Assembly (NCBI GenBank): GCA_903895255.1
Contig: CAITTG010000035.1
Location: forward strand, 26,714 to 90,713
Source of the DNA: an uncultured Verrucomicrobia subdivision 3 bacterium
Lineage (GTDB): Bacteria > Verrucomicrobiota > Verrucomicrobiia > Limisphaerales > UBA11358
DNA: 64,000 nt
Direction: 5' to 3'
In this document: positions 1 to 64,000 of the stretch, one piece after another
How the letters are laid out: the number at the start of each line of letters is the position of its first letter
Position numbering within the stretch: position 1 is the first letter of the stretch
Translations under genes and position numbers: made by a program
The notes under the pieces: model-generated
Seen by the model: only the letters and a program-made list of their open reading frames with translations
Told to the model about the DNA's origin: nothing
Databases searched by the model: none

Positions 1-1591
1 GCACGCTCACGTAGCTGGCCCCGGCGGCGTACAAGGCCGGCACCTGTTCCAGCAGTTCCGCGTGCACGATGATGACGGCGCCGGGGTTCAACTCGCGCAA
101 TTGCCGCAGCATCTTGAGATTATCCGCGCCCTTGAGGACAGTGTTGGGCAGGGTGCAAATGATGAACTCCGCCTTGCCCACGCCGGCATGGTGCAGCACA
201 TCCCTTTGGGTGATGTCGCCATAGACCGCCGGCACCCCGCGCCGGTTCAGGCGTTCATGGACCACGGGGTTGAAATCAATGACCACCAGTTCGGCCAGCA
301 AGTCCGGGCGGTTCCGGTGGATTTCCTCGAGCAGCGAGCTGGCCGTCCACGAAAACCCCAGCAGGCAGATGCGCCGGGGCCGGGTGACAAGGTCGGTCTC
401 CCCGGGGATGGCGGTAAGGTCGCGGAAACCCAGCCAGTTCAACACCGGCCCGATACCCCGCAGCAACGTCTCATTACCGAGGATGGCGTAGGTGGACCCG
501 ATCGCGAGAAACGCAAACGCAAAGGCGGCGATGCCAACCGTCCGGTCGGACACATCCCCGCTCGCGTGACCGAGGGCCAGGAGCACCAGCGAAAGCTCGC
601 TCATCTGGCTGAGATTGATCGTGGGCAGCAGGCTGATGCGATAGCCCTGACGCATGAAGTAGAGCGCGGGAAAAATCGTGAGGAACCGGCTGGCCACCAG
701 GAACAGGCTCATTCCCAGCGCCCACCACAGGAAGCCCCAAGTGGGCAGGGGAATGGCCATGCCCAGGCCCACGAAAAACAGCGTGATGAAAAAATCCCGC
801 AGGCTGGTGACCTTGGCCACCACATCCAGGGTGTAGGGAAAGGTCGAAACCATCATGCCGGCAATCAGCGCGCCCATGGCGGGTGACAGTTTCAAGTACG
901 ACGCAAACCCCGCCAGGGCAAAGCACCAGGCCAGTGCCCCCACCAACACCAGTTCCGGCAGCCGGGCCACCGACCGGAAGACGGGCGGCAGCACAAACCG
1001 GCTGGCCAGAAACGCCGCCGATACCAGCACCACCACATGGACCAGCGCCACCGCCATCAGGCCGGCCGCGGGATGCTTGAGGTTGGGCTGGAGGGCCAGG
1101 AAGAGGATCGTGGCCATGTCCTGCAGCACCATCACGCCCACCGTGATCCGGCCGGCGAGGGTTTCCAGCTCCCGCTTGTCATACAGGATTTTGACAATGA
1201 TGACCGTGCTGCTCATCGCCGCCGCCACCGCCAGGTACAACGCCTCCAGATGATTCCGCACCGGTCCCAGAAAATTAAACACGAGGCAGCCCAGCGCCAC
1301 GCCGCCGAGGATTTGCGCGAGGGCAGCGAGGGTGATCACCCGGCCGGCGCTGAGCATTTTTTTGAGGTCAATTTCCAGCCCGATCATGAAGAGCATCAGG
1401 GACAAGCCCAGGCTGGAAATGGTTTCAATGGCGTCCTGGTCCGGCACCCAGGCCAGGGCGTGCGGGCCGATGAGAAAGCCCGCCACCAGATAGGCCAGCA
1501 GCAGGGGTTGGCGGGCGAGTTGCGAAATCACCGCCACCACCCATGCGGCAATAATGCAAATGGCGATGTCCGTTACGAGACCTTGTTCCAT
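1..1591 (-). CDS. Kef-type monovalent cation:proton antiporter with C-terminal TrkA-N/RCK domain (C-terminus runs off the left edge)
   Basis: Absent from the ORF track because it is open at the window edge. My own translation from the ATG at 1591-1589 gives MEQGLVTDIAICIIAAWVVAVISQLARQPLLLAYLVAGFLIGPHALAWVPD... (multi-TM exchanger) followed by RICLLGFSWTASSLLEEI...VVIDFNP (Rossmann/RCK), with no stop down to position 1. The + strand ORFs 62-886, 855-1253 and 1037-1825 are its antisense shadows. Confidence 0.8.
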   Translation of the reverse strand, partial: MEQGLVTDIAICIIAAWVVAVISQLARQPLLLAYLVAGFLIGPHALAWVPDQDAIETISSLGLSLMLFMIGLEIDLKKMLSAGRVITLAALAQILGGVALGCLVFNFLGPVRNHLEALYLAVAAAMSSTVIIVKILYDKRELETLAGRITVGVMVLQDMATILFLALQPNLKHPAAGLMAVALVHVVVLVSAAFLASRFVLPPVFRSVARLPELVLVGALAWCFALAGFASYLKLSPAMGALIAGMMVSTFPYTLDVVAKVTSLRDFFITLFFVGLGMAIPLPTWGFLWWALGMSLFLVASRFLTIFPALYFMRQGYRISLLPTINLSQMSELSLVLLALGHASGDVSDRTVGIAAFAFAFLAIGSTYAILGNETLLRGIGPVLNWLGFRDLTAIPGETDLVTRPRRICLLGFSWTASSLLEEIHRNRPDLLAELVVIDFNPVVHERLNRRGVPAVYGDITQRDVLHHAGVGKAEFIICTLPNTVLKGADNLKMLRQLRELNPGAVIIVHAELLEQVPALYAAGASYVSV

Positions 1592-1758
1592 GCTCAAATC
1601 AAGTTAAGCCAGCGGCCGGGTTTCCGTCGAGCAGCGAATCCGGCATTGATGCCTGGCGGCACGTTTCCAGCAACGGCTTTGGCCAGCCAAATCCATCTGC
1701 CCGCGGTGGATTTGGCGGTGAATCATTTTCCAAATTGTCACTTGCTTTTTGGCCTTGC

Positions 1759-1776
1759 TTGTGAAAAATTTCACAT
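1759..1776 (+). promoter_or_regulatory. Rex-type (or CRP-type) operator palindrome TTGTGAA-AAAT-TTCACAT
   Basis: Perfect TGTGAA/TTCACA inverted half-sites with a 4-nt spacer, 7 nt upstream of the ATG at 1783. A rex gene is present at 16302-16934. Confidence 0.45.
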
Positions 1777-1782
1777 ACTCTT

Positions 1783-2871
1783 ATGGCACACGTCAAATTG
1801 CACATTCCGGGACCCGTCGAAGTGAGCGAAAAAACGTTTAAAGCGTTTTGCTCGCCCATGATTGGTCATCGCGGCCAGGGTTTTAAAGACCTCTACGCCA
1901 AAATCCAACCCCAGCTCCAGCAGTTGCTCCACACCAAACAACTGGTGTACCTCAGCACCTCCTCCGCCTGGGGCGTGATGGAAGGGGCCGTGCGCAATCT
2001 GGTGCACAAGAAAGTGCTGAACTGCATGTGCGGTGCGTTCTCCGACAAGTGGTTTGACGTCTCCAAGAAATGCGGCAAGCAGGCCGAGGCCCTCCAGGTG
2101 GAATGGGGTTCCCCGATTCGCGCGGCCCTCATTGATGCCAAGCTGGCCACCGGCGAGTTTGACGCGCTGACGCTGATCCACAACGAGACCTCCACCGGCA
2201 CCATGAGCCCGCTGACGGAAATCGCCGCGCTCAAGAAAAAATATCCGGACGTCACGTTCATCGTGGACGCCGTCAGCTCGCTGACCGCGCTGCCCATCAA
2301 GTTTGATGAGCTGGGCATCGATGTGCTGCTGGCCGGCACCCAAAAAGCCTTCGCCCTCCCGCCCGGGCTGGCGGTTTTTGTCGCCTCGCCGGCCGCGCTG
2401 GCCAAGGCCGCGCTGGCCAAGGACCGGGGCTACTATTTCGACTTCGTCGAATTTCAAAAGAACGCCGAGCAAAGCATGACGCCCAGCACGCCGAGCATCA
2501 GCCACATTTACGCGCTGTCCTCGAAGCTGGACGAGTTCTTCGCCGAGGGCCTGGAGGCCCGCTATGCCCGTCACGCGCGCACCAATCAAATGACCCGCGA
2601 CTGGGCGGCCAAGCACGGCTTCCTGCTGTATCCGGAAAAGGGCTATGAATCCGTCACCCTCACCTGCGTGAGCAATGGCGCGCGCGCCGGTGGCCGCGTG
2701 GTGGATGTGGCGAAGCTGCAAAAGCTGGTCAAAGACCAGGGCTTTCTGATCGATGGCGGCTACGGCAAAATCAAGGGCACCACGTTCCGGCTCTCCAACA
2801 TGGGCGACGAAACCGAGGCCACCATGAACCAGCTCTACGCCGCGCTGGACAAGGCCATGGCCCAACTCTGA
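1783..2871 (+). CDS. Class V aminotransferase (serine-pyruvate / alanine-glyoxylate aminotransferase family)
   Basis: 362 aa. N-terminal HIPGPVEVSEKT..., then NETSTGT, and VDAVSSL...AGTQKAF (PLP-Lys context typical of AGXT/SGAT-type enzymes). Followed by a terminator. Confidence 0.85.
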   Translation: MAHVKLHIPGPVEVSEKTFKAFCSPMIGHRGQGFKDLYAKIQPQLQQLLHTKQLVYLSTSSAWGVMEGAVRNLVHKKVLNCMCGAFSDKWFDVSKKCGKQAEALQVEWGSPIRAALIDAKLATGEFDALTLIHNETSTGTMSPLTEIAALKKKYPDVTFIVDAVSSLTALPIKFDELGIDVLLAGTQKAFALPPGLAVFVASPAALAKAALAKDRGYYFDFVEFQKNAEQSMTPSTPSISHIYALSSKLDEFFAEGLEARYARHARTNQMTRDWAAKHGFLLYPEKGYESVTLTCVSNGARAGGRVVDVAKLQKLVKDQGFLIDGGYGKIKGTTFRLSNMGDETEATMNQLYAALDKAMAQL

Positions 2872-2887
2872 TCTCCGTTTATCCCAG

Positions 2888-2925
2888 CGGCGGCGGCTCT
2901 CTTCCCGAGACCGCCGCCGTTTTTT
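2888..2925 (+). terminator. Rho-independent terminator
   Basis: Stem CGGCGGCGG (2888-2896) / CCGCCGCCG (2911-2919) followed by TTTTTT (2920-2925), 17 nt after the stop codon. Confidence 0.7.
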
Positions 2926-3010
2926 GTGTCCGTGGCTGGCGGTTGCCATTTCGCAACCGGCTCCACGATCCGTCACTTCCACCGGCCATTCCCGCCTCCA
3001 ACCGGCGGCA

Positions 3011-3040
3011 TTGACACATCCCTGATTAGGAGCCTATACT
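3011..3040 (+). promoter_or_regulatory. Sigma70-like promoter for the encapsulin operon
   Basis: TTGACA (3011-3016), 18-nt spacer, TATACT (3035-3040). This implies a leader of roughly 260 nt before the ATG at 3305. Confidence 0.45.
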
Positions 3041-3304
3041 AACACCTATCAATCGGTTGGTCCGAGAGCGGAGAGACTGCCAAGTTATCCGCCCGGGCAA
3101 AGCCTGCCGCATTGATTTCTTAGCCAACTGACCGGTCAACCGGAGGTTCGCACAAAATGCCCTGCATTTATGTGGAACAACTGCGTTTGCATTGATCGGT
3201 TCGCCAGCCCGGAAAAGCCTCTTTCCGGTGCTGTGACTGTCCCATGCCAGTTAATCCTCAGGGTGCGCGCGTATCGTTCCTTTTAACCTCCCCCCATTAA
3301 ATAT

Positions 3305-4270
3305 ATGCCTAACGAACCCCTTGAACCTCACTTGAGCCTCAGTGCCGCAGCGGCACGCAACCTTGCCACCGCGACGGTAACCGTCCCGCAAATCACCGAT
3401 ATCACGCCGCGCTGGCTGCACAAACTTCTGCCTTGGATCGATGTGGATGGTGGTGTGTACCGCGTCAACCGCGTGGCCAAGGCGGCCAAGGGCAAGCCGG
3501 CGAATGAATATGGCGAGGTCAAGGTGGACCTCCTCACCTCGGCTGCCGGCGAACCCAAGCTGCCCACCACCTTCGTGGATTACGAGGAAGACCCCCGCGA
3601 ATATCACCTGAGCACCATTCAAACGGTGTTGCGCACGCACACGCGCGTCACGGATCTTTACAGCAACAAAATTGACCAGTTGCGCGAGCAAATCCGCCTC
3701 ACGGTGGAAGCGGTGAAGGAACGCGAGGAATGGGAACTGCTCAACAACGCCGAATTCGGTTTGCTGAACGAAGTCAGCAAGACCCAAACCATTCAGACCC
3801 GCAAAGGCGCGCCCACGCCCGATGATTTGGATGAACTCCTCAGCTTGGTCTGGAAAAAGCCCGCTTTCTTTCTAGCCCATCCCAAGGCCATTGTCGCCTT
3901 CGGTCGCGAATGCACCCGCCGGGGCGTGCCGCCGCCCACGGTGCATTTGTTCGGCTCACCCTTCCTCACCTGGCGCGGAGTGCCCTTGATTCCCACAAAC
4001 AAGCTGGAAGTGAACGCCAAGTCCGCCACCACGAGCATTCTGTTGCTGCGCGTCGGCGAAGCCGAGCAGGGCGTGGTCGGTTTGCAAAAGACCGGCGTCA
4101 CCGGGGAAGTCGAACCCGGGCTCTCGGTGCGTTACATGGGCACGAATGAAAATTCCATCGCCTCCCACCTGGTCACCCGTTATTTTTCCGCGAGCGTGCT
4201 GACCACGGATGCCATTGCCCGCCTGGATAACGTCGCCGTGAACCTCTATCATGAGTACGACCGGAAATAA
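3305..4270 (+). CDS. Family 2A encapsulin shell protein (SrpI / mycobacterial MMP-I-like, HK97-fold, no cNMP-binding insert)
   Basis: 321 aa with blocks ITPRWLHKLLPW, GVYRVNRV, FVDYEEDPREYHL, GAPTPDDLDELL, FFLAHPKAIVAFGRECTRRGVPPP, FLTWRGVPLIP, GLSVRYMG, LDNVAVNLYHEY. These match my recollection of Family 2 encapsulins. It overlaps the desulfurase cargo gene by 20 nt. Confidence 0.85.
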   Translation: MPNEPLEPHLSLSAAAARNLATATVTVPQITDITPRWLHKLLPWIDVDGGVYRVNRVAKAAKGKPANEYGEVKVDLLTSAAGEPKLPTTFVDYEEDPREYHLSTIQTVLRTHTRVTDLYSNKIDQLREQIRLTVEAVKEREEWELLNNAEFGLLNEVSKTQTIQTRKGAPTPDDLDELLSLVWKKPAFFLAHPKAIVAFGRECTRRGVPPPTVHLFGSPFLTWRGVPLIPTNKLEVNAKSATTSILLLRVGEAEQGVVGLQKTGVTGEVEPGLSVRYMGTNENSIASHLVTRYFSASVLTTDAIARLDNVAVNLYHEYDRK

Positions 4271-5999
4271 TCTGTCGCCCAGTCTGGCGCCAGCCGAAGC
4301 GCCGGCGGAGCCCGCGCATTCGGACCTGGTCGCCCGCCTGGTGGCGGAGGCTTTTTCGGAAATCAGCCGGCCGCCCCGGCAGGTGACCGCGTTGCCCTCC
4401 GCACCCGCCGGTTTGACCACCAGCCTGCCAGGGACCGGCGGTTTGCCCGGAATCTCCGCCCCCGCCTCAGCGGGTGGTGTGCCTCCCGTGCATCCCTCGG
4501 CCCAGCCGGAAGCGCCCAAGCTGAGCCCGGTGGAGCCCACGACCTCTGGTGGTCACGCGGCGGATTCCGAGGACGCTTATGCTTTCGGCGAACCGCGCTG
4601 CAATGGCAACTTGCTGCAAAGCAAAAAGCCCGAAACCAAGCCCGCGGCCAGTAATCCGCTGGCCTCGCTTGGCGGGGCGGAGACCGCCACGCCGCCCGAA
4701 TTTTATTTCCTGCGCGGGGGCGAGCTTCCGGGGAAACTGCCCCAGCAGACCACGGGTCATGCCAAAACCGCCACCCCCGTGCCGTCCTTCGATGTCGAAG
4801 GGGTGCGGCGGGACTTTCCCGCCTTGCATCAACACGTCCATGGCAAACCGTTGATCTGGCTGGACAACGCCGCGACCACGCACAAACCGCAGGCGGTGAT
4901 TGACGCAACCTCGCAGTTCTACGCGCGCGATAACTCCAATATTCACCGGGCGGCCCACGCCCTGGCGGCGCGCTCCACCGAGTTGTTTGAGTCGGGCCGG
5001 GAAAAAGTTCGCAAATTCCTCGGGGCGGGGGATGCGAAGGAAATCGTTTTTGTGCGCGGCACCACCGAGGCCATCAACCTGGTGGCGAACAGTTACGGCC
5101 GCCAGCACATTGGCGCCGGGGACGAAATCATCCTGTCCGAACTGGAACACCACGCGAACATCGTCCCCTGGCAGTTGCTCGCGCAGCAGACCGGGGCGGT
5201 CATCAAAGTCATTCCCATCAATGACCGCGGCGAGTTAATTCTGGAAGAGTACGTCAAGTTGTTGAGCGGCCGCACCCGGTTTGTATCCGTGGCGCATGTT
5301 TCCAATTCCCTGGGCACCATCAATCCCGTGGAACAAATCATCGCGCTGGCCCACGCCCGGGGCGTGCCGGTGCTGATCGACGGCGCGCAGTCCACGCCGC
5401 ATATTCCCATCAATGTCACGGCGCTCGATGCCGATTTCTTCGTCTTCTCCGCGCACAAGATTTTTGGTCCCACGGGCATCGGCGCCCTGTACGGCAAGGC
5501 GGCCTTGCTGGAGTCCATGCCGCCCTGGCAGGGCGGGGGACACATGATCCGCGATGTGCGGTTTGAAAAGACTGAATATCAAAACGCCCCGGAAAAGTTC
5601 GAGGCGGGCACCCCGGACATCGCCGGCGTGGTGGGTTTGGGCGCGGCGATTGATTATTTGTTTCAAGTCGGCATTCCTGCCATCGCCGCTTACGAACACT
5701 CACTGCTGGAATACGCCACACAAGCCCTGGCCACCATACCCGGCCTGCGTCCCATTGGCACGGCGGCGAACAAGGCCAGCGTGCTGTCTTTTGTGATTCC
5801 CGGTTTGAACAATCAAGCGGTGGCCAAACATCTGGACAAGCACGGGATTGCCGTGCGGGCCGGCCACCACTGCGCCCAGCCGGCCCAGCGGCATTTTGGC
5901 CTGGAAAGCACCGTTCGCCCGTCGCTCGCGTTTTACAACACGCGCGCGGAAGTGGACACCCTCGTGCGCGTGCTGCATCATCTGCGGCGTCAGCCCTAA
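4251..5999 (+). CDS. Cysteine desulfurase (SufS/CsdA-type) with long disordered N-terminal encapsulin cargo-loading domain
   Basis: 582 aa. The first ~180 aa are Pro/Ala/Ser/Gly-rich and low complexity, with DLVARLVAEAFSE near the N-terminus. A class V fold follows: LDNAATTHKP, SAHKIFGPTGIGALYG (PLP Lys), RAGHHCAQP (catalytic Cys loop). Confidence 0.9.
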   Translation: MSTTGNNLSPSLAPAEAPAEPAHSDLVARLVAEAFSEISRPPRQVTALPSAPAGLTTSLPGTGGLPGISAPASAGGVPPVHPSAQPEAPKLSPVEPTTSGGHAADSEDAYAFGEPRCNGNLLQSKKPETKPAASNPLASLGGAETATPPEFYFLRGGELPGKLPQQTTGHAKTATPVPSFDVEGVRRDFPALHQHVHGKPLIWLDNAATTHKPQAVIDATSQFYARDNSNIHRAAHALAARSTELFESGREKVRKFLGAGDAKEIVFVRGTTEAINLVANSYGRQHIGAGDEIILSELEHHANIVPWQLLAQQTGAVIKVIPINDRGELILEEYVKLLSGRTRFVSVAHVSNSLGTINPVEQIIALAHARGVPVLIDGAQSTPHIPINVTALDADFFVFSAHKIFGPTGIGALYGKAALLESMPPWQGGGHMIRDVRFEKTEYQNAPEKFEAGTPDIAGVVGLGAAIDYLFQVGIPAIAAYEHSLLEYATQALATIPGLRPIGTAANKASVLSFVIPGLNNQAVAKHLDKHGIAVRAGHHCAQPAQRHFGLESTVRPSLAFYNTRAEVDTLVRVLHHLRRQP

Positions 6000-6005
6000 A
6001 CGCCT

Positions 6006-6542
6006 ATGAACGCCATTTCGCCCACCGCCCTCCAGTCATTGCTGCTGGCCAACCCCCGGCTGCCCTTGGTTGACGTGCGCACGCCCGTGGAGTTTGCCGA
6101 GGTGCATGTGCCCGCGGCGCGCAACGAGCCGCTGGACCGGTTCGACCCGGCCCAGTTGTTTGGCCCCGGTGGCCTGCCGAAAGACCAGCCGGTTTATATC
6201 CTGTGCCGCTCGGGTGCCCGGGCGGCCAAGGCGGCGGACAAAATGGTCCGGGCGGGTCTCACCAATGGCGTGGTCGTCACCGGCGGCACGCTGGCCTGGC
6301 AGGAGGCTGGTCTGCCGGTGGAGCGGGGAACGGTGAAAGTCATCAGCCTCGAACGCCAGGTCCGCATCGTCGCGGGTTCGCTGGTGGTGACCGGCGTGGT
6401 CCTCGCCCAACTGGTGAACCCCTGGTTCATTGGGCTCTCCGCGTTCGTCGGGGCCGGGCTGGTGTTTGCCGGCATCACGGATTTTTGTGGCATGGGACTC
6501 TTGCTCGCCCGCCTGCCTTGGAACAGCCGGAAACCGAGCTGA
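6006..6542 (+). CDS. Rhodanese-domain sulfurtransferase with C-terminal DUF2892/YgaP-like membrane tail
   Basis: 178 aa. Active-site loop ILCRSGARA (CxxxxR). The C-terminal hydrophobic segment VVTGVVLAQL...GAGLVFAGITDFCGMGLLL is typical of YgaP-type proteins. Confidence 0.85.
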   Translation: MNAISPTALQSLLLANPRLPLVDVRTPVEFAEVHVPAARNEPLDRFDPAQLFGPGGLPKDQPVYILCRSGARAAKAADKMVRAGLTNGVVVTGGTLAWQEAGLPVERGTVKVISLERQVRIVAGSLVVTGVVLAQLVNPWFIGLSAFVGAGLVFAGITDFCGMGLLLARLPWNSRKPS

Positions 6543-6589
6543 AACCGGCGGACCAAGTTACCGGTACTTTTTCTTAGATTGCCTGCTGC

Positions 6590-7507
6590 ATGCACAAAAT
6601 CCTGAGTCTCTACGTGCCCGAATTGCTCGCCTCCTACGAGCGGGTGGGCGGTTTGAACAACCGCGATTCGCACAACATGCCCTCCAAACGCGCGGTCGGC
6701 CAGATTTGTGAGGACCTGCTCCAGTTGCTCTTTCCCGGGTTTCACGATGACGATGCGGTGCATCACGGCTCGCTGGCCGACCTCACCACCGAGCGGCTCG
6801 CCCGGGTGGTGGCCCGCCTGACCGACCAGGTGCGCAAAAGCGTCCGCATCGGCGATCCGAAAAAGCCCACCGGCAAAACGCCGCCCATCATCGAGCAGTT
6901 CTGCAAAGCCCTGCCCGAAGTGCGGGAACTTCTTCGCACCGACATCGAGGCCGCCTTTGAAGGGGATCCGGCGGCGCTGGTGCGCGAGGAAATCATTGTC
7001 TCCTATCCCTTCATTGAAGCCATCGGCATTCAGCGCCTCGCCCACCGGTTGCACCGTTTGGGCGCGCCGTTCATCCCGCGCATGATGACCGAATGGGCGC
7101 ATGGGCGCACCGGCATTGACATCCATCCCGGAGCCGAGATCGGCACGCATTTCTTCATTGATCATGGCACGGGTGTGGTGGTCGGCGAGACCTGTGTGAT
7201 TGGCAACCACGTGAAGCTGTATCACGGCGTCACCCTCGGCGCCCGCAGTTTTGTGAAAGATGGGGCCGGGCATATTGTCAAAGGCGGCAAGCGCCATCCC
7301 AATGTGCAGGACCACGTTACCATCTATCCCAACTCCACCATCCTGGGCGGCGAGACCGTCATCGGCGCCCATTCCACCATCGGCGCGAATGTGTTCCTGA
7401 TGCAAAGTGTCCCGCCGCATTCACTGGTGGTGTATGAGGAAACGCAACTGAGCATCCGTAGCAAGCTCGCCAAAAGCCAGGCCGAGGGTTTTGACTGGAC
7501 GATTTAG
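6590..7507 (+). CDS. cysE: Serine O-acetyltransferase
   Basis: 305 aa. Has an N-terminal SATase helical domain, then left-handed beta-helix hexapeptide repeats GIDIHPGAEIGTHFFIDHGTGVVVGETCVIGNHVKLYHGVTLG. Confidence 0.85.
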   Translation: MHKILSLYVPELLASYERVGGLNNRDSHNMPSKRAVGQICEDLLQLLFPGFHDDDAVHHGSLADLTTERLARVVARLTDQVRKSVRIGDPKKPTGKTPPIIEQFCKALPEVRELLRTDIEAAFEGDPAALVREEIIVSYPFIEAIGIQRLAHRLHRLGAPFIPRMMTEWAHGRTGIDIHPGAEIGTHFFIDHGTGVVVGETCVIGNHVKLYHGVTLGARSFVKDGAGHIVKGGKRHPNVQDHVTIYPNSTILGGETVIGAHSTIGANVFLMQSVPPHSLVVYEETQLSIRSKLAKSQAEGFDWTI

Positions 7508-7625
7508 CGCTACCGCCGGACGGGGGAGCGCCGGCTTACACCGTCCGATACCTCCAACCCACTCACGACGCAGACCAAACCTTCCAAGCTTCAATGAACT
7601 TTTTAAAACGCGCCACGTTGAGGGT

Positions 7626-7922
7626 TCACAAATGCCGGGACGTGTCCATGCGCTCGTGTAAAATGCGCACGACATAAATCGTGTCCTCAATCGTGCGGTA
7701 ATAAATCCGGTGATGCCCAACTGCCAGGACCTTAACGGTTGGTTTCACGGAAGGACGGCCGGCGGAAGGATTCTGCAAAATAACGTGCAGCGCACCGTTG
7801 ATCCTGGCGCGGTATTTTGCCAGTTGCGATTCACCCCATGTGGTGAGCGTGTAGGCGAGAATGTCTCGAAAATCAGCTTTGGCCTGCGCTGCCAGCTGAA
7901 GGCGGTGTCTAGGGGATGACAT
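7626..7922 (-). CDS. parE: ParE/RelE-family type II toxin
   Basis: Trimmed from track ORF 7626-8165 to the ATG at 7922 (MSSPRHRLQLAAQAKADFRDIL...HHRIYYRTIEDTIYVVRILHERMD). Overlaps the antitoxin stop by 14 nt. Confidence 0.8.
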   Translation of the reverse strand: MSSPRHRLQLAAQAKADFRDILAYTLTTWGESQLAKYRARINGALHVILQNPSAGRPSVKPTVKVLAVGHHRIYYRTIEDTIYVVRILHERMDTSRHL

Positions 7923-8190
7923 CCGGATTGGTCGGCAGGTTGGTGGCGGCCTGTGTTCGCGCCTCCTGCTCGATCTCTTTGAGCAAATCCGGTGTGTAAG
8001 CAACCGTGCGGCCGGCGGCGATATCGCGGTCGCCAATGTCCAGTGCGGCCAGCAGCCGGCCATGCTGATCATCCTGCTCGCGCATGCGTCGAACGGCATC
8101 GCGCACCATTTCTGTGGCGTTGCTGTAATACCCGCTTTCGACCTTGGTTTTGATATAGCCGGCATCCACCGGCGGGAAGTTTATGTTCAT
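7909..8190 (-). CDS. parD: ParD-family (RHH) type II antitoxin
   Basis: 93 aa, MNINFPPVDAGYIKTKVESGYYSNATEMVRDAVRRMRE..., the typical ParD/CC2985 signature. Lies immediately upstream of, and overlapping, the toxin gene. Confidence 0.8.
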   Translation of the reverse strand: MNINFPPVDAGYIKTKVESGYYSNATEMVRDAVRRMREQDDQHGRLLAALDIGDRDIAAGRTVAYTPDLLKEIEQEARTQAATNLPTNPDVIP

Positions 8191-8323
8191 TATGCCGCGT
8201 ATTTGATTAAACCATGCACATATTTATGGCATAATCCATGCATCCTGGCAATGGCGGGAATTAATGGTCCTGCAAAGGTAATCCGTTGCCAAGGCTTTCG
8301 GGCGTATCCGCGCCGATCCGAGA

Positions 8324-9511
8324 TTACACCCTGGCTGGCAAATGCTTTCGCACCCATTCCCCATCCGCCAGCTTTAACAACTTCTCCCCCGCCGCCCGCA
8401 GCGTCTCCTCCTTCTTCGCAAAATGAAACCGGATGAACCGGTGCTCGGGTTCGCGGAAGAAGCTCGACCCCGGAACACCGGCGACGCCGACTTCACGGAC
8501 GAACCACTCGGCGGCCTCCGTATCCTTGGTGAAGCCCAGCGGCGAGATATCCACCATCACATAATAGGCCCCTTGCGGTTCCGTGAAGCGCAGGCCGGTT
8601 CGGCGCAGGCAATCCAGAAACACCGCGCGCTTGGCGGTGTACACATCGCGCAGGCCGGCATAATAACTGTCCGGCAGTTCCAAGCCCGCCACCGCTGCCT
8701 CTTGCAAGGGCGCGGCCGCCCCCACCGTCAGAAAATCATGCACCTTGCGCGCCTGGGCAATGATCGCCGGGGCCGCATGCACATACCCCAGCCGCCAGCC
8801 GGTGATGGAGTAGGTTTTGGACAGGGAATTGCAAGTGATCGTGCGTTCCGCCGCCCCCGGCAGGCTGGCACAGTAAACGTGTTCGTGCGGCGCGTAGACG
8901 ATGTGTTCGTACGGTTCGTCCGTGATGACGAAGGCGTCATGCCGCTCCGCCAGCGCCAGAATCTCCAGCAATTCCGCGCGGGTAAACACCTTGCCGGTGG
9001 GATTCGAGGGATTGCAGACGATGATGGCCTTGGGCTTTTGCGCAAAGGCGCGGGCCAGTTCGGCCGAATCAAACCCAAAATCCGGCGCGTGCAGCGGCAC
9101 ATAAATCGGGATGGCTCCGGAGAGGATCGCATCCGCCGCGTAATTTTCGTAGAAGGGGGAAAATACAATGACGCGGTCGCCCGGATTGCACGCCGTCATC
9201 ATCGCCACCATCATGGCCTCGGTGCTGCCGCAGGTCACCACCAGATGCTGGTCCGGGTCCACGGGCAGGCCGGTGAAGCGCGTGATTTTCCGCGCCAGCG
9301 CCGCGCGAAACCGGGGTGCGCCCCAGGTGACCGCATACTGGTGAAACGGTCCGCGCGTGGCCCTTTCCAAGGCGGATAAGAGTTCCTCCGGCGGATCAAA
9401 ATCGGGAAAACCCTGGGCGAGATTAATGGCATGGTGACGGGTGGCAAGACGCGTCATCCCGCGAATCACCGATTCGGAAAACGCTGCAAGTCGGGTGGCC
9501 GGTAATGGCAT
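8324..9511 (-). CDS. Pyridoxal-phosphate-dependent aminotransferase, class I/II (YbdL/kynurenine-oxoglutarate type)
   Basis: 395 aa. Motifs INLAQGFPDF, CNPSNPTGKV, SLSKTYSITGWRLGY (PLP Lys), IRFHFAK. Confidence 0.9.
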   Translation of the reverse strand: MPLPATRLAAFSESVIRGMTRLATRHHAINLAQGFPDFDPPEELLSALERATRGPFHQYAVTWGAPRFRAALARKITRFTGLPVDPDQHLVVTCGSTEAMMVAMMTACNPGDRVIVFSPFYENYAADAILSGAIPIYVPLHAPDFGFDSAELARAFAQKPKAIIVCNPSNPTGKVFTRAELLEILALAERHDAFVITDEPYEHIVYAPHEHVYCASLPGAAERTITCNSLSKTYSITGWRLGYVHAAPAIIAQARKVHDFLTVGAAAPLQEAAVAGLELPDSYYAGLRDVYTAKRAVFLDCLRRTGLRFTEPQGAYYVMVDISPLGFTKDTEAAEWFVREVGVAGVPGSSFFREPEHRFIRFHFAKKEETLRAAGEKLLKLADGEWVRKHLPARV

Positions 9512-9612
9512 AGGTTTTAAGTTTTAGGCCGGTATCATCGGTAAATCCGGGCGATTTGTCGAACGACAAAATTTTTTTAAAATTGTTTGACAGCGTGTCG
9601 TCATGGTGATTA

Positions 9613-9634
9613 AATAACGACATAATAAGTCGTA
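9613..9634 (+). promoter_or_regulatory. Operator-like motif copy 1 (AATAACGACA-N-TAAGTCGTA), overlapping a TTGACA-17-TTAAAT promoter (9587-9615)
   Basis: 18 of 22 positions identical to a second copy at 9903-9924. Located upstream of ORF 9673-9879. Confidence 0.3.
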
Positions 9635-9672
9635 TAAAGCGCGTTTAAAAACCGACAGAGAAAAACACTGAT

Positions 9673-9879
9673 ATGAAAAACAACCATCGTTTGCCCAAAG
9701 GATTCAAGGTCATAGTGAGCGATCTCGGCCTTGGGCGTTTTGCCGTATCGATTAATCATCTTGGCCGTCGTGTCGGGTTCTTCTGGCGGAATTTCGCCTC
9801 CCCGCTGCATGCCCGGGAAACCGGCGTGGCTTCCGCCGTGGCGCTGGCGGATTGTCTGCAACGGGGAATTAAACTTTAA
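9673..9879 (+). CDS. Hypothetical small protein in an AT-richer islet
   Basis: 68-aa ORF preceded by a promoter-like element. No recognisable family. Confidence 0.35.
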   Translation: MKNNHRLPKGFKVIVSDLGLGRFAVSINHLGRRVGFFWRNFASPLHARETGVASAVALADCLQRGIKL

Positions 9880-9902
9880 ATCAGCTCTTTTTATTTCTCT
9901 TT

Positions 9903-9924
9903 AATAACGACAATGTAAATCGTA
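9903..9924 (+). promoter_or_regulatory. Operator-like motif copy 2 (AATAACGACA-N-TAAATCGTA)
   Basis: Second copy of the 9613-9634 motif, upstream of ORF 9984-10334. Confidence 0.3.
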
Positions 9925-9983
9925 ATTAACCTTTGTGCGGCTGACCGGACCACTGGAAGTAGCCATGAATCTCCTCATTCACC

Positions 9984-10334
9984 ATGTCCGACCCTTTCAG
10001 CCCCATTTCCGCATCCCGCCTGTCCCCGGCGACCGCCCGCCGCTTTTTGCTGGAATGCCGTTATGATTATCGCCAGCGGGTTTGGAACCTTCCGGCCGCC
10101 CAGCTCTCCCTGCCTGAAGCCGCCCTGGCGCTCGCCCGGTTGAGCGACTACGCCGGCAGCCTGAGCGCCCTGGCCACCACACACCCCGCGCCGCTAGCCG
10201 ACGCGCCACTTTCCCAATTTGCCAGCCCTGGCAGGGGAGATTTGCCCGCTCCCTCCCGTCCGCCAACTCAACCGCGGCGAGTCCGGCCCCGGCGTTGGCG
10301 GAGGGGGAAACTTTACGCCCAGCCCACCGTTTAA
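9984..10334 (+). CDS. Hypothetical protein
   Basis: 116-aa ORF with an Arg/Pro-rich C-terminus and no recognisable domain. Could be non-coding. Confidence 0.3.
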   Translation: MSDPFSPISASRLSPATARRFLLECRYDYRQRVWNLPAAQLSLPEAALALARLSDYAGSLSALATTHPAPLADAPLSQFASPGRGDLPAPSRPPTQPRRVRPRRWRRGKLYAQPTV

Positions 10335-10478
10335 AAATGATTCGCACCGGGCCATGTGACTTTGCCGACCCCACCCGGGGAGGTTTACCTGCAAACCCGC
10401 GTCCGCCGGCCTTACGGATTCGCATCCGCTGCCGTCGACCACTAACGCGGTAAATTCAAAACCATACGCATAAAATAA

Positions 10479-11972
10479 ATGAAACCCTCTGGCAAACCGC
10501 TCACTCTGGCCGTCTTTAGCGCGGCCTTTCTCTCCACGATCACGCTGGCCGCCAACGCCGATGTCATTACCGACTGGAATCTTACCACCGTCAGCGCCAC
10601 CAAGACCGCCGGTCTGAACAGCAATCTGGGCTCGCGCATCGATGCCATTGAAGCCATTGCCGTCTATGACGCGGTCAATTCCATCCGCCAGTTTGGCAAG
10701 CCCTATCACTATTACGCTCCCAACACCGGTTCCGCGCAGGCGGCGGCGGCCCAGGCGGCGCATGATGTGCTGGTGCATTACTTCCCCGCTCAGCAGTCAA
10801 GCCTCGATGCCCATCTGGCCAGCAGCCTGGCCGCCATCACGGATGGTCCGATTGGCAATGGTGAGACCGTGGGCGCGGCGGCGGCGGCGGATATCATCGC
10901 CTTGCGCGCCAACGACGGCTTCAGTCCCAACGTCACCTATCCCGGGCCCGCCACGATTGTTCCCGGCGCCTATCAGCTAACCCCGAACATTCCCACCGTG
11001 ACCGCCCCGCCCTACACGTTTAACAACGGCATCAACGAGCAATGGGGCACGGTCACGCCTTTTGTGCTGGCCACCACCAATCAATTTCGCCCCGGCCCGC
11101 CGCCCGCGCTGGACAGTGCGACCTACAGCAATGCCCTGGCGCAGGTGCAATCCCTGGGCGCGCTCAACAGCACCACCCGAACGGCCGACCAGACGCACAT
11201 CGCGAACTTTTACAAGCAGGACGCCGAGTTGACCGCCAACGAGGCGGCCCGGGAGGCGGCGATCACCCGCGGACTGGCGCTGGAGCAAAATGCGCTGCTT
11301 TTTGCGCTGGTGGACATTGCGGTGGCGGATGCACGCATCGCCATCTGGGACGCCAAATACACCTATCTATTCTGGCGTCCGGTGACGTCCTTGAACGCCA
11401 ACCCGGATGGCACGGTGACCAATAATTACAGCGCCTTTCAGCCGCTCGTGCTCACTCCCAATCATCCGGATTATCCCTGCGGCCACTGCGGCACGGTGAA
11501 TGCCGGCATCGAGGTGCTCAAGGCGTTTGTGGGGGATCAGAATACCGTTCAGTTACACACCACCACGGCTGGCGAGCCGGCCCGGCTGGTGCAGACGCTC
11601 AGCAATGTTGAATCGGAAAATGGCTGGAGCCGGGTGTATGGGGGCATTCATTATTCCTTCGACAACACGACCGCCCAGAGTATCGGCAACCAAGTGGCGG
11701 CCTATGTGCTGGCCAATGGCCCGGCCTTCATCCTGAATTCCACCGCCACCGCCCCCTCCCAGGTGGGCATTGCCACCTACCCGGGAATCACCATCACGGG
11801 CGTGGGCGGTCAGGCCTACCGGATTGATTACGCGACCTCGCTCGCGCCGACCAACTGGATTCCACTCAAGTACGTGACCCTGCCCAGCTCGGCCCCTTAT
11901 TTGGTCCAGGACACCACGCCTTACAGTGGCAGCGCCGCCCGGTATTACCGCGCGGTTGCGCTTTCCAACTAA
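10479..11972 (+). CDS. Secreted vanadium-dependent haloperoxidase-like / PAP2-superfamily protein
   Basis: 497 aa. Signal peptide MKPSGKPLTLAVFSAAFLSTITLAANA. Motifs LFWRPVT, HPDYPCGHC and SRVYGGIHY correspond to the acid-phosphatase/V-haloperoxidase active-site motifs. Has an extra C-terminal beta-rich domain. Confidence 0.8.
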   Translation: MKPSGKPLTLAVFSAAFLSTITLAANADVITDWNLTTVSATKTAGLNSNLGSRIDAIEAIAVYDAVNSIRQFGKPYHYYAPNTGSAQAAAAQAAHDVLVHYFPAQQSSLDAHLASSLAAITDGPIGNGETVGAAAAADIIALRANDGFSPNVTYPGPATIVPGAYQLTPNIPTVTAPPYTFNNGINEQWGTVTPFVLATTNQFRPGPPPALDSATYSNALAQVQSLGALNSTTRTADQTHIANFYKQDAELTANEAAREAAITRGLALEQNALLFALVDIAVADARIAIWDAKYTYLFWRPVTSLNANPDGTVTNNYSAFQPLVLTPNHPDYPCGHCGTVNAGIEVLKAFVGDQNTVQLHTTTAGEPARLVQTLSNVESENGWSRVYGGIHYSFDNTTAQSIGNQVAAYVLANGPAFILNSTATAPSQVGIATYPGITITGVGGQAYRIDYATSLAPTNWIPLKYVTLPSSAPYLVQDTTPYSGSAARYYRAVALSN

Positions 11973-12035
11973 AGGAGTTGCCGCGCGGGCGGCGGATCTT
12001 CACCGCCGCCCGCGTCTTTTCAACCACTCACTACC

Positions 12036-12392
12036 ATGCCAAGAATCATTAACCGAATCGCCAGTCAGAAATCCGCCGCCCCGCTCCTCGTCGCCCACCA
12101 CCGGGAGGTGATCACCCAGCCGGTCGGTCCCACTCCGGGAACCCTGCCATCCGAGGCCGTTGCGGCCTATGCCTATTACATTTGGGAGCAGGAGGGACGG
12201 CCCGTGGGCCGGGAGCAGGAACACTGGCAGCAAGCCGAACTGCAGTTGCGCTGGGCGTTGCTGACACATGACGACGGGATTACCTCGCAAAGTAGAGTCC
12301 GGCGTACACTTTGGGATCAATTAACCGCCCGGTTTCAGCCTGGGCGGCCAGCCACCCGGCGACTTCCGCCAGCGGAATCGCGTGCACGGTGA
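12036..12392 (+). CDS. DUF2934-domain protein
   Basis: AAYAYYIWEQEGRPVGREQEHWQQAELQL is the DUF2934 signature. The 3' end overlaps the convergent NUDIX gene by 113 nt, so the annotated C-terminus may be partly read-through. Confidence 0.6.
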   Translation: MPRIINRIASQKSAAPLLVAHHREVITQPVGPTPGTLPSEAVAAYAYYIWEQEGRPVGREQEHWQQAELQLRWALLTHDDGITSQSRVRRTLWDQLTARFQPGRPATRRLPPAESRAR

Positions 12393-12795
12393 TATTCTCG
12401 CCGGCCACGCCGCCACCCGGGCCCTGCCGCTGCAACTCCGTAGCGCGAAACAAAGTCACTCGCTCCGACGTGATACCGCCGCAGGACGGACCGGTCGTCA
12501 GGACTTCCAATTGGCCGGCGGCATAGCCCGTTTCCTCCAGTAATTCCCGTCTGGCGGCGGCCCGGGCGGATTCATGGTGCTCCCCCGGCTCATCACCGAT
12601 CACGCCTGCGGGCAACTCAATCGTGCGGGCTTGCAAGGGGATGCGGAATTGCTCCACCAGCAACAGCTCCTGCTGCGCCGTCACTGCCAAGATGATGGCC
12701 GCATTGCGCGCATTCACCCGGTCCACATATTCCCATGTGCCCGCCTTGACCAGTTTGAGAAACCGCCCGGTGTATTCCGTTATGGGTATTTCCAT
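12280..12795 (-). CDS. NUDIX hydrolase (ADP-ribose pyrophosphatase-like)
   Basis: 171 aa. Nudix box GVIGDEPGEHHESARAAARRELLEETGY. Confidence 0.85.
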   Translation of the reverse strand: MEIPITEYTGRFLKLVKAGTWEYVDRVNARNAAIILAVTAQQELLLVEQFRIPLQARTIELPAGVIGDEPGEHHESARAAARRELLEETGYAAGQLEVLTTGPSCGGITSERVTLFRATELQRQGPGGGVAGENITVHAIPLAEVAGWLAAQAETGRLIDPKVYAGLYFAR

Positions 12796-12979
12796 GGCCA
12801 GTATGTTAGAAAACTGGCGGCGGGAAGACTAATGGGAAAAAACGGGGCTGCCGGGCCGCATCACGTTGATCGTCCCCTGGGAACACAATGATCTGAAAAA
12901 TACAATTTTTGCCCCTCCACAGCGGATTTCCACGTTCCCCCAGTGTCAAACAATGCTGGCGAGAAATGGGGGCCTGAAA

Positions 12980-14509
12980 TCAAACCAGATGCCGCGCCTG
13001 GCGCTTTGGCAGCGTACGCGCGGGCTTGGCACCCGGCGCTGGTCCCGCGGGCAGGAACTCTTTCATAAAGCCGGGTTTGTCGAAGCGGCCCCCGTTTTGG
13101 TAATCGCGCCAGAGCGTTTCCGCGGCCAGTTTGGGGTCCAGCGCGAGTTCGTCGGTCAGGTATTCAAACAGCAATTCCATCAGCCGCACCAGGTTGATGC
13201 TGTCAGTGCGGCCCAGCCGGGCGTAGAGCCAGTCGCTCCAGCGCAGGAAGGCATGGAAGGGGGAGGCCGCCGAATGCCAGATCAGGGGCGTGGCGTGGCG
13301 GAAATTACCACTGTTGCCCACGGTATCCCAGTATTTGGCGAAGCGCCGGAGCCGTTGCATGGCTGGGAAATCAATCAGGCGGTTGCACAGAATCTCGTAG
13401 GGCGGTTGCGGATGCCACGTCAGGCCCCATTCCGCATCGTGGCGGATGATGGGGGTGCCGCGCAGCCGTTTGAGGATGCCCACCTGGATTTCTTGCGGGC
13501 CGAGGGCGATGAGACGGTCAAAGCCGGCCGCAAAACTTTCCAGCGTTTCCCCGGGCAGCCCCACAATGAGGTCGGCATGGATGTGCACCCCGGTGTGCTG
13601 GCGCAAGTAGGTGAAATTATCTTGAAGTTTCGCGTAGTTCTGCCGCCGGCTGATCAACTGCCCCACCGCCGGATTAAACGTCTGGATGCCCACCTCAAAT
13701 TGCAACATGCCGGGCGGAAACCGGGCGATGATTTCCCGCAAGTCCTCGGGCAGGCGGTCGGGGATCATTTCGAAGTGGAAGAAATGGCCGGGCTGGCTGC
13801 GTTCCAGCAGAAATTCCAGAATGGTCCGGCTGACGGCGACATTGAGATTAAACGTGCGGTCCACAAACTTGAACTGTTTGAGCCCGCGATCCAGCAGTTG
13901 CTGGAGTTGCTCCAGCAGGACGGGGAGGGGCACGGCCCGCACGGGAACATCCAGTGACGACAGACAGAATTCGCAGGTGAACGGGCAGCCGCGTGAGGCC
14001 TCAATGTAAACAATGCGATGGGCGATATCCTCCGCGCGATAGAACGAATACGGCAGGGTGAGCCGCGCGAAGTCGGGCAGTTCGGCGGCGATGATCTTGG
14101 GCAAGGGCGGTCCATCGCTCAACAATCCCGCGCACACTTCGGCGAATTTCAGATCCGCCTCGCCCGTGATGACATGGTCCGCGAGCTGGACGATGGCCTG
14201 GCCGTCGGTTTCGTAACTGACTTCCGGTCCGCCCAGGATGATTTTAATATCCGGCTGAATGCGGCGGATGGCGGCGATAACCGTAGTGGTGGGTTCGACA
14301 TTCCAAATATAAATCCCAAAGCCGATAATTTTCGGCCGGTGCGCCAGGATGGCTTCCACGATGTCCAGCGGCCGCTGGTTGATGTCAAATTCCACCAGGG
14401 TGGCGCGGGCTTGCAACGGGCCGAGGTTGGCCAGCAGGTAACGCAAACCAAACGCCGCATGGATGTATTTGGCGTTGAGGGTGGTTAAAAGAATGTCGGC
14501 CACCCGCAA
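12980..14509 (-). CDS. B12-binding-domain radical SAM protein (DUF4080-type C-terminus)
   Basis: 509 aa. N-terminal cobalamin-binding-like domain, then the radical SAM cluster motif ASRGCPFTCEFCLSS. Confidence 0.9.
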   Translation of the reverse strand: MRVADILLTTLNAKYIHAAFGLRYLLANLGPLQARATLVEFDINQRPLDIVEAILAHRPKIIGFGIYIWNVEPTTTVIAAIRRIQPDIKIILGGPEVSYETDGQAIVQLADHVITGEADLKFAEVCAGLLSDGPPLPKIIAAELPDFARLTLPYSFYRAEDIAHRIVYIEASRGCPFTCEFCLSSLDVPVRAVPLPVLLEQLQQLLDRGLKQFKFVDRTFNLNVAVSRTILEFLLERSQPGHFFHFEMIPDRLPEDLREIIARFPPGMLQFEVGIQTFNPAVGQLISRRQNYAKLQDNFTYLRQHTGVHIHADLIVGLPGETLESFAAGFDRLIALGPQEIQVGILKRLRGTPIIRHDAEWGLTWHPQPPYEILCNRLIDFPAMQRLRRFAKYWDTVGNSGNFRHATPLIWHSAASPFHAFLRWSDWLYARLGRTDSINLVRLMELLFEYLTDELALDPKLAAETLWRDYQNGGRFDKPGFMKEFLPAGPAPGAKPARTLPKRQARHLV

Positions 14510-14660
14510 AGTTTAACCTTTTGACCGGCCCAGCGCAATGCAGCCGGGGGACTTGCCGGGCGCGAGCTTTAACGTCACTGATTCGTCTTTTGGCTGTAAC
14601 CTCCATTTAACACTCGAAAACTCGCCTTTTATTGGTATTATTATCACATTCGAGTCGGTA

Positions 14661-15482
14661 ATGGTCGAGTTGCTCGGCCGATTTGAACCAGCAGTATTTA
14701 AATTTATGAAATCTTTGTTGGACCAATCCGCAGTGGCTGACCGGGTGCTGGCGCGTGGGCAAGGCGAAAATCCTTATGAGGCGCGGCTGGCCGCCTCGGT
14801 GGAAGACGTGCGCGCGGCGCAAACCCTGCGATTTCTCGTGTTTAACCTGGAGTTGAACGAGGGTTTGGAGCAGTCCTATGCCACCTTGCGTGATGCGGAT
14901 CCGTTTGATGATATTTGTGATCATTTGCTGGTCATCGACCGTCGGTCGGGTGAAGTCGTGGGCACTTATCGTTTGCAGACGGGAGATGTGGCGGCGCGCA
15001 ACCGGGGGTATTACAGCGCGCAGGAGTTTGACTTGTTGCCGTTTGACGGGATGCGTTCCGCGGTGGTTGAACTGGGGCGGGCCTGTGTGCACAGCCAGCA
15101 TCGTAATCTGGCGGTTTTGGGCCTGCTCTGGAAGGGGATTGCGAATTACTGTCGTTCCCGCGGCGGACGCTATTTGATTGGCTGTAGTTCGCTATCTACT
15201 CAAGATGCGGCGACGGGCGCGGCGGTTTATTCGGATTTGTCCCATCGCTTTTTGGTGGAGGAACGGTTGCGCATCCAGCCGCTGCCGGAACTGGCGTGTC
15301 CGATGGATAAAGTGGCCGAACTATATGAGCGGCCGCCCAAGCTTCTGTCTGCCTACTTGTCGCTGGGTGCCAAAATCTGCGGGGTGCCCGCGATTGACCG
15401 CGAGTTCAAGACCATCGATTTTCTGACGTTCATGGATTTGGAATCACTTTCGCCCTCGACGGTGGCACGCTTTTTAAGCTAA
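14661..15482 (+). CDS. GNAT-family N-acyltransferase, OlsB-like (aminolipid synthesis, first step)
   Basis: Track ORF 14538-15482 trimmed to the ATG at 14661 (alternative ATG at 14706). FNLELNEG..., VVGTYRL, YYSAQEFDL, VELGRACVH..HRN and IDFLTFMDL resemble the OlsB/hemolysin-like acyltransferase family. Followed by a PlsC-type acyltransferase. Confidence 0.75.
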   Translation: MVELLGRFEPAVFKFMKSLLDQSAVADRVLARGQGENPYEARLAASVEDVRAAQTLRFLVFNLELNEGLEQSYATLRDADPFDDICDHLLVIDRRSGEVVGTYRLQTGDVAARNRGYYSAQEFDLLPFDGMRSAVVELGRACVHSQHRNLAVLGLLWKGIANYCRSRGGRYLIGCSSLSTQDAATGAAVYSDLSHRFLVEERLRIQPLPELACPMDKVAELYERPPKLLSAYLSLGAKICGVPAIDREFKTIDFLTFMDLESLSPSTVARFLS

Positions 15483-15492
15483 AACTTCGGAC

Positions 15493-16311
15493 ATGATTGG
15501 GAAATACGTCCGCACGAGTGGCCGGCTCATCGGTTTTGCGTGGGTGATTGGCTCGGCGGCGGTTCAATATGCGGTGACGGTGTGGCTGGCGGGAAAGTCC
15601 TCGGAATTAACGGCCCGTGCCGCCTGGATGGCGCAGACCAGCCGGCGGTTGCTGGCGGCTTTGAACATTGAGGTCACGCGTCACGGCCAGCCCCCCCGGC
15701 ACGGTTTGCTGGCGGCCAATCATTTAGGCTACATTGACATTGTCGTGCTCGGGGCGGCGCAGCCAACGGTTTTTCTTTCCAAGAGCGAGGTGCGGCAGTG
15801 GCCGGTATTTGGGCTGCTGGCCGCGTGCGCAGGGACCCTGTTCATCCGGCGGGATCGCAAGACGGATGTGACGCGCTTCGACGAGGCTTTTTCCGAAGTG
15901 GTGCAGTCGGGAATTATTCTGGGTATTTTTCCCGAAGGCACCAGCACGGATGGCCACCGGGTGCTGCCGTTTCACTCTTCATTGTTTGCCGCCGCCGCCG
16001 AGGCGCAATGGCCGGTGACCCCGGCTTGGGTGGGCTATGAGGTGGAAAATAGCCCGGCGGGTGGCACGGTGGAAAATGACGTGAGTTACTGGGGCGACAT
16101 GACGTTTGGTTCCCATTTTCTGCGGCTGGTGCAACTTTCCAAGGTGCGGGCCACGGTGGTTTATGGCCAGCCGCTCATGGGCGAGCCTGATCGGAAACAA
16201 ATGGCCCGGATGTTGCACCGGCAGGTCTGTGGCATGCGCGAGCAGTATCGTCCTGCGGTGGCCACTGAACCCGTGACGGGTTTGACCGCCGCTGTGGCTG
16301 GTCACTCCTGA
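15493..16311 (+). CDS. Lysophospholipid (PlsC-family) O-acyltransferase, OlsA-like
   Basis: 272 aa. HXXXXD motif ANHLGYIDIV and FPEGTSTDG block. Lies 10 nt after the OlsB-like gene. Confidence 0.85.
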   Translation: MIGKYVRTSGRLIGFAWVIGSAAVQYAVTVWLAGKSSELTARAAWMAQTSRRLLAALNIEVTRHGQPPRHGLLAANHLGYIDIVVLGAAQPTVFLSKSEVRQWPVFGLLAACAGTLFIRRDRKTDVTRFDEAFSEVVQSGIILGIFPEGTSTDGHRVLPFHSSLFAAAAEAQWPVTPAWVGYEVENSPAGGTVENDVSYWGDMTFGSHFLRLVQLSKVRATVVYGQPLMGEPDRKQMARMLHRQVCGMREQYRPAVATEPVTGLTAAVAGHS

Positions 16312-16934
16312 ATAAAGTAACTGAGGTTTTCGAGTTCGATGGCGAGGTTGACATTATTGACGATGACCTCCTCCGGAACATCGAGCACCATGGGCGAAAA
16401 GTTCAGGATGCCCGCCAGACCGGCTTGCACGAGGGTGTTGGCCACTTCCTGGGCCACGGCGGCGGGCACGGACAGAATGGCCATTTTCACACCGTTTTCA
16501 CGGACGAAATCCCGTAATTTGTCCATGCCCAGAATGGTTTGCCGGACCGTTTTATCGCGTTTGCGAGTCGGTTCGGCATCGAAGGCGGCGATGATTTCAA
16601 AGCCCTCCTTTTCGAAGCCGCGGTAGGAAAGCAAGGCCAGACCCAGGTTGCCGACACCCACCAGAATGACGGGTTGCAGCCGGGAAGTGCCCAGTTCCTC
16701 GGCAATTTTGGTATAGAGTTCGGCCACATCGTAACCCAAGCCCCGGGTGCCAAAGGTGCCAAAATAAGCGAGGTCTTTGCGCAGTTGGGTGGGTTTGACC
16801 CCCGCCGCCTTCGCCAGAGCCTCGCTGGACACCGTGGGGATGGCATTGTCGCGCAAACGCGCCAGGCAGCGTGAATAAATGGACAGACGATAAATCGTCT
16901 TGCGGGGGATGAAGGGGCGTTCCGTCTTTTTCAA
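16302..16934 (-). CDS. rex: Redox-sensing transcriptional repressor Rex
   Basis: 210 aa. Winged-helix N-terminus (RLSIYSRCL, SSEALAKAAGVKPTQLRKDLAYFG) and Rossmann VILVGVGNLGLALL. Confidence 0.9.
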   Translation of the reverse strand: MKKTERPFIPRKTIYRLSIYSRCLARLRDNAIPTVSSEALAKAAGVKPTQLRKDLAYFGTFGTRGLGYDVAELYTKIAEELGTSRLQPVILVGVGNLGLALLSYRGFEKEGFEIIAAFDAEPTRKRDKTVRQTILGMDKLRDFVRENGVKMAILSVPAAVAQEVANTLVQAGLAGILNFSPMVLDVPEEVIVNNVNLAIELENLSYFIQE

Positions 16935-17213
16935 ACGCGGAACAAGCTAAGCAAAACTGGGTTGGGGAGCAAGTCCGGTAAAAATTTTTAACATTTGCTG
17001 ATTTCGGCAAGCCATTTGCTGTAGTAAGGTCGTGTCCAATAGGTATGGTTAAGCTTTGGCTGGCATTACAGTTGACAAATTGGGTAAATGAGCCAATAAC
17101 GGATTGAAAGCTGGGTTTGGTGCCGGGTGCCCAAACCAACAGAAAAAACATGGTGCCGGACTGGATGTTTTTATTTAATCAGGAAGTTCAAAAAACGACG
17201 AATCGTTCATAGT

Positions 17214-18650
17214 ATGTTAAAAAATTATTCGCTCAACGGCGGGTTTGATGAAATGATTGACGCCCAGAGCGGGGTGCGACCGCACTACCGGAAGTTTCAA
17301 GAATTGTTCAGCACAATGACGCCCATGGAGTTTGAGGCCAAGCGCCAGGCGATTGATGCCGCCTTTCTGCGCCAGGGGGTCACCTTTAATGTCTACGGCG
17401 ATTCCCAAGGCGCGGAGAAAATCTTCCCTTTTGACCTGCTGCCCCGGATCATACCTGCCAAGGAATGGGAGCATTTGGAGCGCGGTCTGGCGCAGCGCAT
17501 CACCGCCCTGAACCTGTTCCTGCATGATATTTATCATGATCAGAAAATCCTGAAGGACGGAGTGATTCCGGAATTCTATGTGCTTTCCGCCCGCCATTTC
17601 CGCCGGGAATTTGTGAATTTTGAAGTGCCCAAGGGTATCTATATACACATTTGCGGCACGGATTTGATCCGGGACAAGGATGGCAATTACCTGGTGCTGG
17701 AGGATAATGGGCGCTGTCCCTCCGGCGTGAGTTATGTTTTGGAAAACCGCCGGGCCATGAAGCGGGCGTTTCCGCAAATGTTTGAGGGAGTGGGGGTGCA
17801 GTCGGTGGAGAATTATCCCCAGGAATTGCTCAAGAGCCTCCGTTACATCGCCCCCGCCGGGGTGGATGATCCCACAGTGGTGCTGCTGACCCCCGGGGTT
17901 TATAACAGTGCTTATTTTGAGCATACCTACCTGGCGCGGCAGATGGGTATTGAAATTGTGGAGGGCCGCGATTTGCTGGTGCGCAATTCCCGTGTGCTGA
18001 TGCGCACAACGAAGGGCTTGAAACCGGTGCATGTGATTTACCGGCGCATTGATGACGATTTTATTGATCCCACGGTGTTCCGCCGCGACTCGATGCTCGG
18101 CGTGCCGGGCCTCATTAATGCCTACCGGGCCGGCAATGTTTCCCTGGCCAATTCCATTGGCACGGGCATCGCGGACGACAAGGTGATGTATTATTTTGTG
18201 CCGCGCATGATCAAGTATTATCTCGATCAGGAACCCATCCTGCCCAATGTGCCCACGTTCCTGGCGAGCGAGCCGACCGACATGAAGTACATCATGGAAC
18301 ACCTGCCGGAGTTGGTCGTCAAGGCGGCCAACGAATCCGGCGGTTACGGCATGCTGATGGGACCCAAGGCTTCCAAGGCGGAAGTGGAGGCCTTCCGCGA
18401 ACGCATTATTGCGGAACCCCGCAATTACATTGCCCAGCCGATGATTTTCCTGTCCCAACACCCGACTTATTGCGACGATACCTTTGATGGCCGCCATGTG
18501 GATCTGCGCCCGTTTATCTTGTCTGGCGAGCGCATCAGCATTATCCCCGGCGGTTTGACCCGGGTGGCGTTGCGCAAGGGCTCGCTGGTGGTGAACTCCT
18601 CGCAGGGCGGGGGGAGCAAAGACACCTGGGTTTTGTATGGCGATGAATAA
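17214..18650 (+). CDS. Circularly permuted type-2 ATP-grasp protein (COG2308 family)
   Basis: Trimmed to the ATG at 17214 ([16 protein letters not shown]...). Conserved blocks [58 protein letters not shown]. First gene of the ATP-grasp/alpha-E/transglutaminase triad. Confidence 0.9.
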
Positions 18651-18686
18651 CTCAACCGACTGGAAATTTACCATTAAATTATTGTC

Positions 18687-19715
18687 ATGTTAAGCCGCGT
18701 TGCCTGCTCGCTCTATTGGATGGCCCGTCATATTGAACGGGCCGAAAACATCGCCCGGATCGTGGACGTCAACCTGCAGTTGCTGCTGGACATGCGGCAC
18801 CTGGATGAGAAAAAGCTGGCTGAATACTGGCTGCCCATCGTCCAGGCCACGGGCGACGAGGAAGCCTTCTTCAAACTGCACCCCCGGCCCACCGCCCAGG
18901 CGGTCACGGAATTTCTGGTGTTTCAAAATGAAAACCCGAATTCCATCGTGCAATCCATCTGCCAGGCGCGTGAAAACGCCCGCATGGTGCGCGACCAGAT
19001 CACCCAGGAAATCTGGGAGGAACTCAACCGCCTCTACCTCTTTATCCGCTCCCCCCATGCGCGCGAAGTGTGGCGCCGCAGCCCCAGCGAATTCTTTCAA
19101 GAGGTCAAGGCCGGGTCCTTGCATTTTATCGGGATTGCCAACGCCACGTTGATTCACAACGAAGGCTGGTGGTTTGTGCAGACGGGGCAGTTCATTGAGC
19201 GCGCGGACAAAACCACGCGTATTCTGGATGTGCGCTACGAAACCATTCCGGAACGCGGCACCCCCAAAGCCATCACCCAGAGCAACTCCTTGGAATGGTC
19301 GGCCGTCCTGCGTTCCTGCAGCGCCTGGGATGCCTACAAATCCCTTTATGGGGCGGATGTGCATCCCCGCGAAGTGGCGGAGTTTCTGCTGCTGGACGAT
19401 ACCTTTCCCCGGTCCCTGCGCTTTTGCGTGGCGGAGTTAAACCGGGCGGTCCGCCGGATTTCCGGCGTGTCCGAGGGGCATTTTGTCAACAACGCCGAAA
19501 AACTGACCGGCCGGTTGCTCGCCGAGTTGCAGTTCGGCACCATCGAGGAGATCTTTGACATTGGCCTGCACAAATATCTGGACGACGTCCAACTCAAACT
19601 TAATAACATTGGCGAGGCGCTTTTCCAGGCGTACATTTTCCAGTCTTTCCTAAATCCGGATGCGGAACACATGGTGCAACAAGAGGAGCAACAGCAACAA
19701 TCCTTGCGGCCTTGA
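18687..19715 (+). CDS. Alpha-E domain protein (COG2307 family)
   Basis: 342 aa. MLSRVACSLYWMARHIERAENIARIVDVN is the characteristic alpha-E N-terminus. Confidence 0.85.
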   Translation: MLSRVACSLYWMARHIERAENIARIVDVNLQLLLDMRHLDEKKLAEYWLPIVQATGDEEAFFKLHPRPTAQAVTEFLVFQNENPNSIVQSICQARENARMVRDQITQEIWEELNRLYLFIRSPHAREVWRRSPSEFFQEVKAGSLHFIGIANATLIHNEGWWFVQTGQFIERADKTTRILDVRYETIPERGTPKAITQSNSLEWSAVLRSCSAWDAYKSLYGADVHPREVAEFLLLDDTFPRSLRFCVAELNRAVRRISGVSEGHFVNNAEKLTGRLLAELQFGTIEEIFDIGLHKYLDDVQLKLNNIGEALFQAYIFQSFLNPDAEHMVQQEEQQQQSLRP

Positions 19716-19724
19716 GTTGTTCTC

Positions 19725-20555
19725 ATGAGATATGACATCTTGCACAGCACCCGCTACGTGTATGCGTCAGCGGTGCGGGACAGCTTTAATGACGTCCGGC
19801 TGCATCCGGTTCCCAACCCGGATCAGACGGTGGAGTCTTTTTTATTAAAGGTGCTGCCCGCTGCGCGACTGAGCCATTACGTGGATTTTTACCGGAACTG
19901 GGTGCATCACTTTGAGATTCCCGAGACGCATGCCTATTTGCTGATTGAAAGCCGCTCCCGGGTCACCACCCACCCGCCGCCGCCGCTCTCCGTTTCCGAG
20001 CCGGTTTGTTCATTTGATAAATTGGTGGAGGCCAACAACGTGGAACGTTGCTTTGATTATTTGCAGAGCAGCCGGTACATCGAGATTGAAACCGAGGTCT
20101 GGCGGCTGGCGGTGGATGCCACCATGGGCAAAAAGGATGTCTGGCACGCCATTGTGGCCCTCATGGAATTTGTGCATGGTTATCTCAAGTACGAGTCCAA
20201 GTCCACCCATGTGCACACGCACATGCGCGAGGTGCTCAAAGAGCGGCGCGGGGTGTGCCAGGATTTCGCGCACCTGATGATCGGGCTGTGCCGGTCGCTG
20301 AAAATTCCCGCGCGATATATCAGTGGTTATCTGGCCACGGAGGATGCCAGCGCGACGCACGCGTGGGTGGAGGCCTTCGTGCCCGGCGTCGGCTGGCGTG
20401 CGCTGGACCCCACGCACAACCGGCAGATGGATGGCACGTACGTGAAAATCGGGCACGGGCGGGATTACGCGGATGTGCCGCCGATCGCGGGGAATTACCG
20501 GGGGACGCTGGAACGGACGATGACGGTGGAGGTGAAGATCACGCCGGTGGTGTGA
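19725..20555 (+). CDS. Transglutaminase-like cysteine peptidase family protein (COG1305) with N-terminal Bact_transglu_N-type domain
   Basis: 276 aa. RRGVCQDFAHLMIGLCRSLKIPARYISGY (catalytic Cys), HAWVEAF (His), GWRALDPTH (Asp). Confidence 0.9.
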   Translation: MRYDILHSTRYVYASAVRDSFNDVRLHPVPNPDQTVESFLLKVLPAARLSHYVDFYRNWVHHFEIPETHAYLLIESRSRVTTHPPPPLSVSEPVCSFDKLVEANNVERCFDYLQSSRYIEIETEVWRLAVDATMGKKDVWHAIVALMEFVHGYLKYESKSTHVHTHMREVLKERRGVCQDFAHLMIGLCRSLKIPARYISGYLATEDASATHAWVEAFVPGVGWRALDPTHNRQMDGTYVKIGHGRDYADVPPIAGNYRGTLERTMTVEVKITPVV

Positions 20556-20593
20556 GGGTGGCGGTCACAATGGTAAATAGTTTTGGTGCATGG

Positions 20594-20998
20594 TTAGAGC
20601 AAGGCAGCATAGATCCGAAGCCAAAACCCTGATTGTCCATTGTTGGACATGTAAATGTAACAGCGATGAACGCGACTGCGCTGCCTTAGAAAGCGCAAGG
20701 CGTGACCGCTATAATATTGGCCATTCATGTAATGATGGCCAAAACGTGCGAGCACCGAACGTAAACTGCCGAGTGAAGGGGAGATGGCAATTTCAATCTC
20801 GTGCGTCCGAATTCCCCCGTGGCTTGGCTCGATCCGCCAACTTACGGATTGATCTGAACTTGTTTTCTCGGCGCAAAGCAACCCAGTGTCATAACTTAGT
20901 AAACTTGTAAGCACCATATCTGCAAAACCGGAAGGATCCTCCTCATTTCCAGAAAGCTCTGGCAACTGCCTAATTTCTGGAACATAGAAACAATCCAT
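20594..20998 (-). CDS. Hypothetical protein in an AT-richer island
   Basis: 134-aa ORF with no recognisable domain. Coding status uncertain. Confidence 0.3.
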   Translation of the reverse strand: MDCFYVPEIRQLPELSGNEEDPSGFADMVLTSLLSYDTGLLCAEKTSSDQSVSWRIEPSHGGIRTHEIEIAISPSLGSLRSVLARFGHHYMNGQYYSGHALRFLRQRSRVHRCYIYMSNNGQSGFWLRIYAALL

Positions 20999-21134
20999 AT
21001 AGCATATATGTTCTGAGCGCTTTAAGTTTGCCGCAAGATTTTGCTTCAGAAGGCGATACTAATTCGGGTGTGGAGATTTGTCGAATATCGTTTTGTTATT
21101 TGCAAGTTACCAAACAATTGTCGGAAAACTCACA

Positions 21135-21310
21135 CCAACCTGGAGTGTCTAATGATTGGTTGGTAACAGCAAAAGCGGCAGAGGACTGCGCGCACTCCAG
21201 GACGCTATTGCGCGGTCGGATAATCGCCAGCACGGGGTGCATTGCCAGACTATGAACGCCTTGCGGATTAACAATCCGCGATACAGCCGACTGCCAGTCG
21301 GCGCTACGAC
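21135..21310. repeat. Dispersed-repeat element (GC hairpins followed by GCTAC; CACTCCAGG motif)
   Basis: CCTGGAGTG (21138-21146) / CACTCCAGG (21193-21201) inverted pair. Hairpins GCGGATT/AATCCGC (21263-21279) and GCCGACT/AGTCGGC (21286-21302), then GCTACG. The same motif grammar occurs at 28862-29050, 32540-32620 and 36170-36300. Confidence 0.4.
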
Positions 21311-21414
21311 CGCCAGCGCCTAAAGGACCGGTTCGTGGCGATTATTTAAAATTAAAATGGGCTGCGCGTTATTTGCGCGCAACCCATTTGGTTAATTAGA
21401 TGGCGATGGACGGT

Positions 21415-23217
21415 TCAGGCCATGCCCATGCTGAGGAGGAATTCGATGTTGCTGCGGGTCTTTTTCAGTTTGCCGAGCAGGAGGTCCATGGCTTCCACAG
21501 GGGGCACGCCGGTGAGGGCGCGGCGCAGCATGACCACGCGGGTGGATTCGTCCGGATGATAGAGCAGTTCCTCTTTGCGGGTGCCGGAGCGTTCGATGTT
21601 GATCGAGGGGAAGATACGGCGGTCCACCAGGGCGCGGTCCAAATGCACTTCCATGTTGCCGGTGCCCTTGAACTCTTCAAAGATCACTTCATCCATGCGG
21701 GAGCCGGTGTCCACCAGGGCCGTGGCCATGATGGTGAGGGAGCCGCCTTCTTCGATGTTACGCGCGGCGCCAAAGAAGCGCTTGGGCTTGTGCAGCGCAT
21801 TGGCGTCCACACCGCCGGAAAGAATCTTGCCGGAGTGCGGTTGCACGGTGTTGTAGGCGCGGGCGAGGCGGGTGATGGAGTCGAGCAGAATCACGACGTC
21901 GCGCTTGTGTTCGATCATGCGTTTGGCCTTTTCGATCACCATTTCGGCGACCTGCACATGGCGCTCCGGCGGTTCATCGAAGGTGGAGGAGATGACCTCG
22001 GCGCCTTTGCAACTGCGCTCCATGTCGGTGACTTCCTCGGGGCGTTCGTCAATCAGGAGGATGAACAGATAGGTCTCGGGATTGTTTTTGAGGATCGCGT
22101 TGGCGATCTTCTGCATCATCACGGTTTTGCCGGTGCGGGGCGGGGCGACGATCAGGCCGCGGGTTCCCTTGCCGATGGGGCAGACCAGGTCCAGCACGCG
22201 GGTGCTCAACTCGTCGGCAGCAGTTTCGAGAATGAACCGGCGGTTGGGGAACAGCGGCGTGAGATTTTCGAAATGCGTCTTGTCCTTGGCCTTGTCCGGC
22301 TCCTCGCCATCCACGGCCTCGACCTTGAGGAGGGCAAAAAACTTTTCCTTTTCCTTCGGCGGGCGGATCTGGCCGGCAATCAAATTACCGGTCTGCAAAT
22401 CAAACCGGCGGATCTGGGACGGCGAGATGTAAATGTCCTCGGGGCAGGGCAGGTAGTTGAAACTCTGGGAACGCAGAAAGCCGAAGCCTTCGGGCAGCAC
22501 TTCGAGCACGCCTTCGGAAAACAGCACGCCGGCGCGCTCGGCATTCTTTTGCAGAATGTGAAAAATGACCTCGTGCTTGCGCATGGTCCCGAAGTTTTCA
22601 ACATTCAGCTCCTTGGCCATGTTGTTCAGGTCGGTCATGCTCATCGCCTGCAACTTGGCGATGTTGATGGAAGTCGCAATACGATCGCGCTGGTTGGCCG
22701 GAAGGGCGCGACGATCTTCCGGGCTGTCATCTTCGCTGACTTCGACCGGGGTGGAGGGCGGGCGCAAGGTGTCTGAACCCGCCGGTTCCATGGGCCGGGG
22801 AGCCGGAGCCGGGGCTGGGGCTTTGAAAGGCGCGGGGGCGGGCACCACGGGAGCGGGCCGGGGAGCCACGGGCGCCGGGGCGGTCGGGACCGGACGGACG
22901 GCGGCGGGCGTCAATTTTTCCGGGGCGGGCCGGGGTGCCGGCTTAAAGGGGGCGGGCCTGGTTGGCGGTTGTACGCGCGGTGATTCCACTGGCACGGGTG
23001 CTTTGCTTTTGGCCTTTACTTCCGGGGCCACGGGCGTCGGTTCAACCACCGGGGCTGGGGTCGGGGCCGGAGCTGGTTCGGGAGCGGCGATCACCGCAGG
23101 TTCCACCAGCGGGGTGGGCTTGGATTCCAAATCCAGGGACGGCGTCAATTCAGCCGTTTCCGCCGCCTTTTTTGCGGTGGTCTTTTTCGTCGGTTTTTTC
23201 GTTGCAACTCTGGCCAT
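21415..23217 (-). CDS. rho: Transcription termination factor Rho with ~180 aa Pro/Ala-rich N-terminal extension
   Basis: ATG at 23217 (the track starts at a TTG two codons upstream). Canonical Rho begins near [22 protein letters not shown]. Motifs GFGFLR, PPRTGKT (Walker A), RLARAYN, and the C-terminal end of Rho. Confidence 0.95.
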
Positions 23218-23385
23218 AAACAAAAGTATCGATAATTAACTGGAATCCAATTATTTGCCGGTGGAACAGTCGTCACGCATTGGACGGCGTGCGACCGGAA
23301 TAGTTCAATTTGATTATTTCAACCGGAGCGTTTGAGGCGGTCTTGCCTCACAACGACAAGGGGAATTTCGCAGTCAAGTCTCCGT

Positions 23386-23414
23386 AGTATCCCTCACCGG
23401 GAGGTGAGTGTCAA
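23386..23414 (-). promoter_or_regulatory. Candidate rho promoter
   Basis: On the minus strand: TTGACA (23414-23409), 17 nt, GATACT (23391-23386). Leaves a leader of about 150 nt. Confidence 0.35.
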
Positions 23415-23474
23415 ATACTTTGTCGTATCCAAATTAGCGTGGCGAAGAGATGAAAGTCGAAGGCTGCTGCCATT

Positions 23475-23507
23475 AAAAAACGGCGCCGGAATTTAAATCC
23501 GGCGCCG
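23475..23507 (-). terminator. Rho-independent terminator of the phosphatase-rpiB-glyA gene
   Basis: Minus-strand stem CGGCGCCGGA / TCCGGCGCCG with a 7-nt loop, followed by TTTTTT, 19 nt after the stop at 23526. Confidence 0.75.
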
Positions 23508-23525
23508 TTCGTGATAATGATTCCA

Positions 23526-25700
23526 TCAATATGGCAGCGGGAAACGAGCCGTCAACTCCCGTACGCGCTGGTGGACATTCCCGGCGGCTTCCACATTTTT
23601 GACATCCAGCAACACCTCCGAAATCATGTCCGCAATGGCGGCCATTTCGGCTTCTTTCATGCCGCGGGTGGTGACGGCCGGGGTGCCGAGGCGAATGCCG
23701 CTGGCCTGGAAGGGCGAGCGCGTTTCCCCGGGGATGGTGTTCTTGTTCACCGTGATGCCGGCGGCGTCGAGGGCGATCTGGGCGTCCTTGCCCGTCACAT
23801 TTTTCGCGCCCACGTCCACGAGCATGAGATGATTGTCAGTGCCACCGCTGACGAGGCGGTAGCCATTGCGCTGCATCCCGGCGGCCAGGGCGGCGGCATT
23901 TTTTACCACTTGCTGTTGATAGGTCTTGAAGCCGGGTTGCAGGGCCTCATGAAAACAGACGGCCTTGCCCGCAATCACGTGCTCCAGCGGACCGCCCTGA
24001 ATCCCGGGAAACACCTGCGAATCAATTTCCTTCGCATATTTTTCGCGGCACAAAATCAAGCCTCCGCGCGGCCCGCGGAGCGTCTTGTGCGTGGTGGTGG
24101 TCACGAAATCAGCATGCTCAATAGGGCTGGGATGGATGCCTGCCGCCACCAGACCCGCGATATGCGCGATGTCCGCCAGCAGATAAGCGCCGACTTCCTT
24201 CGCAATCTCGCCCATGCGCGCGAAATCGATGGTCCGGGGATAGGCACTGGCGCCCACGGTGATCATGCGCGGCTGGTGCTCCCGCGCCATCGCCGCCAGT
24301 TGGTCGTAGTCAATCCGCTCATCGCCCGGACGCACGCCGTAGTGCACAATTTCAAAAAATTTACCCGAGAAATTCGCCTTGTTCCCGTGGGTCAAATGAC
24401 CGCCGTGGCTCAAGTCCATCGTCAGCATCTTGTCGCCCGGCTTCAGAAAGGCGAAGTACACGGCCATGTTGGCACCCGAACCCGAGTGGGGCTGGACGTT
24501 CGCATGCTCGGCCCCAAACAGCTTTTTCGCGCGGTCAATCGCCAGTTGTTCGATCACATCAATGTTCTCGCAACCACCGTACCAGCGCTTCTTCGGATAA
24601 CCCTCGGCGTATTTGTTGGTCAGCACCGAACCCTGGGCTTCCATCACGGCCGGACTGGTGAAGTTTTCCGAGGCAATCAACTCAATGTTTTCCTGCTGGC
24701 GCAGGCGTTCATGCTCCACGGATTCCGACACCGCCGGATCCACATTGCGCAAGCGCCACTCCGGCGCGGCAAAATGGCTGTCCAGCTTGTTTACCCGGCG
24801 CTCGTGCCGGCCGCCCTCGAATTCCGCCGCCAGGAAAGTGTCCAGGATTTTCACGCCCTGCTCCGGCGTGGTGAGCCGCTGGCCCAGGCACAGGATGTTG
24901 GCATCGTTGTGCTGGCGGCTGAGCGACGCCATTTGCTCATTGACGACCAGCGCGGCCCGGATGCCGGCATATTTGTTCGCCGAAATGCTCATGCCAATGC
25001 CCGTGGTGCAGACCAGCAGGCCGAATTCCGCCTGGCCGGTGTTCACCGTTTCCGCCACGGTTTTGGCAAAGTCCGGATAATCCACCGATTCCTTGGATTG
25101 GGTGCCAAAGTCCCGGAAGGTGACGCCGCGCTTTTCCAGATGCGCTTTGAGGGCTTCCTTCAGTTCAAACCCGCCGTGGTCCGCGCCGATCGCAAATTTG
25201 GTGATGGCGGCGGTGCTGGCGGCCTGGGGTCCGTGCAAGACATGATGTTGTTCCATAAAATGCAAAAGCGAGGCAATGCCCTGCTCAATCTGGTCGCGGG
25301 TGTTGAGATAAACCTGATACGACCCGCCGATCGGGTCGCTGATGTCTTTCTCATATGGCTCCAGGGTTTCATCGAATTCCCGGACCAAAAATGCCTTCTC
25401 CGCCATTTGCGGGTACATGAGGGCAATCGTTTCCACATGACTGTGGGTCATGCCAAAAATATAATCGGCCTGGCGGACCAGGTCGGCCGTGAGCATGCGG
25501 CTGCGCTGGCCGGAAATATCGATGCCCAGCTCGCGCATCGCGCGAACGGAATGCGGTGTCGGCGGCTGGCCATCCAGGGCCCCCAGCCCGGCGGACAGCA
25601 CCCGGAACTGGCCCCGTCCCCGCACCGCCTCGCGGAACAGCCCCTCGGCCATCGGGCTGCGACAAACATTGCCGGTGCAAATGAATAAAATGGTTTTCAT
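23526..25700 (-). CDS. glyA: Tri-domain fusion: low-molecular-weight protein phosphatase + ribose-5-phosphate isomerase B + serine hydroxymethyltransferase
   Basis: Single uninterrupted ORF, trimmed to the ATG at 25700 ([20 protein letters not shown], the CX5R(S/T) phosphatase loop). RpiB/LacAB block [14 protein letters not shown]...[20 protein letters not shown] block [30 protein letters not shown]...[14 protein letters not shown]. Confidence 0.9.
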
Positions 25701-25750
25701 CTCGCGAAAAAAACAGGGTGAATTGGCCGGGGCCAATCGTCAACTTGAAA

Positions 25751-26725
25751 TCATGGGTGGTTAACCCGCACCACCGCCAGTCCCTCCACCAAATCCACCG
25801 CGCGGGCCAGCACGGGATCCCGCAACACGGGCGGCGCGAGCTCGGTTTTTACGGGGGGTTCCGGGTTTTCGTCGCCATCGCCGTCTTTGCGCTTTTGCCG
25901 CACCAAATCCGCCTCGGAGGTATGATCGAGCAGTGGGGTCAGGCTGTTCGTGCCGTTATCCGCGGCTGCCTCGGCCGGAACCGCCGGGCCGTAAGGGTTG
26001 GCCAGGTAACCACGTTCCGCATCCAGGCTCACGGGAATGATAATATCGGGTTGCAATTGAGCCAGTTGCGCGCCGTGCCATTGCACCGGGGTGGTGGCCA
26101 CGCGCAGCCGCAGACCGTTCGTCAGGGGGAAATCTTCGGTGGTAAGCGCCAGCCCGGCTGTCGGATTGCCCAGAAGCAACGCCCCCGCCTCATGCAATTC
26201 GGCCGCCAGCAATTCGGCCGCGCCCCGGGTCGCACTATTGACCAGAATGACCAAGGGACTTTTATCCGGGGCGAGGAGCCCCGCGGCTTCTTTGACCGTT
26301 CCGAAGTCGTCGCCGGCGGAAAATCGTAAATCCAAAATCGTGCCCACCGGTTTGTTGGTGGCCGCCACGGAAAGATTGGCCGTCCGTAACTGATCGGCCA
26401 GCACGTTGGCCAGGGAATCGGTCAACCGGCTGACATGCAGGTAGATTACGGTGTGGTCCAGCAACATGGCTTTGTCGGTCAAGTCATTCGTGGCCGGGGC
26501 CACTTGGTCGCCGACCAAGGCAGCGCGGCCGTTCAGTTGGGACAGCAGCCCCGCGACCGCCGCTTGGTTCAGGCTCGCATCCGTCGCCCCGGGAAGATGG
26601 GCGCGGAGCAAATCGTACACTTCCTTGAAATCCGGAGATGAATTGGTGGCGGACTCCGCCAGCAGGCTGCCCGCCAGCAACAAACTGGCAGCCGTCGTGA
26701 AAAGCAAGTTGCCGCGCAACATCAT
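25751..26725 (-). CDS. Secreted S41 (C-terminal processing peptidase)-like protein, probably non-catalytic
   Basis: Trimmed to the ATG at 26725 (MMLRGNLLFTTAASLLLAGSLLAE signal). ILDLRFSAGDDF and LVILVNSATRGAAELLAAEL resemble the S41 core, but the TFGKG Lys position reads PTAGLA. Confidence 0.6.
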   Translation of the reverse strand: MMLRGNLLFTTAASLLLAGSLLAESATNSSPDFKEVYDLLRAHLPGATDASLNQAAVAGLLSQLNGRAALVGDQVAPATNDLTDKAMLLDHTVIYLHVSRLTDSLANVLADQLRTANLSVAATNKPVGTILDLRFSAGDDFGTVKEAAGLLAPDKSPLVILVNSATRGAAELLAAELHEAGALLLGNPTAGLALTTEDFPLTNGLRLRVATTPVQWHGAQLAQLQPDIIIPVSLDAERGYLANPYGPAVPAEAAADNGTNSLTPLLDHTSEADLVRQKRKDGDGDENPEPPVKTELAPPVLRDPVLARAVDLVEGLAVVRVNHP

Positions 26726-26878
26726 GTTGACTTGAAAATGCGCCACCCCGGTCCAAAAGTAAAGGTTGAGTCCGCTGGAAATTGCCCGGCGGTCGTTCAA
26801 ATCATGTGACCATGGAGGGACGCCAATTAAGGCTGGAATTGCCGGTGTTTGTGACGGAAGATGGGAGCAGCTTTATTT

Positions 26879-27166
26879 ATGACCAAACCCGCCGCCCATC
26901 CCCGTGATCCTTTGCATGGCATTACTTTGGAAGCCATTCTCAACCAATTGGTGCAGAAGCATGGCTGGCGGGAAATGGCGAGACGTGTTCCGATTCGCTG
27001 TTTCATGTTCAATCCCACGGTAAAATCGAGCCTGACGTTTCTGCGCAAGAATCTTTGGGCGCGGGAGAAGGTGGAGGGATGGTTTATTTCGGAGCTGCCG
27101 GGGAGCGGGGTGGAACCGCCAGCACCCATGAAGGCGTCGGAAATTCCCAAACCCAAAGTCGTGTAA
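26879..27166 (+). CDS. DUF2132 (VF530-like) domain protein
   Basis: DPLHGITLEAILNQLVQKHGWREMARRVPIRCFMFNPTVKSSLTFLRKNLWAREKVE is the DUF2132 signature. Start trimmed to the ATG at 26879. Confidence 0.75.
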   Translation: MTKPAAHPRDPLHGITLEAILNQLVQKHGWREMARRVPIRCFMFNPTVKSSLTFLRKNLWAREKVEGWFISELPGSGVEPPAPMKASEIPKPKVV

Positions 27167-28072
27167 TCAATTTGGCGGGATGGGCGACAGGCAACTGGTT
27201 GCCAGGAATTCTTGAAACGTCTTGTGGCGGGCGACCACGTCATTGTGGACTTGGTCGCTGTGCAGGAACACATAGGCGTGGGTGGTGAGGTCCACGGGGT
27301 TGAGGCTGGTTTCGTTGGTGGCGAGGAGGGTTTGGCTGTTTTGGCCGCGCTGGCGGAGGGTGGCGATCATGGCTTGGGAGTTTTCCAGCGTGCCGCCGTG
27401 GTCGGTGTAAATATCCAGCAGTCGGTGGGGACCGCTGGCGGCCCAATTGAGAAAGCTGTCGCTGTTTGCGTAGAGGGCATCAAAGAGCCAGACTTCCCGG
27501 ATATGGTCGGTGAGGCCGCCCCGATCCAGAATGCCGGCCATGACCCGGTAGCCGCCGCTGTGGCCGGAGAGAATGATGCGTCCGGGGCGGGCAGCGTTGG
27601 AAATAACGTTCAATTGCTGAAGGACGGAAATGGCCTCGGCCAGGAAGTGCTGGAAACCTCGCGAATCTTCAAGTTTTCCCCCGGCGGAATCCGGGGCGTC
27701 GTGCGGGCCCTCGGGGACGATGAGGATGGCATTGCGTCCGCTGGCGGCGAGTTGCTCCGCAAGTTGAAATTGTTCCAGCGTGCCGGCGACGGTGTTCCGC
27801 CAACCATGGAAGTGGATGACGAAGTCCACGGCGGGAGTGGCGCGGAAGCCTTGCGGGATGAAGAGGGCCACGGTGCTGTCTGAGTAATGGGTGGCGGCGT
27901 CGTAGTTGGTGCCGTCGTAGGTATGTCCGCTGGCGCGGCTGGGGTGGGGGAAGGGGGCGGTGGCGAAGTTGGTGAGAATGAGGCGTCCGTAAGCGCTCAG
28001 GTCCAGGGAGGCGGATAGAGCCGACCCGGCCAGACTGGCGGTGAGAAGCAGCATTAAAACGATTTCCTTCAT
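27167..28072 (-). CDS. Secreted alpha/beta-hydrolase-fold protein (putative esterase)
   Basis: 301 aa. Signal peptide MKEIVLMLLLTASLAGSALSA and nucleophile elbow GHSGG. Confidence 0.7.
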   Translation of the reverse strand: MKEIVLMLLLTASLAGSALSASLDLSAYGRLILTNFATAPFPHPSRASGHTYDGTNYDAATHYSDSTVALFIPQGFRATPAVDFVIHFHGWRNTVAGTLEQFQLAEQLAASGRNAILIVPEGPHDAPDSAGGKLEDSRGFQHFLAEAISVLQQLNVISNAARPGRIILSGHSGGYRVMAGILDRGGLTDHIREVWLFDALYANSDSFLNWAASGPHRLLDIYTDHGGTLENSQAMIATLRQRGQNSQTLLATNETSLNPVDLTTHAYVFLHSDQVHNDVVARHKTFQEFLATSCLSPIPPN

Positions 28073-28115
28073 AGATGCAGGTTAATTTAAGATCCGTGGT
28101 TGGTAAAGGTTTTGG

Positions 28116-28154
28116 GTTAAACAGTTAAACAGTTAATTGGTTAATTGGTTAAAT
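28116..28154. repeat. Tandem 8-mer array GTTAAACA x2, GTTAATTG x2, GTTAAAT
   Basis: Read directly from the sequence: five consecutive GTTAA-phased octamers in the hydrolase/ligA intergenic region. Confidence 0.85.
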
Positions 28155-28288
28155 ATCTGAAAAACAGCGGTTTGCGGGTTGGCTTCCGTCGGGCCGGGGG
28201 CGGCGGGCGGGCACGCCGGGGCCGGCCGTTCCGCAAGGCGGACGGCCGCTGGTCGAAGGTGTGGCCACTTTCATACGCATCAATTTAG

Positions 28289-30620
<2,332 letters not shown>

Positions 30621-30730
30621 CAAAGACGCAGAGGCGCAAAGGGGGGCCAAGGCAGGAAATGGATGGCCGCAAAATGACGCAAAAAAGGGAGGGAATTTGA
30701 AACTTCCAAAAAAGGCTGGAAAGTTTTCCT

Positions 30731-31087
30731 TTAGGAGGGAACCTTCCGCATGCGAATTCGATGTGTTTCCACCACCGCAAAGTGTCCGGGCCAATCGTTG
30801 CGCAAGCTGATTGCCCGTGAGACTGCGGACGCCACCTGGCTGGAAGAATTTTGGGGGATTCGAAACAGGACGATCCCGCAAGCCGCGGGCAGGCGAGCAG
30901 GGAAACTCAACTCGGCGAAATCATTGTCAAGGGTCAGCAATACGCGAGCTTCCGCCACCGCGCGCTCCAGCACCTGCCGATCAGTGCTGCCCGGGGCGTC
31001 TGATCTCACCCAGCCCACATCGTGACCCGATTGTCGCAGGGCTGCCACGGCATCGAATGGGAAGTTTTCGTTGGCAAGGAAGCGCAT
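30731..31087 (-). CDS. DUF5615-family PIN-like putative toxin
   Basis: Trimmed to the ATG at 31087 (MRFLANENFPFDAVAALRQSGHDVGWV...), 8 nt after the DUF433 stop. Confidence 0.7.
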   Translation of the reverse strand: MRFLANENFPFDAVAALRQSGHDVGWVRSDAPGSTDRQVLERAVAEARVLLTLDNDFAELSFPARLPAACGIVLFRIPQNSSSQVASAVSRAISLRNDWPGHFAVVETHRIRMRKVPS

Positions 31088-31095
31088 GCGTCCGC

Positions 31096-31329
31096 TCAAA
31101 CCAACTCGACGGGATAAACCTTCTCGCCTTGCAGCAATTCGCCGGCGTAGCTCAGACACGCTTGGATGTCCTCATGGGTGAGTCCCGGGTAATTCCGCAA
31201 CACTTCTGACTCCGGCCAACCTTGCGCCAGCAAGCCAATCACAAATTCCACCGCCAGCCTGGTTCCTTTCACCACCGGCTTCCCGACCAAAATTTCCGGA
31301 TTGACGACAATTCGTTCCTGCCAGTTCAT
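31096..31329 (-). CDS. DUF433-domain putative antitoxin
   Basis: 77 aa. IVVNPEILVGKPVVKGTRLAVEFVIGLLAQGWPESEVLRNYPGLTHEDIQACLSYA is the DUF433 signature. Confidence 0.8.
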   Translation of the reverse strand: MNWQERIVVNPEILVGKPVVKGTRLAVEFVIGLLAQGWPESEVLRNYPGLTHEDIQACLSYAGELLQGEKVYPVELV

Positions 31330-31365
31330 AAAGGCAGTTTACACGCTGCCGGAGTCGCAATCAAA

Positions 31366-31385
31366 GGGGAATTAACGCAAAGGCG
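31366..31385 (+). repeat. Direct repeat copy 2 (GGGGAATTAACGCAAAGGCG), right flank of the TA module
   Basis: 19 of 20 identical to 30601-30620. Confidence 0.85.
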
Positions 31386-31600
31386 TTGCGTCGCAAACTG
31401 GGCGGCAGGGCACGAAAAAAAGGGGTGGCGATTTGCAGGGGGGTTGGATAGGGAACGATCAATGCGGTAAACGCCAGTTCACCGCTACGACAACAGAGGG
31501 TGGCCGGATGGTTGCGGATGCGGATGGCGAGAGTAAAATGGCTATGGGGCGGACCGTGGGCGCGGGGGCGGCAGCAGTCTACAGGAGGAGATGACCGGGC

Positions 31601-31656
31601 ATTGAAAATTTGAAATTTGAAATTTAAAATCTGAAATTGGAGATTGAAAATTTCAA
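31601..31656. repeat. AT-rich tandem heptamer array (TTGAAAT-like, 8 units)
   Basis: TGAAAAT TTGAAAT TTGAAAT TTAAAAT CTGAAAT TGGAGAT TGAAAAT TTCAAAG, read directly. Lies 3' of the response-regulator gene. Confidence 0.85.
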
Positions 31657-31696
31657 AGCGGGCGGAGGTGGGGACAGGCGGTCCCCGCCCCGGGGG

Positions 31697-32344
31697 TCAA
31701 TTGGTGGCGGGCTCGCGGTTGGACTTCAGGTACAGCACCACGGCCTCGGTCTTGGATTTCACACCGAGTTTTTTGTACATGCGCTTGGAGTGGCTGTACA
31801 CGGTTTGCGGGCTGCGCTGCAACTCGTCGGCAATTTCCTTGTAGGATTTGCCCAGGGCCAGGTGGCCCAAAATGATGCGTTCCTTCTTGGTGAGGGTGTC
31901 GATGGATTTGTCCTGGGTGCGGGCGTCTTGAAACCGGCGGATGATTTTTTTCATCACGTTGGTTTCCATGGCCAGACCGCCGGCGACATAGCCTTCCAAG
32001 GCCTTGAGAATTTCGCGGATGGACTGGGTCTTGAGCAGATAGCCCTCGGCCCCGTTGGAGAGGGCGCTGTTGATGAGGGCGTCCTCGGAATGGCCGGACA
32101 GCACGATGATGTGCGTTTTGGGATGTTTGGTTTTGATTTCCCGGATCAGTTCGCAGCCGGAGGAGCGGCCGAGCAGCAAGTCCACGAGCACGATGTCATA
32201 GACCGCGCGATCCATGCCCCGCAGGGCGGCTTTGGGATCTTGAAAGCCGACCGGTCGCGAGAAGCCAAGCACCTGTTCGGTGTAATCCGCAAAGGCCGCG
32301 AGAAAATCCGCGTCGTCGTCAATAATTGCCAGTCGTATTTCCAT
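31697..32344 (-). CDS. NarL/LuxR-family response regulator (orphan, no adjacent kinase)
   Basis: Trimmed to MEIRLAIIDDD... Receiver domain (DIVLVDLLL, GYLLK) plus C-terminal LuxR HTH (LTKKERIILGHLALGKSYKEIADEL). Confidence 0.9.
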   Translation of the reverse strand: MEIRLAIIDDDADFLAAFADYTEQVLGFSRPVGFQDPKAALRGMDRAVYDIVLVDLLLGRSSGCELIREIKTKHPKTHIIVLSGHSEDALINSALSNGAEGYLLKTQSIREILKALEGYVAGGLAMETNVMKKIIRRFQDARTQDKSIDTLTKKERIILGHLALGKSYKEIADELQRSPQTVYSHSKRMYKKLGVKSKTEAVVLYLKSNREPATN

Positions 32345-32456
32345 TTTATTATACACCGCAAATCAGGGTGTCGCTTTGGCCAGCAGCGCCCACCTCAATT
32401 CATAGGTTAGGGGGGACGGTAATACAATTACCATAAATTGGCCAGCATGTATTTAA

Positions 32457-32466
32457 GGGGGGGGGG
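32457..32466. repeat. Homopolymeric G10 tract
   Basis: Ten consecutive G in the divergent response-regulator / ABC-transporter intergenic region. Confidence 0.9.
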
Positions 32467-32539
32467 CCGGGAGGGGGCGCATCCCGGAACTGCCCCCAAA
32501 CAGGGGAAGGCTGGTGTCAAAGGAACCATTTCCAGGGAA

Positions 32540-32620
32540 TAGGCAGGCTCGCACGGGCGCGCTCGCCCGAGACCGGCTGGAAGCCGGTCCCACCTTGTGG
32601 CCACCCGCGCGGCCGGGGCA
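32540..32620. repeat. Dispersed-repeat element (GACCGGCT-GGA-AGCCGGTC hairpin + CCAC)
   Basis: Perfect 8-bp hairpin at 32571-32589 followed by CCAC, preceded by GCACGGGCGCGCTCGCCCGAG. Same grammar as 21135-21310, 28862-29050 and 36170-36300. Confidence 0.4.
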
Positions 32621-32700
32621 ATGCCAGGATACACCCGCAAAATAATGTGATGGCAGCATTTGAGTTCTGGCGAAATTGTTGGATAATGGTGGGATTGTAA

Positions 32701-33432
32701 ATGGAACCTTTGACCAAGACGGAAACAAGCAGTCAACGCGCGGACCGGTCGGAACTGGTGCTCACCGCACTGGATGTGACGAAATCCTATGCGGGCCGGC
32801 CGGTGTTGCGCGGGGTGTCGCTGGAGCTGCATGCGGGCGAGCGCCTGGCCCTGACGGGGCCCTCGGGCAGCGGTAAATCGACACTCCTCAACTGTTTGGG
32901 CGGCGTGGACCGCGCGGACGGGGGCAGCATTCGTTTCAAGAACCGGGCGTTGGAGGCGCTGGATGGGGACGGCCTGACAGAAGTGCGGCGGCGGGATATC
33001 GGCACGATCTTTCAATTTTTCCACCTGCTGCCGACGCTGACGGCGGCGGAGAATGTGGAGCTGCCCTTGCAATTAAACGGGGTGGCGCCAGCGGAGCGGG
33101 CGGAGCGGGTGCATGCGCTCCTCAAGCGGGTGGGGGTGTTGGGGCGGGCGCAGGCCCTGCCCGGGGAGCTTTCCGGCGGCGAGATGCAACGGGTGGCCAT
33201 CGCCCGCGCGCTAGCGCACCGGCCAGCAGTGCTGCTGGCGGACGAACCGACCGGCAATCTGGATTCCCGCAACGGGGCGATCATCCTGGAACTGCTCCGG
33301 GAGCTTTCGGATGAAACCGGCACGGCGCTGCTGTTGGTGACCCACAGTGGCGCGGCGACGCACATTTGCCACCGCGAAATTCATTTGCGCGACGGCCTGA
33401 TTGCGGGGGTCCGGGACAAGGATGCCGATTGA
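32701..33432 (+). CDS. ABC transporter ATP-binding protein (LolD/MacB-type; AttE-like)
   Basis: Walker A GPSGSGKST, signature LSGGEMQRVAIARAL, Walker B LLADEPTGNLD. Confidence 0.9.
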   Translation: MEPLTKTETSSQRADRSELVLTALDVTKSYAGRPVLRGVSLELHAGERLALTGPSGSGKSTLLNCLGGVDRADGGSIRFKNRALEALDGDGLTEVRRRDIGTIFQFFHLLPTLTAAENVELPLQLNGVAPAERAERVHALLKRVGVLGRAQALPGELSGGEMQRVAIARALAHRPAVLLADEPTGNLDSRNGAIILELLRELSDETGTALLLVTHSGAATHICHREIHLRDGLIAGVRDKDAD

Positions 33433-33434
33433 GC

Positions 33435-36074
33435 ATGGCGGCCCGACCCCCAGTGTTGCGGATTCTCTGGACGCGCTTTGCCTGGCGGCACTGGCGGATG
33501 GCACCCGTTTCCTCCGGGCTTTTGTTGCTGATCCTGGCGCTGGGGGTGGCGGCGTTTTTCTCCATCCGACTGGCCAACCAGGCGGCGGTGGCGGGTTTTG
33601 AAAACTTTACCGATCTGATCACCGCCGAGAGCGACGGGCTGATCACGGCTCCCGTTGGCACGCTCCCGACTTCCGTGCTGCTGGATTTACGGCAACTGCT
33701 GGGCAACACCCCGGTCAATCTGGTCCCGGTGCTGGAAACCAGCGCCGTGCCGCCGCGCCGGGCGGACACGGAGGGAATTGGCGCCCGGCCCACCCTGCAA
33801 ATTCTCGGCCTGGACCTGCCGGCCCTGGTCAATCTCGCCGGCCAGGCCTATGGGAGCGGTGGCGGTCTGGCGGGGACACCCGGCGGGGCCGGGCGGCGGA
33901 TCGGCGATCAAAGTGCGGCGGACGTTTACATTAGCGCCGCCCTCGCGCGGCGGGACGGGTTGACCAACGGTTCCATACTGTCGCTGGTCATCAATGACCG
34001 CCCGGCAGAGTTGCGGGTGGCGGGGGTGATTCCGACGCCCCCGGGCCGGCCGGCCGCGCCGGCGAGCCTCCTCATCATGGACCTGCCGGATTTGCAAGCG
34101 TTGACCGACAAGACCGGCCAGTTGGACCGCATTGAATTCGTGCTGGAGGCGGGCCCGCATCGCGCGGAGCGCTGGGCACGGATCAAGGCGCAACTGGAGG
34201 CGGCCAATTCACCCACGGCACCCCGCTGGGTCGTGAGTTCCTCCGCCGCCCGGCGGGACGCGGGCCTGACCATGACCCGGGCCTTCCGGCTGAACCTGAC
34301 CATTCTTTCGCTGCTGGCTTTGCTCGTGGGATTGTACCTCGTCTTTCAGGGGTTGCAAGGGGCGGTGGTGCGCCGGCGGAGCGAGATTGCCATTCTACGT
34401 TCGCTGGGGGTCACCTCGGGGCAGATTCAAGGCGCGTGGCTGGTGGAAGCGGCCGTGGTGGGACTGGCGGGCGGCCTGCTCGGGCTGGCGCTGGGCTGGC
34501 TCGGCGCGCAACTGGCCGTCCAAACCGTGGGGCGCACAATGCATGCCCTTTATTTCGGCCGGGCGGTGGAGGCGGCGGCGTTTGATTTCAAGGAAGCGTT
34601 GCTGGCGTTGACGGTCGCGGTGGCGGCGAGCACGCTGGCCGGGTGGCGGCCGGCGCGCCTGGCGGCCAACACGCCGCCCGCGCAAATCGCGGCGCGCGCG
34701 GGAAGTGCGAGTGACCCCGGGGGCCGGTGGCTGAACCATCCCGGTTTCGGTCTGGCGCTGCTGGTGGCGGGCGGACTGCTGACGACGTTGCCACCCGTGC
34801 GGATGGACGGCGGGGGCCGGCTGCCCGTGGCGGCCTATGCCGCCGCCTTATGCTGGATTTTTGGCGCCGGGGTGTTTGCGGGCCAGATTCTCTCCGGCTT
34901 GGGGCGGCTGATACAATGGTTGAAAATTGAATCCGTCCCGCTGCGGCTGGCGTGCAGCCATTTGCGGGCGCCGGGCGGACGGCACCGGCTGGCCGTGGCC
35001 GGGCTGGTGTGCGCGGTGGGCATGACGGCGGGCATGGCCATTCTGGTGAGCAGCTTTGATCTGACGATGCGCGGCTGGATCGCCCGCACCTTTCAGGCGG
35101 ATGTGTATGCCACCAGTGATGGTGACCAAACTGCTTCCACCATCAACCGGATCGTGCCCGCCACCTGGCAAAGCATCGCGGCGGATCCGGCGGTCAAGCA
35201 GGCCAACGTCATTCAGGGCGGGGAGATCTTTATTAACGGCGTGTCCACCCTGCTGGTGGGGCACGATCCGCGTTTCTACCGGGATTATTCGCACCCGGCC
35301 TGGGTGAGCGCGCCGCGGGACGACGCGGTGTTTGATGCCGCGCGCAACGCGGAGCTGGTGCTGGCCAGCGAAAGTTTTTGCGAGCGTTTCCGGCTGCACC
35401 GGGGCGATGTCGTCCGCGTGCCCATTCCCGGTGGCGACCGGCCGGTGACGATTGCCGGGGTGTATGCGGACTACGGGAATGAACGCGGCTCGCTGCTCAT
35501 TGAGCGGCGGCAGTTCACCAACTGGTTTGGCAGCCAGCTCGCGGCCAGTGTGATCCTGGCGCTGCAACCGGGCGAGGATCCGGAAGCGTTGCGGGCGAAA
35601 CTGCGGCTGGCGCATCCCGGGCTGGGGGTTTACACCAGCGGCTTTTTGCGGGGCGAGGCGCTGCGCATTTTCCGTCAGACATTTGCCGTCACGTATGCGC
35701 TGGAGTTGATCGGCATTATTGTGGCGGTGGCCGGGCTGGCGTTCACGATGAGCAGCCTGCTCTGGGAACGCCGCAATGACCTGGCCACGCTGCGGGCGCT
35801 GGGTTTGCGCCGCCGGGAACTGTCCGCAGCCGCGGCCTTGGAGGGCGGTTTGCTGGCGGTGGCCGGTTTGGTGGCCGGTTTGCTGGTGAGTCTGGCCCTG
35901 GGCTGGCTGCTGATCTTTCGCATTAACAAGCAAACCTTTGGCTGGACGCTGCAAACGGACCTGCCCGGGGCGCAGTTGCTGGTGCTGGCCCTGCTGGTGC
36001 TGGCGAGCGCCACGCTGGCCGGTTGGCTGGCCGGTCGCTGGGCCACGCGGCTGCCTGCGGAACGGGAGGAATGA
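33435..36074 (+). CDS. Fused FtsX-family ABC permease (two MacB/FtsX modules; AttF/AttG-like)
   Basis: Trimmed to the ATG at 33435, 2 nt after the ATPase stop. About 880 aa with two FtsX-type 4-TM modules separated by large periplasmic domains. Confidence 0.85.
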   Translation: MAARPPVLRILWTRFAWRHWRMAPVSSGLLLLILALGVAAFFSIRLANQAAVAGFENFTDLITAESDGLITAPVGTLPTSVLLDLRQLLGNTPVNLVPVLETSAVPPRRADTEGIGARPTLQILGLDLPALVNLAGQAYGSGGGLAGTPGGAGRRIGDQSAADVYISAALARRDGLTNGSILSLVINDRPAELRVAGVIPTPPGRPAAPASLLIMDLPDLQALTDKTGQLDRIEFVLEAGPHRAERWARIKAQLEAANSPTAPRWVVSSSAARRDAGLTMTRAFRLNLTILSLLALLVGLYLVFQGLQGAVVRRRSEIAILRSLGVTSGQIQGAWLVEAAVVGLAGGLLGLALGWLGAQLAVQTVGRTMHALYFGRAVEAAAFDFKEALLALTVAVAASTLAGWRPARLAANTPPAQIAARAGSASDPGGRWLNHPGFGLALLVAGGLLTTLPPVRMDGGGRLPVAAYAAALCWIFGAGVFAGQILSGLGRLIQWLKIESVPLRLACSHLRAPGGRHRLAVAGLVCAVGMTAGMAILVSSFDLTMRGWIARTFQADVYATSDGDQTASTINRIVPATWQSIAADPAVKQANVIQGGEIFINGVSTLLVGHDPRFYRDYSHPAWVSAPRDDAVFDAARNAELVLASESFCERFRLHRGDVVRVPIPGGDRPVTIAGVYADYGNERGSLLIERRQFTNWFGSQLAASVILALQPGEDPEALRAKLRLAHPGLGVYTSGFLRGEALRIFRQTFAVTYALELIGIIVAVAGLAFTMSSLLWERRNDLATLRALGLRRRELSAAAALEGGLLAVAGLVAGLLVSLALGWLLIFRINKQTFGWTLQTDLPGAQLLVLALLVLASATLAGWLAGRWATRLPAEREE

Positions 36075-36169
36075 CCACGGCCATGCATCATTTTATTAAT
36101 TATAAATTCTGGTTGGCGGCCCGGGCGGTGCTGGCACATTTGGTTGCCAACGAAACCAAGGTCGCGGAC

Positions 36170-36300
36170 AGCAGGGGGAGATCAAGCGTCGCGACGCGAC
36201 GCGAGACCTCGTTTGGACGAGCATTCCGTGGGCTGAAGCCACACGGCTACCCTCAAAAAGTCGCTCAGCGACTGGCGGCCGATGGCTGGGTGACGTGGAG
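36170..36300. repeat. Dispersed-repeat element (CCGTGGGCTGAAGCCACACGG + CTAC; AGTCGC-TCA-GCGACT)
   Basis: GC hairpins at 36226-36246 and 36259-36273, plus the palindromic CGTCGCGACGCGACGCG. Lies between the permease and the AttH-like gene and is read through by track ORF 36023-37546. Confidence 0.45.
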
Positions 36301-36385
36301 GGTTAATCGCGACGCTGGCGGGCAAGGCAACGTGCTGCGGGTCACGGACCCGCGCGCCGGGAGCGCCGGGCGGCGCCGGGATGCG

Positions 36386-37546
36386 GTGACGAAATGCGTC
36401 GGCTGGCTGGTGGCCGGCTGGCTGCTGGGGTTGGGCGGCCCGGGCCCGCTGTGGGCGGAACCCGCCGCGCACACGGCTGATGGCTACGCCCTGCCGCAGC
36501 CCGGGCGGCAGTTTGTCTTTCCCCGCGACCATGGGAGCCACCCGGACTTTGCCATTGAATGGTGGTATGTGACCGGTCATTTATTTGCCACCAACCAGGG
36601 GCAATACGGCTTTCAGGCGACTTTTTTCCGCAAGGCACTGCTCGCGCCGGGCGCCACCAACCGCTCGGCCTCGGCGGATTTTGGCAATGACCAGATTTAC
36701 CTGGCCCACATGGCGCTGGTGGACAAGAACTCTGGCGAATTCCGCTACCAAGAGCGGCTGAATCGCGCGGGTTGGGACGCGGCGGCGGCCACCAACACCC
36801 TGGACGTGCGCAACGGCAACTGGACCTACCGCCTGCTACCAAGCGCCCCGGGAGCGCCCGCCCGGGAAGTCTTTGCCCTGCAGGCCACCATCGGTGCGGA
36901 CGTTGCTCTCACACTGAATTTTACGCCCAAGAAACCCCTGGTGGTATTCGGGACCAACGGCGTCTCCCGCAAGGCGGCAGACCCGCAGGCGGCCAGTCAT
37001 TATCTGACCTACAGCCGGCTGGCCGCCACGGGCACGCTCACCCTGGACACCACGAACGTGACGGTCACGGGCGAGGCGTGGATGGACCACGAATTCAGCA
37101 GCAGCCAGGTGGGCAATGACCAGGTGGGGTGGGACTGGTTGAGTCTGCAACTGTTTGACGGCCGGGAAATTATGGCCTACCGCATGCGGCGCAAAGATGG
37201 AACCACCGATCCGTACTCCACCGTGGCGTGGGTGGACCAGCACAGTGTGGTGCGGCAGGTGGGGCCGGACGGGTTTAAGTGGACGGTGCGGGAACACTGG
37301 CACAGTCCCAAAACCGGCGCGGATTATCCGGCGAAAATGCAACTGGCCGCGCTCAATCCGCAAACCGGCCAGTGGGAGACCTTTGTCGTGGAACCCCTCG
37401 TGGCGGATCAGGAATTGGCGGGTAAAATCGGTGGGGTGGGTTATTGGGAGGGCGCGTGCCGGCTGCGTGATGCCACCGGCCGGGAAATCGGTCGAGCCTA
37501 CATGGAACTCACGGGATATGGGCAGAGCCTCGAGGGAAAGTTTTAG
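36386..37546 (+). CDS. AttH/CrtC-like lipocalin-fold protein (hydroxyneurosporene-synthase family), secreted
   Basis: FPRDHGSHPDFAIEWWYVTGHL, FQATFFR and WMDHEFSS are the AttH/CrtC N-terminal signatures. Start set at the in-frame GTG at 36386 (VTKCVGWLVAGWLLGLGG signal-like); the exact start is uncertain. Confidence 0.75.
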   Translation: MTKCVGWLVAGWLLGLGGPGPLWAEPAAHTADGYALPQPGRQFVFPRDHGSHPDFAIEWWYVTGHLFATNQGQYGFQATFFRKALLAPGATNRSASADFGNDQIYLAHMALVDKNSGEFRYQERLNRAGWDAAAATNTLDVRNGNWTYRLLPSAPGAPAREVFALQATIGADVALTLNFTPKKPLVVFGTNGVSRKAADPQAASHYLTYSRLAATGTLTLDTTNVTVTGEAWMDHEFSSSQVGNDQVGWDWLSLQLFDGREIMAYRMRRKDGTTDPYSTVAWVDQHSVVRQVGPDGFKWTVREHWHSPKTGADYPAKMQLAALNPQTGQWETFVVEPLVADQELAGKIGGVGYWEGACRLRDATGREIGRAYMELTGYGQSLEGKF

Positions 37547-37625
37547 CTCCGGGCAGGGGTTGCCAGGGCAGGACTGGAAAGGTCCACTCCGGACCTTAGC
37601 CGGAACAATTCAGTTGAAAAAGACT

Positions 37626-37775
37626 TTAACCGCAGATTAACGCAGATTAACGCAGATGGGGAAAGGCGGAAAACAAGAAAAAATGACGCACGAAATAGTT
37701 CTCGATCAGTATCGGGTCAAACCCTTGCCTACCTCATGGTTTCATCTGCGTTCATCCGCGTTCACCTGCGGTTGA
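37626..37775. repeat. Imperfect inverted repeat built from TTAACGCAGA-type decamers (arms 37626-37659 and 37741-37775)
   Basis: Left arm TTAACCGCAGATTAACGCAGATTAACGCAGATGG. Reverse complement of the right arm is TCAACCGCAGGTGAACGCGGATGAACGCAGATGA. Lies between convergent genes. Related to the TTAACGCAAAGG motifs at 30606 and 31372 (shared AAAATGACGCA). Confidence 0.7.
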
Positions 37776-37791
37776 AATGAATGGTTCCGGC

Positions 37792-38757
37792 TTAGGCCGG
37801 GCGGTGGATACAGGTGGTGTAGAGCACCTTGCCGGTATGGTCAATCATCCGAACCAACATCCGGGCAGGGGTCAATTCAATGGCGGTGAACCCGGAATCG
37901 GCCTTGGCAAACTGGGTGTACTGGGTGGGTTCCGTGGAACGCACCTGGGAACCCGCGCCCGTGCAAATCAGGTTTAAATCATTGCACACCAAATGCTGCA
38001 GGTCATGGTCATGGCCGTTGAAATACACCGGCACATGGTTTTCCATGAGAATGGGCAGGATATTCTTTATTAATTCCGGGGTGTCGCCGTGCTCGCCGCC
38101 GGAAAAAATGGGGTGGTGGCCAAACACAATTTTCCATTGCGCGGTGGAGGTGGTCAGGGCGTTTTTGAACCATTCAATCTGGCGGGGCACATCCTGGGAT
38201 TTGATTTCGGCCTGCATTTGGTCTTCCAGGGCGTATTCGGCCAGCATGGGGGTGGTGTCGAGATAGAAGAAATCAGCCGTGGTGGTGGCATCCAGCCGGT
38301 GGGTTTGCCGGTAATAGCGGGCCGGCAGGTGCCAGCGTGGGCTGGTCCGGGAGTAAGCGATCTGGGCGTCGCAATTGCCGCGGTAATCGTGGTTCCCCAG
38401 AATCACATGCCAGGGAACCTGCAAGGCGGGATCGGCATAGACTTTTTCAAAGGATGTCTGCCATTGGGGATCCTTTACATCAGTAACGCCGTCCTCGTAA
38501 AAATTATCTCCCACCGAGATGATGAAACGGGCGGGTTGGGCTTTGGCCGTGATGGCCATCTGGGCGGCCACCTCGGTTTGGTCGGTCTCACCCCGGCGGC
38601 CCCAGTCGCCGAAAACGAGGAACTTCAAAGCTTCCGCCGGGGCGGGCTCCGCCTCCGCCGATAGCACCCGGGAAGACAGCAGGTCGCCCGCCCATACCAT
38701 CTGGCTGGCCACAAACAGCTTTCTTACGAAAGCTCTGCGGTTTTCCCTTGATTCCAT
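37792..38757 (-). CDS. Purple acid phosphatase-type metallophosphoesterase with Tat signal
   Basis: SRENRRAFVRKLF twin-arginine leader. Metallophosphatase motifs GDWG, GDNFY, GNHD, GHHP, GHDH. Confidence 0.9.
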   Translation of the reverse strand: MESRENRRAFVRKLFVASQMVWAGDLLSSRVLSAEAEPAPAEALKFLVFGDWGRRGETDQTEVAAQMAITAKAQPARFIISVGDNFYEDGVTDVKDPQWQTSFEKVYADPALQVPWHVILGNHDYRGNCDAQIAYSRTSPRWHLPARYYRQTHRLDATTTADFFYLDTTPMLAEYALEDQMQAEIKSQDVPRQIEWFKNALTTSTAQWKIVFGHHPIFSGGEHGDTPELIKNILPILMENHVPVYFNGHDHDLQHLVCNDLNLICTGAGSQVRSTEPTQYTQFAKADSGFTAIELTPARMLVRMIDHTGKVLYTTCIHRPA

Positions 38758-38941
38758 ACCGCAGGTTAGGGCGCTACCCTAATTTAGGGCAAGCTCTAAA
38801 TGAAAGCCGATCAGACTATGTATAAATTAACCGGATTTTAGCCGGGAAAGATACTCGTGGGCCGGCTGACGAATCAAACATCCGCCGCAATCCCAGCAAC
38901 CGAGCACTACTTTGCGCTCGAAAACATTTCAACCAGTCAAT

Positions 38942-39805
38942 TCACTCTCCGTTGGCGTTGTTGTTATCCCAAAACAGGTAATTTTTTGGGTGGCCTGCCT
39001 GCACATATTGTTTGAACAGGATCGTGGTTAGGAAATCAACGTGACCATCCATGGCCAGCGCGTTGCCGCCGTGATTGCTATGCAAGAGGCCGATGCCTTC
39101 CCCGGTGGTATCGGGTTTGTTGGAACCATCATTATATTCCGAGGTGGCCCCGTTAGGAACGGTAAACTCATCAGGTTCCCAAATAATATAACAGAGTGGA
39201 GACCAGACGGCGGTGGTCCGCATGGGATTTGGGTAGGACCCGTTTCCGGGAAAGCCAATCACCGCACCGTCCATTACGTAGGTGGAGAGTTTGTTGGCCC
39301 GGCCTCCAACGGTGATGAAGCTTTTGGCGGAGATGTCCACCGGGCACAGGTAAGTCGCGTAGTTGGCGGAGTACTTGTACCAAAGACCGGTTTGGCTGGC
39401 GAGAGTTTGCTTGCCCTGCCACCAACCCGGATCATAAGGATTGGGGATTTGGCCGGCCGGGGCACCCGCCGGTAAATCGGTGGCTTTCAAGGCATACAGC
39501 CAGCCTTGGGGGGCGTTGGGATCATTGCCACCATCCCAGTTGGGGTAAGCCATGTGGTCGTTGAAATCGTCCGCATACATGCGGTAGGAAATGCCCAACT
39601 GTTTCATATTGTTGACGCAACGGATGCTTTGAGCCTTGGCCTTGGCCCGCGCCAGGGCGGGGAGCAGCATGGCCGCCAGAATAGCGATGATGGCGATTAC
39701 CACGAGCAGCTCGATAAGGGTGAAGCCATTATTCGAGGGGCGGGTGGTCCGCCGTTGGCGTTGCAAAAGGGCTGAATCTAATTTTTTAATTTCTAGCGGC
39801 GTCAT
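38942..39805 (-). CDS. Prepilin-type N-terminal cleavage/methylation protein with DUF1559 / H-X9-DG domain
   Basis: [32 protein letters not shown] pilin-like N-terminus and C-terminal [18 protein letters not shown]. Confidence 0.85.
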
Positions 39806-40025
39806 GGCAACAATGCTGTTTACTAAGTTTCGGGGCTTGGCTGAAACTTAGCTTAATATTTTTTCATGTCAACTCAGACGTTTATCCGAGGCGTCTCCGT
39901 CCAACGCCCGGATGGCGCGCAGGTTTCAACCGTGGCTGGCGCTTCAGGCAACCAACTCAGCAACCAACAGCAGGCATGCCCGAGCATTATCCTGAATGAT
40001 TCTTGAATTGCCCGTGAGCCTAGCA

Positions 40026-40036
40026 CCCCCCCCCCC
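40026..40036. repeat. Homopolymeric C11 tract
   Basis: Eleven consecutive C between the divergent pseudopilin and GIY-YIG genes. Confidence 0.9.
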
Positions 40037-40183
40037 GCCGGGCGCATGTCATGTATTTAGCCGACACCGCGTCCGCATGGGCATCCGGAAGTGTCGGGCG
40101 GGGCAACGCTCAAAAAGCTCGAGTTGCCGGCCGGGCCGGGATATCCTTTAGTTCGACATTCTCGCTTATACGGGATTACAAAG

Positions 40184-40687
40184 ATGAGTGCGGGACAACT
40201 TTGGCTATTGCCGCCGCCCCGGCCCCTGGTGGACCGGTTCGGCGCCGACTTCTTTCGCCGCGTACCGGACCGTCCGGGGGTTTACCTGTTTTGCGGGGAG
40301 CGGGAGGGGGTGCTCTACGTGGGCAAGGCGAAAAGCCTGCGCCGGCGTTTGGGCAGTTACCGGGTGGCCAATCCGGAACGACTTTCCCGGCGGATCATCC
40401 GACTGCTCTACCAGGTGACGCGGATTGAGTGGGATGAATGTCCCAGTGAAGCGGCGGCGTGCCATCGGGAGGAACTGCTGATTGTCACCCTCCAGCCCAA
40501 ATACAACGCCGCCGGCAAGGTCTGGCCGGTGCCTGACTGTGCGCCGGTAAAATATGAAAAATTGGAACGGGTGGCCAACCAGCCACCTCCCGGAGCGGAC
40601 TCGTCCCAGGCGCTGGCCACCATTTCGCGGGGGCCGGGCCGGGAACTCGTTAAGGGAGGGGTCCGCGCGAGCAGACAAATCCAATGA
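40184..40687 (+). CDS. Stand-alone GIY-YIG nuclease-domain protein (UvrC N-terminal-like)
   Basis: Trimmed to the ATG at 40184. PGVYLFCGEREGVLYVGKAKSLRRRLGSY ... REELLIVTLQPKYN. Confidence 0.7.
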   Translation: MSAGQLWLLPPPRPLVDRFGADFFRRVPDRPGVYLFCGEREGVLYVGKAKSLRRRLGSYRVANPERLSRRIIRLLYQVTRIEWDECPSEAAACHREELLIVTLQPKYNAAGKVWPVPDCAPVKYEKLERVANQPPPGADSSQALATISRGPGRELVKGGVRASRQIQ

Positions 40688-40711
40688 GCCCCCCCTGGCG
40701 GGCACAGATGC

Positions 40712-41260
40712 TTAACGGTCGACGACTTTCTTGCGGGATTTAAAGCCCAGCAACCGGCCGATTCCGAGCAGCACGATAGCCCCGCCAAAGGCGAACACCA
40801 CCTCGTCATAGTTAAGCACGACGGAACCCAAGCCCAATTTGACCCCGGTGAAACGCAGGAGGAATCCGCCAACAAAAGCGCCCGCCAGACCGAGGAGCAG
40901 GCGTCCCAAGTTGCCCAGAAAGGTCGGCTTGAGATTGGTCAGCATGCCGGCGACCGCACCCACGACAATGCCGATGGCGATCAAGGCCCCGATTTCACCG
41001 GCGCTGTACTGATTGGGACTGCTGTCCACCGCCCGGTTTTTGAGATCATCCATGCCCGCTTTCGCTTCCTCCCCCGCATTCACGAGGGCGGTTTTGGTGG
41101 CATCGCCGGCATTTTGGACGGCGGTTTTGGTCTGTTGAATGAGGTTCGTGTCATCCGCGCGCAGGGTGGCGGGCAGCAGCAGGAGCGTGGTGACGCCGCA
41201 TAGAAGCAGGCATAAGGATAGCGAACGAAGCAGCAGTTGGCCGGAGCGGTAGTGTTTCAT
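40712..41260 (-). CDS. GlsB/YeaQ/YmgE-family membrane protein with N-terminal Ala/Lys-rich secreted extension
   Basis: 182 aa. C-terminal Gly-zipper TM segments (GALIAIGIVVGAVAGML, LLLGLAGAFVGGFLL, VFAFGGAIVLLGIG). Confidence 0.75.
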   Translation of the reverse strand: MKHYRSGQLLLRSLSLCLLLCGVTTLLLLPATLRADDTNLIQQTKTAVQNAGDATKTALVNAGEEAKAGMDDLKNRAVDSSPNQYSAGEIGALIAIGIVVGAVAGMLTNLKPTFLGNLGRLLLGLAGAFVGGFLLRFTGVKLGLGSVVLNYDEVVFAFGGAIVLLGIGRLLGFKSRKKVVDR

Positions 41261-41546
41261 GAGGGGTTGGGGTTTAGGGTTGAGTCAAAATGGGCGGGGC
41301 AACCATCAGTTCCGCGACGGGCAGGGGTGGCAGACTGCCCGTGCCGGGCGCAGCGGTTTTGCCGAACGTCAGGAATCCATTGGTAAACAATATGCCGCCA
41401 GCCAGCCGGCTGGGCACGGTCCACGAATTCCCAAGCTTCATCATAACGATTAAAAAGCCCCGCCAAGCCAAAACCTAGCGGGGAGAGTGAAACAAGACAA
41501 ACCTTTGGTTGAAAAAAATTCCCCTGGCGCGAGGGGGAATGCCCAA

Positions 41547-42215
41547 TCAATTGGCCGGTGTCCCCACCGGTTTGGGCGTCAATGGCGAGAGTTTGGCACC
41601 CAAATCCCGGAAGTCGGTGGTCAGCGCGTCGAGCGACTTGATCAAGTCCGCGCCCTGCGCATTGGCCTTCCTGGCCTCATCCGCCAGGCTGTCCACCCCC
41701 GCTGGCGTGAGATCCAGGCTTAGGGCCTTGTCTATGTCCTCGAGGTCCGCCAAAAACGGGTTGAAGCTGGCCTTGGTCTGCTGATATTCGGTCTGCACTT
41801 GGGCGAGACTGGCCATGACGGCGGCTTTGCGGGCCTCACTGCGGGCGCGAATGTCTGGACTCGCGATGGTGGCCATTTGTTCATCCCATTTGGCCGCGTA
41901 AGCCTGGCCGGCGGCCGCCATCGCTTCCGCCTTGGCGTTTACCCGCCTGGCGGTGGCCGCAACTTTACTCACGGCGCTGGAAAAGGCCTTGTATTGCGGC
42001 CGCAAGTCCTCGGACGGCTTCTGCATGAGGTCGTTAAGTGTGTCCAGGGCGATTTGCACCCGGGCCTTACCCAGTTCAATTTCCGCGGCCGTGCTTTCCA
42101 AATGCGAGGCTGTTTTCTCGCCTTTTTGATAGCCCGACGAGGCGCAGCCCGCCCACAGGGCCGCCACAGTGGCGATGGCAAGGCTGGCGGATAAGGCTTT
42201 GAGCGTTGGTTTCAT
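41547..42215 (-). CDS. Coiled-coil lipoprotein (DUF2959-like)
   Basis: Trimmed to the ATG at 42215. Lipobox LWAGC, then an all-helical Ala/Lys/Glu-rich body. The family call is from memory of DUF2959 architecture only. Confidence 0.6.
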   Translation of the reverse strand: MKPTLKALSASLAIATVAALWAGCASSGYQKGEKTASHLESTAAEIELGKARVQIALDTLNDLMQKPSEDLRPQYKAFSSAVSKVAATARRVNAKAEAMAAAGQAYAAKWDEQMATIASPDIRARSEARKAAVMASLAQVQTEYQQTKASFNPFLADLEDIDKALSLDLTPAGVDSLADEARKANAQGADLIKSLDALTTDFRDLGAKLSPLTPKPVGTPAN

Positions 42216-42348
42216 GAAATAGGTTGATTGCGCGACTTTTGAAAAGTTAATAAAAAATTTAATTCGACCCGTCAAGTCTACAATCTGCCAACCGGGGCCA
42301 TGAACTGGCGCCGGAATGGGTTGCCGTTCGCGCAACCGGCCAGCAGGC

Positions 42349-43713
42349 TTAAGCCAGTTCCTGCCAGAGGTGGGCGCTCATGAGCTGGCCTTTGGCAAAG
42401 CAGTCCAGGTTGAATTTCTCATTGGGCGAGTGGGCGTTGTCATCCGGCAAGCCGAGGCCCAAAAGGAGGGAATCGGCTTTGAGGATTTTCTTGAACTGGT
42501 TGACGATGGGAATGGAGCCGCCTTCGCGCATCAGGATGGGTGCGCAACCAAAGGCGGACCGCAACGCCCGCAGCGCGGCCTGCGCATGGGGGCTGGTGGG
42601 CGAGACGAGGTACGCCTCGGCCCCATGGCCGGCCGCAATTTCCAGACGCACGGTGGGCGGGCAAATTTTCTTGAGGTGGGCGCAGACGATTTTGCGAACA
42701 TGCGCCGGGTCCTGGTCAGGCACGAGGCGGCAAGTGATTTTGGCGGAGGCCCAGGCGGGCACGATGGTTTTGCTGCCTTCACCCTGGTAACCGCTGGTGA
42801 GGCCATTGATCTCAAACGTGGGGCGGGCGCTGCGTTGTTCGGTGGGCGTGAACCCTTTTTCACCAAAAAGTTCGGGCGCGCCCAGGAGTTTTTTCAGCAT
42901 GGCATCCTTAAGCGGGTACAACGCGGCTTGCTGGCGCTCAAATTTGGACAGGGGCGCGATGCCGTCGTAAAAACCGGGAATGGTCACGCGCCCATTTTTG
43001 TCGCGCAACCGGGCGAGCAACTGGCTGAGTGCCATGGCGGGATTTTCCACCGCGCCGCCAAAAACGCCCGAGTGGAGGTCGCGAGCGGGACCGTGCAATT
43101 TAATTTCAAAAGCGATGATTCCGCGCAGGGCATAGGTGAGGGCGGGATGTTTCGGGCTGGGCATGCCGGTGTCCGAGATGACCACGGCGGCGCACTGAAG
43201 TTCCTTGCGGTTGGCCTGGAGAAATTTATCCAGATTCGCGCTGCCCACCTCCTCCTCGCCTTCAATGACGAAGGTCAGATCGCAGGGCAGGGGAGTGCCG
43301 GTTTTCAAGTAAGCTTCGACGGCTTTCAGATGGGCAAAGTTCTGGCCTTTGTTGTCCGTGCTGCCGCGGGCGTAAATTGAGCGTCCTTTGATCACCGGTT
43401 CAAACGGCGGGGTCTCCCACAGGGCAAGGGGTTCAACGGGCTGCACATCATAGTGGCCATAAACCATGAAGTGCGGTTTTTTGGACCGGGGATCGCGGGG
43501 CGTTTTGGCCACCACGATCGGATGTCCGGCGGTCGCCCGCACCTCGGCGGTCAGCCCAATCTGCCGGCAATGGGCCGCCAGCCAGTCCGCGCAGGCGGCG
43601 AGGTCGGGCTTGTGCTGGGACTGGGCGGACACGCTCGCAAAGCGCAGGTAATCCCCGAGCTCCGCAATAAACCGGTCCTGGCCGGCCTTCAGATAATCAA
43701 TGACAGCTTGCAT
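42349..43713 (-). CDS. M20-family dipeptidase
   Basis: 454 aa. Motifs MVYGHYDVQP, ARGSTDNKGQ, FVIEGEEE, NAHSPNE. Confidence 0.9.
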   Translation of the reverse strand: MQAVIDYLKAGQDRFIAELGDYLRFASVSAQSQHKPDLAACADWLAAHCRQIGLTAEVRATAGHPIVVAKTPRDPRSKKPHFMVYGHYDVQPVEPLALWETPPFEPVIKGRSIYARGSTDNKGQNFAHLKAVEAYLKTGTPLPCDLTFVIEGEEEVGSANLDKFLQANRKELQCAAVVISDTGMPSPKHPALTYALRGIIAFEIKLHGPARDLHSGVFGGAVENPAMALSQLLARLRDKNGRVTIPGFYDGIAPLSKFERQQAALYPLKDAMLKKLLGAPELFGEKGFTPTEQRSARPTFEINGLTSGYQGEGSKTIVPAWASAKITCRLVPDQDPAHVRKIVCAHLKKICPPTVRLEIAAGHGAEAYLVSPTSPHAQAALRALRSAFGCAPILMREGGSIPIVNQFKKILKADSLLLGLGLPDDNAHSPNEKFNLDCFAKGQLMSAHLWQELA

Positions 43714-43866
43714 CCCGGATAGTTAAGCGGTGATTGGGAGGCTTGCCAAAACAAAAAGCGCCCTGACAGCGAGGAAACTTCAAACTCCAAGATTCAATCG
43801 CGGGCTTGGGGGGCAACTCGCAGATCGCGGAATGAGTGGAGCTCGTTTGGCATCTCAGTCCTGAAT

Positions 43867-44208
43867 TTATTGTTTGGTGGGCGCTGGCGCATGAACTGAG
43901 CAGGTGGCCCGAGTGTCGTTGGCGTTGATCGAATAGGTGCCGCCGTTTGGGCAGGCGGGTAAAACGCCGTTTTTCAAATGGACAACCAAATCCTCCGCGG
44001 TCGCCACATCGTGATCTCCTTTTTTGTTTTCCAGCTTCCAAACGGCTTTAGCGCCTTCGATGGCTTCGATGTTCATGAAGCACCTGGTTTTGTCATTCGG
44101 ACGAAGAGATATGCGGGTCACGGAAAACATCGTGCACAAGCAGATTGTCATCGTGAGAAATATGAAGCCGAAGAACCATAAATCTTTTTTTGAACTGGCG
44201 CTGCTCAT
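43867..44208 (-). CDS. Small membrane-anchored hypothetical protein
   Basis: 113 aa. N-terminal TM (LWFFGFIFLTMTICLCTMF), then C..N...I..AK..W.......CPNGG.Y, which resembles small PVC-type secreted proteins. Confidence 0.5.
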   Translation of the reverse strand: MSSASSKKDLWFFGFIFLTMTICLCTMFSVTRISLRPNDKTRCFMNIEAIEGAKAVWKLENKKGDHDVATAEDLVVHLKNGVLPACPNGGTYSINANDTRATCSVHAPAPTKQ

Positions 44209-44369
44209 TTAGGAATCAAACACATAAATTCTTGCGAAGTTGCGTCCTTTTTAACGGGGCCTTGAACTAGACCGACAAGCACAAGCTTGCCGTGGGCATG
44301 TTGCGTCCGATTGACGGCAGCCTGCCGGTGGACTAATTTGCCGGGGTTGTCCTATTCAAAACCATTTTA

Positions 44370-45902
44370 ATGACCATGGCTTTCGTCACCAAACGGTCTT
44401 GCCGGGCATGGCCATGGCTGGGTGTGCTCGGCATGCTCGTGGTCCGGACGTCGGCGCAGGTTCCCGATTTTTCCCTCGTGCAGCAACGGTGGTTTGAAAC
44501 GCGCACCGCGCATTTTCACATCTACAGTTGCGGCACGCCGCAAGCCGTTTTCAAACTGGCCGGGCGGTTGGAACAGTTTTGCAAGGCCTATGGCCAGCTG
44601 GCCGGAACCCAGGCCATCGATTCGCCACCGATTGCAGTGATGGCGTTTCCGGACCACGCGAGCCTGACCCCATTCCTGCCGTTGTATGAAGGACAGCCGG
44701 CGAATCTGGCCGCCTTCTTCATGCGCGGCTCGGATGAGAATCTCATTGTGCTGTCGCTGCCCGAGGCGGACGCCGGGGACAATGACATGGCGGTGATCTT
44801 TCACGAATACACCCATTTATTATTCCGCCACAACTCCCGCTTCTGGCCGGTCTGGTTGCAGGAGGGCATGGCTGAGGTTTACTCCACCTTCACCACCAGG
44901 GAGGGCGCCGTGACCATCGCCGGCCCCATTCCGCATCATCTTGAGTTGTTGCAACAGACGCCACTCATGCCGCTTTCTGAGTTGTTCGCCGTGAAGCATG
45001 ACTCGCCGCAATACAATGAAAGCAGCCGCCAGGGGATTTTTTACGCGGAATCCTGGCTGCTCGCGGAATTTCTGGCGGCGGGCGACCAGCCGGCGCTCCG
45101 CGCGCGCTTTGGTCAGTACACGGTGCGGCTCCGGCAGGGCGAGAATGCCGAGGAGGCCTTCACGAATGCCCTGCGCATCAGCCTGCCGGGCATGGAGGCG
45201 CAACTCCGGCGCTATCTGGCCGATGGAGTGTTTCCGCCCCTCCAACTGCGGGTGGCTGGCAGCCTTGGCGCGCCCGTCAGTTTCACGACCCGCCCCGTGA
45301 CCCCGGTGGAAATTTATTTCCGGCTGGGCGATGAGTTGCTGCGGATCGACCGGCTGGACGCCGCCGGCGCATTTTTTGACGCCGCGCTAAAACTGGCGCC
45401 GGCCAGTCCGCTGCCTTATGAGGGCAAAGGGATGGTGGCCGCCCAGGCGGAGAATTCGGCGGAAGTCCTGCCGGAATTAACCGCCGCCCTGCAACGCGGA
45501 TCGAAAAGCTTTCTGGCTTATTTTATTTACGCCCGGGAACGATACCGGCAGACGGCCGAGGGGGACAAGTACGGGCCCATCAAGGGCGACACGGCCGCGG
45601 AGGTGTATAATGATTTGCAGAAATCTCTCAGTCTCATGCCCCAGTACGCGCCGGCGCATGAACTGCTGGGCTTTTTTGAGATGGTTCAGGGTAACGATCC
45701 GGAGGACGCCGAAAAGCAGTTGCAATGGGCCATTCAGCTGGAGCCGGAAAATGACTCCTATCTCTTTACTCTCGCCCAATTCCAATTTCGCACCGGTGCC
45801 TCCGAGGCGGCCCGCCAGACCCTGGAGCCGTTGTTGAAACCCAATGTGGACGCGGAATTACGCGAGCATGCCCAGACCCTCATTCAGGAGAACAGTCATT
45901 AA
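44370..45902 (+). CDS. Peptidase-MA-like (DUF1570-type HExxH) protein with C-terminal TPR repeats
   Basis: 510 aa. Signal peptide, HEYTHLLF plus EGMAEVYS zincin-like motifs, and TPR-like helical repeats in the C-terminal half. Confidence 0.8.
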   Translation: MTMAFVTKRSCRAWPWLGVLGMLVVRTSAQVPDFSLVQQRWFETRTAHFHIYSCGTPQAVFKLAGRLEQFCKAYGQLAGTQAIDSPPIAVMAFPDHASLTPFLPLYEGQPANLAAFFMRGSDENLIVLSLPEADAGDNDMAVIFHEYTHLLFRHNSRFWPVWLQEGMAEVYSTFTTREGAVTIAGPIPHHLELLQQTPLMPLSELFAVKHDSPQYNESSRQGIFYAESWLLAEFLAAGDQPALRARFGQYTVRLRQGENAEEAFTNALRISLPGMEAQLRRYLADGVFPPLQLRVAGSLGAPVSFTTRPVTPVEIYFRLGDELLRIDRLDAAGAFFDAALKLAPASPLPYEGKGMVAAQAENSAEVLPELTAALQRGSKSFLAYFIYARERYRQTAEGDKYGPIKGDTAAEVYNDLQKSLSLMPQYAPAHELLGFFEMVQGNDPEDAEKQLQWAIQLEPENDSYLFTLAQFQFRTGASEAARQTLEPLLKPNVDAELREHAQTLIQENSH

Positions 45903-45942
45903 AATGGGGTCCCGGGTCCAGGGTCTGGCGTCTTGGGGGGGC

Positions 45943-46254
45943 TTAGCCGGCAATCGCGCTCATTTCCACCGGTTCCACATTCACACCCGTTTTTTCGAGC
46001 CATTCCACCGCGGCCTGCACGTCATCCCGCTTGCCATCCAGTTCGAGGCAGACCACACCAATTTCATCAGTAACACTTGCCTGGCGGATATTGGTAACCA
46101 CATTAAATTTATGGCCCAGTTTCCAAATGAGCGGTTCTTTAATCAGCTTCGGCGGGTACATCAGCCATAGACGTTGACGGTTTGGGGACAGACCGGTGGT
46201 GGGCGCGGCCTTGGCTTTGGCTTTGGTTTTTTTGATGGTCGGGGCTTTGGCCAT
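45943..46254 (-). CDS. NIL-domain (ferredoxin-fold) protein
   Basis: 103 aa. LIKEPLIWKLGHKFNVVTNIRQASVTDEIGVVCLELDGKRDDVQAAVEWLEKTGVNVEPVE fits the NIL domain pattern. Last gene of the riboswitch-controlled operon. Confidence 0.75.
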   Translation of the reverse strand: MAKAPTIKKTKAKAKAAPTTGLSPNRQRLWLMYPPKLIKEPLIWKLGHKFNVVTNIRQASVTDEIGVVCLELDGKRDDVQAAVEWLEKTGVNVEPVEMSAIAG

Positions 46255-46276
46255 AATTTTATCTGGTTGGCGATTT

Positions 46277-46552
46277 CTAGCCGCCGGCGATGGCCGGGAT
46301 GATGCTGATTTCGTCGCCGTCCTTCAGGGGTGTGGCGCGGTTTTGCAGGAAGCGGATGTCCTCCTCGTTCACGTAGACATTGACGAAGCGGCGGACCTCG
46401 CCTTTTTCATCCACGAGCCGTTCCTGGATGCCCGGGAAACGGGTCTGCAATTCGATGATGGCATCGCCGATGGTGGCGGCGTTAACCTCAATGAGCTCCT
46501 CGTTGTTGGTCAACTTGCGGAGCGGCGTGGGGATGCGAACGTTTTTTGGCAT
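46277..46552 (-). CDS. ThiS/MoaD-family sulfur-carrier protein
   Basis: 91 aa ending ...DGDEISIIPAIAGG (C-terminal Gly-Gly). Confidence 0.85.
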   Translation of the reverse strand: MPKNVRIPTPLRKLTNNEELIEVNAATIGDAIIELQTRFPGIQERLVDEKGEVRRFVNVYVNEEDIRFLQNRATPLKDGDEISIIPAIAGG

Positions 46553-46622
46553 AAATTTATCTTGAGTTCATTGGAATGTTACCGCAAGCGTTTTCGCTGC
46601 GCCAACAGGCTGGTTAGGGCGA

Positions 46623-47879
46623 TTAAACCCCCACCTTTTCCTCCTGCGACAGCAGGGCCTCAAACTCGCGCAGGCTGGGTTTAATCTCGCGCGGCTTGCC
46701 ACAATGACCCTGCACGGCATCCAGCGTTTTCAAACCGTTGCCGGTCACGCAAATCACGGCCGAGGAATCGCGCGCAATTTTGCCGGAGGCAATCAACTTC
46801 TTCGCCACCCCCACGGTCACGCCGCCGGCGGTCTCGGCAAAAATGCCCTCGGTCTCGGCCAGCAGCTTGATCGCATCGCGGATTTCATCATCCGTCACAT
46901 CCTCGGAAGCCCCGGCGGTTTCACGCATCACTTTGAGCGCATAAAAACCGTCGGCCGGGGTGCCGATGGCCAGTGACTTGGCAATCGTGTCCGGCTTGAC
47001 GGGCTTGAAGAAATCCAGCCCGGCTTTTTGGGCTGTGGAAATGGGCGAGCAACCGGTCGCCTGGGCGCCGTGGACGTGTACTTCACTCTCGTTTACCAGG
47101 CCGAGCTTCACAAATTCCTGATAGCCCTTGTGGATTTTGGTCAGGAGCGAGCCGGAGGCCATCGGGATGATGGTGTGCTGCGGCAGGCGCCAGCCCAGTT
47201 GCTCGGCAATTTCATACGCCATGCTCTTGGAGCCTTCGGCGTAATAGGGCCGCATATTGACGTTCACGAAGGCCCAGCCAAACTTGCCCGCGATCTCCGC
47301 GCACAAGCGGTTCACCTCGTCGTAATGACCTTTGATGGCAATCACGTTGGCCCCGTAAACCAGCGAATTCAAAATCTTGCCCTGCTCCAAATCCGACGGG
47401 ATGAACACGTAGGATTTCAGACCCACGCTGGCAGCGTTGGCCGCCACGGAATTGGCCAGATTGCCCGTCGAGGCGCACGCCACGGTTTCGAAGCCCAGTT
47501 CGCGCGCCCGGCTCAGGGCCACGCTTACCACGCGGTCTTTGAAGGAGAGCGTCGGATAATTGACGGCGTCATTCTTGATCCACAACTCCCGGATGCCCAA
47601 TCGCTTGGCCAGGCGGTCAGCCTTGATCAACGGCGTGTAACCCACCTGCACCCCCACGGTCGGATCCTTGGCCACCGGCAGGAGCTCCCGGTAACGCCAC
47701 ATGGTTTTGGGCCGCGATTCGATGGCTGCGCGCGTGAGCGACTTTTTGATGCGGTCGTAATCATAGGCCACCTCGAGCGGACCGAAGTCGTACTCGCAAA
47801 CATGGGTCGCGGTGAGCGGATATTCCCGGCCGCACTCGCGGCATTTCAAGGCCTTCATGAAACCATCGTGCTTTTCCAT
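46623..47879 (-). CDS. Threonine-synthase-family PLP enzyme (ThrC-like; candidate homocysteine synthase)
   Basis: 418 aa. N-terminal CRECGREY zinc-ribbon-like motif, PLP-lysine motif PTLSFKDR, GNLANS. Preceded by a SAM-I riboswitch. Confidence 0.9.
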   Translation of the reverse strand: MEKHDGFMKALKCRECGREYPLTATHVCEYDFGPLEVAYDYDRIKKSLTRAAIESRPKTMWRYRELLPVAKDPTVGVQVGYTPLIKADRLAKRLGIRELWIKNDAVNYPTLSFKDRVVSVALSRARELGFETVACASTGNLANSVAANAASVGLKSYVFIPSDLEQGKILNSLVYGANVIAIKGHYDEVNRLCAEIAGKFGWAFVNVNMRPYYAEGSKSMAYEIAEQLGWRLPQHTIIPMASGSLLTKIHKGYQEFVKLGLVNESEVHVHGAQATGCSPISTAQKAGLDFFKPVKPDTIAKSLAIGTPADGFYALKVMRETAGASEDVTDDEIRDAIKLLAETEGIFAETAGGVTVGVAKKLIASGKIARDSSAVICVTGNGLKTLDAVQGHCGKPREIKPSLREFEALLSQEEKVGV

Positions 47880-47938
47880 AATATTTATTTCTCAGCTTCA
47901 GCCGGGGTTTGCCGGCTGGTTTTTGACGCGGGGCCAAC

Positions 47939-47973
47939 AAAAAAGGCCCCGACTCATGAGTGAGAAGGGGCCT
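47939..47973 (-). terminator. Riboswitch expression-platform terminator
   Basis: Minus-strand stem GGCCCC / GGGGCC followed by TTTTTTG, between the aptamer and the ATG at 47879. Confidence 0.75.
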
Positions 47974-47989
47974 ACAAAATATGCGTGCT

Positions 47990-48112
47990 CTTCTCATTTT
48001 TCCCGAACGCACCCGCATTCAGGCTGGATTTGGCACCTGCGTTAAAACCGAAGTCTTAACCGGTTGCCGTGGCTTCATCGGGCCAGTCCCTCTGCCACTC
48101 TGCATGAGATTC
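47990..48112 (-). promoter_or_regulatory. SAM-I (S-box) riboswitch aptamer
   Basis: The minus strand reads UCUCAUGCAGAGUGGCAGAGGGACUGGCCCGAUGAAGCCACGGCAACC...GGUGCCAAAUCCAGCC...AAAAUGAGA. It contains the invariant GAGGGA, UGGCCCGAUGAA, GGCAACC and GGUGCYAAAUCCAGC blocks and a closing P1 (UCUCAU/AUGAGA). Confidence 0.9.
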
Positions 48113-48221
48113 GTTGTATCAACGAATGCGGATAAAATGATGCATGGGGCGGTGAGTGTCAAATTTAATTTTGCGAACCAGGCTATCCGCCGGACCGGGC
48201 GCGGTAAGCGGAATTAATCCC

Positions 48222-49340
48222 TCATTTGCCCGCATTTTTATATTCATCCTCCCGCTCGCCGCCAAACTGGACCCATTCCTTGGATTTCTCCCGTTGCTTG
48301 AGCTTGCCCTGCCGCTCCAAAATCGCTTTGCGCTCCTGGCGCCGGGTTTCCAATTGTTTTATTTCCGCGTCCATGTCCAGATACGCCTGCAAACGCTCCG
48401 GGCTAAGCGTGCCTTTGGCCAGTGCGGCTCGCAGGGCGCAACCGGCGTCGGTGCCGTGTTTGCAATCAGCGAATTCGCACCCGGCCGCCAGCCTGGCGAT
48501 GTCGGAAAAACTTTCGCGCAACGTCCGTTCATCCGTCCACATCTGGACTTCCTTGATGCCGGGATTGTCAATAATCATGCCGCCGCCGGGCAGCAACATG
48601 AGTTCGCGCGCGGTCGTCGTATGCCGGCCTTTGCCGGTGATCTCGTTCACCGAGCCCGTCCACTGGCTGTCATCTCCCAAGAGGCGGTTGATGATCGCGG
48701 ATTTGCCCACGCCGCTGGAGCCGATGAAAGCGATCGTCTGCCCGGGCGCCAGGTAACCCTTGATGAGCGCCAGGCCTTTGCGGGTTTTGGCGCTGGTCAC
48801 GTGGACATCGGCGGCGGTCTGCAATTTGGCAACCGTCCGCGCAGCCCGCAGGTTTTTGGTGTCGGAAAAAAGATCCGCCTTGTTCAGCAGCACCACGGCC
48901 TTGGCGCCGCTGCGCGCGATGATGCTGAAAAAACGTTCCAGGCGCCGCACGTTGAAGTCCGCGCCCGCATCCGTCACCACGATCACCGTGGAGATATTGG
49001 CCGCGATCACCTGTTCCCGTTCACTGTCACCCACCGCCCGGCGGGACAGGCAGCTTTGCCGTGGCAGGCAGGCTTGAATGGTGGCGGCTTTGCCGGTGGC
49101 ATCCACTGCCAGCGCCACCCAGTCACCCACCGCTGGCAGGTCTGAATTGGCCTCCGCTTGGTGAAATACCTTGCCGCTTAAGGTCGCCTCCACTTCGATT
49201 AAATCGTCCGCCCCCGCCACCAAAACCCCGTAAGTGATGCGGTTCCCCCGCACCAACCGGCCCGGTTGCCAGCCCTTGGCTTGATAGGGGGCGAAATTCG
49301 CGGCAAACCCTTCGTTCCAACCCAGGTCCGTGAGCGTCAT
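48222..49340 (-). CDS. rsgA: Ribosome small-subunit-dependent GTPase A
   Basis: Trimmed to the ATG at 49340 (MTLTDLGWNEGF...). LLNKADL, GSSGVGKSAIINRL, GRHTTT, Zn cluster CEFADCKHGTDAGC. Confidence 0.9.
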   Translation of the reverse strand: MTLTDLGWNEGFAANFAPYQAKGWQPGRLVRGNRITYGVLVAGADDLIEVEATLSGKVFHQAEANSDLPAVGDWVALAVDATGKAATIQACLPRQSCLSRRAVGDSEREQVIAANISTVIVVTDAGADFNVRRLERFFSIIARSGAKAVVLLNKADLFSDTKNLRAARTVAKLQTAADVHVTSAKTRKGLALIKGYLAPGQTIAFIGSSGVGKSAIINRLLGDDSQWTGSVNEITGKGRHTTTARELMLLPGGGMIIDNPGIKEVQMWTDERTLRESFSDIARLAAGCEFADCKHGTDAGCALRAALAKGTLSPERLQAYLDMDAEIKQLETRRQERKAILERQGKLKQREKSKEWVQFGGEREDEYKNAGK

Positions 49341-49344
49341 CGGT

Positions 49345-50007
49345 TCACTCCTCGGCCTCCTCCGGCGCGGCCTCCGTTTCGTCGGCTTCCAATTCCAACT
49401 CCGAGGCCTCCCAGCCCTTGGCCAGCGTCCGCTCCACGTAACCCAGCAATTCATTCCGGCCCTGGCCGGTGACGGCCGAGGTGGTGAACATCTCCGGCAC
49501 ATCCTCCCACCACAACGCCATCTGCGTGCGAAACAGCTCCATGTTGGCTTTTAATTGCGTGGGCTTGGTCTTGTCTGATTTCGTGAAAACCAGCACAAAC
49601 CGGGTGGAACGATCCCCCAGCCATTTGACGAATTCCAAATCAATTCCCTGGGGTTCATGGCGTCCGTCAATCAGCACGAACACACAGGCCAGGCTCGGCC
49701 GGTGCGCGATGTAATTGGTCACCGCGTCATTGAATTTGGCGCTGTTCTCCCGGGCCACTTTCGCGAAGCCGTAGCCCGGCAGATCCACCAGATACCATTC
49801 GTTATTGATGATGAAAAAATTGATCAACTTGGTGAACCCGGGCGTGATGCTGACCCGCGCCAGGTCCTTTTTGCCCGAGAGCAGGTTCAGCAGCGAGGAT
49901 TTACCCACGTTGGAACGCCCAATGAAGGCAAATTCCGGCAGGCTCTCCGGTGGACACATCTCCAGATCGGGAGCGCTCAGATCAAAATCGGCGGACTTAA
50001 TATGCAT
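49345..50007 (-). CDS. engB: Ribosome biogenesis GTP-binding protein YihA/YsxC (EngB)
   Basis: 220 aa. GRSNVGKSSLLN, DLPGYGFA, TKSDK. Acidic C-terminal tail. Confidence 0.9.
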   Translation of the reverse strand: MHIKSADFDLSAPDLEMCPPESLPEFAFIGRSNVGKSSLLNLLSGKKDLARVSITPGFTKLINFFIINNEWYLVDLPGYGFAKVARENSAKFNDAVTNYIAHRPSLACVFVLIDGRHEPQGIDLEFVKWLGDRSTRFVLVFTKSDKTKPTQLKANMELFRTQMALWWEDVPEMFTTSAVTGQGRNELLGYVERTLAKGWEASELELEADETEAAPEEAEE

Positions 50008-50241
50008 GATATAATGGCAACCCGGTTATTGTGCCGTAAATACCGCCAAACGAACATCCCTATCTTTAACTCCCGACTTTTAAGTTCCCGGAGGACGGGC
50101 TGGACTGTTTCCAGAATGTAACAAAAATCTCCTGTAGCCTCATCCGCAAATCTGGCAGTCATAAGCCACCAAATGTTAATCATGAATGTTTCAACCCGGT
50201 TTCCGCTGATGGTGCGGACGGTCAGTTCCCAATAAATTCCC

Positions 50242-51444
50242 ATGACGGCCAAACCCACTCCCGACAGCGGCAAGGGTGACCTTGCCCGGAAATTTCTGAA
50301 AGCCACCAGCGACCTGGTGTTTCACCATGTCCACGGCAGCCAGCTCATTTATAATACCTGCTGGGAGGATCCCCGCCTGGACCGCCAGTTGATGCAGTTG
50401 GATGCCAGCAGCAAGGTGGTGATGATTACTAGCGCCGGTTGCAACGCGCTGGATTACCTGCTCGACGGCCCGGCCGAAATTCATACCGTCGATGTCAATT
50501 TCCGTCAAAACGCGCTGTTGGAACTCAAGCTGGCCCTCCTGCGCCGGGGCAAATTTATGGACTTCTTTGAGTTCTTCGGCATCGGCTCCCACAGCGACAA
50601 CGCGGCCATTTACAAATCGCTAAAAAAGGATCTGCCCGAGTTCGCCCGCAAATTTTGGGACGGCCACCTGCACTTTTTCAACCCAGGTGGCATCAAGAAA
50701 TCTTTCTATTATCACGGTACCTCCGGCGCGGCCGCCTGGCTGCTGGGGGGCGTCCTCTTCAAGGCCAAACCCAACATCAAAAATTTCGCAATGTGCCTGC
50801 TGGATGCCAAGACCCGGGAGGAACAGAAGGAGATTTACGCCCTGTTGGAACCCAAAATCTGGGGCAATCTCAGCAACTGGCTCATCCGCCAGCGCATGGT
50901 CATGACCTTGCTTGGCGTTCCGGGACCGCAGATAAAACTGATTGAGGACTCCTATCCCGGCGGCTTGGAAAGTTACATCAAGGACAAACTCCGTCATGTC
51001 ATGACGGAACTGCCCGCCACCGACAATTATTTCTGGCGGGTGTACATCACCGGTTCCTACACCATGGATTGCTGCCCGAATTATCTGCGCCGGTCCCATT
51101 TTGCGACGCTGCAAGAGCGCAGCGGGCGCATCCAGACGCACACCAGCACGTTAAGCCAGTTTCTCCAGCAGCATCCCGGAACCTACAGTCATTATGTGTT
51201 GCTGGACCATCAGGACTGGCTGGCCTGGCACGATGCCGCCGCACTCTTGGAAGAGTGGGAACTCATCCTGGCCAACAGCCGTCCCGGCACCAAAATCCTC
51301 ATGCGTTCCGCCGGACTGGACCTGAGTTTTGTCCCGCCCACCGTGCTGAAGCGCCTGCGCTTCTTCCCCAAAATCACCGAGCCGATGCATCTCACCGACC
51401 GGGTGGGCACTTACGGCAGCCTGCATTTTGCTGAAGTTCTATGA
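50242..51444 (+). CDS. btaA: BtaA-like S-adenosylmethionine:diacylglycerol 3-amino-3-carboxypropyl transferase (DUF3419)
   Basis: 400 aa. YNTCWEDPRLDRQ, ITSAGCNALDYLL and NYFWRVYITGSY fit DUF3419/BtaA. ATGA start/stop overlap with the following methyltransferase. Confidence 0.8.
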   Translation: MTAKPTPDSGKGDLARKFLKATSDLVFHHVHGSQLIYNTCWEDPRLDRQLMQLDASSKVVMITSAGCNALDYLLDGPAEIHTVDVNFRQNALLELKLALLRRGKFMDFFEFFGIGSHSDNAAIYKSLKKDLPEFARKFWDGHLHFFNPGGIKKSFYYHGTSGAAAWLLGGVLFKAKPNIKNFAMCLLDAKTREEQKEIYALLEPKIWGNLSNWLIRQRMVMTLLGVPGPQIKLIEDSYPGGLESYIKDKLRHVMTELPATDNYFWRVYITGSYTMDCCPNYLRRSHFATLQERSGRIQTHTSTLSQFLQQHPGTYSHYVLLDHQDWLAWHDAAALLEEWELILANSRPGTKILMRSAGLDLSFVPPTVLKRLRFFPKITEPMHLTDRVGTYGSLHFAEVL

Positions 51445-52130
51445 GCACGGGTGCCAACAGACCCGCACCGGCGGCGAAACTCACGCCCATTGAAAAATAC
51501 TACCGGTTGCATGCGCGCATTTATGATGCGACGCGCTGGACTTTCTTATTCGGACGCACCGCCATATTGGTGGATATCGCCGCCTTGACCAAGCCCGTGC
51601 GGATTTTGGAAGTGGGGTGTGGCACCGGCAAAAATCTGGCGAGCCTTTGCCAGCGGTTTCCGCAGGCTGCGATTACCGGCCTCGATCTCTCCGAGCAAAT
51701 GCTCGCGGTTGCGCGACGGAAAACCGCTCATTACGGCTCGCGTGTCGGCTTCCTGCACCGGGCGTATGATGCGCCGCTCGGAGATTTGGCGGGGTACGAT
51801 CTCATTCTCTTCTCCTACGCGCTCTCCATGTTCAACCCGGGTTTTGAAACGGCCATTCAGGCGGCGGCGGCGGACCTGGCTCCGGGCGGTTACCTGGCCG
51901 TGGTTGATTTTCATGCCACCCGCTTTCCAGCGTTTGAACGCTGGATGGGGGTCAACCATGTGCGCATGAACGCCCAGTTGCGCCCGTTGTTGCAGGCGCA
52001 ATTCGCCCCGCAACTCGACCGGGTGGACCACGCTTACGGCGGTGTCTGGCAATACCTCACCTTCATTGGTCGCAAAAAAAACCGCCCGTTGATTCACGGC
52101 CGCGATACAAACGGATTGCCCCGCTCGTAG
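51441..52130 (+). CDS. btaB: Class I SAM-dependent methyltransferase, BtaB-like
   Basis: 229 aa. ILEVGCGTGKNL motif I. Translationally coupled to the btaA-like gene. Confidence 0.7.
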   Translation: MSTGANRPAPAAKLTPIEKYYRLHARIYDATRWTFLFGRTAILVDIAALTKPVRILEVGCGTGKNLASLCQRFPQAAITGLDLSEQMLAVARRKTAHYGSRVGFLHRAYDAPLGDLAGYDLILFSYALSMFNPGFETAIQAAAADLAPGGYLAVVDFHATRFPAFERWMGVNHVRMNAQLRPLLQAQFAPQLDRVDHAYGGVWQYLTFIGRKKNRPLIHGRDTNGLPRS

Positions 52131-52642
52131 AATCGCAGCTTGCGCCGGGCCCAGTGCCGGGCGTAGTCCACCCCAATCCGGGGCCGCGCGACAATCCTCA
52201 CCGCTGCCGCGCCCGGATCGGTGATGAAAAAGTCGTCGCTCAGCAGGTCGTGGCCATTCCATTGCCGGTCAATGCCCAGGGCCCGGCAGAGCAGTCCCGG
52301 TCCGCTGGTGCGCCCGGACAGGCCGGCCAACGGTTCCAGCGCGCGCAGTAAAACCGCCGCCCCATGGCCGGCCGGTTCAGTCACGACGTTCAGGCAGTGA
52401 TGAATGCCGTATATCAGGTAAACGTAACTGTACCCCGGCGGACCGAACATGATCCGGGTGCGTTCGGTCAGGCCCTTGGAGGAATGAGCCGCCAGGTCAT
52501 GGGGCCCAAGATACGCCTCCACCTCCACAATGCGTCCCATGCGATTTCCCTCCGAAGTGACCCGCACCAGATGTTTGCCCAGCAACTCCCGGGCGACCAC
52601 GATGGTGTCGCGGTTGTAAAAGGAGCGGGGCAGCGGTTGCAT
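52094..52642 (-). CDS. DNA-3-methyladenine glycosylase (MPG/AAG family)
   Basis: Trimmed to the ATG at 52642 (MQPLPRSFYNRDTIVVARELLGK...). IVEVEAYLGPHDLAAHS, MFGPPGYSYVYLIYG. Confidence 0.85.
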   Translation of the reverse strand: MQPLPRSFYNRDTIVVARELLGKHLVRVTSEGNRMGRIVEVEAYLGPHDLAAHSSKGLTERTRIMFGPPGYSYVYLIYGIHHCLNVVTEPAGHGAAVLLRALEPLAGLSGRTSGPGLLCRALGIDRQWNGHDLLSDDFFITDPGAAAVRIVARPRIGVDYARHWARRKLRFYERGNPFVSRP

Positions 52643-52652
52643 CGGGTTCAAT

Positions 52653-55274
52653 TTATTGCCCGTTGCATTCGCAGGTCGCAAAGGCGCGGCGGCCATCCGG
52701 CCAGGCGGCTTCCGCTTCCACCCAGTTGGGGACGGGCCCGCTGGCTTGCCAGATCCAGGTTGCGCCCACGCGGGGCTCCTGGCCCACAGCCTCCCAGACC
52801 ACGCTGGCTTGGCTCAAATCCATTCCTGGGACCGTCAGGCTTAGCCGGAGCGGCATGCCGGTGGTTGCATGGGCCGGCACCCCCAGAATGTTCGCGGGAG
52901 CGCAGCGCCAGGTTTGATTGGTCAGGGATGTTTGCGTCATTAAGAACACCATCGTGGCCAGGGTTCGCGTCTGGTCCACCACCACAGCCTCGGTCTTGGT
53001 GTTGAAACTTTCCCCCCAGCGGTCGTACAGCGGATAGGGTGCCTGCTTGAGCCCGTCGGAGGGAAACGTCACGGACCCCAATTGCCGGCCATAGTTATTG
53101 AGATATTGAAAGCCATCCACGACGTCTCCAACCAGCAAGCCGGTGGGCGGCAGGCGGCGGCGGCTGTTCAGTGCGAACTGGCTGACCAGTTCCCGTTGCG
53201 GATGGTGGCCCAGGCCGGTGACGTAACACACATTCACCGGATTGTTGCCGAGTTCGTAATTCACATTGGCCAGGATGGCCCGCAGCCATTCCGGTCGATG
53301 GTCCAGCTCCCAGCCCACGGCCAGATCAAAGGCGTGGCTGCTGGAAAAATACCAGCCGGCTGACATGAAGCGCTTCGACGCTTCCGGAAAACTCGTCCCG
53401 TAAGCGCACTCCTCCGAGTACTTGCACTCGTCCGCGGCACACTCTTTGATTTCCTCCTCGCACCGCGCCAGATAAGACCTGTCCAGCCGGCTGGCCGGCA
53501 ACCGGCCGCTCCGGGCCGCGAAGGCATAACTGCGTATCGCGCACCCATAACCCTCAAACATCCGGTCCCAGGACCAATGCCGGGTTTTGGGGTCCGCCGG
53601 ATCAAAATGCGCCTGCAAATCCTGTTCGTAATTGGGATCGCCAGTGGCCAGGAACAATTCGGTGGCCGCCCACGCCAGCTCATCATCGTGGATGAACATG
53701 TCCCCGTAATGGGTGATTTTCTGGTAGGCCCCGTCCCGGCCATGGGCGGCGATGGCCCGTTGTAAAAACTGCCAGCCCCGCAATGCCGTGCGTTCATAGT
53801 TGGCCGCGGCTTCGGGAAATTCCCGCCGGAAAGTGGGCGAGGACCCCAATTGCGCCAGTGCCGCCACCGCCGCCGCCGTGGCGGAGGTGTTTTTCGGATA
53901 AACTACCTGCGGATCTCCCTGGTCCGGCGGCACGTTGTCCTCGTATTTCCGGTTGCGGGGATACACCATGAAATAGAATCCGCCGTCCGCATCTTGCAAT
54001 TTTGCCAGATAATCCGCCTCCCATTTCGCTTCCTGCAGCAGGTCGCTTCGGCCATCGCCGCTCTCCGGCAAGCCCAGGTTGTCCAGTACGGACGCGCCGG
54101 GAAAGTTATCCACCGCGAACACCAGGAAGTGAATCATCTCCGCGCTATCAATGGTATATTTGCTGTAATCCCCCGCGTCGTGATGCCCGCCCGCCACCTC
54201 CAACGGACCCGGATTCACAAATGGATACAAGCTGGCCGCCACCCCCTTGAGCAGGGGGGCGGTGTGGCGGGGATTCTTCTTCGCGTCCCAGGTCAACCCG
54301 GCCAGGATGTGTTCCACCGCGGGGAAGTCCGGGGTGGGTACCATTGCTGGATTGGTGTGGCAAACCCCATGCGTAAACCGGGTGAACGGCAGTTCCAAGG
54401 CGGTGCCGCACCGCTGATGGTATAATCCCAGTGCCACGGTGCGCGCCCAATTCGCCGCCGCGCCTTCGTTAATCGCAAACTCCTCCGAGGCCCCCAGTCC
54501 CGGCACGACCAGGCGATAGTGTCCGGTGTTGGTCACCGAGCTAAAATCCGCCGACCAGACTTTTTGGTATGGCGTTGGCCGGATGGTGAAGCCCCGGTCC
54601 GGCCGGGCCTGCAACTGGCCGCTCAGCACCGCTCTGCCCGTGTCCGATGCGATGACTTGAAAGGTCTTTTCCCCCGGCCAGACCAGTTCGCCCCGGCTGC
54701 CCAGATAATACCCCACCATCGCGATTTTGGGGAATTGCGGCACATAGCCGGTTTGATTGATGTGAATGGCCGGACTCCACCGGAGCGGGTCCGTGTCCGC
54801 TAGGAAGCGGATGGACTGGTCCCAGAGTTGTCCGTCGGGGTTAGTCACCTGCACGGGAACGCCGGCGGGCAGGGGATGGGTCAGCCGCAGATACAGCCAG
54901 TTGCCCAGCCGCAGGTCCCGGGGAGCGAGTGGTGCATACACCGCGCGGCGTTTAAAACCCACCTCCACCACCGAAATTTCCTGGTCCCCGGCCCGCACTT
55001 GGAAGGCGCTGGAAGCGGGCATTCTGGGCGTGCCATTGGTTCCAACAAAATCCCACACCCCATCCCCCGGGCCAGCTGCGGGACGCGTGGTGATGAGTGT
55101 GAGTTCGAGCCACTCCGGGGTGAGCACCCGGAGCCGGTAGTCGCCGACTTGGGGCAATTGCAAGCGGGTCGCTTCCGCGTCGGTCAGTTCGGAACCGGCA
55201 AAGGTCTGACTGGCCAGAACTAACACCAGACTTAGGATGGTGACGATGGTTAAAGTAATCTTAATGGTCGGCAT
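52653..55274 (-). CDS. Secreted glycoside hydrolase family 9 protein with N-terminal Ig-like (CelD_N-type) domains
   Basis: Trimmed to the ATG at 55274 (MPTIKITLTIVTILSLVLVLASQTFA signal). GH9 motifs GGHHDAGDYSKYT, DADGGFY, YVTGLG. Confidence 0.85.
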   Translation of the reverse strand: MPTIKITLTIVTILSLVLVLASQTFAGSELTDAEATRLQLPQVGDYRLRVLTPEWLELTLITTRPAAGPGDGVWDFVGTNGTPRMPASSAFQVRAGDQEISVVEVGFKRRAVYAPLAPRDLRLGNWLYLRLTHPLPAGVPVQVTNPDGQLWDQSIRFLADTDPLRWSPAIHINQTGYVPQFPKIAMVGYYLGSRGELVWPGEKTFQVIASDTGRAVLSGQLQARPDRGFTIRPTPYQKVWSADFSSVTNTGHYRLVVPGLGASEEFAINEGAAANWARTVALGLYHQRCGTALELPFTRFTHGVCHTNPAMVPTPDFPAVEHILAGLTWDAKKNPRHTAPLLKGVAASLYPFVNPGPLEVAGGHHDAGDYSKYTIDSAEMIHFLVFAVDNFPGASVLDNLGLPESGDGRSDLLQEAKWEADYLAKLQDADGGFYFMVYPRNRKYEDNVPPDQGDPQVVYPKNTSATAAAVAALAQLGSSPTFRREFPEAAANYERTALRGWQFLQRAIAAHGRDGAYQKITHYGDMFIHDDELAWAATELFLATGDPNYEQDLQAHFDPADPKTRHWSWDRMFEGYGCAIRSYAFAARSGRLPASRLDRSYLARCEEEIKECAADECKYSEECAYGTSFPEASKRFMSAGWYFSSSHAFDLAVGWELDHRPEWLRAILANVNYELGNNPVNVCYVTGLGHHPQRELVSQFALNSRRRLPPTGLLVGDVVDGFQYLNNYGRQLGSVTFPSDGLKQAPYPLYDRWGESFNTKTEAVVVDQTRTLATMVFLMTQTSLTNQTWRCAPANILGVPAHATTGMPLRLSLTVPGMDLSQASVVWEAVGQEPRVGATWIWQASGPVPNWVEAEAAWPDGRRAFATCECNGQ

Positions 55275-55335
55275 CCTAAACCGGCCGGGGTGGCTTGCCA
55301 AGGCGGTTGCTTGGCCAGTTGATGCGCCCGCTGCC

Positions 55336-56154
55336 TCAAACGTGGATGGCCACGTTTTTGCCGGCGGGTGCCCGGCGCTTTTTTTCCAAGGCCGCTGTTA
55401 GGTAATCCAGCCAGACGGCCATGCCCGCGCCGGTCTTGGAGGATAATTCAAAAATGGTTGCATGGTGGCTGGCCCTTCCCAAATTGGCCAGGGCCACGGT
55501 TCGGTCGAAACCCGCCGCCGCAGCCATGTCGCTTTTGGTAATGACCGCAACATTGGCGGAATGGAACATCGGGGGATACTTGAGTGGTTTGTCCTCGCCT
55601 TCCGTGACCGAAAGTAGCACCACCCGCAAATCTTCGCCCAGATCGTAATCCGCCGGGCAAACCAGATTGCCCACATTTTCAATCACCAGCACGTCCACGC
55701 GGTCCAGGTCGATCTCGGCCGCGGCCCGGGAAATCATTTCCGCATCCAGGTGACACACCGTGCCCGTCGTAATTTGGACCACGGGAATGCCGGCGGTGCG
55801 AAGCCGCGCCGCGTCGTTATCGGTGGCGAGATCCCCTACAATAACGCCCACGCGGAGACGTCCGGCCAAATTCACGGCCGTTTCCCGAATGAAGGTGGTT
55901 TTGCCGGAACCGGGTGAGGAAACCACGTTGAGCACCAGCAGTTTTTTGTCGCGAAAGTAGCCCCGGTTTTGCTCCGCCCCCCGGCTGTTTTTCTCCAGCA
56001 GGGAACGCTGGAGGGACACTGTCTGCGTCCCGTGATGATGCTGCCCGTGCTCATGACCATGTCTGTGTTGATGGCCGTGGCCATGTTCCGATTCATGCTC
56101 ATGGCCGCCAATGGTGATCTTTCCACCCAGTCCACATCCACATTCTTTGCACAT
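55336..56154 (-). CDS. hypB: Hydrogenase/urease nickel incorporation GTPase HypB with His-rich N-terminus
   Basis: MCKECGCG... HEHESEHGHGHQHRHGHEHGQHHH stretch, P-loop SSPGSGKTT, ENVGNLVCPA. Confidence 0.9.
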   Translation of the reverse strand: MCKECGCGLGGKITIGGHEHESEHGHGHQHRHGHEHGQHHHGTQTVSLQRSLLEKNSRGAEQNRGYFRDKKLLVLNVVSSPGSGKTTFIRETAVNLAGRLRVGVIVGDLATDNDAARLRTAGIPVVQITTGTVCHLDAEMISRAAAEIDLDRVDVLVIENVGNLVCPADYDLGEDLRVVLLSVTEGEDKPLKYPPMFHSANVAVITKSDMAAAAGFDRTVALANLGRASHHATIFELSSKTGAGMAVWLDYLTAALEKKRRAPAGKNVAIHV

Positions 56155-56155
56155 A

Positions 56156-56497
56156 TCAACCGATCTCCACGGAACTGATTTCCAGTTCGCGTCCCCTTTG
56201 TAATTCGCCGTTTAAATTTTCGCAGCGGGGGCATTCGCTGAAAAAATGTTCACAGCCATACTCCGCGCGGCAGTCCGGGCACCAGCCGGTGGCTGGCACC
56301 GTTTCCACCGTCAAGCGGGCGCCCTCGGCGAGCGTGCCGCGGCACACCACGTCGAAGGCGAACCGCAACGCATCGGGAACCACCCCGCTCAGGGTGCCCA
56401 CGCGCAGATGCAACGCCAGCACCCGGGCGGCACCGGCGGTTTTTGCCGTTTCCAAGGCAGTCCGCACCGCCTCTTCCATGATCGCCACTTCGTGCAT
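56156..56497 (-). CDS. hypA: Nickel insertion protein HypA
   Basis: 113 aa. MHE N-terminus and CxxC...CxxC zinc motif (CPDC...CPRC). Confidence 0.9.
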   Translation of the reverse strand: MHEVAIMEEAVRTALETAKTAGAARVLALHLRVGTLSGVVPDALRFAFDVVCRGTLAEGARLTVETVPATGWCPDCRAEYGCEHFFSECPRCENLNGELQRGRELEISSVEIG

Positions 56498-56678
56498 ATG
56501 AACTGTTTATACAGTGCGCTCATTTCCATTAATCGCTAACCATCTTTTGTCAGTCTGTGTGCATAATTTGAGGCTTCGCCCGGACCAGGCTTGATCCGCC
56601 TCCCTTTCCCCGCCGTGCGGGGAGGCTTGTACTTTGCTGATGGTTGACAGTGCGGGGGAACTAGACCAACACTAACCC

Positions 56679-56825
56679 ATGAAATCGTTGCTAATGTTTT
56701 GGCCGGCGGCAGTCGCCGCCGCCGGGCTTTTGCTGGGGGGATGTTCCACCGGTTCTTCCGCCGCCAGCAACCCGCCTGTTTTGAGTGGCTATGTCAGCGG
56801 CGCGGCGGCGATGACCGCCCATTAG
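56679..56825 (+). CDS. Candidate small lipoprotein (48 aa, below the ORF-track length cutoff)
   Basis: My translation: MKSLLMFWPAAVAAAGLLLGGCSTGSSAASNPPVLSGYVSGAAAMTAH. Has a signal peptide plus LLGGC lipobox. Confidence 0.4.
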   Translation: MKSLLMFWPAAVAAAGLLLGGCSTGSSAASNPPVLSGYVSGAAAMTAH

Positions 56826-56904
56826 CAAACCACTAAAGACGGCCCGGATAATTTACCCCTTCGCCTCGCGTTAGGTTCCGCCCATGGTGCCATCCGGACA
56901 ATTC

Positions 56905-57792
56905 TCAGGTCGCCGGGATGTATCGTTGGAGGGCTTGAGTGGCGCCAAATAATAGAAGGAATATAAGGCTCAAGCCACGCGGGCATTCGGGGGCCACGGC
57001 CAGCCAGTCCACGAACACAATGCCCGCCAGCAAACCGGAGACCACCCGTCCGACATTTATGGCACCCGGCTGGAAGATGGGGCGAACGCAGCGGGCCACC
57101 CACAGCGCCAGCACCAGCGTCAGCCAGAGCGCTGCGGCGCGGAACTCACCTGGATTCATCAGCCAGGCGATGAGGACCGGTGCCGCCAACAGGAGCAGTG
57201 GCCAGTACGGCACCGGACTGCGAAAGCTTTCCCGCCGGGCCACATAGCTTAACCCCACAATGTACAGTGCCAGGGCGATGCCTCCCCAGACAGCCCAACC
57301 GAGCAGGCCATCGGGCAGGGTGGCATCATTGGCCCCCGCCAGACCGGCAATGACATAGACCCAGAACCGGCAAAAACCCATGATCCAGGGCGACGCCGTG
57401 ATTAATTTGTGCGTTTGGTTATAGATCAAGATGCACACCGCGAGCAGCACCGCCAGCACCCCGGCTAGTTTTCCCAAACCCAGGAGCAGCACGATGCCCA
57501 AACCCAGCCAGCCCCAGCCGAAGCGCCAGACTTCTGGTTCGGTAATCCGGCCGGAGGGTATGGGCCGGATGGTACGGCGCTGGCGGTCAAATTCCGCGTC
57601 AAAGGCGTCGTTCAAATACATGCCGCCAATATAAAGGGCGCTCATGCCCAGGAGGAGCAGCGGGAGTTTGCCGGCATGGCCGGCCCCGGCCAGCCACCAG
57701 CCCGCCAGGCAATTGGACCAAACCGTGGGCAGATTCGATACCCGGCCCAAAATGAGCAGGATACGGAGACGGCTGGCCAGTGGTTGATTCAT
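56905..57792 (-). CDS. UbiA-family prenyltransferase (EboC-like)
   Basis: Trimmed to the ATG at 57792 (MNQPLASRLRILLILGRVSNLPTVWSN...). NDAFDAEFD Asp-rich motif and about 8 TM segments. Confidence 0.85.
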   Translation of the reverse strand: MNQPLASRLRILLILGRVSNLPTVWSNCLAGWWLAGAGHAGKLPLLLLGMSALYIGGMYLNDAFDAEFDRQRRTIRPIPSGRITEPEVWRFGWGWLGLGIVLLLGLGKLAGVLAVLLAVCILIYNQTHKLITASPWIMGFCRFWVYVIAGLAGANDATLPDGLLGWAVWGGIALALYIVGLSYVARRESFRSPVPYWPLLLLAAPVLIAWLMNPGEFRAAALWLTLVLALWVARCVRPIFQPGAINVGRVVSGLLAGIVFVDWLAVAPECPRGLSLIFLLLFGATQALQRYIPAT

Positions 57793-57814
57793 GGCGCGAA
57801 GGAAACCACAAACT

Positions 57815-59077
57815 TCACCTTTTGGCGAGCTTGTCGTCGGCCAGACCTCGCTCGGCGAGGCGCGCCAGAGTCCACCCGTATTCATCGGCCAGTTGGTCCA
57901 CCACGCTCCGGCTCTTGAACTCCGGTGGCAGAACTTCCCAGGTATAGGTCTCCATTTCCAAGTGCTGGCACAGTCCCGGATTCGCCGCCAGGACGTCCAG
58001 GGTGCCGAGCAAGTGATCACTGGTGCTACCAAAGGGCTCCACCACCGGGGCATGCAGGGGGATGTGAAAATGGATGCGCCATTCGTCGCCGCCAGCCAGG
58101 CCGGCGGCGGGACAAGGCGTGGCGAGCGCTGCCGGCAAGTCCGGGTAATAAGTCAATTGGTCATGACGGTCACGCTCCACCACTTGATGCAAGTAAACCG
58201 TGTCGGCAAATTCCGCCAGCGCGGCCCGGGCGGCTGGGGTGGGGTGGGTCTTGAGGGCGGAACTCAGGTGGATTTTACTGATTTTAATGCCGGCCGCCTG
58301 TAACCGGCCCAGGGCGGCGCGGGGTTCCTCAAATTCCACCGCGAAATGGCAGGTGTCGTAATTCACCCCGAGATACCGCTCCCATCGGTCGTCCCCCGGC
58401 CGGTCCTGGCTAAGCGCGGTAAAAAACTCGACGGTTTCCCGGGTGTTTTCCAGCAGGCAGAGCGGCTCGGGCTCCAGGCCGAGATGGAGTTGGCGTCCGC
58501 TGGCCTGGCTGACCTGAGCGATGTGCTCCACGCAGCGCCAAAGGTTGTCCCGCATGGCGCTGACCTGCTCCGGGCGGCGGATGAATGCCTTGAAAGAACC
58601 CGGAAGCGTGCTAATACTGCCCGCCATGCCCGGGGGCACGAGGTCCGCCAGCAGGTCGAACAGCAGGTTGGTGTAGCCCAGCCGCTCGGGGGTGGTCCAG
58701 TCGGGGGTATAAACGCCCTCTTTCACCTGCCCGCCATGAAACGGGCCGTAAGGAAAGCCGTTAATGGTGAATATATAGCAATCCTGGGCGGCCAGCCACC
58801 GTTGGAAAGCCAGACGGTTGGGTCGGTCGCTTAATTCCCGTGCGGCGGTGGCGCTCAAGCGCAGGCCGATGGCAAACGGTTGCCGGGGTGCGACGCGCTC
58901 CCGCACGGCCAGCGTGTGGGTTTGCAAGCCCGCGAAAGTCTCCGCCCAGGTCTCCCCCCGGTGAATATTGGTGCAATAGGCCAGCTGGCCGCTGTAGTTT
59001 AATTCCACCCGCGTAACATGAGACGAAACCAGCAATTTGCAAAGGGGAAATACAAAAGTGCAAAGTGGCGTTGACAC
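57815..59077 (-). CDS. Xylose-isomerase-like TIM-barrel protein (EboE-like)
   Basis: AYCTNIHRGETW, HLGLEPEP, NYDTCHF and IHFHIP are spaced like the metal ligands of the AP-endonuclease-2/xylose-isomerase TIM family. The start is uncertain (track GTG at 59077; alternative GTG at 59008). Confidence 0.75.
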   Translation of the reverse strand: MSTPLCTFVFPLCKLLVSSHVTRVELNYSGQLAYCTNIHRGETWAETFAGLQTHTLAVRERVAPRQPFAIGLRLSATAARELSDRPNRLAFQRWLAAQDCYIFTINGFPYGPFHGGQVKEGVYTPDWTTPERLGYTNLLFDLLADLVPPGMAGSISTLPGSFKAFIRRPEQVSAMRDNLWRCVEHIAQVSQASGRQLHLGLEPEPLCLLENTRETVEFFTALSQDRPGDDRWERYLGVNYDTCHFAVEFEEPRAALGRLQAAGIKISKIHLSSALKTHPTPAARAALAEFADTVYLHQVVERDRHDQLTYYPDLPAALATPCPAAGLAGGDEWRIHFHIPLHAPVVEPFGSTSDHLLGTLDVLAANPGLCQHLEMETYTWEVLPPEFKSRSVVDQLADEYGWTLARLAERGLADDKLAKR

Positions 59078-59117
59078 TGGCGGTCTGACAGTTTAATTTG
59101 CAGAAAATTTACTAGCC

Positions 59118-59891
59118 ATGTTAATTCGCATAAGTCTGATTGTGGCCATTCTCGCAGCGCTTGTCGCCGGCACGCTGGGGTATCTGGAAGTGTCCAAACA
59201 AATCCCCGCCCTGACCCAGCAGCGTGATGATGAAAAATCTGCCAAGTATGCCGCGCTGACCCAGTTGGACAACACCAACAAGATGTTGGTCAAGACGCAG
59301 GTTAAGCTGGCCCAGACCGAGCAGGAACTCGCCGACACCCACACCAAGCTCGACAAGGCTGTGGCAGCCGTGGAAGTGCAACGCAAGCGGGCGGATGATT
59401 TGAACGACAAGTTGACCCAAACCACCTCGGAACGGGATGACGCCCGCAACCAGCTTGCCGCCTACACCACCACCGGGCTGACCCCGGAACAAGTCACCCA
59501 GTTGAACAAGCAATACAAGGATTCGCTGCTGGCCATCAAGGCTTTGAATGATGAAAAATTGGTGCTCTTCCGGACCATTACCCGACTGACCAACGAGCTG
59601 GCAAAATACACCGGCCCGGAAAACGACATCAAACTCCCTGCTGATCTGCGTGGCAAAATTGTGGCGGTGGATCCCAAATGGAACTTTGTGGTGCTGGATG
59701 TCGGGGAATCCCAAGGCATCATCAATGGCGGTGAATTGCTGGTGAGCCGCGATGGCAAACTGGTTTCCAAGGTGGTGGTCCGCTCCGTGGACAAGTCCCG
59801 CTGCATTGCCAATGTGGTGCAGGGTTGGAATTTCGGTCCCGTGGTGGAAGGTGATTTCGTCAGCCCCGCCCATCCGTCGCCTGCTTCCTAA
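59118..59891 (+). CDS. Membrane-anchored coiled-coil protein with MreC-like C-terminal beta domain
   Basis: 257 aa. N-terminal TM (MLIRISLIVAILAALVAGTLGYL), a long heptad-rich region, and C-terminal GKIVAVDPKWNFVVLDVGESQGIINGGELLVSRDGKLVSKVVVRSV. Confidence 0.7.
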   Translation: MLIRISLIVAILAALVAGTLGYLEVSKQIPALTQQRDDEKSAKYAALTQLDNTNKMLVKTQVKLAQTEQELADTHTKLDKAVAAVEVQRKRADDLNDKLTQTTSERDDARNQLAAYTTTGLTPEQVTQLNKQYKDSLLAIKALNDEKLVLFRTITRLTNELAKYTGPENDIKLPADLRGKIVAVDPKWNFVVLDVGESQGIINGGELLVSRDGKLVSKVVVRSVDKSRCIANVVQGWNFGPVVEGDFVSPAHPSPAS

Positions 59892-59903
59892 GTGCCTGAT
59901 CAT

Positions 59904-60071
59904 ATGAAAGGTTCCGCCGCCAGATTGCTCCTGCTGCTCGCCCTTGGCGCAGTGCTGGTGAGCGTCAGCGGTTGTCAGACCGACGATCCTGAGAATGTCT
60001 CCGTCCGTCCGTGGAATGCCCCCAAAGGCTGGGAAGGCGGCGTGCCCATTGATACCGGACAGCATAACTAG
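59904..60071 (+). CDS. Candidate small lipoprotein (55 aa, below the ORF-track cutoff)
   Basis: My translation: MKGSAARLLLLLALGAVLVSVSGCQTDDPENVSVRPWNAPKGWEGGVPIDTGQHN. Lipobox VSGC. Starts 12 nt after the preceding gene. Confidence 0.45.
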   Translation: MKGSAARLLLLLALGAVLVSVSGCQTDDPENVSVRPWNAPKGWEGGVPIDTGQHN

Positions 60072-60135
60072 GCAATCTTTCTTAATTTCTTCGTCAGCGA
60101 CCTCGGCTGGTTTTGCATGGTGACCATCTTCCGGG

Positions 60136-60711
60136 CTAATGGCCAATAAGTGAGGTTTTTTCCGTAATCACCTTCGTCATCGGCACATCATGCGGTTCCG
60201 CCGGAACTTCCCGCAGGATTTGCTCACGCAGGGCCACGCCGCATTTCATTCCGCCAAAGCCACGCAGCAACTGGTCGTAAAACCCCTTGCCCCGGCCTAA
60301 CCTCCGGCCAGAGGCATCAAAAGCCAAACCGGGTACCAAGGCGAGTGCAATTTCCCCCAGCGTAACTTCGGAGCAATGCGGCGCGGGCTCGCGGATACCA
60401 AATTCTCCGCTGACCAGGTCGCGCGCTAAATCGCCGACCGAGGCGATGGCGTAACGGTTTTCCCGGGCATCAAAGCGGGGCAGGGCCACGATCTTACCTT
60501 CCGCCAAGGCGGCGGCCACCAGCGGCCAGACATCCACCTCGTCCGGCAGCGGGGCAAAGAGCAGCACCGTTTTCGCTGATTTCCAAAAAGCTTGCGCCCG
60601 CACCTGTTCGCAAATCCGCGCCGACCCGCTGGCGCGTTCGGCTGCGGTCAGGCATTTCAAGCGCGCGCGCATTTCTCGTCGTAGTTCGGCTTTGGCCTCG
60701 GATACTGTCAC
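60136..60711 (-). CDS. 5-formyltetrahydrofolate cyclo-ligase
   Basis: Start set at the GTG at 60711, which forms a GTGA overlap with the rarA stop. LVPGLAFDASGRRLGRGKGFYD is the family signature. Confidence 0.85.
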   Translation of the reverse strand: MTVSEAKAELRREMRARLKCLTAAERASGSARICEQVRAQAFWKSAKTVLLFAPLPDEVDVWPLVAAALAEGKIVALPRFDARENRYAIASVGDLARDLVSGEFGIREPAPHCSEVTLGEIALALVPGLAFDASGRRLGRGKGFYDQLLRGFGGMKCGVALREQILREVPAEPHDVPMTKVITEKTSLIGH

Positions 60712-62081
60712 GGTTGCTTTCCCTCCCGGGCTTTGGCAAATTCCGCGCGCCACACCTCCAGGCGATCTTTGATTTTCTTTTCCACGCCTTGCGCGGTGGG
60801 CTCGTAATAGCGTTTGGCGGCGCCCAGATAATCCTGCGCCACGAAATGGCCCGCGCCTTCGTGGGCGTATTGATAGCCCTGGCCATGGCCCAGCCGTTCC
60901 GCGCCGGGGTAATGGCCGTCCCGCAAATGTTCCGGCACCGCCAGCGTCCGGCCCGACTTCACGTCCGCCAGCGCGGCGTCGATGGCGGTGATGACGCTGT
61001 TGCTCTTGTGGGCGGTCGCTATATAAATCGCCGCCTCGGCGATGGGTATGCGCGCCTCGGGCCAGCCGGTGAATTCCGCCGTTTGATGCGCGGCCACCGC
61101 CAGCACCAAGGCCATCGGGTCCGCGAGGCCCACATCCTCGGCTGCGCAGATCAGGATCCGCCGGGTGATGAAGCGTGGGTCCTCCCCGGCGTGAATCATC
61201 TTGGCCAGCCAGTAGAGTGCGGCGTCCGGGTCGCTGCCGCGCATGGATTTGATGAAGGCGGAAATGGTGTCGTAATGCGCGTCGCCGTCGCCATCGTAGA
61301 CCACGGCTTTTTTCTGGATGCTCTGCTCGGCGGTCGCCAGGTCCACGACGACAAAGCCGTCCGCGCCGGGCGGGGTCGTGAGGGCGGCGATTTCCAGCGA
61401 GTTCAGCGCCTTGCGCGCGTCGCCATCCGCCAGCCGGGCCAGGTGGCGCAGGGCATTTTCGTGGGCGTTGATTTTTAAATAACCCAGGCCGCGCTCGGTG
61501 TCTGCCAGCGCCCGCTGCAAGAGGGCCAGCAAATCGTCCTCGCCCAGCGGGCGCAGCTCAAAGATTTGTGAGCGTGACACCAGCGGGGCGTTGACGAAGA
61601 AAAAGGGATTGTGCGTGGTGGCGCCGATGAGGCGGATCACGCCGCTTTCCACATCCGGCAGCAGCACGTCCTGCTGGGCCTTGTTGAAGCGGTGGATTTC
61701 ATCGATGAAAAGAATCGTGCGCGCGCCGGTGTTTTCGAGCCGGTTATGCGCGCCGGCCAGCACGCGGCGCATGTCGGCCACGTTGGATTCAACGCCGCTC
61801 AAACGCTCAAATTTACACTGCGTCTGCCGGGCGATGATCTGGGCCAGCGACGTTTTGCCGGTGCCGGGCGGGCCGTAAAAGAGCAGGGACTCGATGCGGT
61901 CCGCTTCGATGGCCCGCCGCAGCAATTGTCCGGGGCCGAGGATGTGCTGCTGGCCGGCATATTCCGCGAGGTTGCGGGGTCGCATGCGGGCTGCCAGCGG
62001 GGCATGGCGGCGGTCCGCCCCGGCGGGGGGACCGGCAGGCTGCGCGGCCACGGGGGCCGCAAATAAATCATCTCGCGCCAT
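60708..62081 (-). CDS. rarA: Replication-associated recombination protein A (AAA+ ATPase)
   Basis: 457 aa. LFYGPPGTGKTSLA Walker A, FIDEIHRFNK, and MgsA C-terminal domain (YDTISAFIKSMRGSDPDAALYWLA). Confidence 0.9.
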   Translation of the reverse strand: MARDDLFAAPVAAQPAGPPAGADRRHAPLAARMRPRNLAEYAGQQHILGPGQLLRRAIEADRIESLLFYGPPGTGKTSLAQIIARQTQCKFERLSGVESNVADMRRVLAGAHNRLENTGARTILFIDEIHRFNKAQQDVLLPDVESGVIRLIGATTHNPFFFVNAPLVSRSQIFELRPLGEDDLLALLQRALADTERGLGYLKINAHENALRHLARLADGDARKALNSLEIAALTTPPGADGFVVVDLATAEQSIQKKAVVYDGDGDAHYDTISAFIKSMRGSDPDAALYWLAKMIHAGEDPRFITRRILICAAEDVGLADPMALVLAVAAHQTAEFTGWPEARIPIAEAAIYIATAHKSNSVITAIDAALADVKSGRTLAVPEHLRDGHYPGAERLGHGQGYQYAHEGAGHFVAQDYLGAAKRYYEPTAQGVEKKIKDRLEVWRAEFAKAREGKQP

Positions 62082-62114
62082 GGAGCCAGCCTAGCATCCG
62101 GCGGGACATTGCCC

Positions 62115-62144
62115 AAAAGAAAAAAGCCCTTCTTGCGAAGGGCT
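62115..62144 (-). terminator. Rho-independent terminator after the 6S RNA candidate
   Basis: Minus-strand stem AGCCCTT / AAGGGCT followed by TTTTTTCTTTT. Confidence 0.7.
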
Positions 62145-62164
62145 GGGTGCCGGGGGGAACCGGC

Positions 62165-62349
62165 TTTAAAGAGACCCCACCATTGCCGTGTGCGACTGAC
62201 CCTTTGAACATGTTATAGTAACATGTGGAACCCCTCCGGCTGCTTTCGACTTCCAGTCAAGGCATGTCGGCCACAACCTAAAATTGGCTCCGGTGATCGT
62301 TTAATCTACGGTTCAAGGATTGTACGAATCACGAACAGGGCAGGGAAAT
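62165..62349 (-). ncRNA. ssrS: 6S RNA candidate
   Basis: The minus strand starts AUUUCCCUGCCCUGUUCGUG and ends ...GUUCAAAGGGUCAGUCGCACACGGCAAUGGUGGGGUCUCU. This parallels my recollection of E. coli 6S (AUUUCUCUGAGAUGUUCGC ... GUUCAAGGGUUACAGCCUGCGGCGGCAUCUCGGAGA). The 5' CCCUGCC pairs with the 3' GGUGGGG. About 185 nt. Lies in an AT-richer 450-nt gap upstream of rarA and 5-FTHF cyclo-ligase. The ends are approximate. Confidence 0.6.
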
Positions 62350-62534
62350 TTTACTGTTATCAAAGATCATTCTGACTCCGTGCCACCGCACTGATAACTT
62401 TTACTTTTACTACTCTAGTTGTCGCCCTGGTTGACCATTTTTTCAAGCAATAAATTTTTAATTAATTGCCGGCCCGGGCTTGACAGAAGCGGTGCGCCAT
62501 CGAATCGTCACCGCGGCTGGCGGCTGGCCAGCCC

Positions 62535-63632
62535 TCACCATTTGTCCGCCTCGGTCCAGGCCCGCGCGTATTGCACGGGTGGGGTCAGCGCGTCGTTCAC
62601 GCCGAGCGCCCACTGGGCGTGCACCGTCCAGAACGGGTCCCGCTGGAAGGCGCGCGCGAGCAGCACCACATCCGCCCGACCGTCGCGAATGATCGCCTCG
62701 GCCTGCGCGGGATTGGTAATTTTACCCACCGCCGCCGTCGCGATGCCGGCTTCGTGGCGGATGCGTTCGGCAAACGGAACTTGATACCCCGGCGCCACCG
62801 GCACTTTGGCATCCGGCACATTGCCGCCGGAACTGCAATCCATCAGGTCCACGCCCTCGGCCTTAAGCAACCGCGCCAGCTCGATGCTCTGCTCAATCTC
62901 CCAGCCGCCCGGCACCCATTCGGTGCAGCTGATGCGCACCGTCAGCGGCAGGTGTTCCGGCCAGACGGCCCGCACGGCGCGTGTGGTCTCCAGCAGGAAA
63001 CGCACGCGATTGTCAAAGCTGCCGCCGTAAATGTCCGTGCGGGTGTTCGACAGCGGGGAAAGAAATTCCGAAAACAGATAGCCATGCGCCGCGTGAAGTT
63101 CCAGCCACTCGTAGCCGGCGGCCAGCGAGCGCCGGGCGGCGGCCACAAAATCCTGCCGCACGCGCGCGATGTCTTCCGCCGTCATGGCGCGGGGCACGCG
63201 CGGCAGCTCGCCCCCGAAGGCCAGCGCGCTGGGCCCAATGATCGGCCAGCCGCCGTTGTTTTCCGCCAAATGCGCGCCGCCGTCCCAGGGCCGCGCGGCG
63301 GAGGCCTTCCGGCCGGCGTGGGCGATTTGAATGCCCGGCACAGCCCCAGCTTGTTTGACAAAGTGGTTCACCCGCGCCAGTGGCGCAACGTGCTGCTCCC
63401 CCCAAATGCCCGCGCAACCCGGTGTGATCCGCCCTTCCGGCGCCACCGCCGTGGCCTCGGCAATCACCAGGCCCGCCCCGCCCAGGGCCAGCGCCCCCAA
63501 GTTCACCAGGTGCCAGTCCGTGGCCACACCTTCGTTCGAGGAATACTGGCACATCGGCGAAACCCCGATGCGATTGCGCAGCGTGACCGATTTGAGGGTG
63601 AGGGGTTGAAAGAGATAACTTTGAATGCTCAT
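62535..63632 (-). CDS. Old Yellow Enzyme-family NADH:flavin oxidoreductase (YqjM/NamA type)
   Basis: Trimmed to the ATG at 63632 (MSIQSYLFQPLTLKSVTLRNRIGVSPMCQYS...). HAAHGYLFSEFLSP, IQIAHAGRK. Confidence 0.9.
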   Translation of the reverse strand: MSIQSYLFQPLTLKSVTLRNRIGVSPMCQYSSNEGVATDWHLVNLGALALGGAGLVIAEATAVAPEGRITPGCAGIWGEQHVAPLARVNHFVKQAGAVPGIQIAHAGRKASAARPWDGGAHLAENNGGWPIIGPSALAFGGELPRVPRAMTAEDIARVRQDFVAAARRSLAAGYEWLELHAAHGYLFSEFLSPLSNTRTDIYGGSFDNRVRFLLETTRAVRAVWPEHLPLTVRISCTEWVPGGWEIEQSIELARLLKAEGVDLMDCSSGGNVPDAKVPVAPGYQVPFAERIRHEAGIATAAVGKITNPAQAEAIIRDGRADVVLLARAFQRDPFWTVHAQWALGVNDALTPPVQYARAWTEADKW

Positions 63633-63909
63633 GGCGGCGTAGTTAATAGACCGCATTGCCCGGCTTGGCAAGGGGCGAAGTATCCGCCGCGGCTGCCAGC
63701 CCGGCCCGGGCAAGCTGGCGCTCCGCCACCGCCGCCCGGCGCTCCGAGACCAGTTGCAACCGGATGGGCGGTTAGGTGCCCTGCCGCTCGCCACGCTACG
63801 CGGGCTGACGCGGTGAATAATGGGCGGTGCCGCAGCGCCGGCCCTACCATTGTGGGGGCGTTACTTGCTGGTGAGGAACTCTTGACTTGTTGAATCCCCG
63901 GCAGACAGC

Positions 63910-63939
63910 AAAAAACCCGGAAGCCGCAGGGCTTCCGGG
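63910..63939 (-). terminator. Rho-independent terminator
   Basis: Perfect 10-bp stem CCCGGAAGCC / GGCTTCCGGG, with TTTTTT on the minus strand, 19 nt after the TAA at 63960-63958. Confidence 0.75.
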
Positions 63940-63957
63940 TTGCCGAGTGGGCGTGAA

Positions 63958-64000
63958 TTATTTGCTCTTCTTGAGGGCGTTCAGGCCGGCGTACACGGCG
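63958..64000 (-). CDS. 3' end of an unidentified gene (...AVYAGLNALKKSK*) entering from the right edge
   Basis: Open minus-strand frame ending in TAA and followed by a strong terminator. Too short to identify. Confidence 0.3.
   Translation of the reverse strand, partial: AVYAGLNALKKSK

Follow-up and report, generated by a model that had tools for sequence, protein, structure and literature searches.

The region at positions 3305-7507 of the window (the whole stretch of 64,000 nucleotides that was analysed) is, taken as a whole, best explained as a desulfurase encapsulin operon from a member of the Verrucomicrobiota, a reading to which a probability of approximately 0.88 is assigned. The + strand carries four genes in the order Enc-CD-R-AT, namely a shell gene (3305-4270; 321 aa ORF), a desulfurase gene (4251-5999; 582 aa ORF), a rhodanese gene (6006-6542; 178 aa ORF) and a serine O-acetyltransferase (SAT) gene (6590-7507; 305 aa ORF), which together represent the component set of the operon described by Benisch et al. 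(2024). The shell and desulfurase ORFs overlap by 20 nt (4251-4270, read directly from the sequence), an arrangement that recurs in a Methylacidiphilales MAG (locus L078), in Azospirillum and in Kitasatospora, and the gaps that follow measure 6 nt (desulfurase-rhodanese) and 47 nt (rhodanese-SAT). A preceding sequence-only reading of this DNA had proposed four genes on one strand with short gaps and a 20-nt overlap, and all of its coordinates were recovered from the ORF list, as was the overlap from the letters themselves. Considering that the profile E-values reported below are so low and that the gene order is repeated in dozens of independent genomes, chance is ruled out as the origin of this arrangement.

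The host is a member of the Verrucomicrobiota (Limisphaerales-like; PVC superphylum) and originates from a pond metagenome, in agreement with the PVC-type host that had been named beforehand. The same reading held that the system was unstudied in PVC-type bacteria, and our literature search retrieved no paper on a desulfurase encapsulin system in Verrucomicrobiota. The locus sequence was found in no RNA run.

Family, fold and lineage of the shell protein

The 321-aa product of 3305..4270 (+) was assigned to the Family 2 encapsulins by profile searches, as had been anticipated, with 371.9 bits to the SrpI-like Pfam model PF19307 (E 1.6e-111; cut-off 22.8) and 466.7 bits to the NCBIfam model NF041162 encap_f2a (cut-off 380), the latter aligning in a single stretch over model positions 1-295 of 295. 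The model NF041163 is matched with 477 bits (cut-off 400) in two stretches which omit its cNMP part, and a profile search for the cNMP-binding domain PF00027 did not find it in the shell protein, so that the claimed lack of the 2B insert is borne out by both this search and the uninterrupted 2A alignment. Sequence matches in the PDB comprise 6x8m, 8t6r, 9ksl and 8wol (E 1e-105 to 1e-111), and over its full length the protein is 57-59% identical to the SrpI, Acinetobacter and Mycobacterium shells of known structure. The AF2 model (pLDDT 84.3, pTM 0.77), which contains a short helix at residues 14-20, is HK97-like, and Foldseek placed solved 2A shells closest to it (TM 0.80-0.92 to 8t6r, 8wol and 6x8m), followed by 2B shells and then by HK97 and other phage capsids. 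The protein is thereby shown to be a Family 2 HK97-fold protein of the 2A type, without a cNMP-binding domain. Assembly into a T=1 icosahedron of approximately 24 nm is inferred from the 57-59% identity to shells that have been solved as T=1 60-mers.

The placement of this shell as SrpI/MMP-I-like stands only in part: Family 2 membership and the missing cNMP domain are confirmed, but the nearest relatives are 2B shells rather than classical 2A shells. Its core is 80% identical to that of the 2B shell of L078, which carries a genuine PF00027 domain, versus 57-59.5% to classical 2A shells (SrpI, 59.5%), and a 468-aa protein of the 2B type scores highest among the cluster representatives. In the tree, the classical 2A shells (SrpI, MMP-I, Acinetobacter) form a clade with 100% bootstrap support from which the window shell is excluded, the clade of the window shell groups with three 2B shells, and a tree dividing into 2A|2B appeared in none of 300 bootstraps and in none of 200. 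This shell is therefore "2A" by structure only. [quoted passage not shown]

Precisely where the cNMP domain is inserted in 2B shells, the window shell contains a short linker of 14-15 residues (residues 57-71, VAKAAKGKPANEYGE, 3473..3517, +), delimited by alignment with 2B shells and modelled by AF2 with low confidence (pLDDT 55-59). The pattern ...AAQAKSNEYGE..DLLT..GEPKLP is common to the window shell and the 2B shells L078 and L080, and classical 2A shells are without it. The linker is likely what remains of the post-domain linker of 2B shells, and the lineage most likely lost its cNMP domain by deletion, leaving about 14 residues behind, where the direction (loss or gain) is read from neighbour-joining trees whose internal support is weak (14-35% at the relevant nodes) together with a short linker similarity.

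The predicted desulfurase cargo and accessory enzymes

The desulfurase comprises a predicted disordered N-terminal cargo-loading domain (residues 1-185; 4251..4805, +), recognised by its composition and motifs, and a group II (SufS/CsdA-type) PLP-dependent cysteine desulfurase catalytic domain (4806..5999, +) starting at RRDFP (residue 186). The latter scores 480.9 bits against Aminotran_5 and 547 bits against TIGR01979 sufS (cut-off 475.1), and it contains the PLP-stacking histidine in HHAN (300), the PLP-lysine in SAHK (400) and the catalytic-cysteine loop RAGHHCA (536). The match to NF041166 f2_encap_cargo1 (791.8 bits, 8 under the cut-off of 800) covers residues 103-578 only, a shortfall that is due to the divergent N-terminal domain, the first 100 residues of which do not align.

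Pro and Ala each account for 15% of this domain and Gly and Ser for 10% each, and four conserved islands are interspersed in it (LxxRLxxExFS at 26-36, PPVHP at 78-82, FGEPRC at 112-117 and FYFL at 151-154), of which the first and the last correspond to the published loading motifs 'LARLANEFFS' and 'AASPYYFLDG' (PMC8049743). Of 79 homologous N-terminal domains, 72 contain the second of these, generalised as [FY][YF]F[LIVM], and the islands agree with the cargo loading through multiple discontinuous motifs that has been described (PMC10836720, PMC11659603). The expected SufS-type enzyme with a Pro/Ala-rich disordered extension of approximately 180 aa was accordingly found, the extension measuring 185 residues and containing both published motifs. 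The desulfurase has the features of a cargo enzyme specific to this shell, with a targeting sequence and a gene adjoining that of the shell, its loading being predicted from these motifs.

The shell protein could instead be a major capsid protein remaining from a prophage, with an ordinary SufS beside it, given the HK97-like fold, a weak match to the phage capsid model NF045672 (22 bits) and Foldseek matches to phage capsids (E ~1e-11). However, neither terminase, portal or protease genes nor any other phage genes were found in the 64-kb window, the shell is 57-59% identical to solved encapsulin shells as opposed to 8-15% to phage capsids, and the desulfurase gene, which overlaps the shell gene, encodes a loading domain with both motifs, with no sufBCDE genes adjacent; moreover, more than 150 loci retain the shell-desulfurase pair. 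The absence of phage genes, the encapsulin identity, the loading domain and the conserved pair refute this explanation, to which virtually no credence is left.

The third gene of the proposed operon encodes a single rhodanese domain (6006..6329, +; PF00581, 48.5 bits) with the active-site loop CRSGAR, followed by a YgaP-like two-helix membrane anchor (residues 113-175; 6342..6530, +; PF11127, 39.7 bits, cut-off 25.3) which matches the transmembrane domain of E. coli YgaP (2mpn; E 1.6e-16) and encompasses the hydropathy maxima at residues 118-170. The predicted rhodanese with a CRSGARA loop and a YgaP-like tail thus proved correct, the loop being present in the ORF. Among homologues of the clade, the tail is conserved better than the catalytic domain, and a Cys-x4-Arg loop is found in 47 of 48 tail-bearing copies. 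The protein is of the YgaP type, with a predicted membrane location, and not of the Ab-RLD type, whose members are soluble, consist of a single domain preceded by a helical extension and are close to Ab-RLD and 2FSX (PMC10925157): it lacks such an extension and instead has a membrane tail at its C-terminus, tblastn of the window rhodanese against Acinetobacter Ab-RLD returned no match, and the 2FSX match spans 35 residues only (E 1.4e-4). YgaP is not known to be associated with an encapsulin, and no paper naming both was found in the literature search.

The membrane tail had been singled out as a notable variation; the tail is real, but it is clade-wide rather than particular to this locus, a tailed rhodanese being present in 47 of 71 informative related loci. 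Classical operons, in a sample of 31 informative loci that leans towards Acinetobacter-like shells, carry an upstream Ab-RLD-type rhodanese in 30 cases, show the Acinetobacter layout in 30, and have an adjacent YgaP tail in none. The tailed rhodanese is a feature typical of the clade, in which it replaces the soluble Ab-RLD-type rhodanese. Neither L001, the closest relative (shell identity 93%), nor any of the Nitrospira loci contains the rhodanese, which is therefore not essential to the system.

The fourth gene, expected as a cysE next on the same strand, encodes a putative SrpH/EpsC-like SAT of the encapsulin-associated type (6590..7507, +), recognised by its hexapeptide core and its identity to SrpH. 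The core matches both cysE and EpsC models, in each case below the curated cut-off (TIGR01172 cysE, 149 bits, cut-off 210.65; NF041874 EpsC, 145.2, cut-off 150). Over residues 28-291 (264 residues) the identity to Synechococcus SrpH, which RefSeq names an EpsC-type SAT, amounts to 44%, and that to the Acinetobacter AT is 43%. On these sequence identities, it is orthologous to both.

These distributions bear on a narrower view, according to which the system consists of shell and desulfurase only, with rhodanese and SAT as sulfur-metabolism neighbours that are maybe co-regulated and do not act on the compartment. The patchy occurrence of the rhodanese in L001 and Nitrospira is in its favour, as are the SAT gene, which is found in most related loci but upstream or elsewhere in many of them, the Acinetobacter rhodanese, which is no cargo protein and is without a known role (PMC10925157), and the approximately half of published operons that are without a rhodanese (PMC10836720). 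Nevertheless, rhodanese and SAT occur beside the shell-desulfurase pair in lineages whose rhodaneses are non-orthologous (YgaP-type and Ab-RLD-type), and such repeated recruitment points to selection for function, not chance adjacency; likewise, the membrane tail is retained in all 35 rhodanese copies located directly downstream of the desulfurase. We therefore regard the narrower view as unlikely and retain the four-gene operon as the preferred reading.

Leader region and proposed mechanism

Upstream of the shell gene, a sigma-70-like promoter candidate, TTGACA-18 nt-TATACT (3011..3040, +), is proposed from its consensus match only (11 of 12 positions), and its TTGACA hexamer is kept in L001. 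Transcription from this candidate would generate a leader of approximately 260 nt, which contains a conserved 49-nt block with a palindrome, CCGGTCAACCGG (3128..3176, +; 88% identity to L001); outside this block the leader does not align with that of L001. An Rfam search of the block matched no family, and the folding z-score of the leader is only -2.1. The block is possibly an operator or regulatory site.

[quoted passage not shown] L-cysteine would enter via the five-fold pores and be converted to L-alanine, and the freed sulfur would build up as protected elemental or polysulfide sulfur; on the same basis, the SAT would supply O-acetylserine to cysteine synthesis and the operon would probably be induced by sulfur limitation. 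More tentatively, the rhodanese domain may be anchored to the inner membrane on its cytoplasmic side, where it might accept or mobilise sulfur for the compartment or supply it with sulfane sulfur from thiosulfate, in this clade standing in for the soluble Ab-RLD-type rhodanese.

The compartment thus pictured probably stores sulfur, as its homologues do: in Acinetobacter sulfur deposition in loaded shells was shown directly, and the mycobacterial homologue displays sulfur retention. These observations speak against a main role in cysteine detoxification, or in persulfide channelling to one acceptor pathway, with little mineral sulfur in vivo. Both of these have been raised as possibilities (PMC10836720, PMC8346489), and a dedicated membrane-anchored acceptor would suit channelling, but the five-fold pore of approximately 6 Å keeps protein acceptors out of the lumen. 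We consider such a role quite improbable and sulfur storage the preferred function.

Comparison with known systems

The SrpI/CyD system of Synechococcus elongatus PCC 7942 (PDB 6X8M/6X8T; Nichols et al. 2021, PMC8049743) shares shell fold and family with the window locus (58-59% full-length identity), and its cargo is likewise a SufS-type desulfurase, whose N-terminal loading domain is disordered and contains both motifs. In both, a rhodanese lies downstream of the desulfurase, the SATs are orthologous (44%, SrpH) and a toxin-antitoxin pair follows the cluster. Unlike the window locus, the Synechococcus cluster is located on a plasmid in the order cysK-SAT-shell-CD-rhodanese, its rhodanese (116 aa, 36% identical to that of the window) is without a membrane tail, and its shell, a member of the classical 2A clade, has no NEYGE linker segment.

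Acinetobacter baumannii 118362 (PDB 8T6R; Benisch et al. 2024, PMC10836720) possesses the same four components, with a shell that is 58% identical and constitutes the best Foldseek match (TM 0.81/0.86), and with a similar rhodanese active-site loop (CRSGNR in Ab-RLD, CRSGAR in the window). Its order is R-AT-Enc-CD, with the accessory genes upstream, as opposed to Enc-CD-R-AT, and Ab-RLD (PMC10925157), a soluble dimer, carries a helical extension at its N-terminus and no membrane tail, unlike the window rhodanese. The T=1 2A shell of Mycobacterium smegmatis Mmp1/Enc-CD (PDB 8WOL, 8WON; PMC11659603) is approximately 55% identical (TM 0.82/0.87), and its desulfurase is loaded by several short motifs within a disordered stretch at the N-terminus, no motif being sufficient singly; it differs from the window system in its classical 2A clade membership, in its shorter N-terminal domain (155 aa) and in that a YgaP-type rhodanese has not been reported.

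Among the nearest relatives of the window shell is the 473-aa shell of the 2B locus L078 (with PF00027; 80% shared core), whose operon is organised as in the window, with an overlapping desulfurase containing the N-terminal motifs and a YgaP-type rhodanese. In 2B shells a cNMP-binding domain of approximately 150 aa follows 'YRVNR', whereas the window shell has only the linker in its place, and nucleotide-dependent regulation would therefore be absent. Escherichia coli YgaP (PDB 2MPN, membrane domain; 2MOI and 5HBL, rhodanese domain) resembles the window rhodanese (178 aa) in size and architecture, having an N-terminal rhodanese domain and two C-terminal transmembrane helices. The similarity between the two rhodanese domains is distant only (E ~1e-6). 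The active-site loop of E. coli YgaP is CQAGKR, versus CRSGAR in the window. The system to which the window locus is assigned is already well understood in kind, its structure and biochemistry being known from three organisms, and since NCBI already names close relatives of the shell "family 2A encapsulin nanocompartment shell protein", the locus does not constitute the discovery of a new type of system.

Shell family and ancestry

The four open reading frames of the locus, all present on the + strand at the coordinates proposed in an earlier sequence-only reading, encode the shell (3305-4270, 321 aa), a cysteine desulfurase (4251-5999, 582 aa), a rhodanese (6006-6542, 178 aa) and a serine O-acetyltransferase (6590-7507, 305 aa). 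The desulfurase ATG is located within the final codons of the shell gene, generating an overlap of 20 nt, and gaps of 6 and 47 nt separate the desulfurase from the rhodanese gene and the latter from the acetyltransferase gene, respectively. The GC content over the locus (0.58-0.65) is the same as that of the flanking sequence.

The locus had been interpreted as a Family 2A encapsulin operon with a desulfurase cargo, an interpretation that is correct. The shell belongs to no unrelated family, being placed by profile searches in Pfam PF19307 (SrpI-like type 2A shell; 371.9 bits) and in the NCBIfam 2A equivalog NF041162, the entire model of which is matched in a single stretch (466.7 bits; cut-off 380). 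At the sequence level, residues ~8-319 match five solved Family 2A shells with E-values of 1e-103 to 1e-111, these being SrpI (6X8M), the Acinetobacter shell (8T6R) and mycobacterial shells (9KSL, 8WOL and 8WON). An AlphaFold model of the shell, built from diverse 50%-cluster representatives (pLDDT 84.3, pTM 0.77), was compared with solved structures using Foldseek, where the top ranks were occupied by 8T6R, 8WOL and 6X8M (TM 0.80-0.92), followed by Family 2B shells and then by phage capsids including HK97; the predicted fold is HK97-like, as had been expected, and is nearest to that of solved encapsulins. Since NCBI already assigns the name 'family 2A encapsulin nanocompartment shell protein [Verrucomicrobiota bacterium]' to close homologues, the annotation itself is not new; no paper on encapsulins in Verrucomicrobiota was found in the literature searched. 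A reading of the locus as a prophage remnant was rejected, phage genes having been looked for in the window with none being present, and the remainder of the window represents ordinary chromosome (Rho, NAD-dependent DNA ligase, RsgA, 6S RNA and a DUF1559 protein).

Due to its ancestry, the shell scores a little higher on the 2B model (477 bits) than on its 2A counterpart. Shells encoded by two related loci, L078 (Methylacidiphilales) and L080, and by a Methylobacterium megaplasmid (L083) are 463-475 aa in length and contain an insert after 'YRVNR', which in L078 is recognized by Pfam as a cNMP-binding domain (PF00027, 46.6 bits). On either side of this insert they are 74-80% identical to the window shell, in which the insertion site is occupied by 'VAKAAKGKPANEYGE' instead of the cNMP domain. 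The '..DLLT..GEPKLP' segment that follows 'VAKAAKGKPANEYGE' is common to the window and 2B shells, even distant ones from Streptomyces, and is absent from the SrpI, Acinetobacter, Azospirillum and Methylosinus shells in the alignment. A neighbour-joining tree built on 310 columns of the shared shell core, with 300 bootstraps, placed the classical 2A shells (those of SrpI, Acinetobacter and Mycobacterium) in a 100% clade and the window clade with the three 2B shells. A clean 2A/2B split was never recovered in the 300 bootstraps, nor in those of a larger tree that drew on 50%-identity cluster representatives (0/200). In the library of these clusters, the top score went to a representative of the 2B type, 468 aa long and 73% identical. 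Loss of the cNMP domain in the window lineage is graded only as likely on this sequence evidence, because internal nodes are weakly supported in both trees and some metagenomic representatives may be fragments. In the scheme of Andreas & Giessen, a shell is 2B if it has the domain and 2A if it lacks it, phylogeny being explicitly disregarded (PMC8346489); a shell that is 2A by structure and 2B by kinship agrees with this definition.

Desulfurase cargo and membrane-anchored rhodanese

The 582-aa protein is assigned by profile to the group II cysteine desulfurases (TIGR01979, 547 bits; cut-off 475), and its catalytic residues comprise the SAHK PLP lysine at 400, the RAGHHCA catalytic loop at 536 and HHAN at 300. 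Its catalytic domain begins at residue 186 (RRDFP), preceded by residues 1-185 with a composition of 15% Pro, 15% Ala, 10% Gly and 10% Ser. In an alignment of 79 homologous desulfurase N-terminal domains, four islands of conservation stand out from sequence that is not conserved elsewhere, namely LxxRLxxExFS (residues 26-36), PPVHP (78-82), FGEPRC (112-117) and FYFL (151-154), the first and last of which correspond, respectively, to the motifs 'LARLANEFFS' and 'AASPYYFLDG' of SrpI-associated desulfurases (PMC8049743). This pattern fits the discontinuous, multi-motif loading described for Acinetobacter and Mycobacterium cargo (PMC10836720, PMC11659603). On the NCBIfam 2A cargo model the desulfurase scores 791.8 bits, 8 bits under the curated cut-off of 800, with its first ~100 residues unaligned.

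The membrane tail of the rhodanese had been put forward as a notable variation of this locus; the tail is real, but it is a property of the clade rather than of the locus. In the 178-aa protein, a PF00581 domain bearing the CRSGAR loop precedes a YgaP-like membrane domain (PF11127) that matches the solved transmembrane domain of Escherichia coli YgaP (2MPN) with an E-value of 1.6e-16. Among 80 related encapsulin loci, 71 were informative in containing enough sequence 3' of the desulfurase gene, and a tailed rhodanese is present in 47 of these. The arrangement is conserved, with the rhodanese gene positioned directly 3' of the desulfurase gene in 35 related loci, all of which retain the tail (35/35), and ~500 nt downstream of it in approximately eight further loci (Luteolibacter, Haloferula and relatives). 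Within the 71 informative loci the rhodanese is missing from those of Nitrospira and from that of the closest relative (L001; 93% shell identity). Conservation across the homologues is higher in the membrane domain than in the catalytic one.

In one of the loci with the wider spacing, that of Luteolibacter sp. Populi (L069), a 156-aa HAD-like ORF (10674-11144) separates the desulfurase gene from that of the YgaP-type rhodanese; the same ~500-nt gap, as regards spacing only, was observed in L061, L064, L065, L068 and L071. A PALP-family gene, probably cysK (12696-13703, 335 aa), follows the acetyltransferase gene of L069. The L069 operon is therefore longer than that of the window, which contains neither the HAD-like ORF nor the PALP-family gene.

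For comparison, 80 classical 2A loci were collected from metagenomes using the Acinetobacter, Synechococcus, Azospirillum and Methylosinus shells as seeds. In this sample, biased toward Acinetobacter-like shells, 30 of 31 informative loci contain upstream a rhodanese of the type found in the Acinetobacter operon (the soluble Ab-RLD), in the order rhodanese, acetyltransferase, shell and desulfurase, and none contains an adjacent YgaP-like tail. The window rhodanese gave no match to Ab-RLD by tblastn, and that of the Synechococcus operon is tail-less and just 36% identical to it. Based on the counts in related and classical loci and on the lack of an Ab-RLD match, the membrane-anchored rhodanese is, judged by sequence and against a comparison set biased toward Acinetobacter-like shells, a clade-wide, non-orthologous replacement. 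In the Ab-RLD paper, encapsulin-associated rhodaneses are described as making up a single homogeneous cluster, marked by an N-terminal extension (PMC10925157); no paper treating both YgaP and encapsulins was found in the literature searched and, as far as was checked, a membrane-anchored encapsulin rhodanese is undescribed.

The acetyltransferase contains a hexapeptide-repeat core and scores slightly under the cut-offs of the cysE and EpsC models. With identities of 44% to Synechococcus SrpH and 43% to the acetyltransferase of the Acinetobacter operon, it is an ortholog of these enzymes and thus a probable serine O-acetyltransferase of the encapsulin-associated type.

Genomic surroundings

Both flanking aminotransferases were left out of the system because their linkage is not conserved across the 80 related loci. 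For the class-V aminotransferase on the upstream side (1783-2871) these loci offer no convincing match, its two hits of 26-28% both falling within the desulfurase gene, which also encodes a class-V enzyme; the class-I/II aminotransferase on the downstream side (8324-9511, - strand) is present in just 5/80. Directly after the acetyltransferase gene a parDE toxin-antitoxin pair (7626-8190, - strand; ParD at 7909-8190, ParE probably at 7626-7922) was observed, which looks like a recent insertion since both genes are absent from all 80 related loci. On the Synechococcus plasmid a toxin-antitoxin pair (VapC) likewise directly follows the encapsulin cluster.

Upstream of the shell gene, a hairpin with a T-run (~2890-2925) follows the aminotransferase gene, and a near-consensus promoter candidate (3011-3040), whose TTGACA hexamer is conserved in L001, would imply a leader of ~260 nt. 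This leader includes a 49-nt block (3128-3176, + strand) that contains the palindrome CCGGTCAACCGG and is 88% identical to L001, with no alignment to L001 outside the block. As just two sequences were compared, the block is recorded as a possible regulator binding site or operator. A search of the 433-nt upstream region against Rfam gave no known RNA element at the gathering threshold and chance-level matches at permissive E-values, and the leader folds only slightly better than shuffled sequences (z -2.1), so no riboswitch is claimed. A terminator scan returned 8 sites as compared to 7.7 in shuffled sequence and consequently does not define the operon end.

The nearest genomic relatives (shell identity 85-93%) are metagenome-assembled genomes, most of which are labelled Verrucomicrobiota, Limisphaerales, Pedosphaera or Verrucomicrobia subdivision 3. 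Cultivated relatives with the operon include Luteolibacter sp. Populi, Brevifollis gellanilyticus and Haloferula sp. BvORR071. Eight third-party 'binchicken' or SRP-coded assemblies (L001, L004, L006, L017, L018, L020, L029 and L053; shells 76-93% identical to that of the window) are instead titled Bifidobacteriaceae, Bifidobacterium or Enterobacteriaceae, as opposed to Verrucomicrobiota on most other close relatives, and these titles look unreliable. The window sequence is present in pond and freshwater DNA metagenomes only, and none of the RNA runs searched contains it.

Elsewhere in the window, a SAM riboswitch (47991-48110, - strand, 83.5 bits) precedes a gene of the threonine synthase family (46623-47879, - strand; TIGR00260, 284 bits), an unusual target for a riboswitch of this kind; the gene product might be MetM-like and act in an O-phosphohomoserine route to methionine. 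The 6S RNA gene is located at 62170-62349 (- strand; Rfam RF00013, 66 bits). The 736-aa protein encoded at 23526-25736 (- strand) joins three units in one chain, a low-molecular-weight phosphatase/ArsC-like domain, ribose-5-phosphate isomerase B and serine hydroxymethyltransferase, and a cluster of three genes at 17127-20555 (+ strand) encodes circularly permuted ATP-grasp, alpha-E domain and transglutaminase-like proteins, which we take to be a widespread conserved trio. The 497-aa protein encoded at 10479-11972 (+ strand), with a hydrophobic, signal-peptide-like N-terminal segment, has a weak, sub-threshold likeness to PAP2/vanadium chloroperoxidase helical domains and no family match in NCBIfam.

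Proposed working and relation to known systems

By analogy with three characterised homologues, the shell would assemble into a T=1 60-mer in which several short motifs would tether the desulfurase, cysteine would enter through the five-fold pore, sulfur would be laid down as a store shielded from cellular reductants, and the operon would be induced by sulfur starvation. With less support, the membrane-held rhodanese may serve as acceptor or mobiliser of the sulfur store, or may supply sulfane sulfur from thiosulfate. A broader scheme, which we consider unlikely as a whole, starts from the exchange of the soluble rhodanese for a membrane-anchored YgaP-type one in the verrucomicrobial/Nitrospira lineage. 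The shells could then be attended to at the inner membrane, or dock there, and the protected sulfur store would be coupled to transmembrane traffic of sulfur compounds (such as thiosulfate or thiocyanate). As a separate element of this scheme, the shell would be a secondary '2A' derived from a cNMP-regulated 2B ancestor by deletion of the sensor domain; if true, such a deletion would mean that these compartments easily lose their nucleotide regulation.

The 2A and 2B annotation labels do not track descent, which matters to anyone inferring regulation or cargo type from them. In Verrucomicrobiota and their relatives from peat, soil and freshwater, together a large environmental lineage, the partner rhodanese is a different, membrane-anchored one, and this protein provides a concrete, testable handle on the question of sulfur remobilisation. 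Desulfurase encapsulins, through which bacteria store sulfur in a way that was described only recently, gain no new system type from the locus: it is a further, uncharacterised representative of a known type, in a phylum annotated for the system and not studied, and is distinguished by two modest variant features, its YgaP-type rhodanese and its 2B-affiliated shell.

Follow-up and report, generated by a model that had tools for sequence, protein, structure and literature searches.

A SAM-I riboswitch-led operon for probable MetM/MetO-type homocysteine synthesis in a Verrucomicrobium, with a NIL-domain protein as recurrent third component

Three co-directional genes, encoding a ThrC-like enzyme (MetM), a ubiquitin-fold sulfur carrier (MetO) and a NIL-domain protein, were found behind a SAM-I riboswitch leader, and the evidence supports a SAM-repressed homocysteine route of the MetM/MetO type for this operon rather than threonine synthesis. 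Sulfur-carrier-dependent homocysteine synthesis had been put forward in the initial annotation of this DNA, and it is sustained by the published pathway, by the clade placement of the enzyme and by a chain of identities running through Microcystis. Leaving the role of NIL aside, it is very likely that the three genes form a methionine-biosynthesis operon with a SAM-I OFF switch and MetM/MetO chemistry; the full explanation, taking together the switch, this chemistry and NIL as an accessory, is likely. As the MetM/MetO pathway has already been described, it is no new hypothesis, and the new part is the NIL gene.

The conversion of O-phosphohomoserine into homocysteine by MetM, using the MetO thiocarboxylate, comes from Streptomyces albulus (Hasebe 2024, Appl Environ Microbiol 90:e01247-24), and the route is summarised in the GapMind 2026 preprint and in PMC12172450. 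According to these sources, the activity characterised for S. albulus MetM is that of a homocysteine synthase, its gene has a SAM riboswitch upstream (PMC12172450), and the pathway parts are the MetO carrier, the MoeZ ligase and the Mec hydrolase (GapMind 2026 preprint). The operon studied here resembles that of S. albulus in its ThrC-homologous PLP enzyme with a ThiS-like carrier gene directly downstream, in the SAM riboswitch upstream, and in the predicted O-phosphohomoserine substrate and external MoeZ-type E1. It differs in having NIL as a third co-transcribed gene, which is not among the steps given in the GapMind 2026 preprint. Moreover, MetO here terminates exactly at Gly-Gly, so that Mec-type trimming should be unnecessary.

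Riboswitch leader and operon structure

The window, that is, the whole stretch of 64,000 nt that was analysed, belongs to a freshwater Verrucomicrobium. The features of the operon and its leader are the following, the three genes being arranged as initially annotated (ThrC-like, 91-aa Gly-Gly carrier, NIL), all in the same direction and all matched by their domain profiles:

48117..48221 (-), intergenic leader, probable promoter region at low confidence, read from the sequence
47991..48110 (-), SAM-I (S-box) riboswitch aptamer, RF00162, 83.5 bits
47961..47996 (-), alternative antiterminator, UGAGAAG (47990-47996) pairing with CUUCUCA (47961-47967)
47937..47973 (-), intrinsic terminator from folding, hairpin 47944-47973 followed by U6-G-UU
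46623..47879 (-), metM, PLP-dependent ThrC-like enzyme, 418 aa, PF00291 and TIGR00260
46277..46552 (-), metO, sulfur carrier of the ThiS/MoaD fold, 91 aa, PF02597, 65 bits
45943..46254 (-), stand-alone NIL-domain protein, 103 aa, PF09383

The S-box aptamer, which had been called unambiguous on the minus strand, was borne out by an Infernal-type check against the Rfam SAM-I model: the score was well above the gathering score of 44.4 (E 3e-18), and the match was full-length, covering model positions 1-108 of 108 of the four-helix aptamer. Judging from family membership, the leader RNA would bind SAM. The intrinsic terminator read initially (GGCCCC...GGGGCC, UUUUUU) likewise stood, with a hairpin of -19.4 kcal/mol (z -4.3) that was equalled in stability by 0 of 200 shuffles and was directly followed by the UUUUUU tract. 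Furthermore, UGAGAAG is the 3′ strand of P1 and CUUCUCA the 5′ flank of the terminator, and the two were paired when the leader was folded without constraints (MFE -75.7 kcal/mol, z -3.3). The expression platform consists, in this way, of a terminator and an antiterminator that are mutually exclusive and involve the 3′ strand of P1. At low SAM, this strand would pair with the terminator flank, the antiterminator would form and metM-metO-NIL would be transcribed; with SAM bound, P1 would be closed, and the terminator hairpin with its U6 would halt transcription ahead of metM.

A total of 80 species-level genomes with metM were surveyed. A homologous SAM aptamer immediately precedes metM in 26 of these 80 other genomes, among them 17 of the 18 Verrucomicrobiota that were testable, and also in Nonomuraea. 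Of 28 SAM leaders in front of metM, 20 had a hairpin of -10 kcal/mol or stronger beside a T-run; the CCCCUUCUC motif recurred in related Verrucomicrobiota leaders, and clean terminators of the CCCCUUCUC type appeared mainly in Limisphaerales-like loci. No RNA runs containing the leader sequence were found. Regarding the promoter, a perfect TTGACA (48157-48162) and a weak -10 element CATTTT (48134-48139), 17 nt downstream, were read in 48117..48221, where a sigma-70 consensus scan gave no promoter call, and the low confidence of the assignment follows from this. The end of an rsgA-like gene lies beyond the leader, at 48222.

The ThrC-like enzyme and its sulfur carrier

MetM matched the PALP profile PF00291 with 234 bits and the NCBI thrC model TIGR00260 with 284 bits (cut-off 167), and an alternative start at 47858 would yield a 411-aa form that is common among homologues. 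The Zn-ribbon N-terminus and the SFKDR PLP site of the initial annotation were both located, the former as a CxxC...C knuckle (C13, C16 and C28, with Asp31 as the fourth ligand, which is Cys in most relatives) and the latter as LSFKDR, where the PLP (Schiff-base) lysine K114 aligns with the SFKDR lysine of solved ThrCs. The enzyme shared about 60% identity with its Microcystis homologue, which in turn shares 51.6% with S. albulus MetM (PMC12172450), and 58% with MetM of the SAM-metM-metO locus of Nonomuraea. Through these two intermediates, the evidence for a putative orthology with S. albulus MetM is indirect.

All homologues at 88-94% identity are annotated 'threonine synthase'. Such public labels, together with the score against TIGR00260 and with the Microcystis homologue, which in vitro was reportedly a threonine deaminase and a weak threonine synthase (in vivo, methionine was not raised; PMC12172450), would favour a real threonine synthase or deaminase with the carrier and NIL genes as unrelated neighbours. 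That explanation is very improbable. Against it stand the SAM-riboswitch control in 26 genomes, the carrier gene, which directly follows metM in 76 of the 80 genomes, and the homocysteine synthase activity of S. albulus MetM in the literature. Furthermore, the phylogeny that had been suggested as a check against bona fide ThrC was built by neighbour joining with 40 bootstraps, comparing 84 carrier-linked sequences with five solved ThrCs (Aquifex, Thermus, B. subtilis, M. tuberculosis and Arabidopsis) and with the ThrC of a Thermodesulfovibrio locus (L071). The window MetM fell inside the clade of carrier-linked ThrC homologues, set apart from the bona fide ThrCs in 40 of 40 bootstraps. This clade showed 27 family-specific substitutions compared to the solved ThrCs, and ThrC-invariant residues were replaced throughout it (in Thermus numbering, T88 by L, S155 by N, N157 by R, R160 by Y and Q164 by S). 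In the Thermodesulfovibrio locus, the gene that immediately follows metM-metO-NIL encodes a bona fide ThrC (identity to the closest solved ThrC, 68%), which argues that MetM is not the housekeeping enzyme. The initial reading of SAM control as a sign of a methionine role, and not a threonine role, agrees with a MetM clade that excludes ThrCs and lacks their invariant residues. By analogy with S. albulus MetM/MetO, CysO/CysM and HcyS/MetY, we infer that MetM is an O-phosphohomoserine-dependent homocysteine synthase.

The metO gene starts 70 nt past the metM stop. Its product had been described as a 91-aa ubiquitin-fold protein with a terminal Gly-Gly, in accordance with the ThiS match (PF02597), additional matches to the SAMP1 and moaD_arch models and the C-terminus ...IIPAIAGG. 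The identity of this carrier was 59% to that of Microcystis and 49% to that of Nonomuraea, and the Microcystis carrier is reported to be 47% identical to S. albulus MetO (PMC12172450). Profile searches of the whole 64-kb window found neither a ThiF/MoeB-like E1 nor a JAMM peptidase; the initial statement that the operon has no E1, its activating enzyme being elsewhere, is correct for the window, and carrier activation is consequently assumed here. Moreover, ThiF or JAMM genes adjoined the cluster in none of the 20 Verrucomicrobial loci.

This lack would be accounted for if MetM used free sulfide with O-phosphohomoserine, with MetO and NIL either not needed or serving regulation alone in this lineage, and sulfide was indeed tried as a donor in the Microcystis study (PMC12172450). 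Nevertheless, such an option is improbable considering that the MetO C-terminus ...PA[IV]AGG is strictly conserved across phyla, that the clusters of Nitrospirota and Desulfobacterota-type genomes themselves contain E1 and JAMM genes, and that one actinobacterial genome encodes MetO and a ThiF (E1) domain as a direct fusion. In addition, it is common for an E1 (MoeZ/MoeB) that is encoded far away to act on several carriers. In the carrier-dependent route that is preferred here, an E1 of the ThiF/MoeZ type, its gene lying beyond the 64-kb window, would adenylate and thiocarboxylate the Gly-Gly of MetO. MetM, as a fold-type-II PLP enzyme of ThrC origin, would eliminate phosphate from O-phospho-L-homoserine and add the MetO thiocarboxylate at C-gamma, after which homocysteine would be released and methylated to methionine.

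The NIL protein and its fusions to the carrier

NIL was found alongside metM-metO in 33 of the 80 genomes, with marked presence in Nitrospirota (8/8) and Verrucomicrobiota (15/20) and none in cyanobacteria (0/32); it was also absent from the SAM-metM-metO locus of the actinomycete Nonomuraea. Since 32 cyanobacterial loci and the actinomycete locus do without it, NIL is not essential to the chemistry. The metM-metO-NIL trio was kept despite unrelated flanking genes, and the order MetO-NIL was fixed. In seven genomes, both appeared as one polypeptide with the Gly-Gly retained at the junction, and these fusion loci contained a JAMM peptidase gene in 7/7 cases and ThiF in 5/7. All 120 matches listed for a fusion query carried both PF02597 and PF09383, and G90 and G91 were invariant at the junction. 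NIL is a genuine recurrent third component of the system in several phyla, and its role as a MetM/MetO partner was unreported in the literature within reach of the search; the initial annotation had noted neither this recurrence nor the fusions. Neither the riboswitch nor the JAMM gene nor a C-terminal extension of MetO simply predicted whether a locus had NIL.

In the window, NIL is the sole domain of its protein (PF09383, 44.3 bits against a cut-off of 24), preceded by a Lys/Ala-rich N-terminal tail of about 25 aa that is of low confidence in the AlphaFold2 model (pLDDT 74). The modelled domain has an ACT-like beta-alpha-beta-beta-alpha-beta arrangement, and the top seven Foldseek matches were all MetN (E 1e-4 to 9e-4, TM 0.6-0.66). 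The NIL profile also matched the C2 domain of E. coli MetN (3dhx) with an E-value of 1.4e-6. N55 aligned with N295 in the NI motif of E. coli MetN, which we take to be a methionine-binding residue, and was invariant in 19 Verrucomicrobial homologues and 36 fusion proteins. The residue after the NI motif is Ile in E. coli MetN and Arg/Lys in the NIL family, without exception among the Verrucomicrobial NIL proteins and almost always among the fusions. In MetN, an ABC ATPase, C2 forms the regulatory module at the C-terminus, through which methionine exerts trans-inhibition. This C2 domain is the best profile and structural match (PDB 3dhw, 3dhx, 3tui, 3tuz) and has the same fold, while NIL here is encoded in a biosynthetic operon as a separate protein of 103 aa, whose N-terminal tail is basic.

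Based on these features, we propose that NIL is a ligand-binding accessory or regulatory subunit, which, whether as a feedback sensor or as a carrier adaptor, may modulate or help the step that involves MetO and MetM. The ligand-sensing version, an ACT-like subunit binding methionine, homocysteine or a related amino acid, is a tentative possibility that the fold and the Asn shared with MetN suggest. A carrier adaptor or chaperone, made 1:1 and binding the MetO tail or thiocarboxylate or bridging MetO to MetM or the E1, is a more doubtful one. Fusion right after Gly-Gly ensures equimolar synthesis, the gene order is fixed, and the Arg/Lys after the NI motif could bind a carboxylate. Nonetheless, the AlphaFold2 model of the fusion (pLDDT 90.9, pTM 0.53) contained no confident packing between domains, and cyanobacteria and actinomycetes run metM-metO without NIL. 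Furthermore, amino-acid binding in MetN is, to our knowledge, the only characterised NIL function. The fusion model, with its dip in confidence at the junction, fits two independent domains with a cleavable linker, and in fused lineages the cluster-encoded JAMM would cut behind the Gly-Gly of MetO and free both parts.

A further and rather unlikely version is that NIL senses methionine or homocysteine and gates the ubiquitin-like carrier post-translationally, the ligand controlling JAMM cleavage in fused proteins, and ligand-bound NIL inhibiting MetM, MetO or the E1 where they are separate. If true, it would provide a second, protein-level feedback layer atop the SAM riboswitch or replacing it, and, for prokaryotic ubiquitin-fold carriers, the first case of maturation under the control of a ligand.

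The initial annotation had also linked NIL proteins to archaeal homocysteine synthesis, and the resemblance of the domain held while the mechanism did not carry over. NIL-ferredoxin proteins are needed for homocysteine synthesis in Methanosarcina and Desulfovibrio, in a pathway of DUF39 and NIL/ferredoxin proteins (MA1821/MA1822 and DvMF_1464/DvMF_0262) where NIL is fused to 4Fe-4S ferredoxin domains, aspartate semialdehyde is the substrate, COG2122 takes part and homoserine is not an intermediate. A genetic tie between NIL and homocysteine synthesis is thus common to both, although here NIL, on its own or joined to a carrier of the ThiS fold, occurs together with a PLP enzyme. This precedent, as well as the JGI auto-annotation 'L-aspartate semialdehyde sulfurtransferase ferredoxin' on many homologues, would speak for NIL as a redox or persulfide relay delivering sulfur, the least probable of the explanations considered. 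The 103-aa protein and its family have neither a ferredoxin domain nor a conserved cysteine; C69, the one Cys of the protein, shows invariance among the Verrucomicrobial NIL proteins alone, and in the fused family it aligns with Ala, which some members replace by Thr or Gly. Moreover, DUF39 was absent among the 36 window ORFs scanned.

Relation to annotation and to other carrier systems

One methionine-biosynthesis module would hide in thousands of environmental genes under other labels, namely "threonine synthase", "MoaD family protein", "methionine ABC transporter ATPase subunit" and "aspartate semialdehyde sulfurtransferase ferredoxin". As long as it is unrecognised, methionine auxotrophy would be mis-called in reconstructions of Verrucomicrobiota, Nitrospirota and related groups. 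Furthermore, MetM/MetO has been described as two genes plus generic helpers, so that a conserved third partner, repeatedly fused to the carrier, is a testable lead on pathway regulation or carrier handling. It also gives the NIL domain a third, independent connection to methionine metabolism, beside those through the MetN importer and the DUF39 pathway.

Among related systems, CysO-CysM-Mec-MoeZ of M. tuberculosis has the CysO thiocarboxylate as the sulfur donor, a fold-type-II PLP enzyme and an O-phospho amino acid, its cycle being completed by a JAMM hydrolase and an E1. CysM belongs to its own family, not to that of ThrC, and forms cysteine from O-phosphoserine by beta-replacement, with neither a NIL partner nor a SAM riboswitch. 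The operon reported here shares the ubiquitin-fold carrier and the fold-type-II PLP enzyme, and differs in the ThrC family of the latter, in NIL and in the SAM riboswitch. As for the fusions, MoaX of M. tuberculosis is a MoaD-MoaE fusion, that is, a fused ubiquitin-fold carrier precursor cleaved at Gly-Gly. The MetO-NIL fusions are similar to it in the N-terminal carrier, the Gly-Gly at the junction and the downstream partner from the same pathway; they differ in that the partner is a NIL domain, or the ThiF E1 domain in one actinobacterial genome (L083), and in that the cleavage is predicted.

In the HcyS route, homocysteine is formed from a carrier thiocarboxylate after a JAMM peptidase removes the residues past Gly-Gly, and the enzyme is the fold-type-I MetY acting on O-acetylhomoserine, with no NIL protein. 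The operon described here has instead a ThrC-like enzyme, predicted to use O-phosphohomoserine, and a NIL protein. The HcyS-HcyD-HcyF-MetY set of Wolinella succinogenes is mentioned as a 'protein thiocarboxylate pathway' in PMC5764234. With its residues beyond Gly-Gly, the HcyS precursor resembles the extended or fused MetO of other phyla.

The probable metM operon and its SAM-I leader

The whole window was scanned with Rfam and two matches above threshold were found, a SAM-I riboswitch and a 6S RNA. The former was recovered over the full model with 83.5 bits (gathering score 44.4, E 3e-18), in agreement with the aptamer that had been recognized by eye in the initial annotation, and it precedes three co-directional genes that had also been predicted there, all of them found with domain models above cut-off. 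The operon and its neighbours are listed below.

Features of the metM operon and its flanks
44370-45902 (+): TPR protein gene, convergent with the three genes
45943-46254 (-): NIL, third gene of the operon, 103 aa; NIL domain (PF09383) 44 bits against a cut-off of 24
46277-46552 (-): metO, ThiS/MoaD-like carrier gene, 91 aa; ThiS 65 bits, archaeal MoaD/SAMP1-type models match; C-terminus ...IIPAIAGG
46623-47879 (-): metM, ThrC-like PLP enzyme gene, 418 aa; PALP 234 bits, TIGR00260 thrC 284 bits
47991-48110 (-): SAM-I riboswitch
End at 48222: RsgA-type GTPase gene, upstream of the three genes

By direct folding, the GGCCCC...GGGGCC hairpin at 47944-47973 showed a stability of -19.4 kcal/mol (z -4.3), equalled by none of 200 shuffled sequences, and a UUUUUU-G-UU tract follows directly on its 3' side, so that the terminator proposed after the aptamer was confirmed. 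A generic terminator scan had missed it because the hairpin has an internal loop. Moreover, when the leader was folded as a whole and without constraints, the P1 3' strand UGAGAAG (47990-47996) was paired with the terminator's 5' side (CUUCUCA, 47961-47967), forming a competing antiterminator. This corresponds to the classical S-box layout, in which a P1 stabilised by SAM leads to the terminator and an open P1 to the antiterminator. No consensus sigma-70 promoter was called in the leader by the scan; a perfect TTGACA (48157-48162), followed after 17 nt by a weak -10, was seen by eye and is only tentatively considered a promoter. An alternative pairing was also present in the minimum free energy fold of the whole leader (47906-47944 (-)), where the terminator 3' arm GGGGCC meets another GGCCCC, located 9 nt beyond it, and the hairpin loop contains the U-tract; such a structure might strengthen read-through or be a coincidence.

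The three ORFs, which lie on the same strand as the aptamer, showed the codon-position GC pattern typical of real genes and are separated by 70 and 22 nt. These small gaps, together with the convergent TPR gene and the RsgA-type gene upstream, indicate a self-contained unit behind the riboswitch. Furthermore, the flanks of the trio differ between related contigs (after recR in one, after an SMC gene in another), and such unlike surroundings suggest that it moves as a unit. Within the 64-kb window, neither a ThiF/MoeZ-type carrier-adenylating enzyme (E1) nor a JAMM peptidase, which would cut after the carrier Gly-Gly, was found, so the earlier remark that the operon has no E1 extends to the entire window. 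Alternative homocysteine genes were not seen among the 36 window ORFs scanned, a survey of 64 kb and not of the whole genome. Close homologues are encoded in Limisphaerales/Pedosphaerales-type Verrucomicrobiota MAGs of soil, peat and fresh water, with identities of 88-94% in the case of the enzyme and of up to 94% in that of NIL, and the sequencing runs containing the window sequence were DNA metagenomes only (pond, freshwater and peat).

A MetM-type enzyme and the published pathway

A profile was searched against 1.84 billion cluster representatives to obtain diverse relatives of the enzyme, and their alignment was scanned against one genome per GTDB species. A total of 80 loci with 58-92% identity to the window enzyme were recovered, spanning Verrucomicrobiota, Planctomycetota, Nitrospirota, Desulfobacterota-type lineages, Cyanobacteriota and others, and a ThiS-like ORF directly followed the enzyme gene in 76 of them. 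A neighbour-joining tree was built from 334 aligned columns of 84 carrier-linked sequences and solved ThrCs, in which all 40 bootstrap replicates separated the 84-sequence carrier-linked clade from the ThrCs of Aquifex, Thermus, Bacillus subtilis, Mycobacterium tuberculosis and Arabidopsis. Moreover, 27 positions held one fixed residue in this clade and another in the ThrCs. The phylogeny thus bears out the assignment of the window gene as MetM-type and not as threonine synthase. These positions included, in Thermus numbering, T88 to L, S155 to N, N157 to R, R160 to Y and Q164 to S. In the Thermus enzyme, T88, S155 and R160 bind the phosphate by which the addition of water is directed when threonine is made; the replacement of these residues would be consistent with a changed reaction specificity. 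In addition, the clade carries an extra N-terminal module of ~55 residues of CxxC...C type that the solved ThrCs do not have, and the PRK08197 model matched the window MetM with 296 bits, just below its cut-off of 303.

A second PALP gene, 68% identical to the closest solved ThrC, lies directly after metM-metO-NIL in Thermodesulfovibrio (locus L071, 1974-3101 (+)), which indicates that MetM and a bona fide ThrC coexist. In the actinomycete Nonomuraea, a SAM aptamer is followed by metM (58% identity), metO and then unrelated genes. The search of plasmid proteins returned mostly haloarchaeal and Bacillus thrC with 33-37% identity, that is, outgroups, together with one Nonomuraea chromosome mislabelled there.

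The pairing of a ThrC-like with a ThiS-like protein corresponds to the MetM/MetO pathway of Hasebe et al. (2024), as outlined in GapMind 2026 and PMC12172450, and the same assignment was repeated in a 2026 preprint. MetM is frequently misannotated as threonine synthase (GapMind 2026 preprint), and a SAM riboswitch has been noted upstream of metM in S. albulus (PMC12172450). Homologues from Microcystis share 51.6% (enzyme) and 47% (carrier) identity with S. albulus MetM and MetO, and in vitro the Microcystis homologue reportedly acted as a deaminase and a weak threonine synthase (PMC12172450). The MetM/MetO-type reading of the initial annotation is therefore supported by the clade and by the adjacent carrier gene, but it is not new, as the pathway itself was already published.

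Overall, a SAM-controlled MetM/MetO homocysteine operon is regarded as very probable. On the basis of the literature on these families, the aptamer would bind SAM, MetO would be thiocarboxylated by a distant E1, and MetM would carry out a gamma-replacement on O-phosphohomoserine. Homocysteine might then be released directly or, by analogy with the CysO and HcyS systems, after an S-to-N shift followed by hydrolysis by JAMM.

A covariance model made from six aptamers was applied upstream of metM in the 80 genomes, and a SAM-I element was found immediately upstream in 26 of them: 17 of the 18 testable Verrucomicrobiota, four Planctomycetota and three Desulfobacterota-like genomes were included, and the same scan gave none in cyanobacteria (0/32) or Nitrospirota (0/8). 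A hairpin of -10 kcal/mol or lower beside a T-run was present in 20 of 28 SAM leaders of metM homologues, and the CCCCUUCUC...GGGG leader design was common to Limisphaerales-like Verrucomicrobiota.

The NIL component, alone and fused to the carrier

Two features go beyond the known system, namely a recurrent NIL component, which in some genomes is joined to the carrier, and the fuller E1/JAMM clusters of other phyla. In the searchable literature, which excludes the primary MetM/MetO paper, no paper was found that connects NIL domains with MetM/MetO or with any thiocarboxylate pathway, so NIL is only provisionally called undescribed for this route; the gene content of S. albulus, with or without NIL, was judged from secondary sources and the Nonomuraea locus. 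NIL was present in 33 of the 80 metM genomes. In particular, it adjoins metO in 14 of 20 Verrucomicrobiota (in one more it lies elsewhere in the locus), occurs in all eight Nitrospirota, is scattered in other lineages and was found at none of the 32 cyanobacterial metM loci. These phylum patterns led to the rejection of NIL as a simple stand-in for a missing riboswitch or JAMM, since the riboswitch and NIL occur together in Verrucomicrobiota, NIL and JAMM occur without the riboswitch in Nitrospirota, and all three are missing in cyanobacteria.

Carrier and NIL form a single ORF of 171-190 aa in seven genomes (Syntrophaceae, two more Desulfobacterota/Thermodesulfobacteriota, Ca. Acidulodesulfobacterium, a Planctomycete and two unclassified), always with MetO first, ...PAIAGG kept, a linker of 5-20 residues and the NIL domain last. 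When one fusion was used for a database search, all 120 of the matches listed carried ThiS and NIL domains (58-100% identity); among them, most were 170-176 aa long (range 167-189), and those with names were mostly called 'MoaD family protein' or 'molybdopterin synthase sulfur carrier subunit'. Both G90 and G91 were invariant in 36 aligned fusions. Furthermore, a Prok-JAB/JAMM peptidase gene was present in all seven fused loci and a ThiF-type E1 in five, and the full cluster of Nitrospirota reads ThiF, MetM, MetO, NIL, ThiF, JAMM. In an uncultured Actinomycetota (L083), MetO is instead fused at Gly-Gly to a ThiF domain (8229-9296 (+), 355 aa; ThiF 292 bits, ThiS 57 bits), followed by a stand-alone NIL of 80 aa (9303-9545 (+)), with a JAMM gene upstream. 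Many MetO proteins outside Verrucomicrobiota and cyanobacteria extend one to eight residues past Gly-Gly, in parallel with the maturation by Mec that GapMind includes among its steps; the window MetO has no residues after Gly-Gly. Where carrier and NIL are fused, the two would be separated by the JAMM peptidase.

In the AlphaFold2 model of the window NIL (pLDDT 74), a tail of ~25 disordered residues rich in Lys and Ala precedes a beta-alpha-beta-beta-alpha-beta domain, whose best seven Foldseek PDB matches were all the E. coli MetN C2 domain, with ACT domains lower in the list. The sequence profile also matched MetN C2 (E 1.4e-6), with N55 aligned to MetN N295; the equivalent Asn was invariant in the Verrucomicrobial and fusion alignments, and the residue after N-I was Arg or Lys in nearly all proteins of this NIL family. 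A natural MetO-NIL fusion was modelled with pLDDT 90.9 and pTM 0.53, giving confident domains, an uncertain mutual placement and a confidence dip at the junction. Such a pattern would be expected of two modules on a cleavable linker, and the model speaks neither for nor against a fixed MetO-NIL complex.

As regards its role, the only Cys of the window NIL is invariant within the Verrucomicrobial NIL proteins, and the fused family has Ala, in some members Thr or Gly, at the aligned position. A persulfide relay was consequently rejected, as the Cys is not conserved outside the Verrucomicrobial proteins. Since the window NIL also has no ferredoxin domain, a function like that of the DUF39-pathway NIL/ferredoxin proteins is unlikely. 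Hypothetically, NIL would be a small subunit that binds methionine or homocysteine and either exerts feedback on the MetO/MetM step or passes the carrier along; a role as sensor is tentatively suggested, and one as adaptor is considered somewhat less likely.

Locus variants and other features of the window

Several arrangements were observed among the metM loci of other genomes (numbered with the prefix L). In three Verrucomicrobiota (L012 8030-8305, L013 4437-4709 and L015 8275-8559), metM and NIL are separated by two ThiS-like genes in tandem, the extra copy scoring lower (105-120 vs. 141-149 bits). A second, more divergent ThiS-family gene of ~88 aa (PF02597, 56 bits) was found upstream of metM, mostly in cyanobacteria and with metO also downstream, in L029, L034, L040, L041, L044, L054, L057, L058, L065 and L070. 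Among close relatives, a 155-aa ORF with an HSP70 Pfam match is inserted between metM and metO in L003 (7285-7752), and a gap of ~1.2 kb separates them in L010 (1167-2413). In a Verrucomicrobiia MAG (L004, MetM 88% identical), the SAM aptamer and metM are followed by an unrelated opposite-strand gene, with metO and NIL absent from the 5 kb downstream, which may reflect loss, rearrangement or misassembly. Moreover, four MetO-NIL fusion loci without the SAM riboswitch (L024, L026, L028 and L060) have an Rrf2-family transcriptional regulator gene (PF02082, 141 bits) close to the cluster, where its product may be an alternative regulator.

Elsewhere in the window, the following features were recorded.

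Other features of the window
3305-5999 (+): type 2A encapsulin shell protein (SrpI-like, PF19307, 372 bits), directly followed by a 582-aa cysteine desulfurase (PF00266, 481 bits; N-terminal extension ~200 aa)
1783-2871 and 6590-7507: second class-V aminotransferase and hexapeptide transferase, near the encapsulin pair
12980-14509 (-): B12-binding radical SAM protein with DUF4080
17127-18650 (+): circularly permuted ATP-grasp protein
50242-52130 (+): DUF3419 protein (338 bits), then a class-I methyltransferase
52653-55301 (-): GH9 cellulase with CelD_N domain
60708-62081: MgsA-type AAA ATPase gene, just upstream of the 6S RNA
62170-62349 (-): 6S RNA (RF00013), 66 bits against 46.4

The encapsulin and cysteine desulfurase form a known desulfurase-encapsulin pair, which belongs to sulfur metabolism but lies 40 kb from metM, and the 6S RNA bears no relation to the metM operon. 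As a pair, the DUF3419 protein and the methyltransferase resemble BtaA/BtaB of betaine-lipid (DGTS) synthesis.
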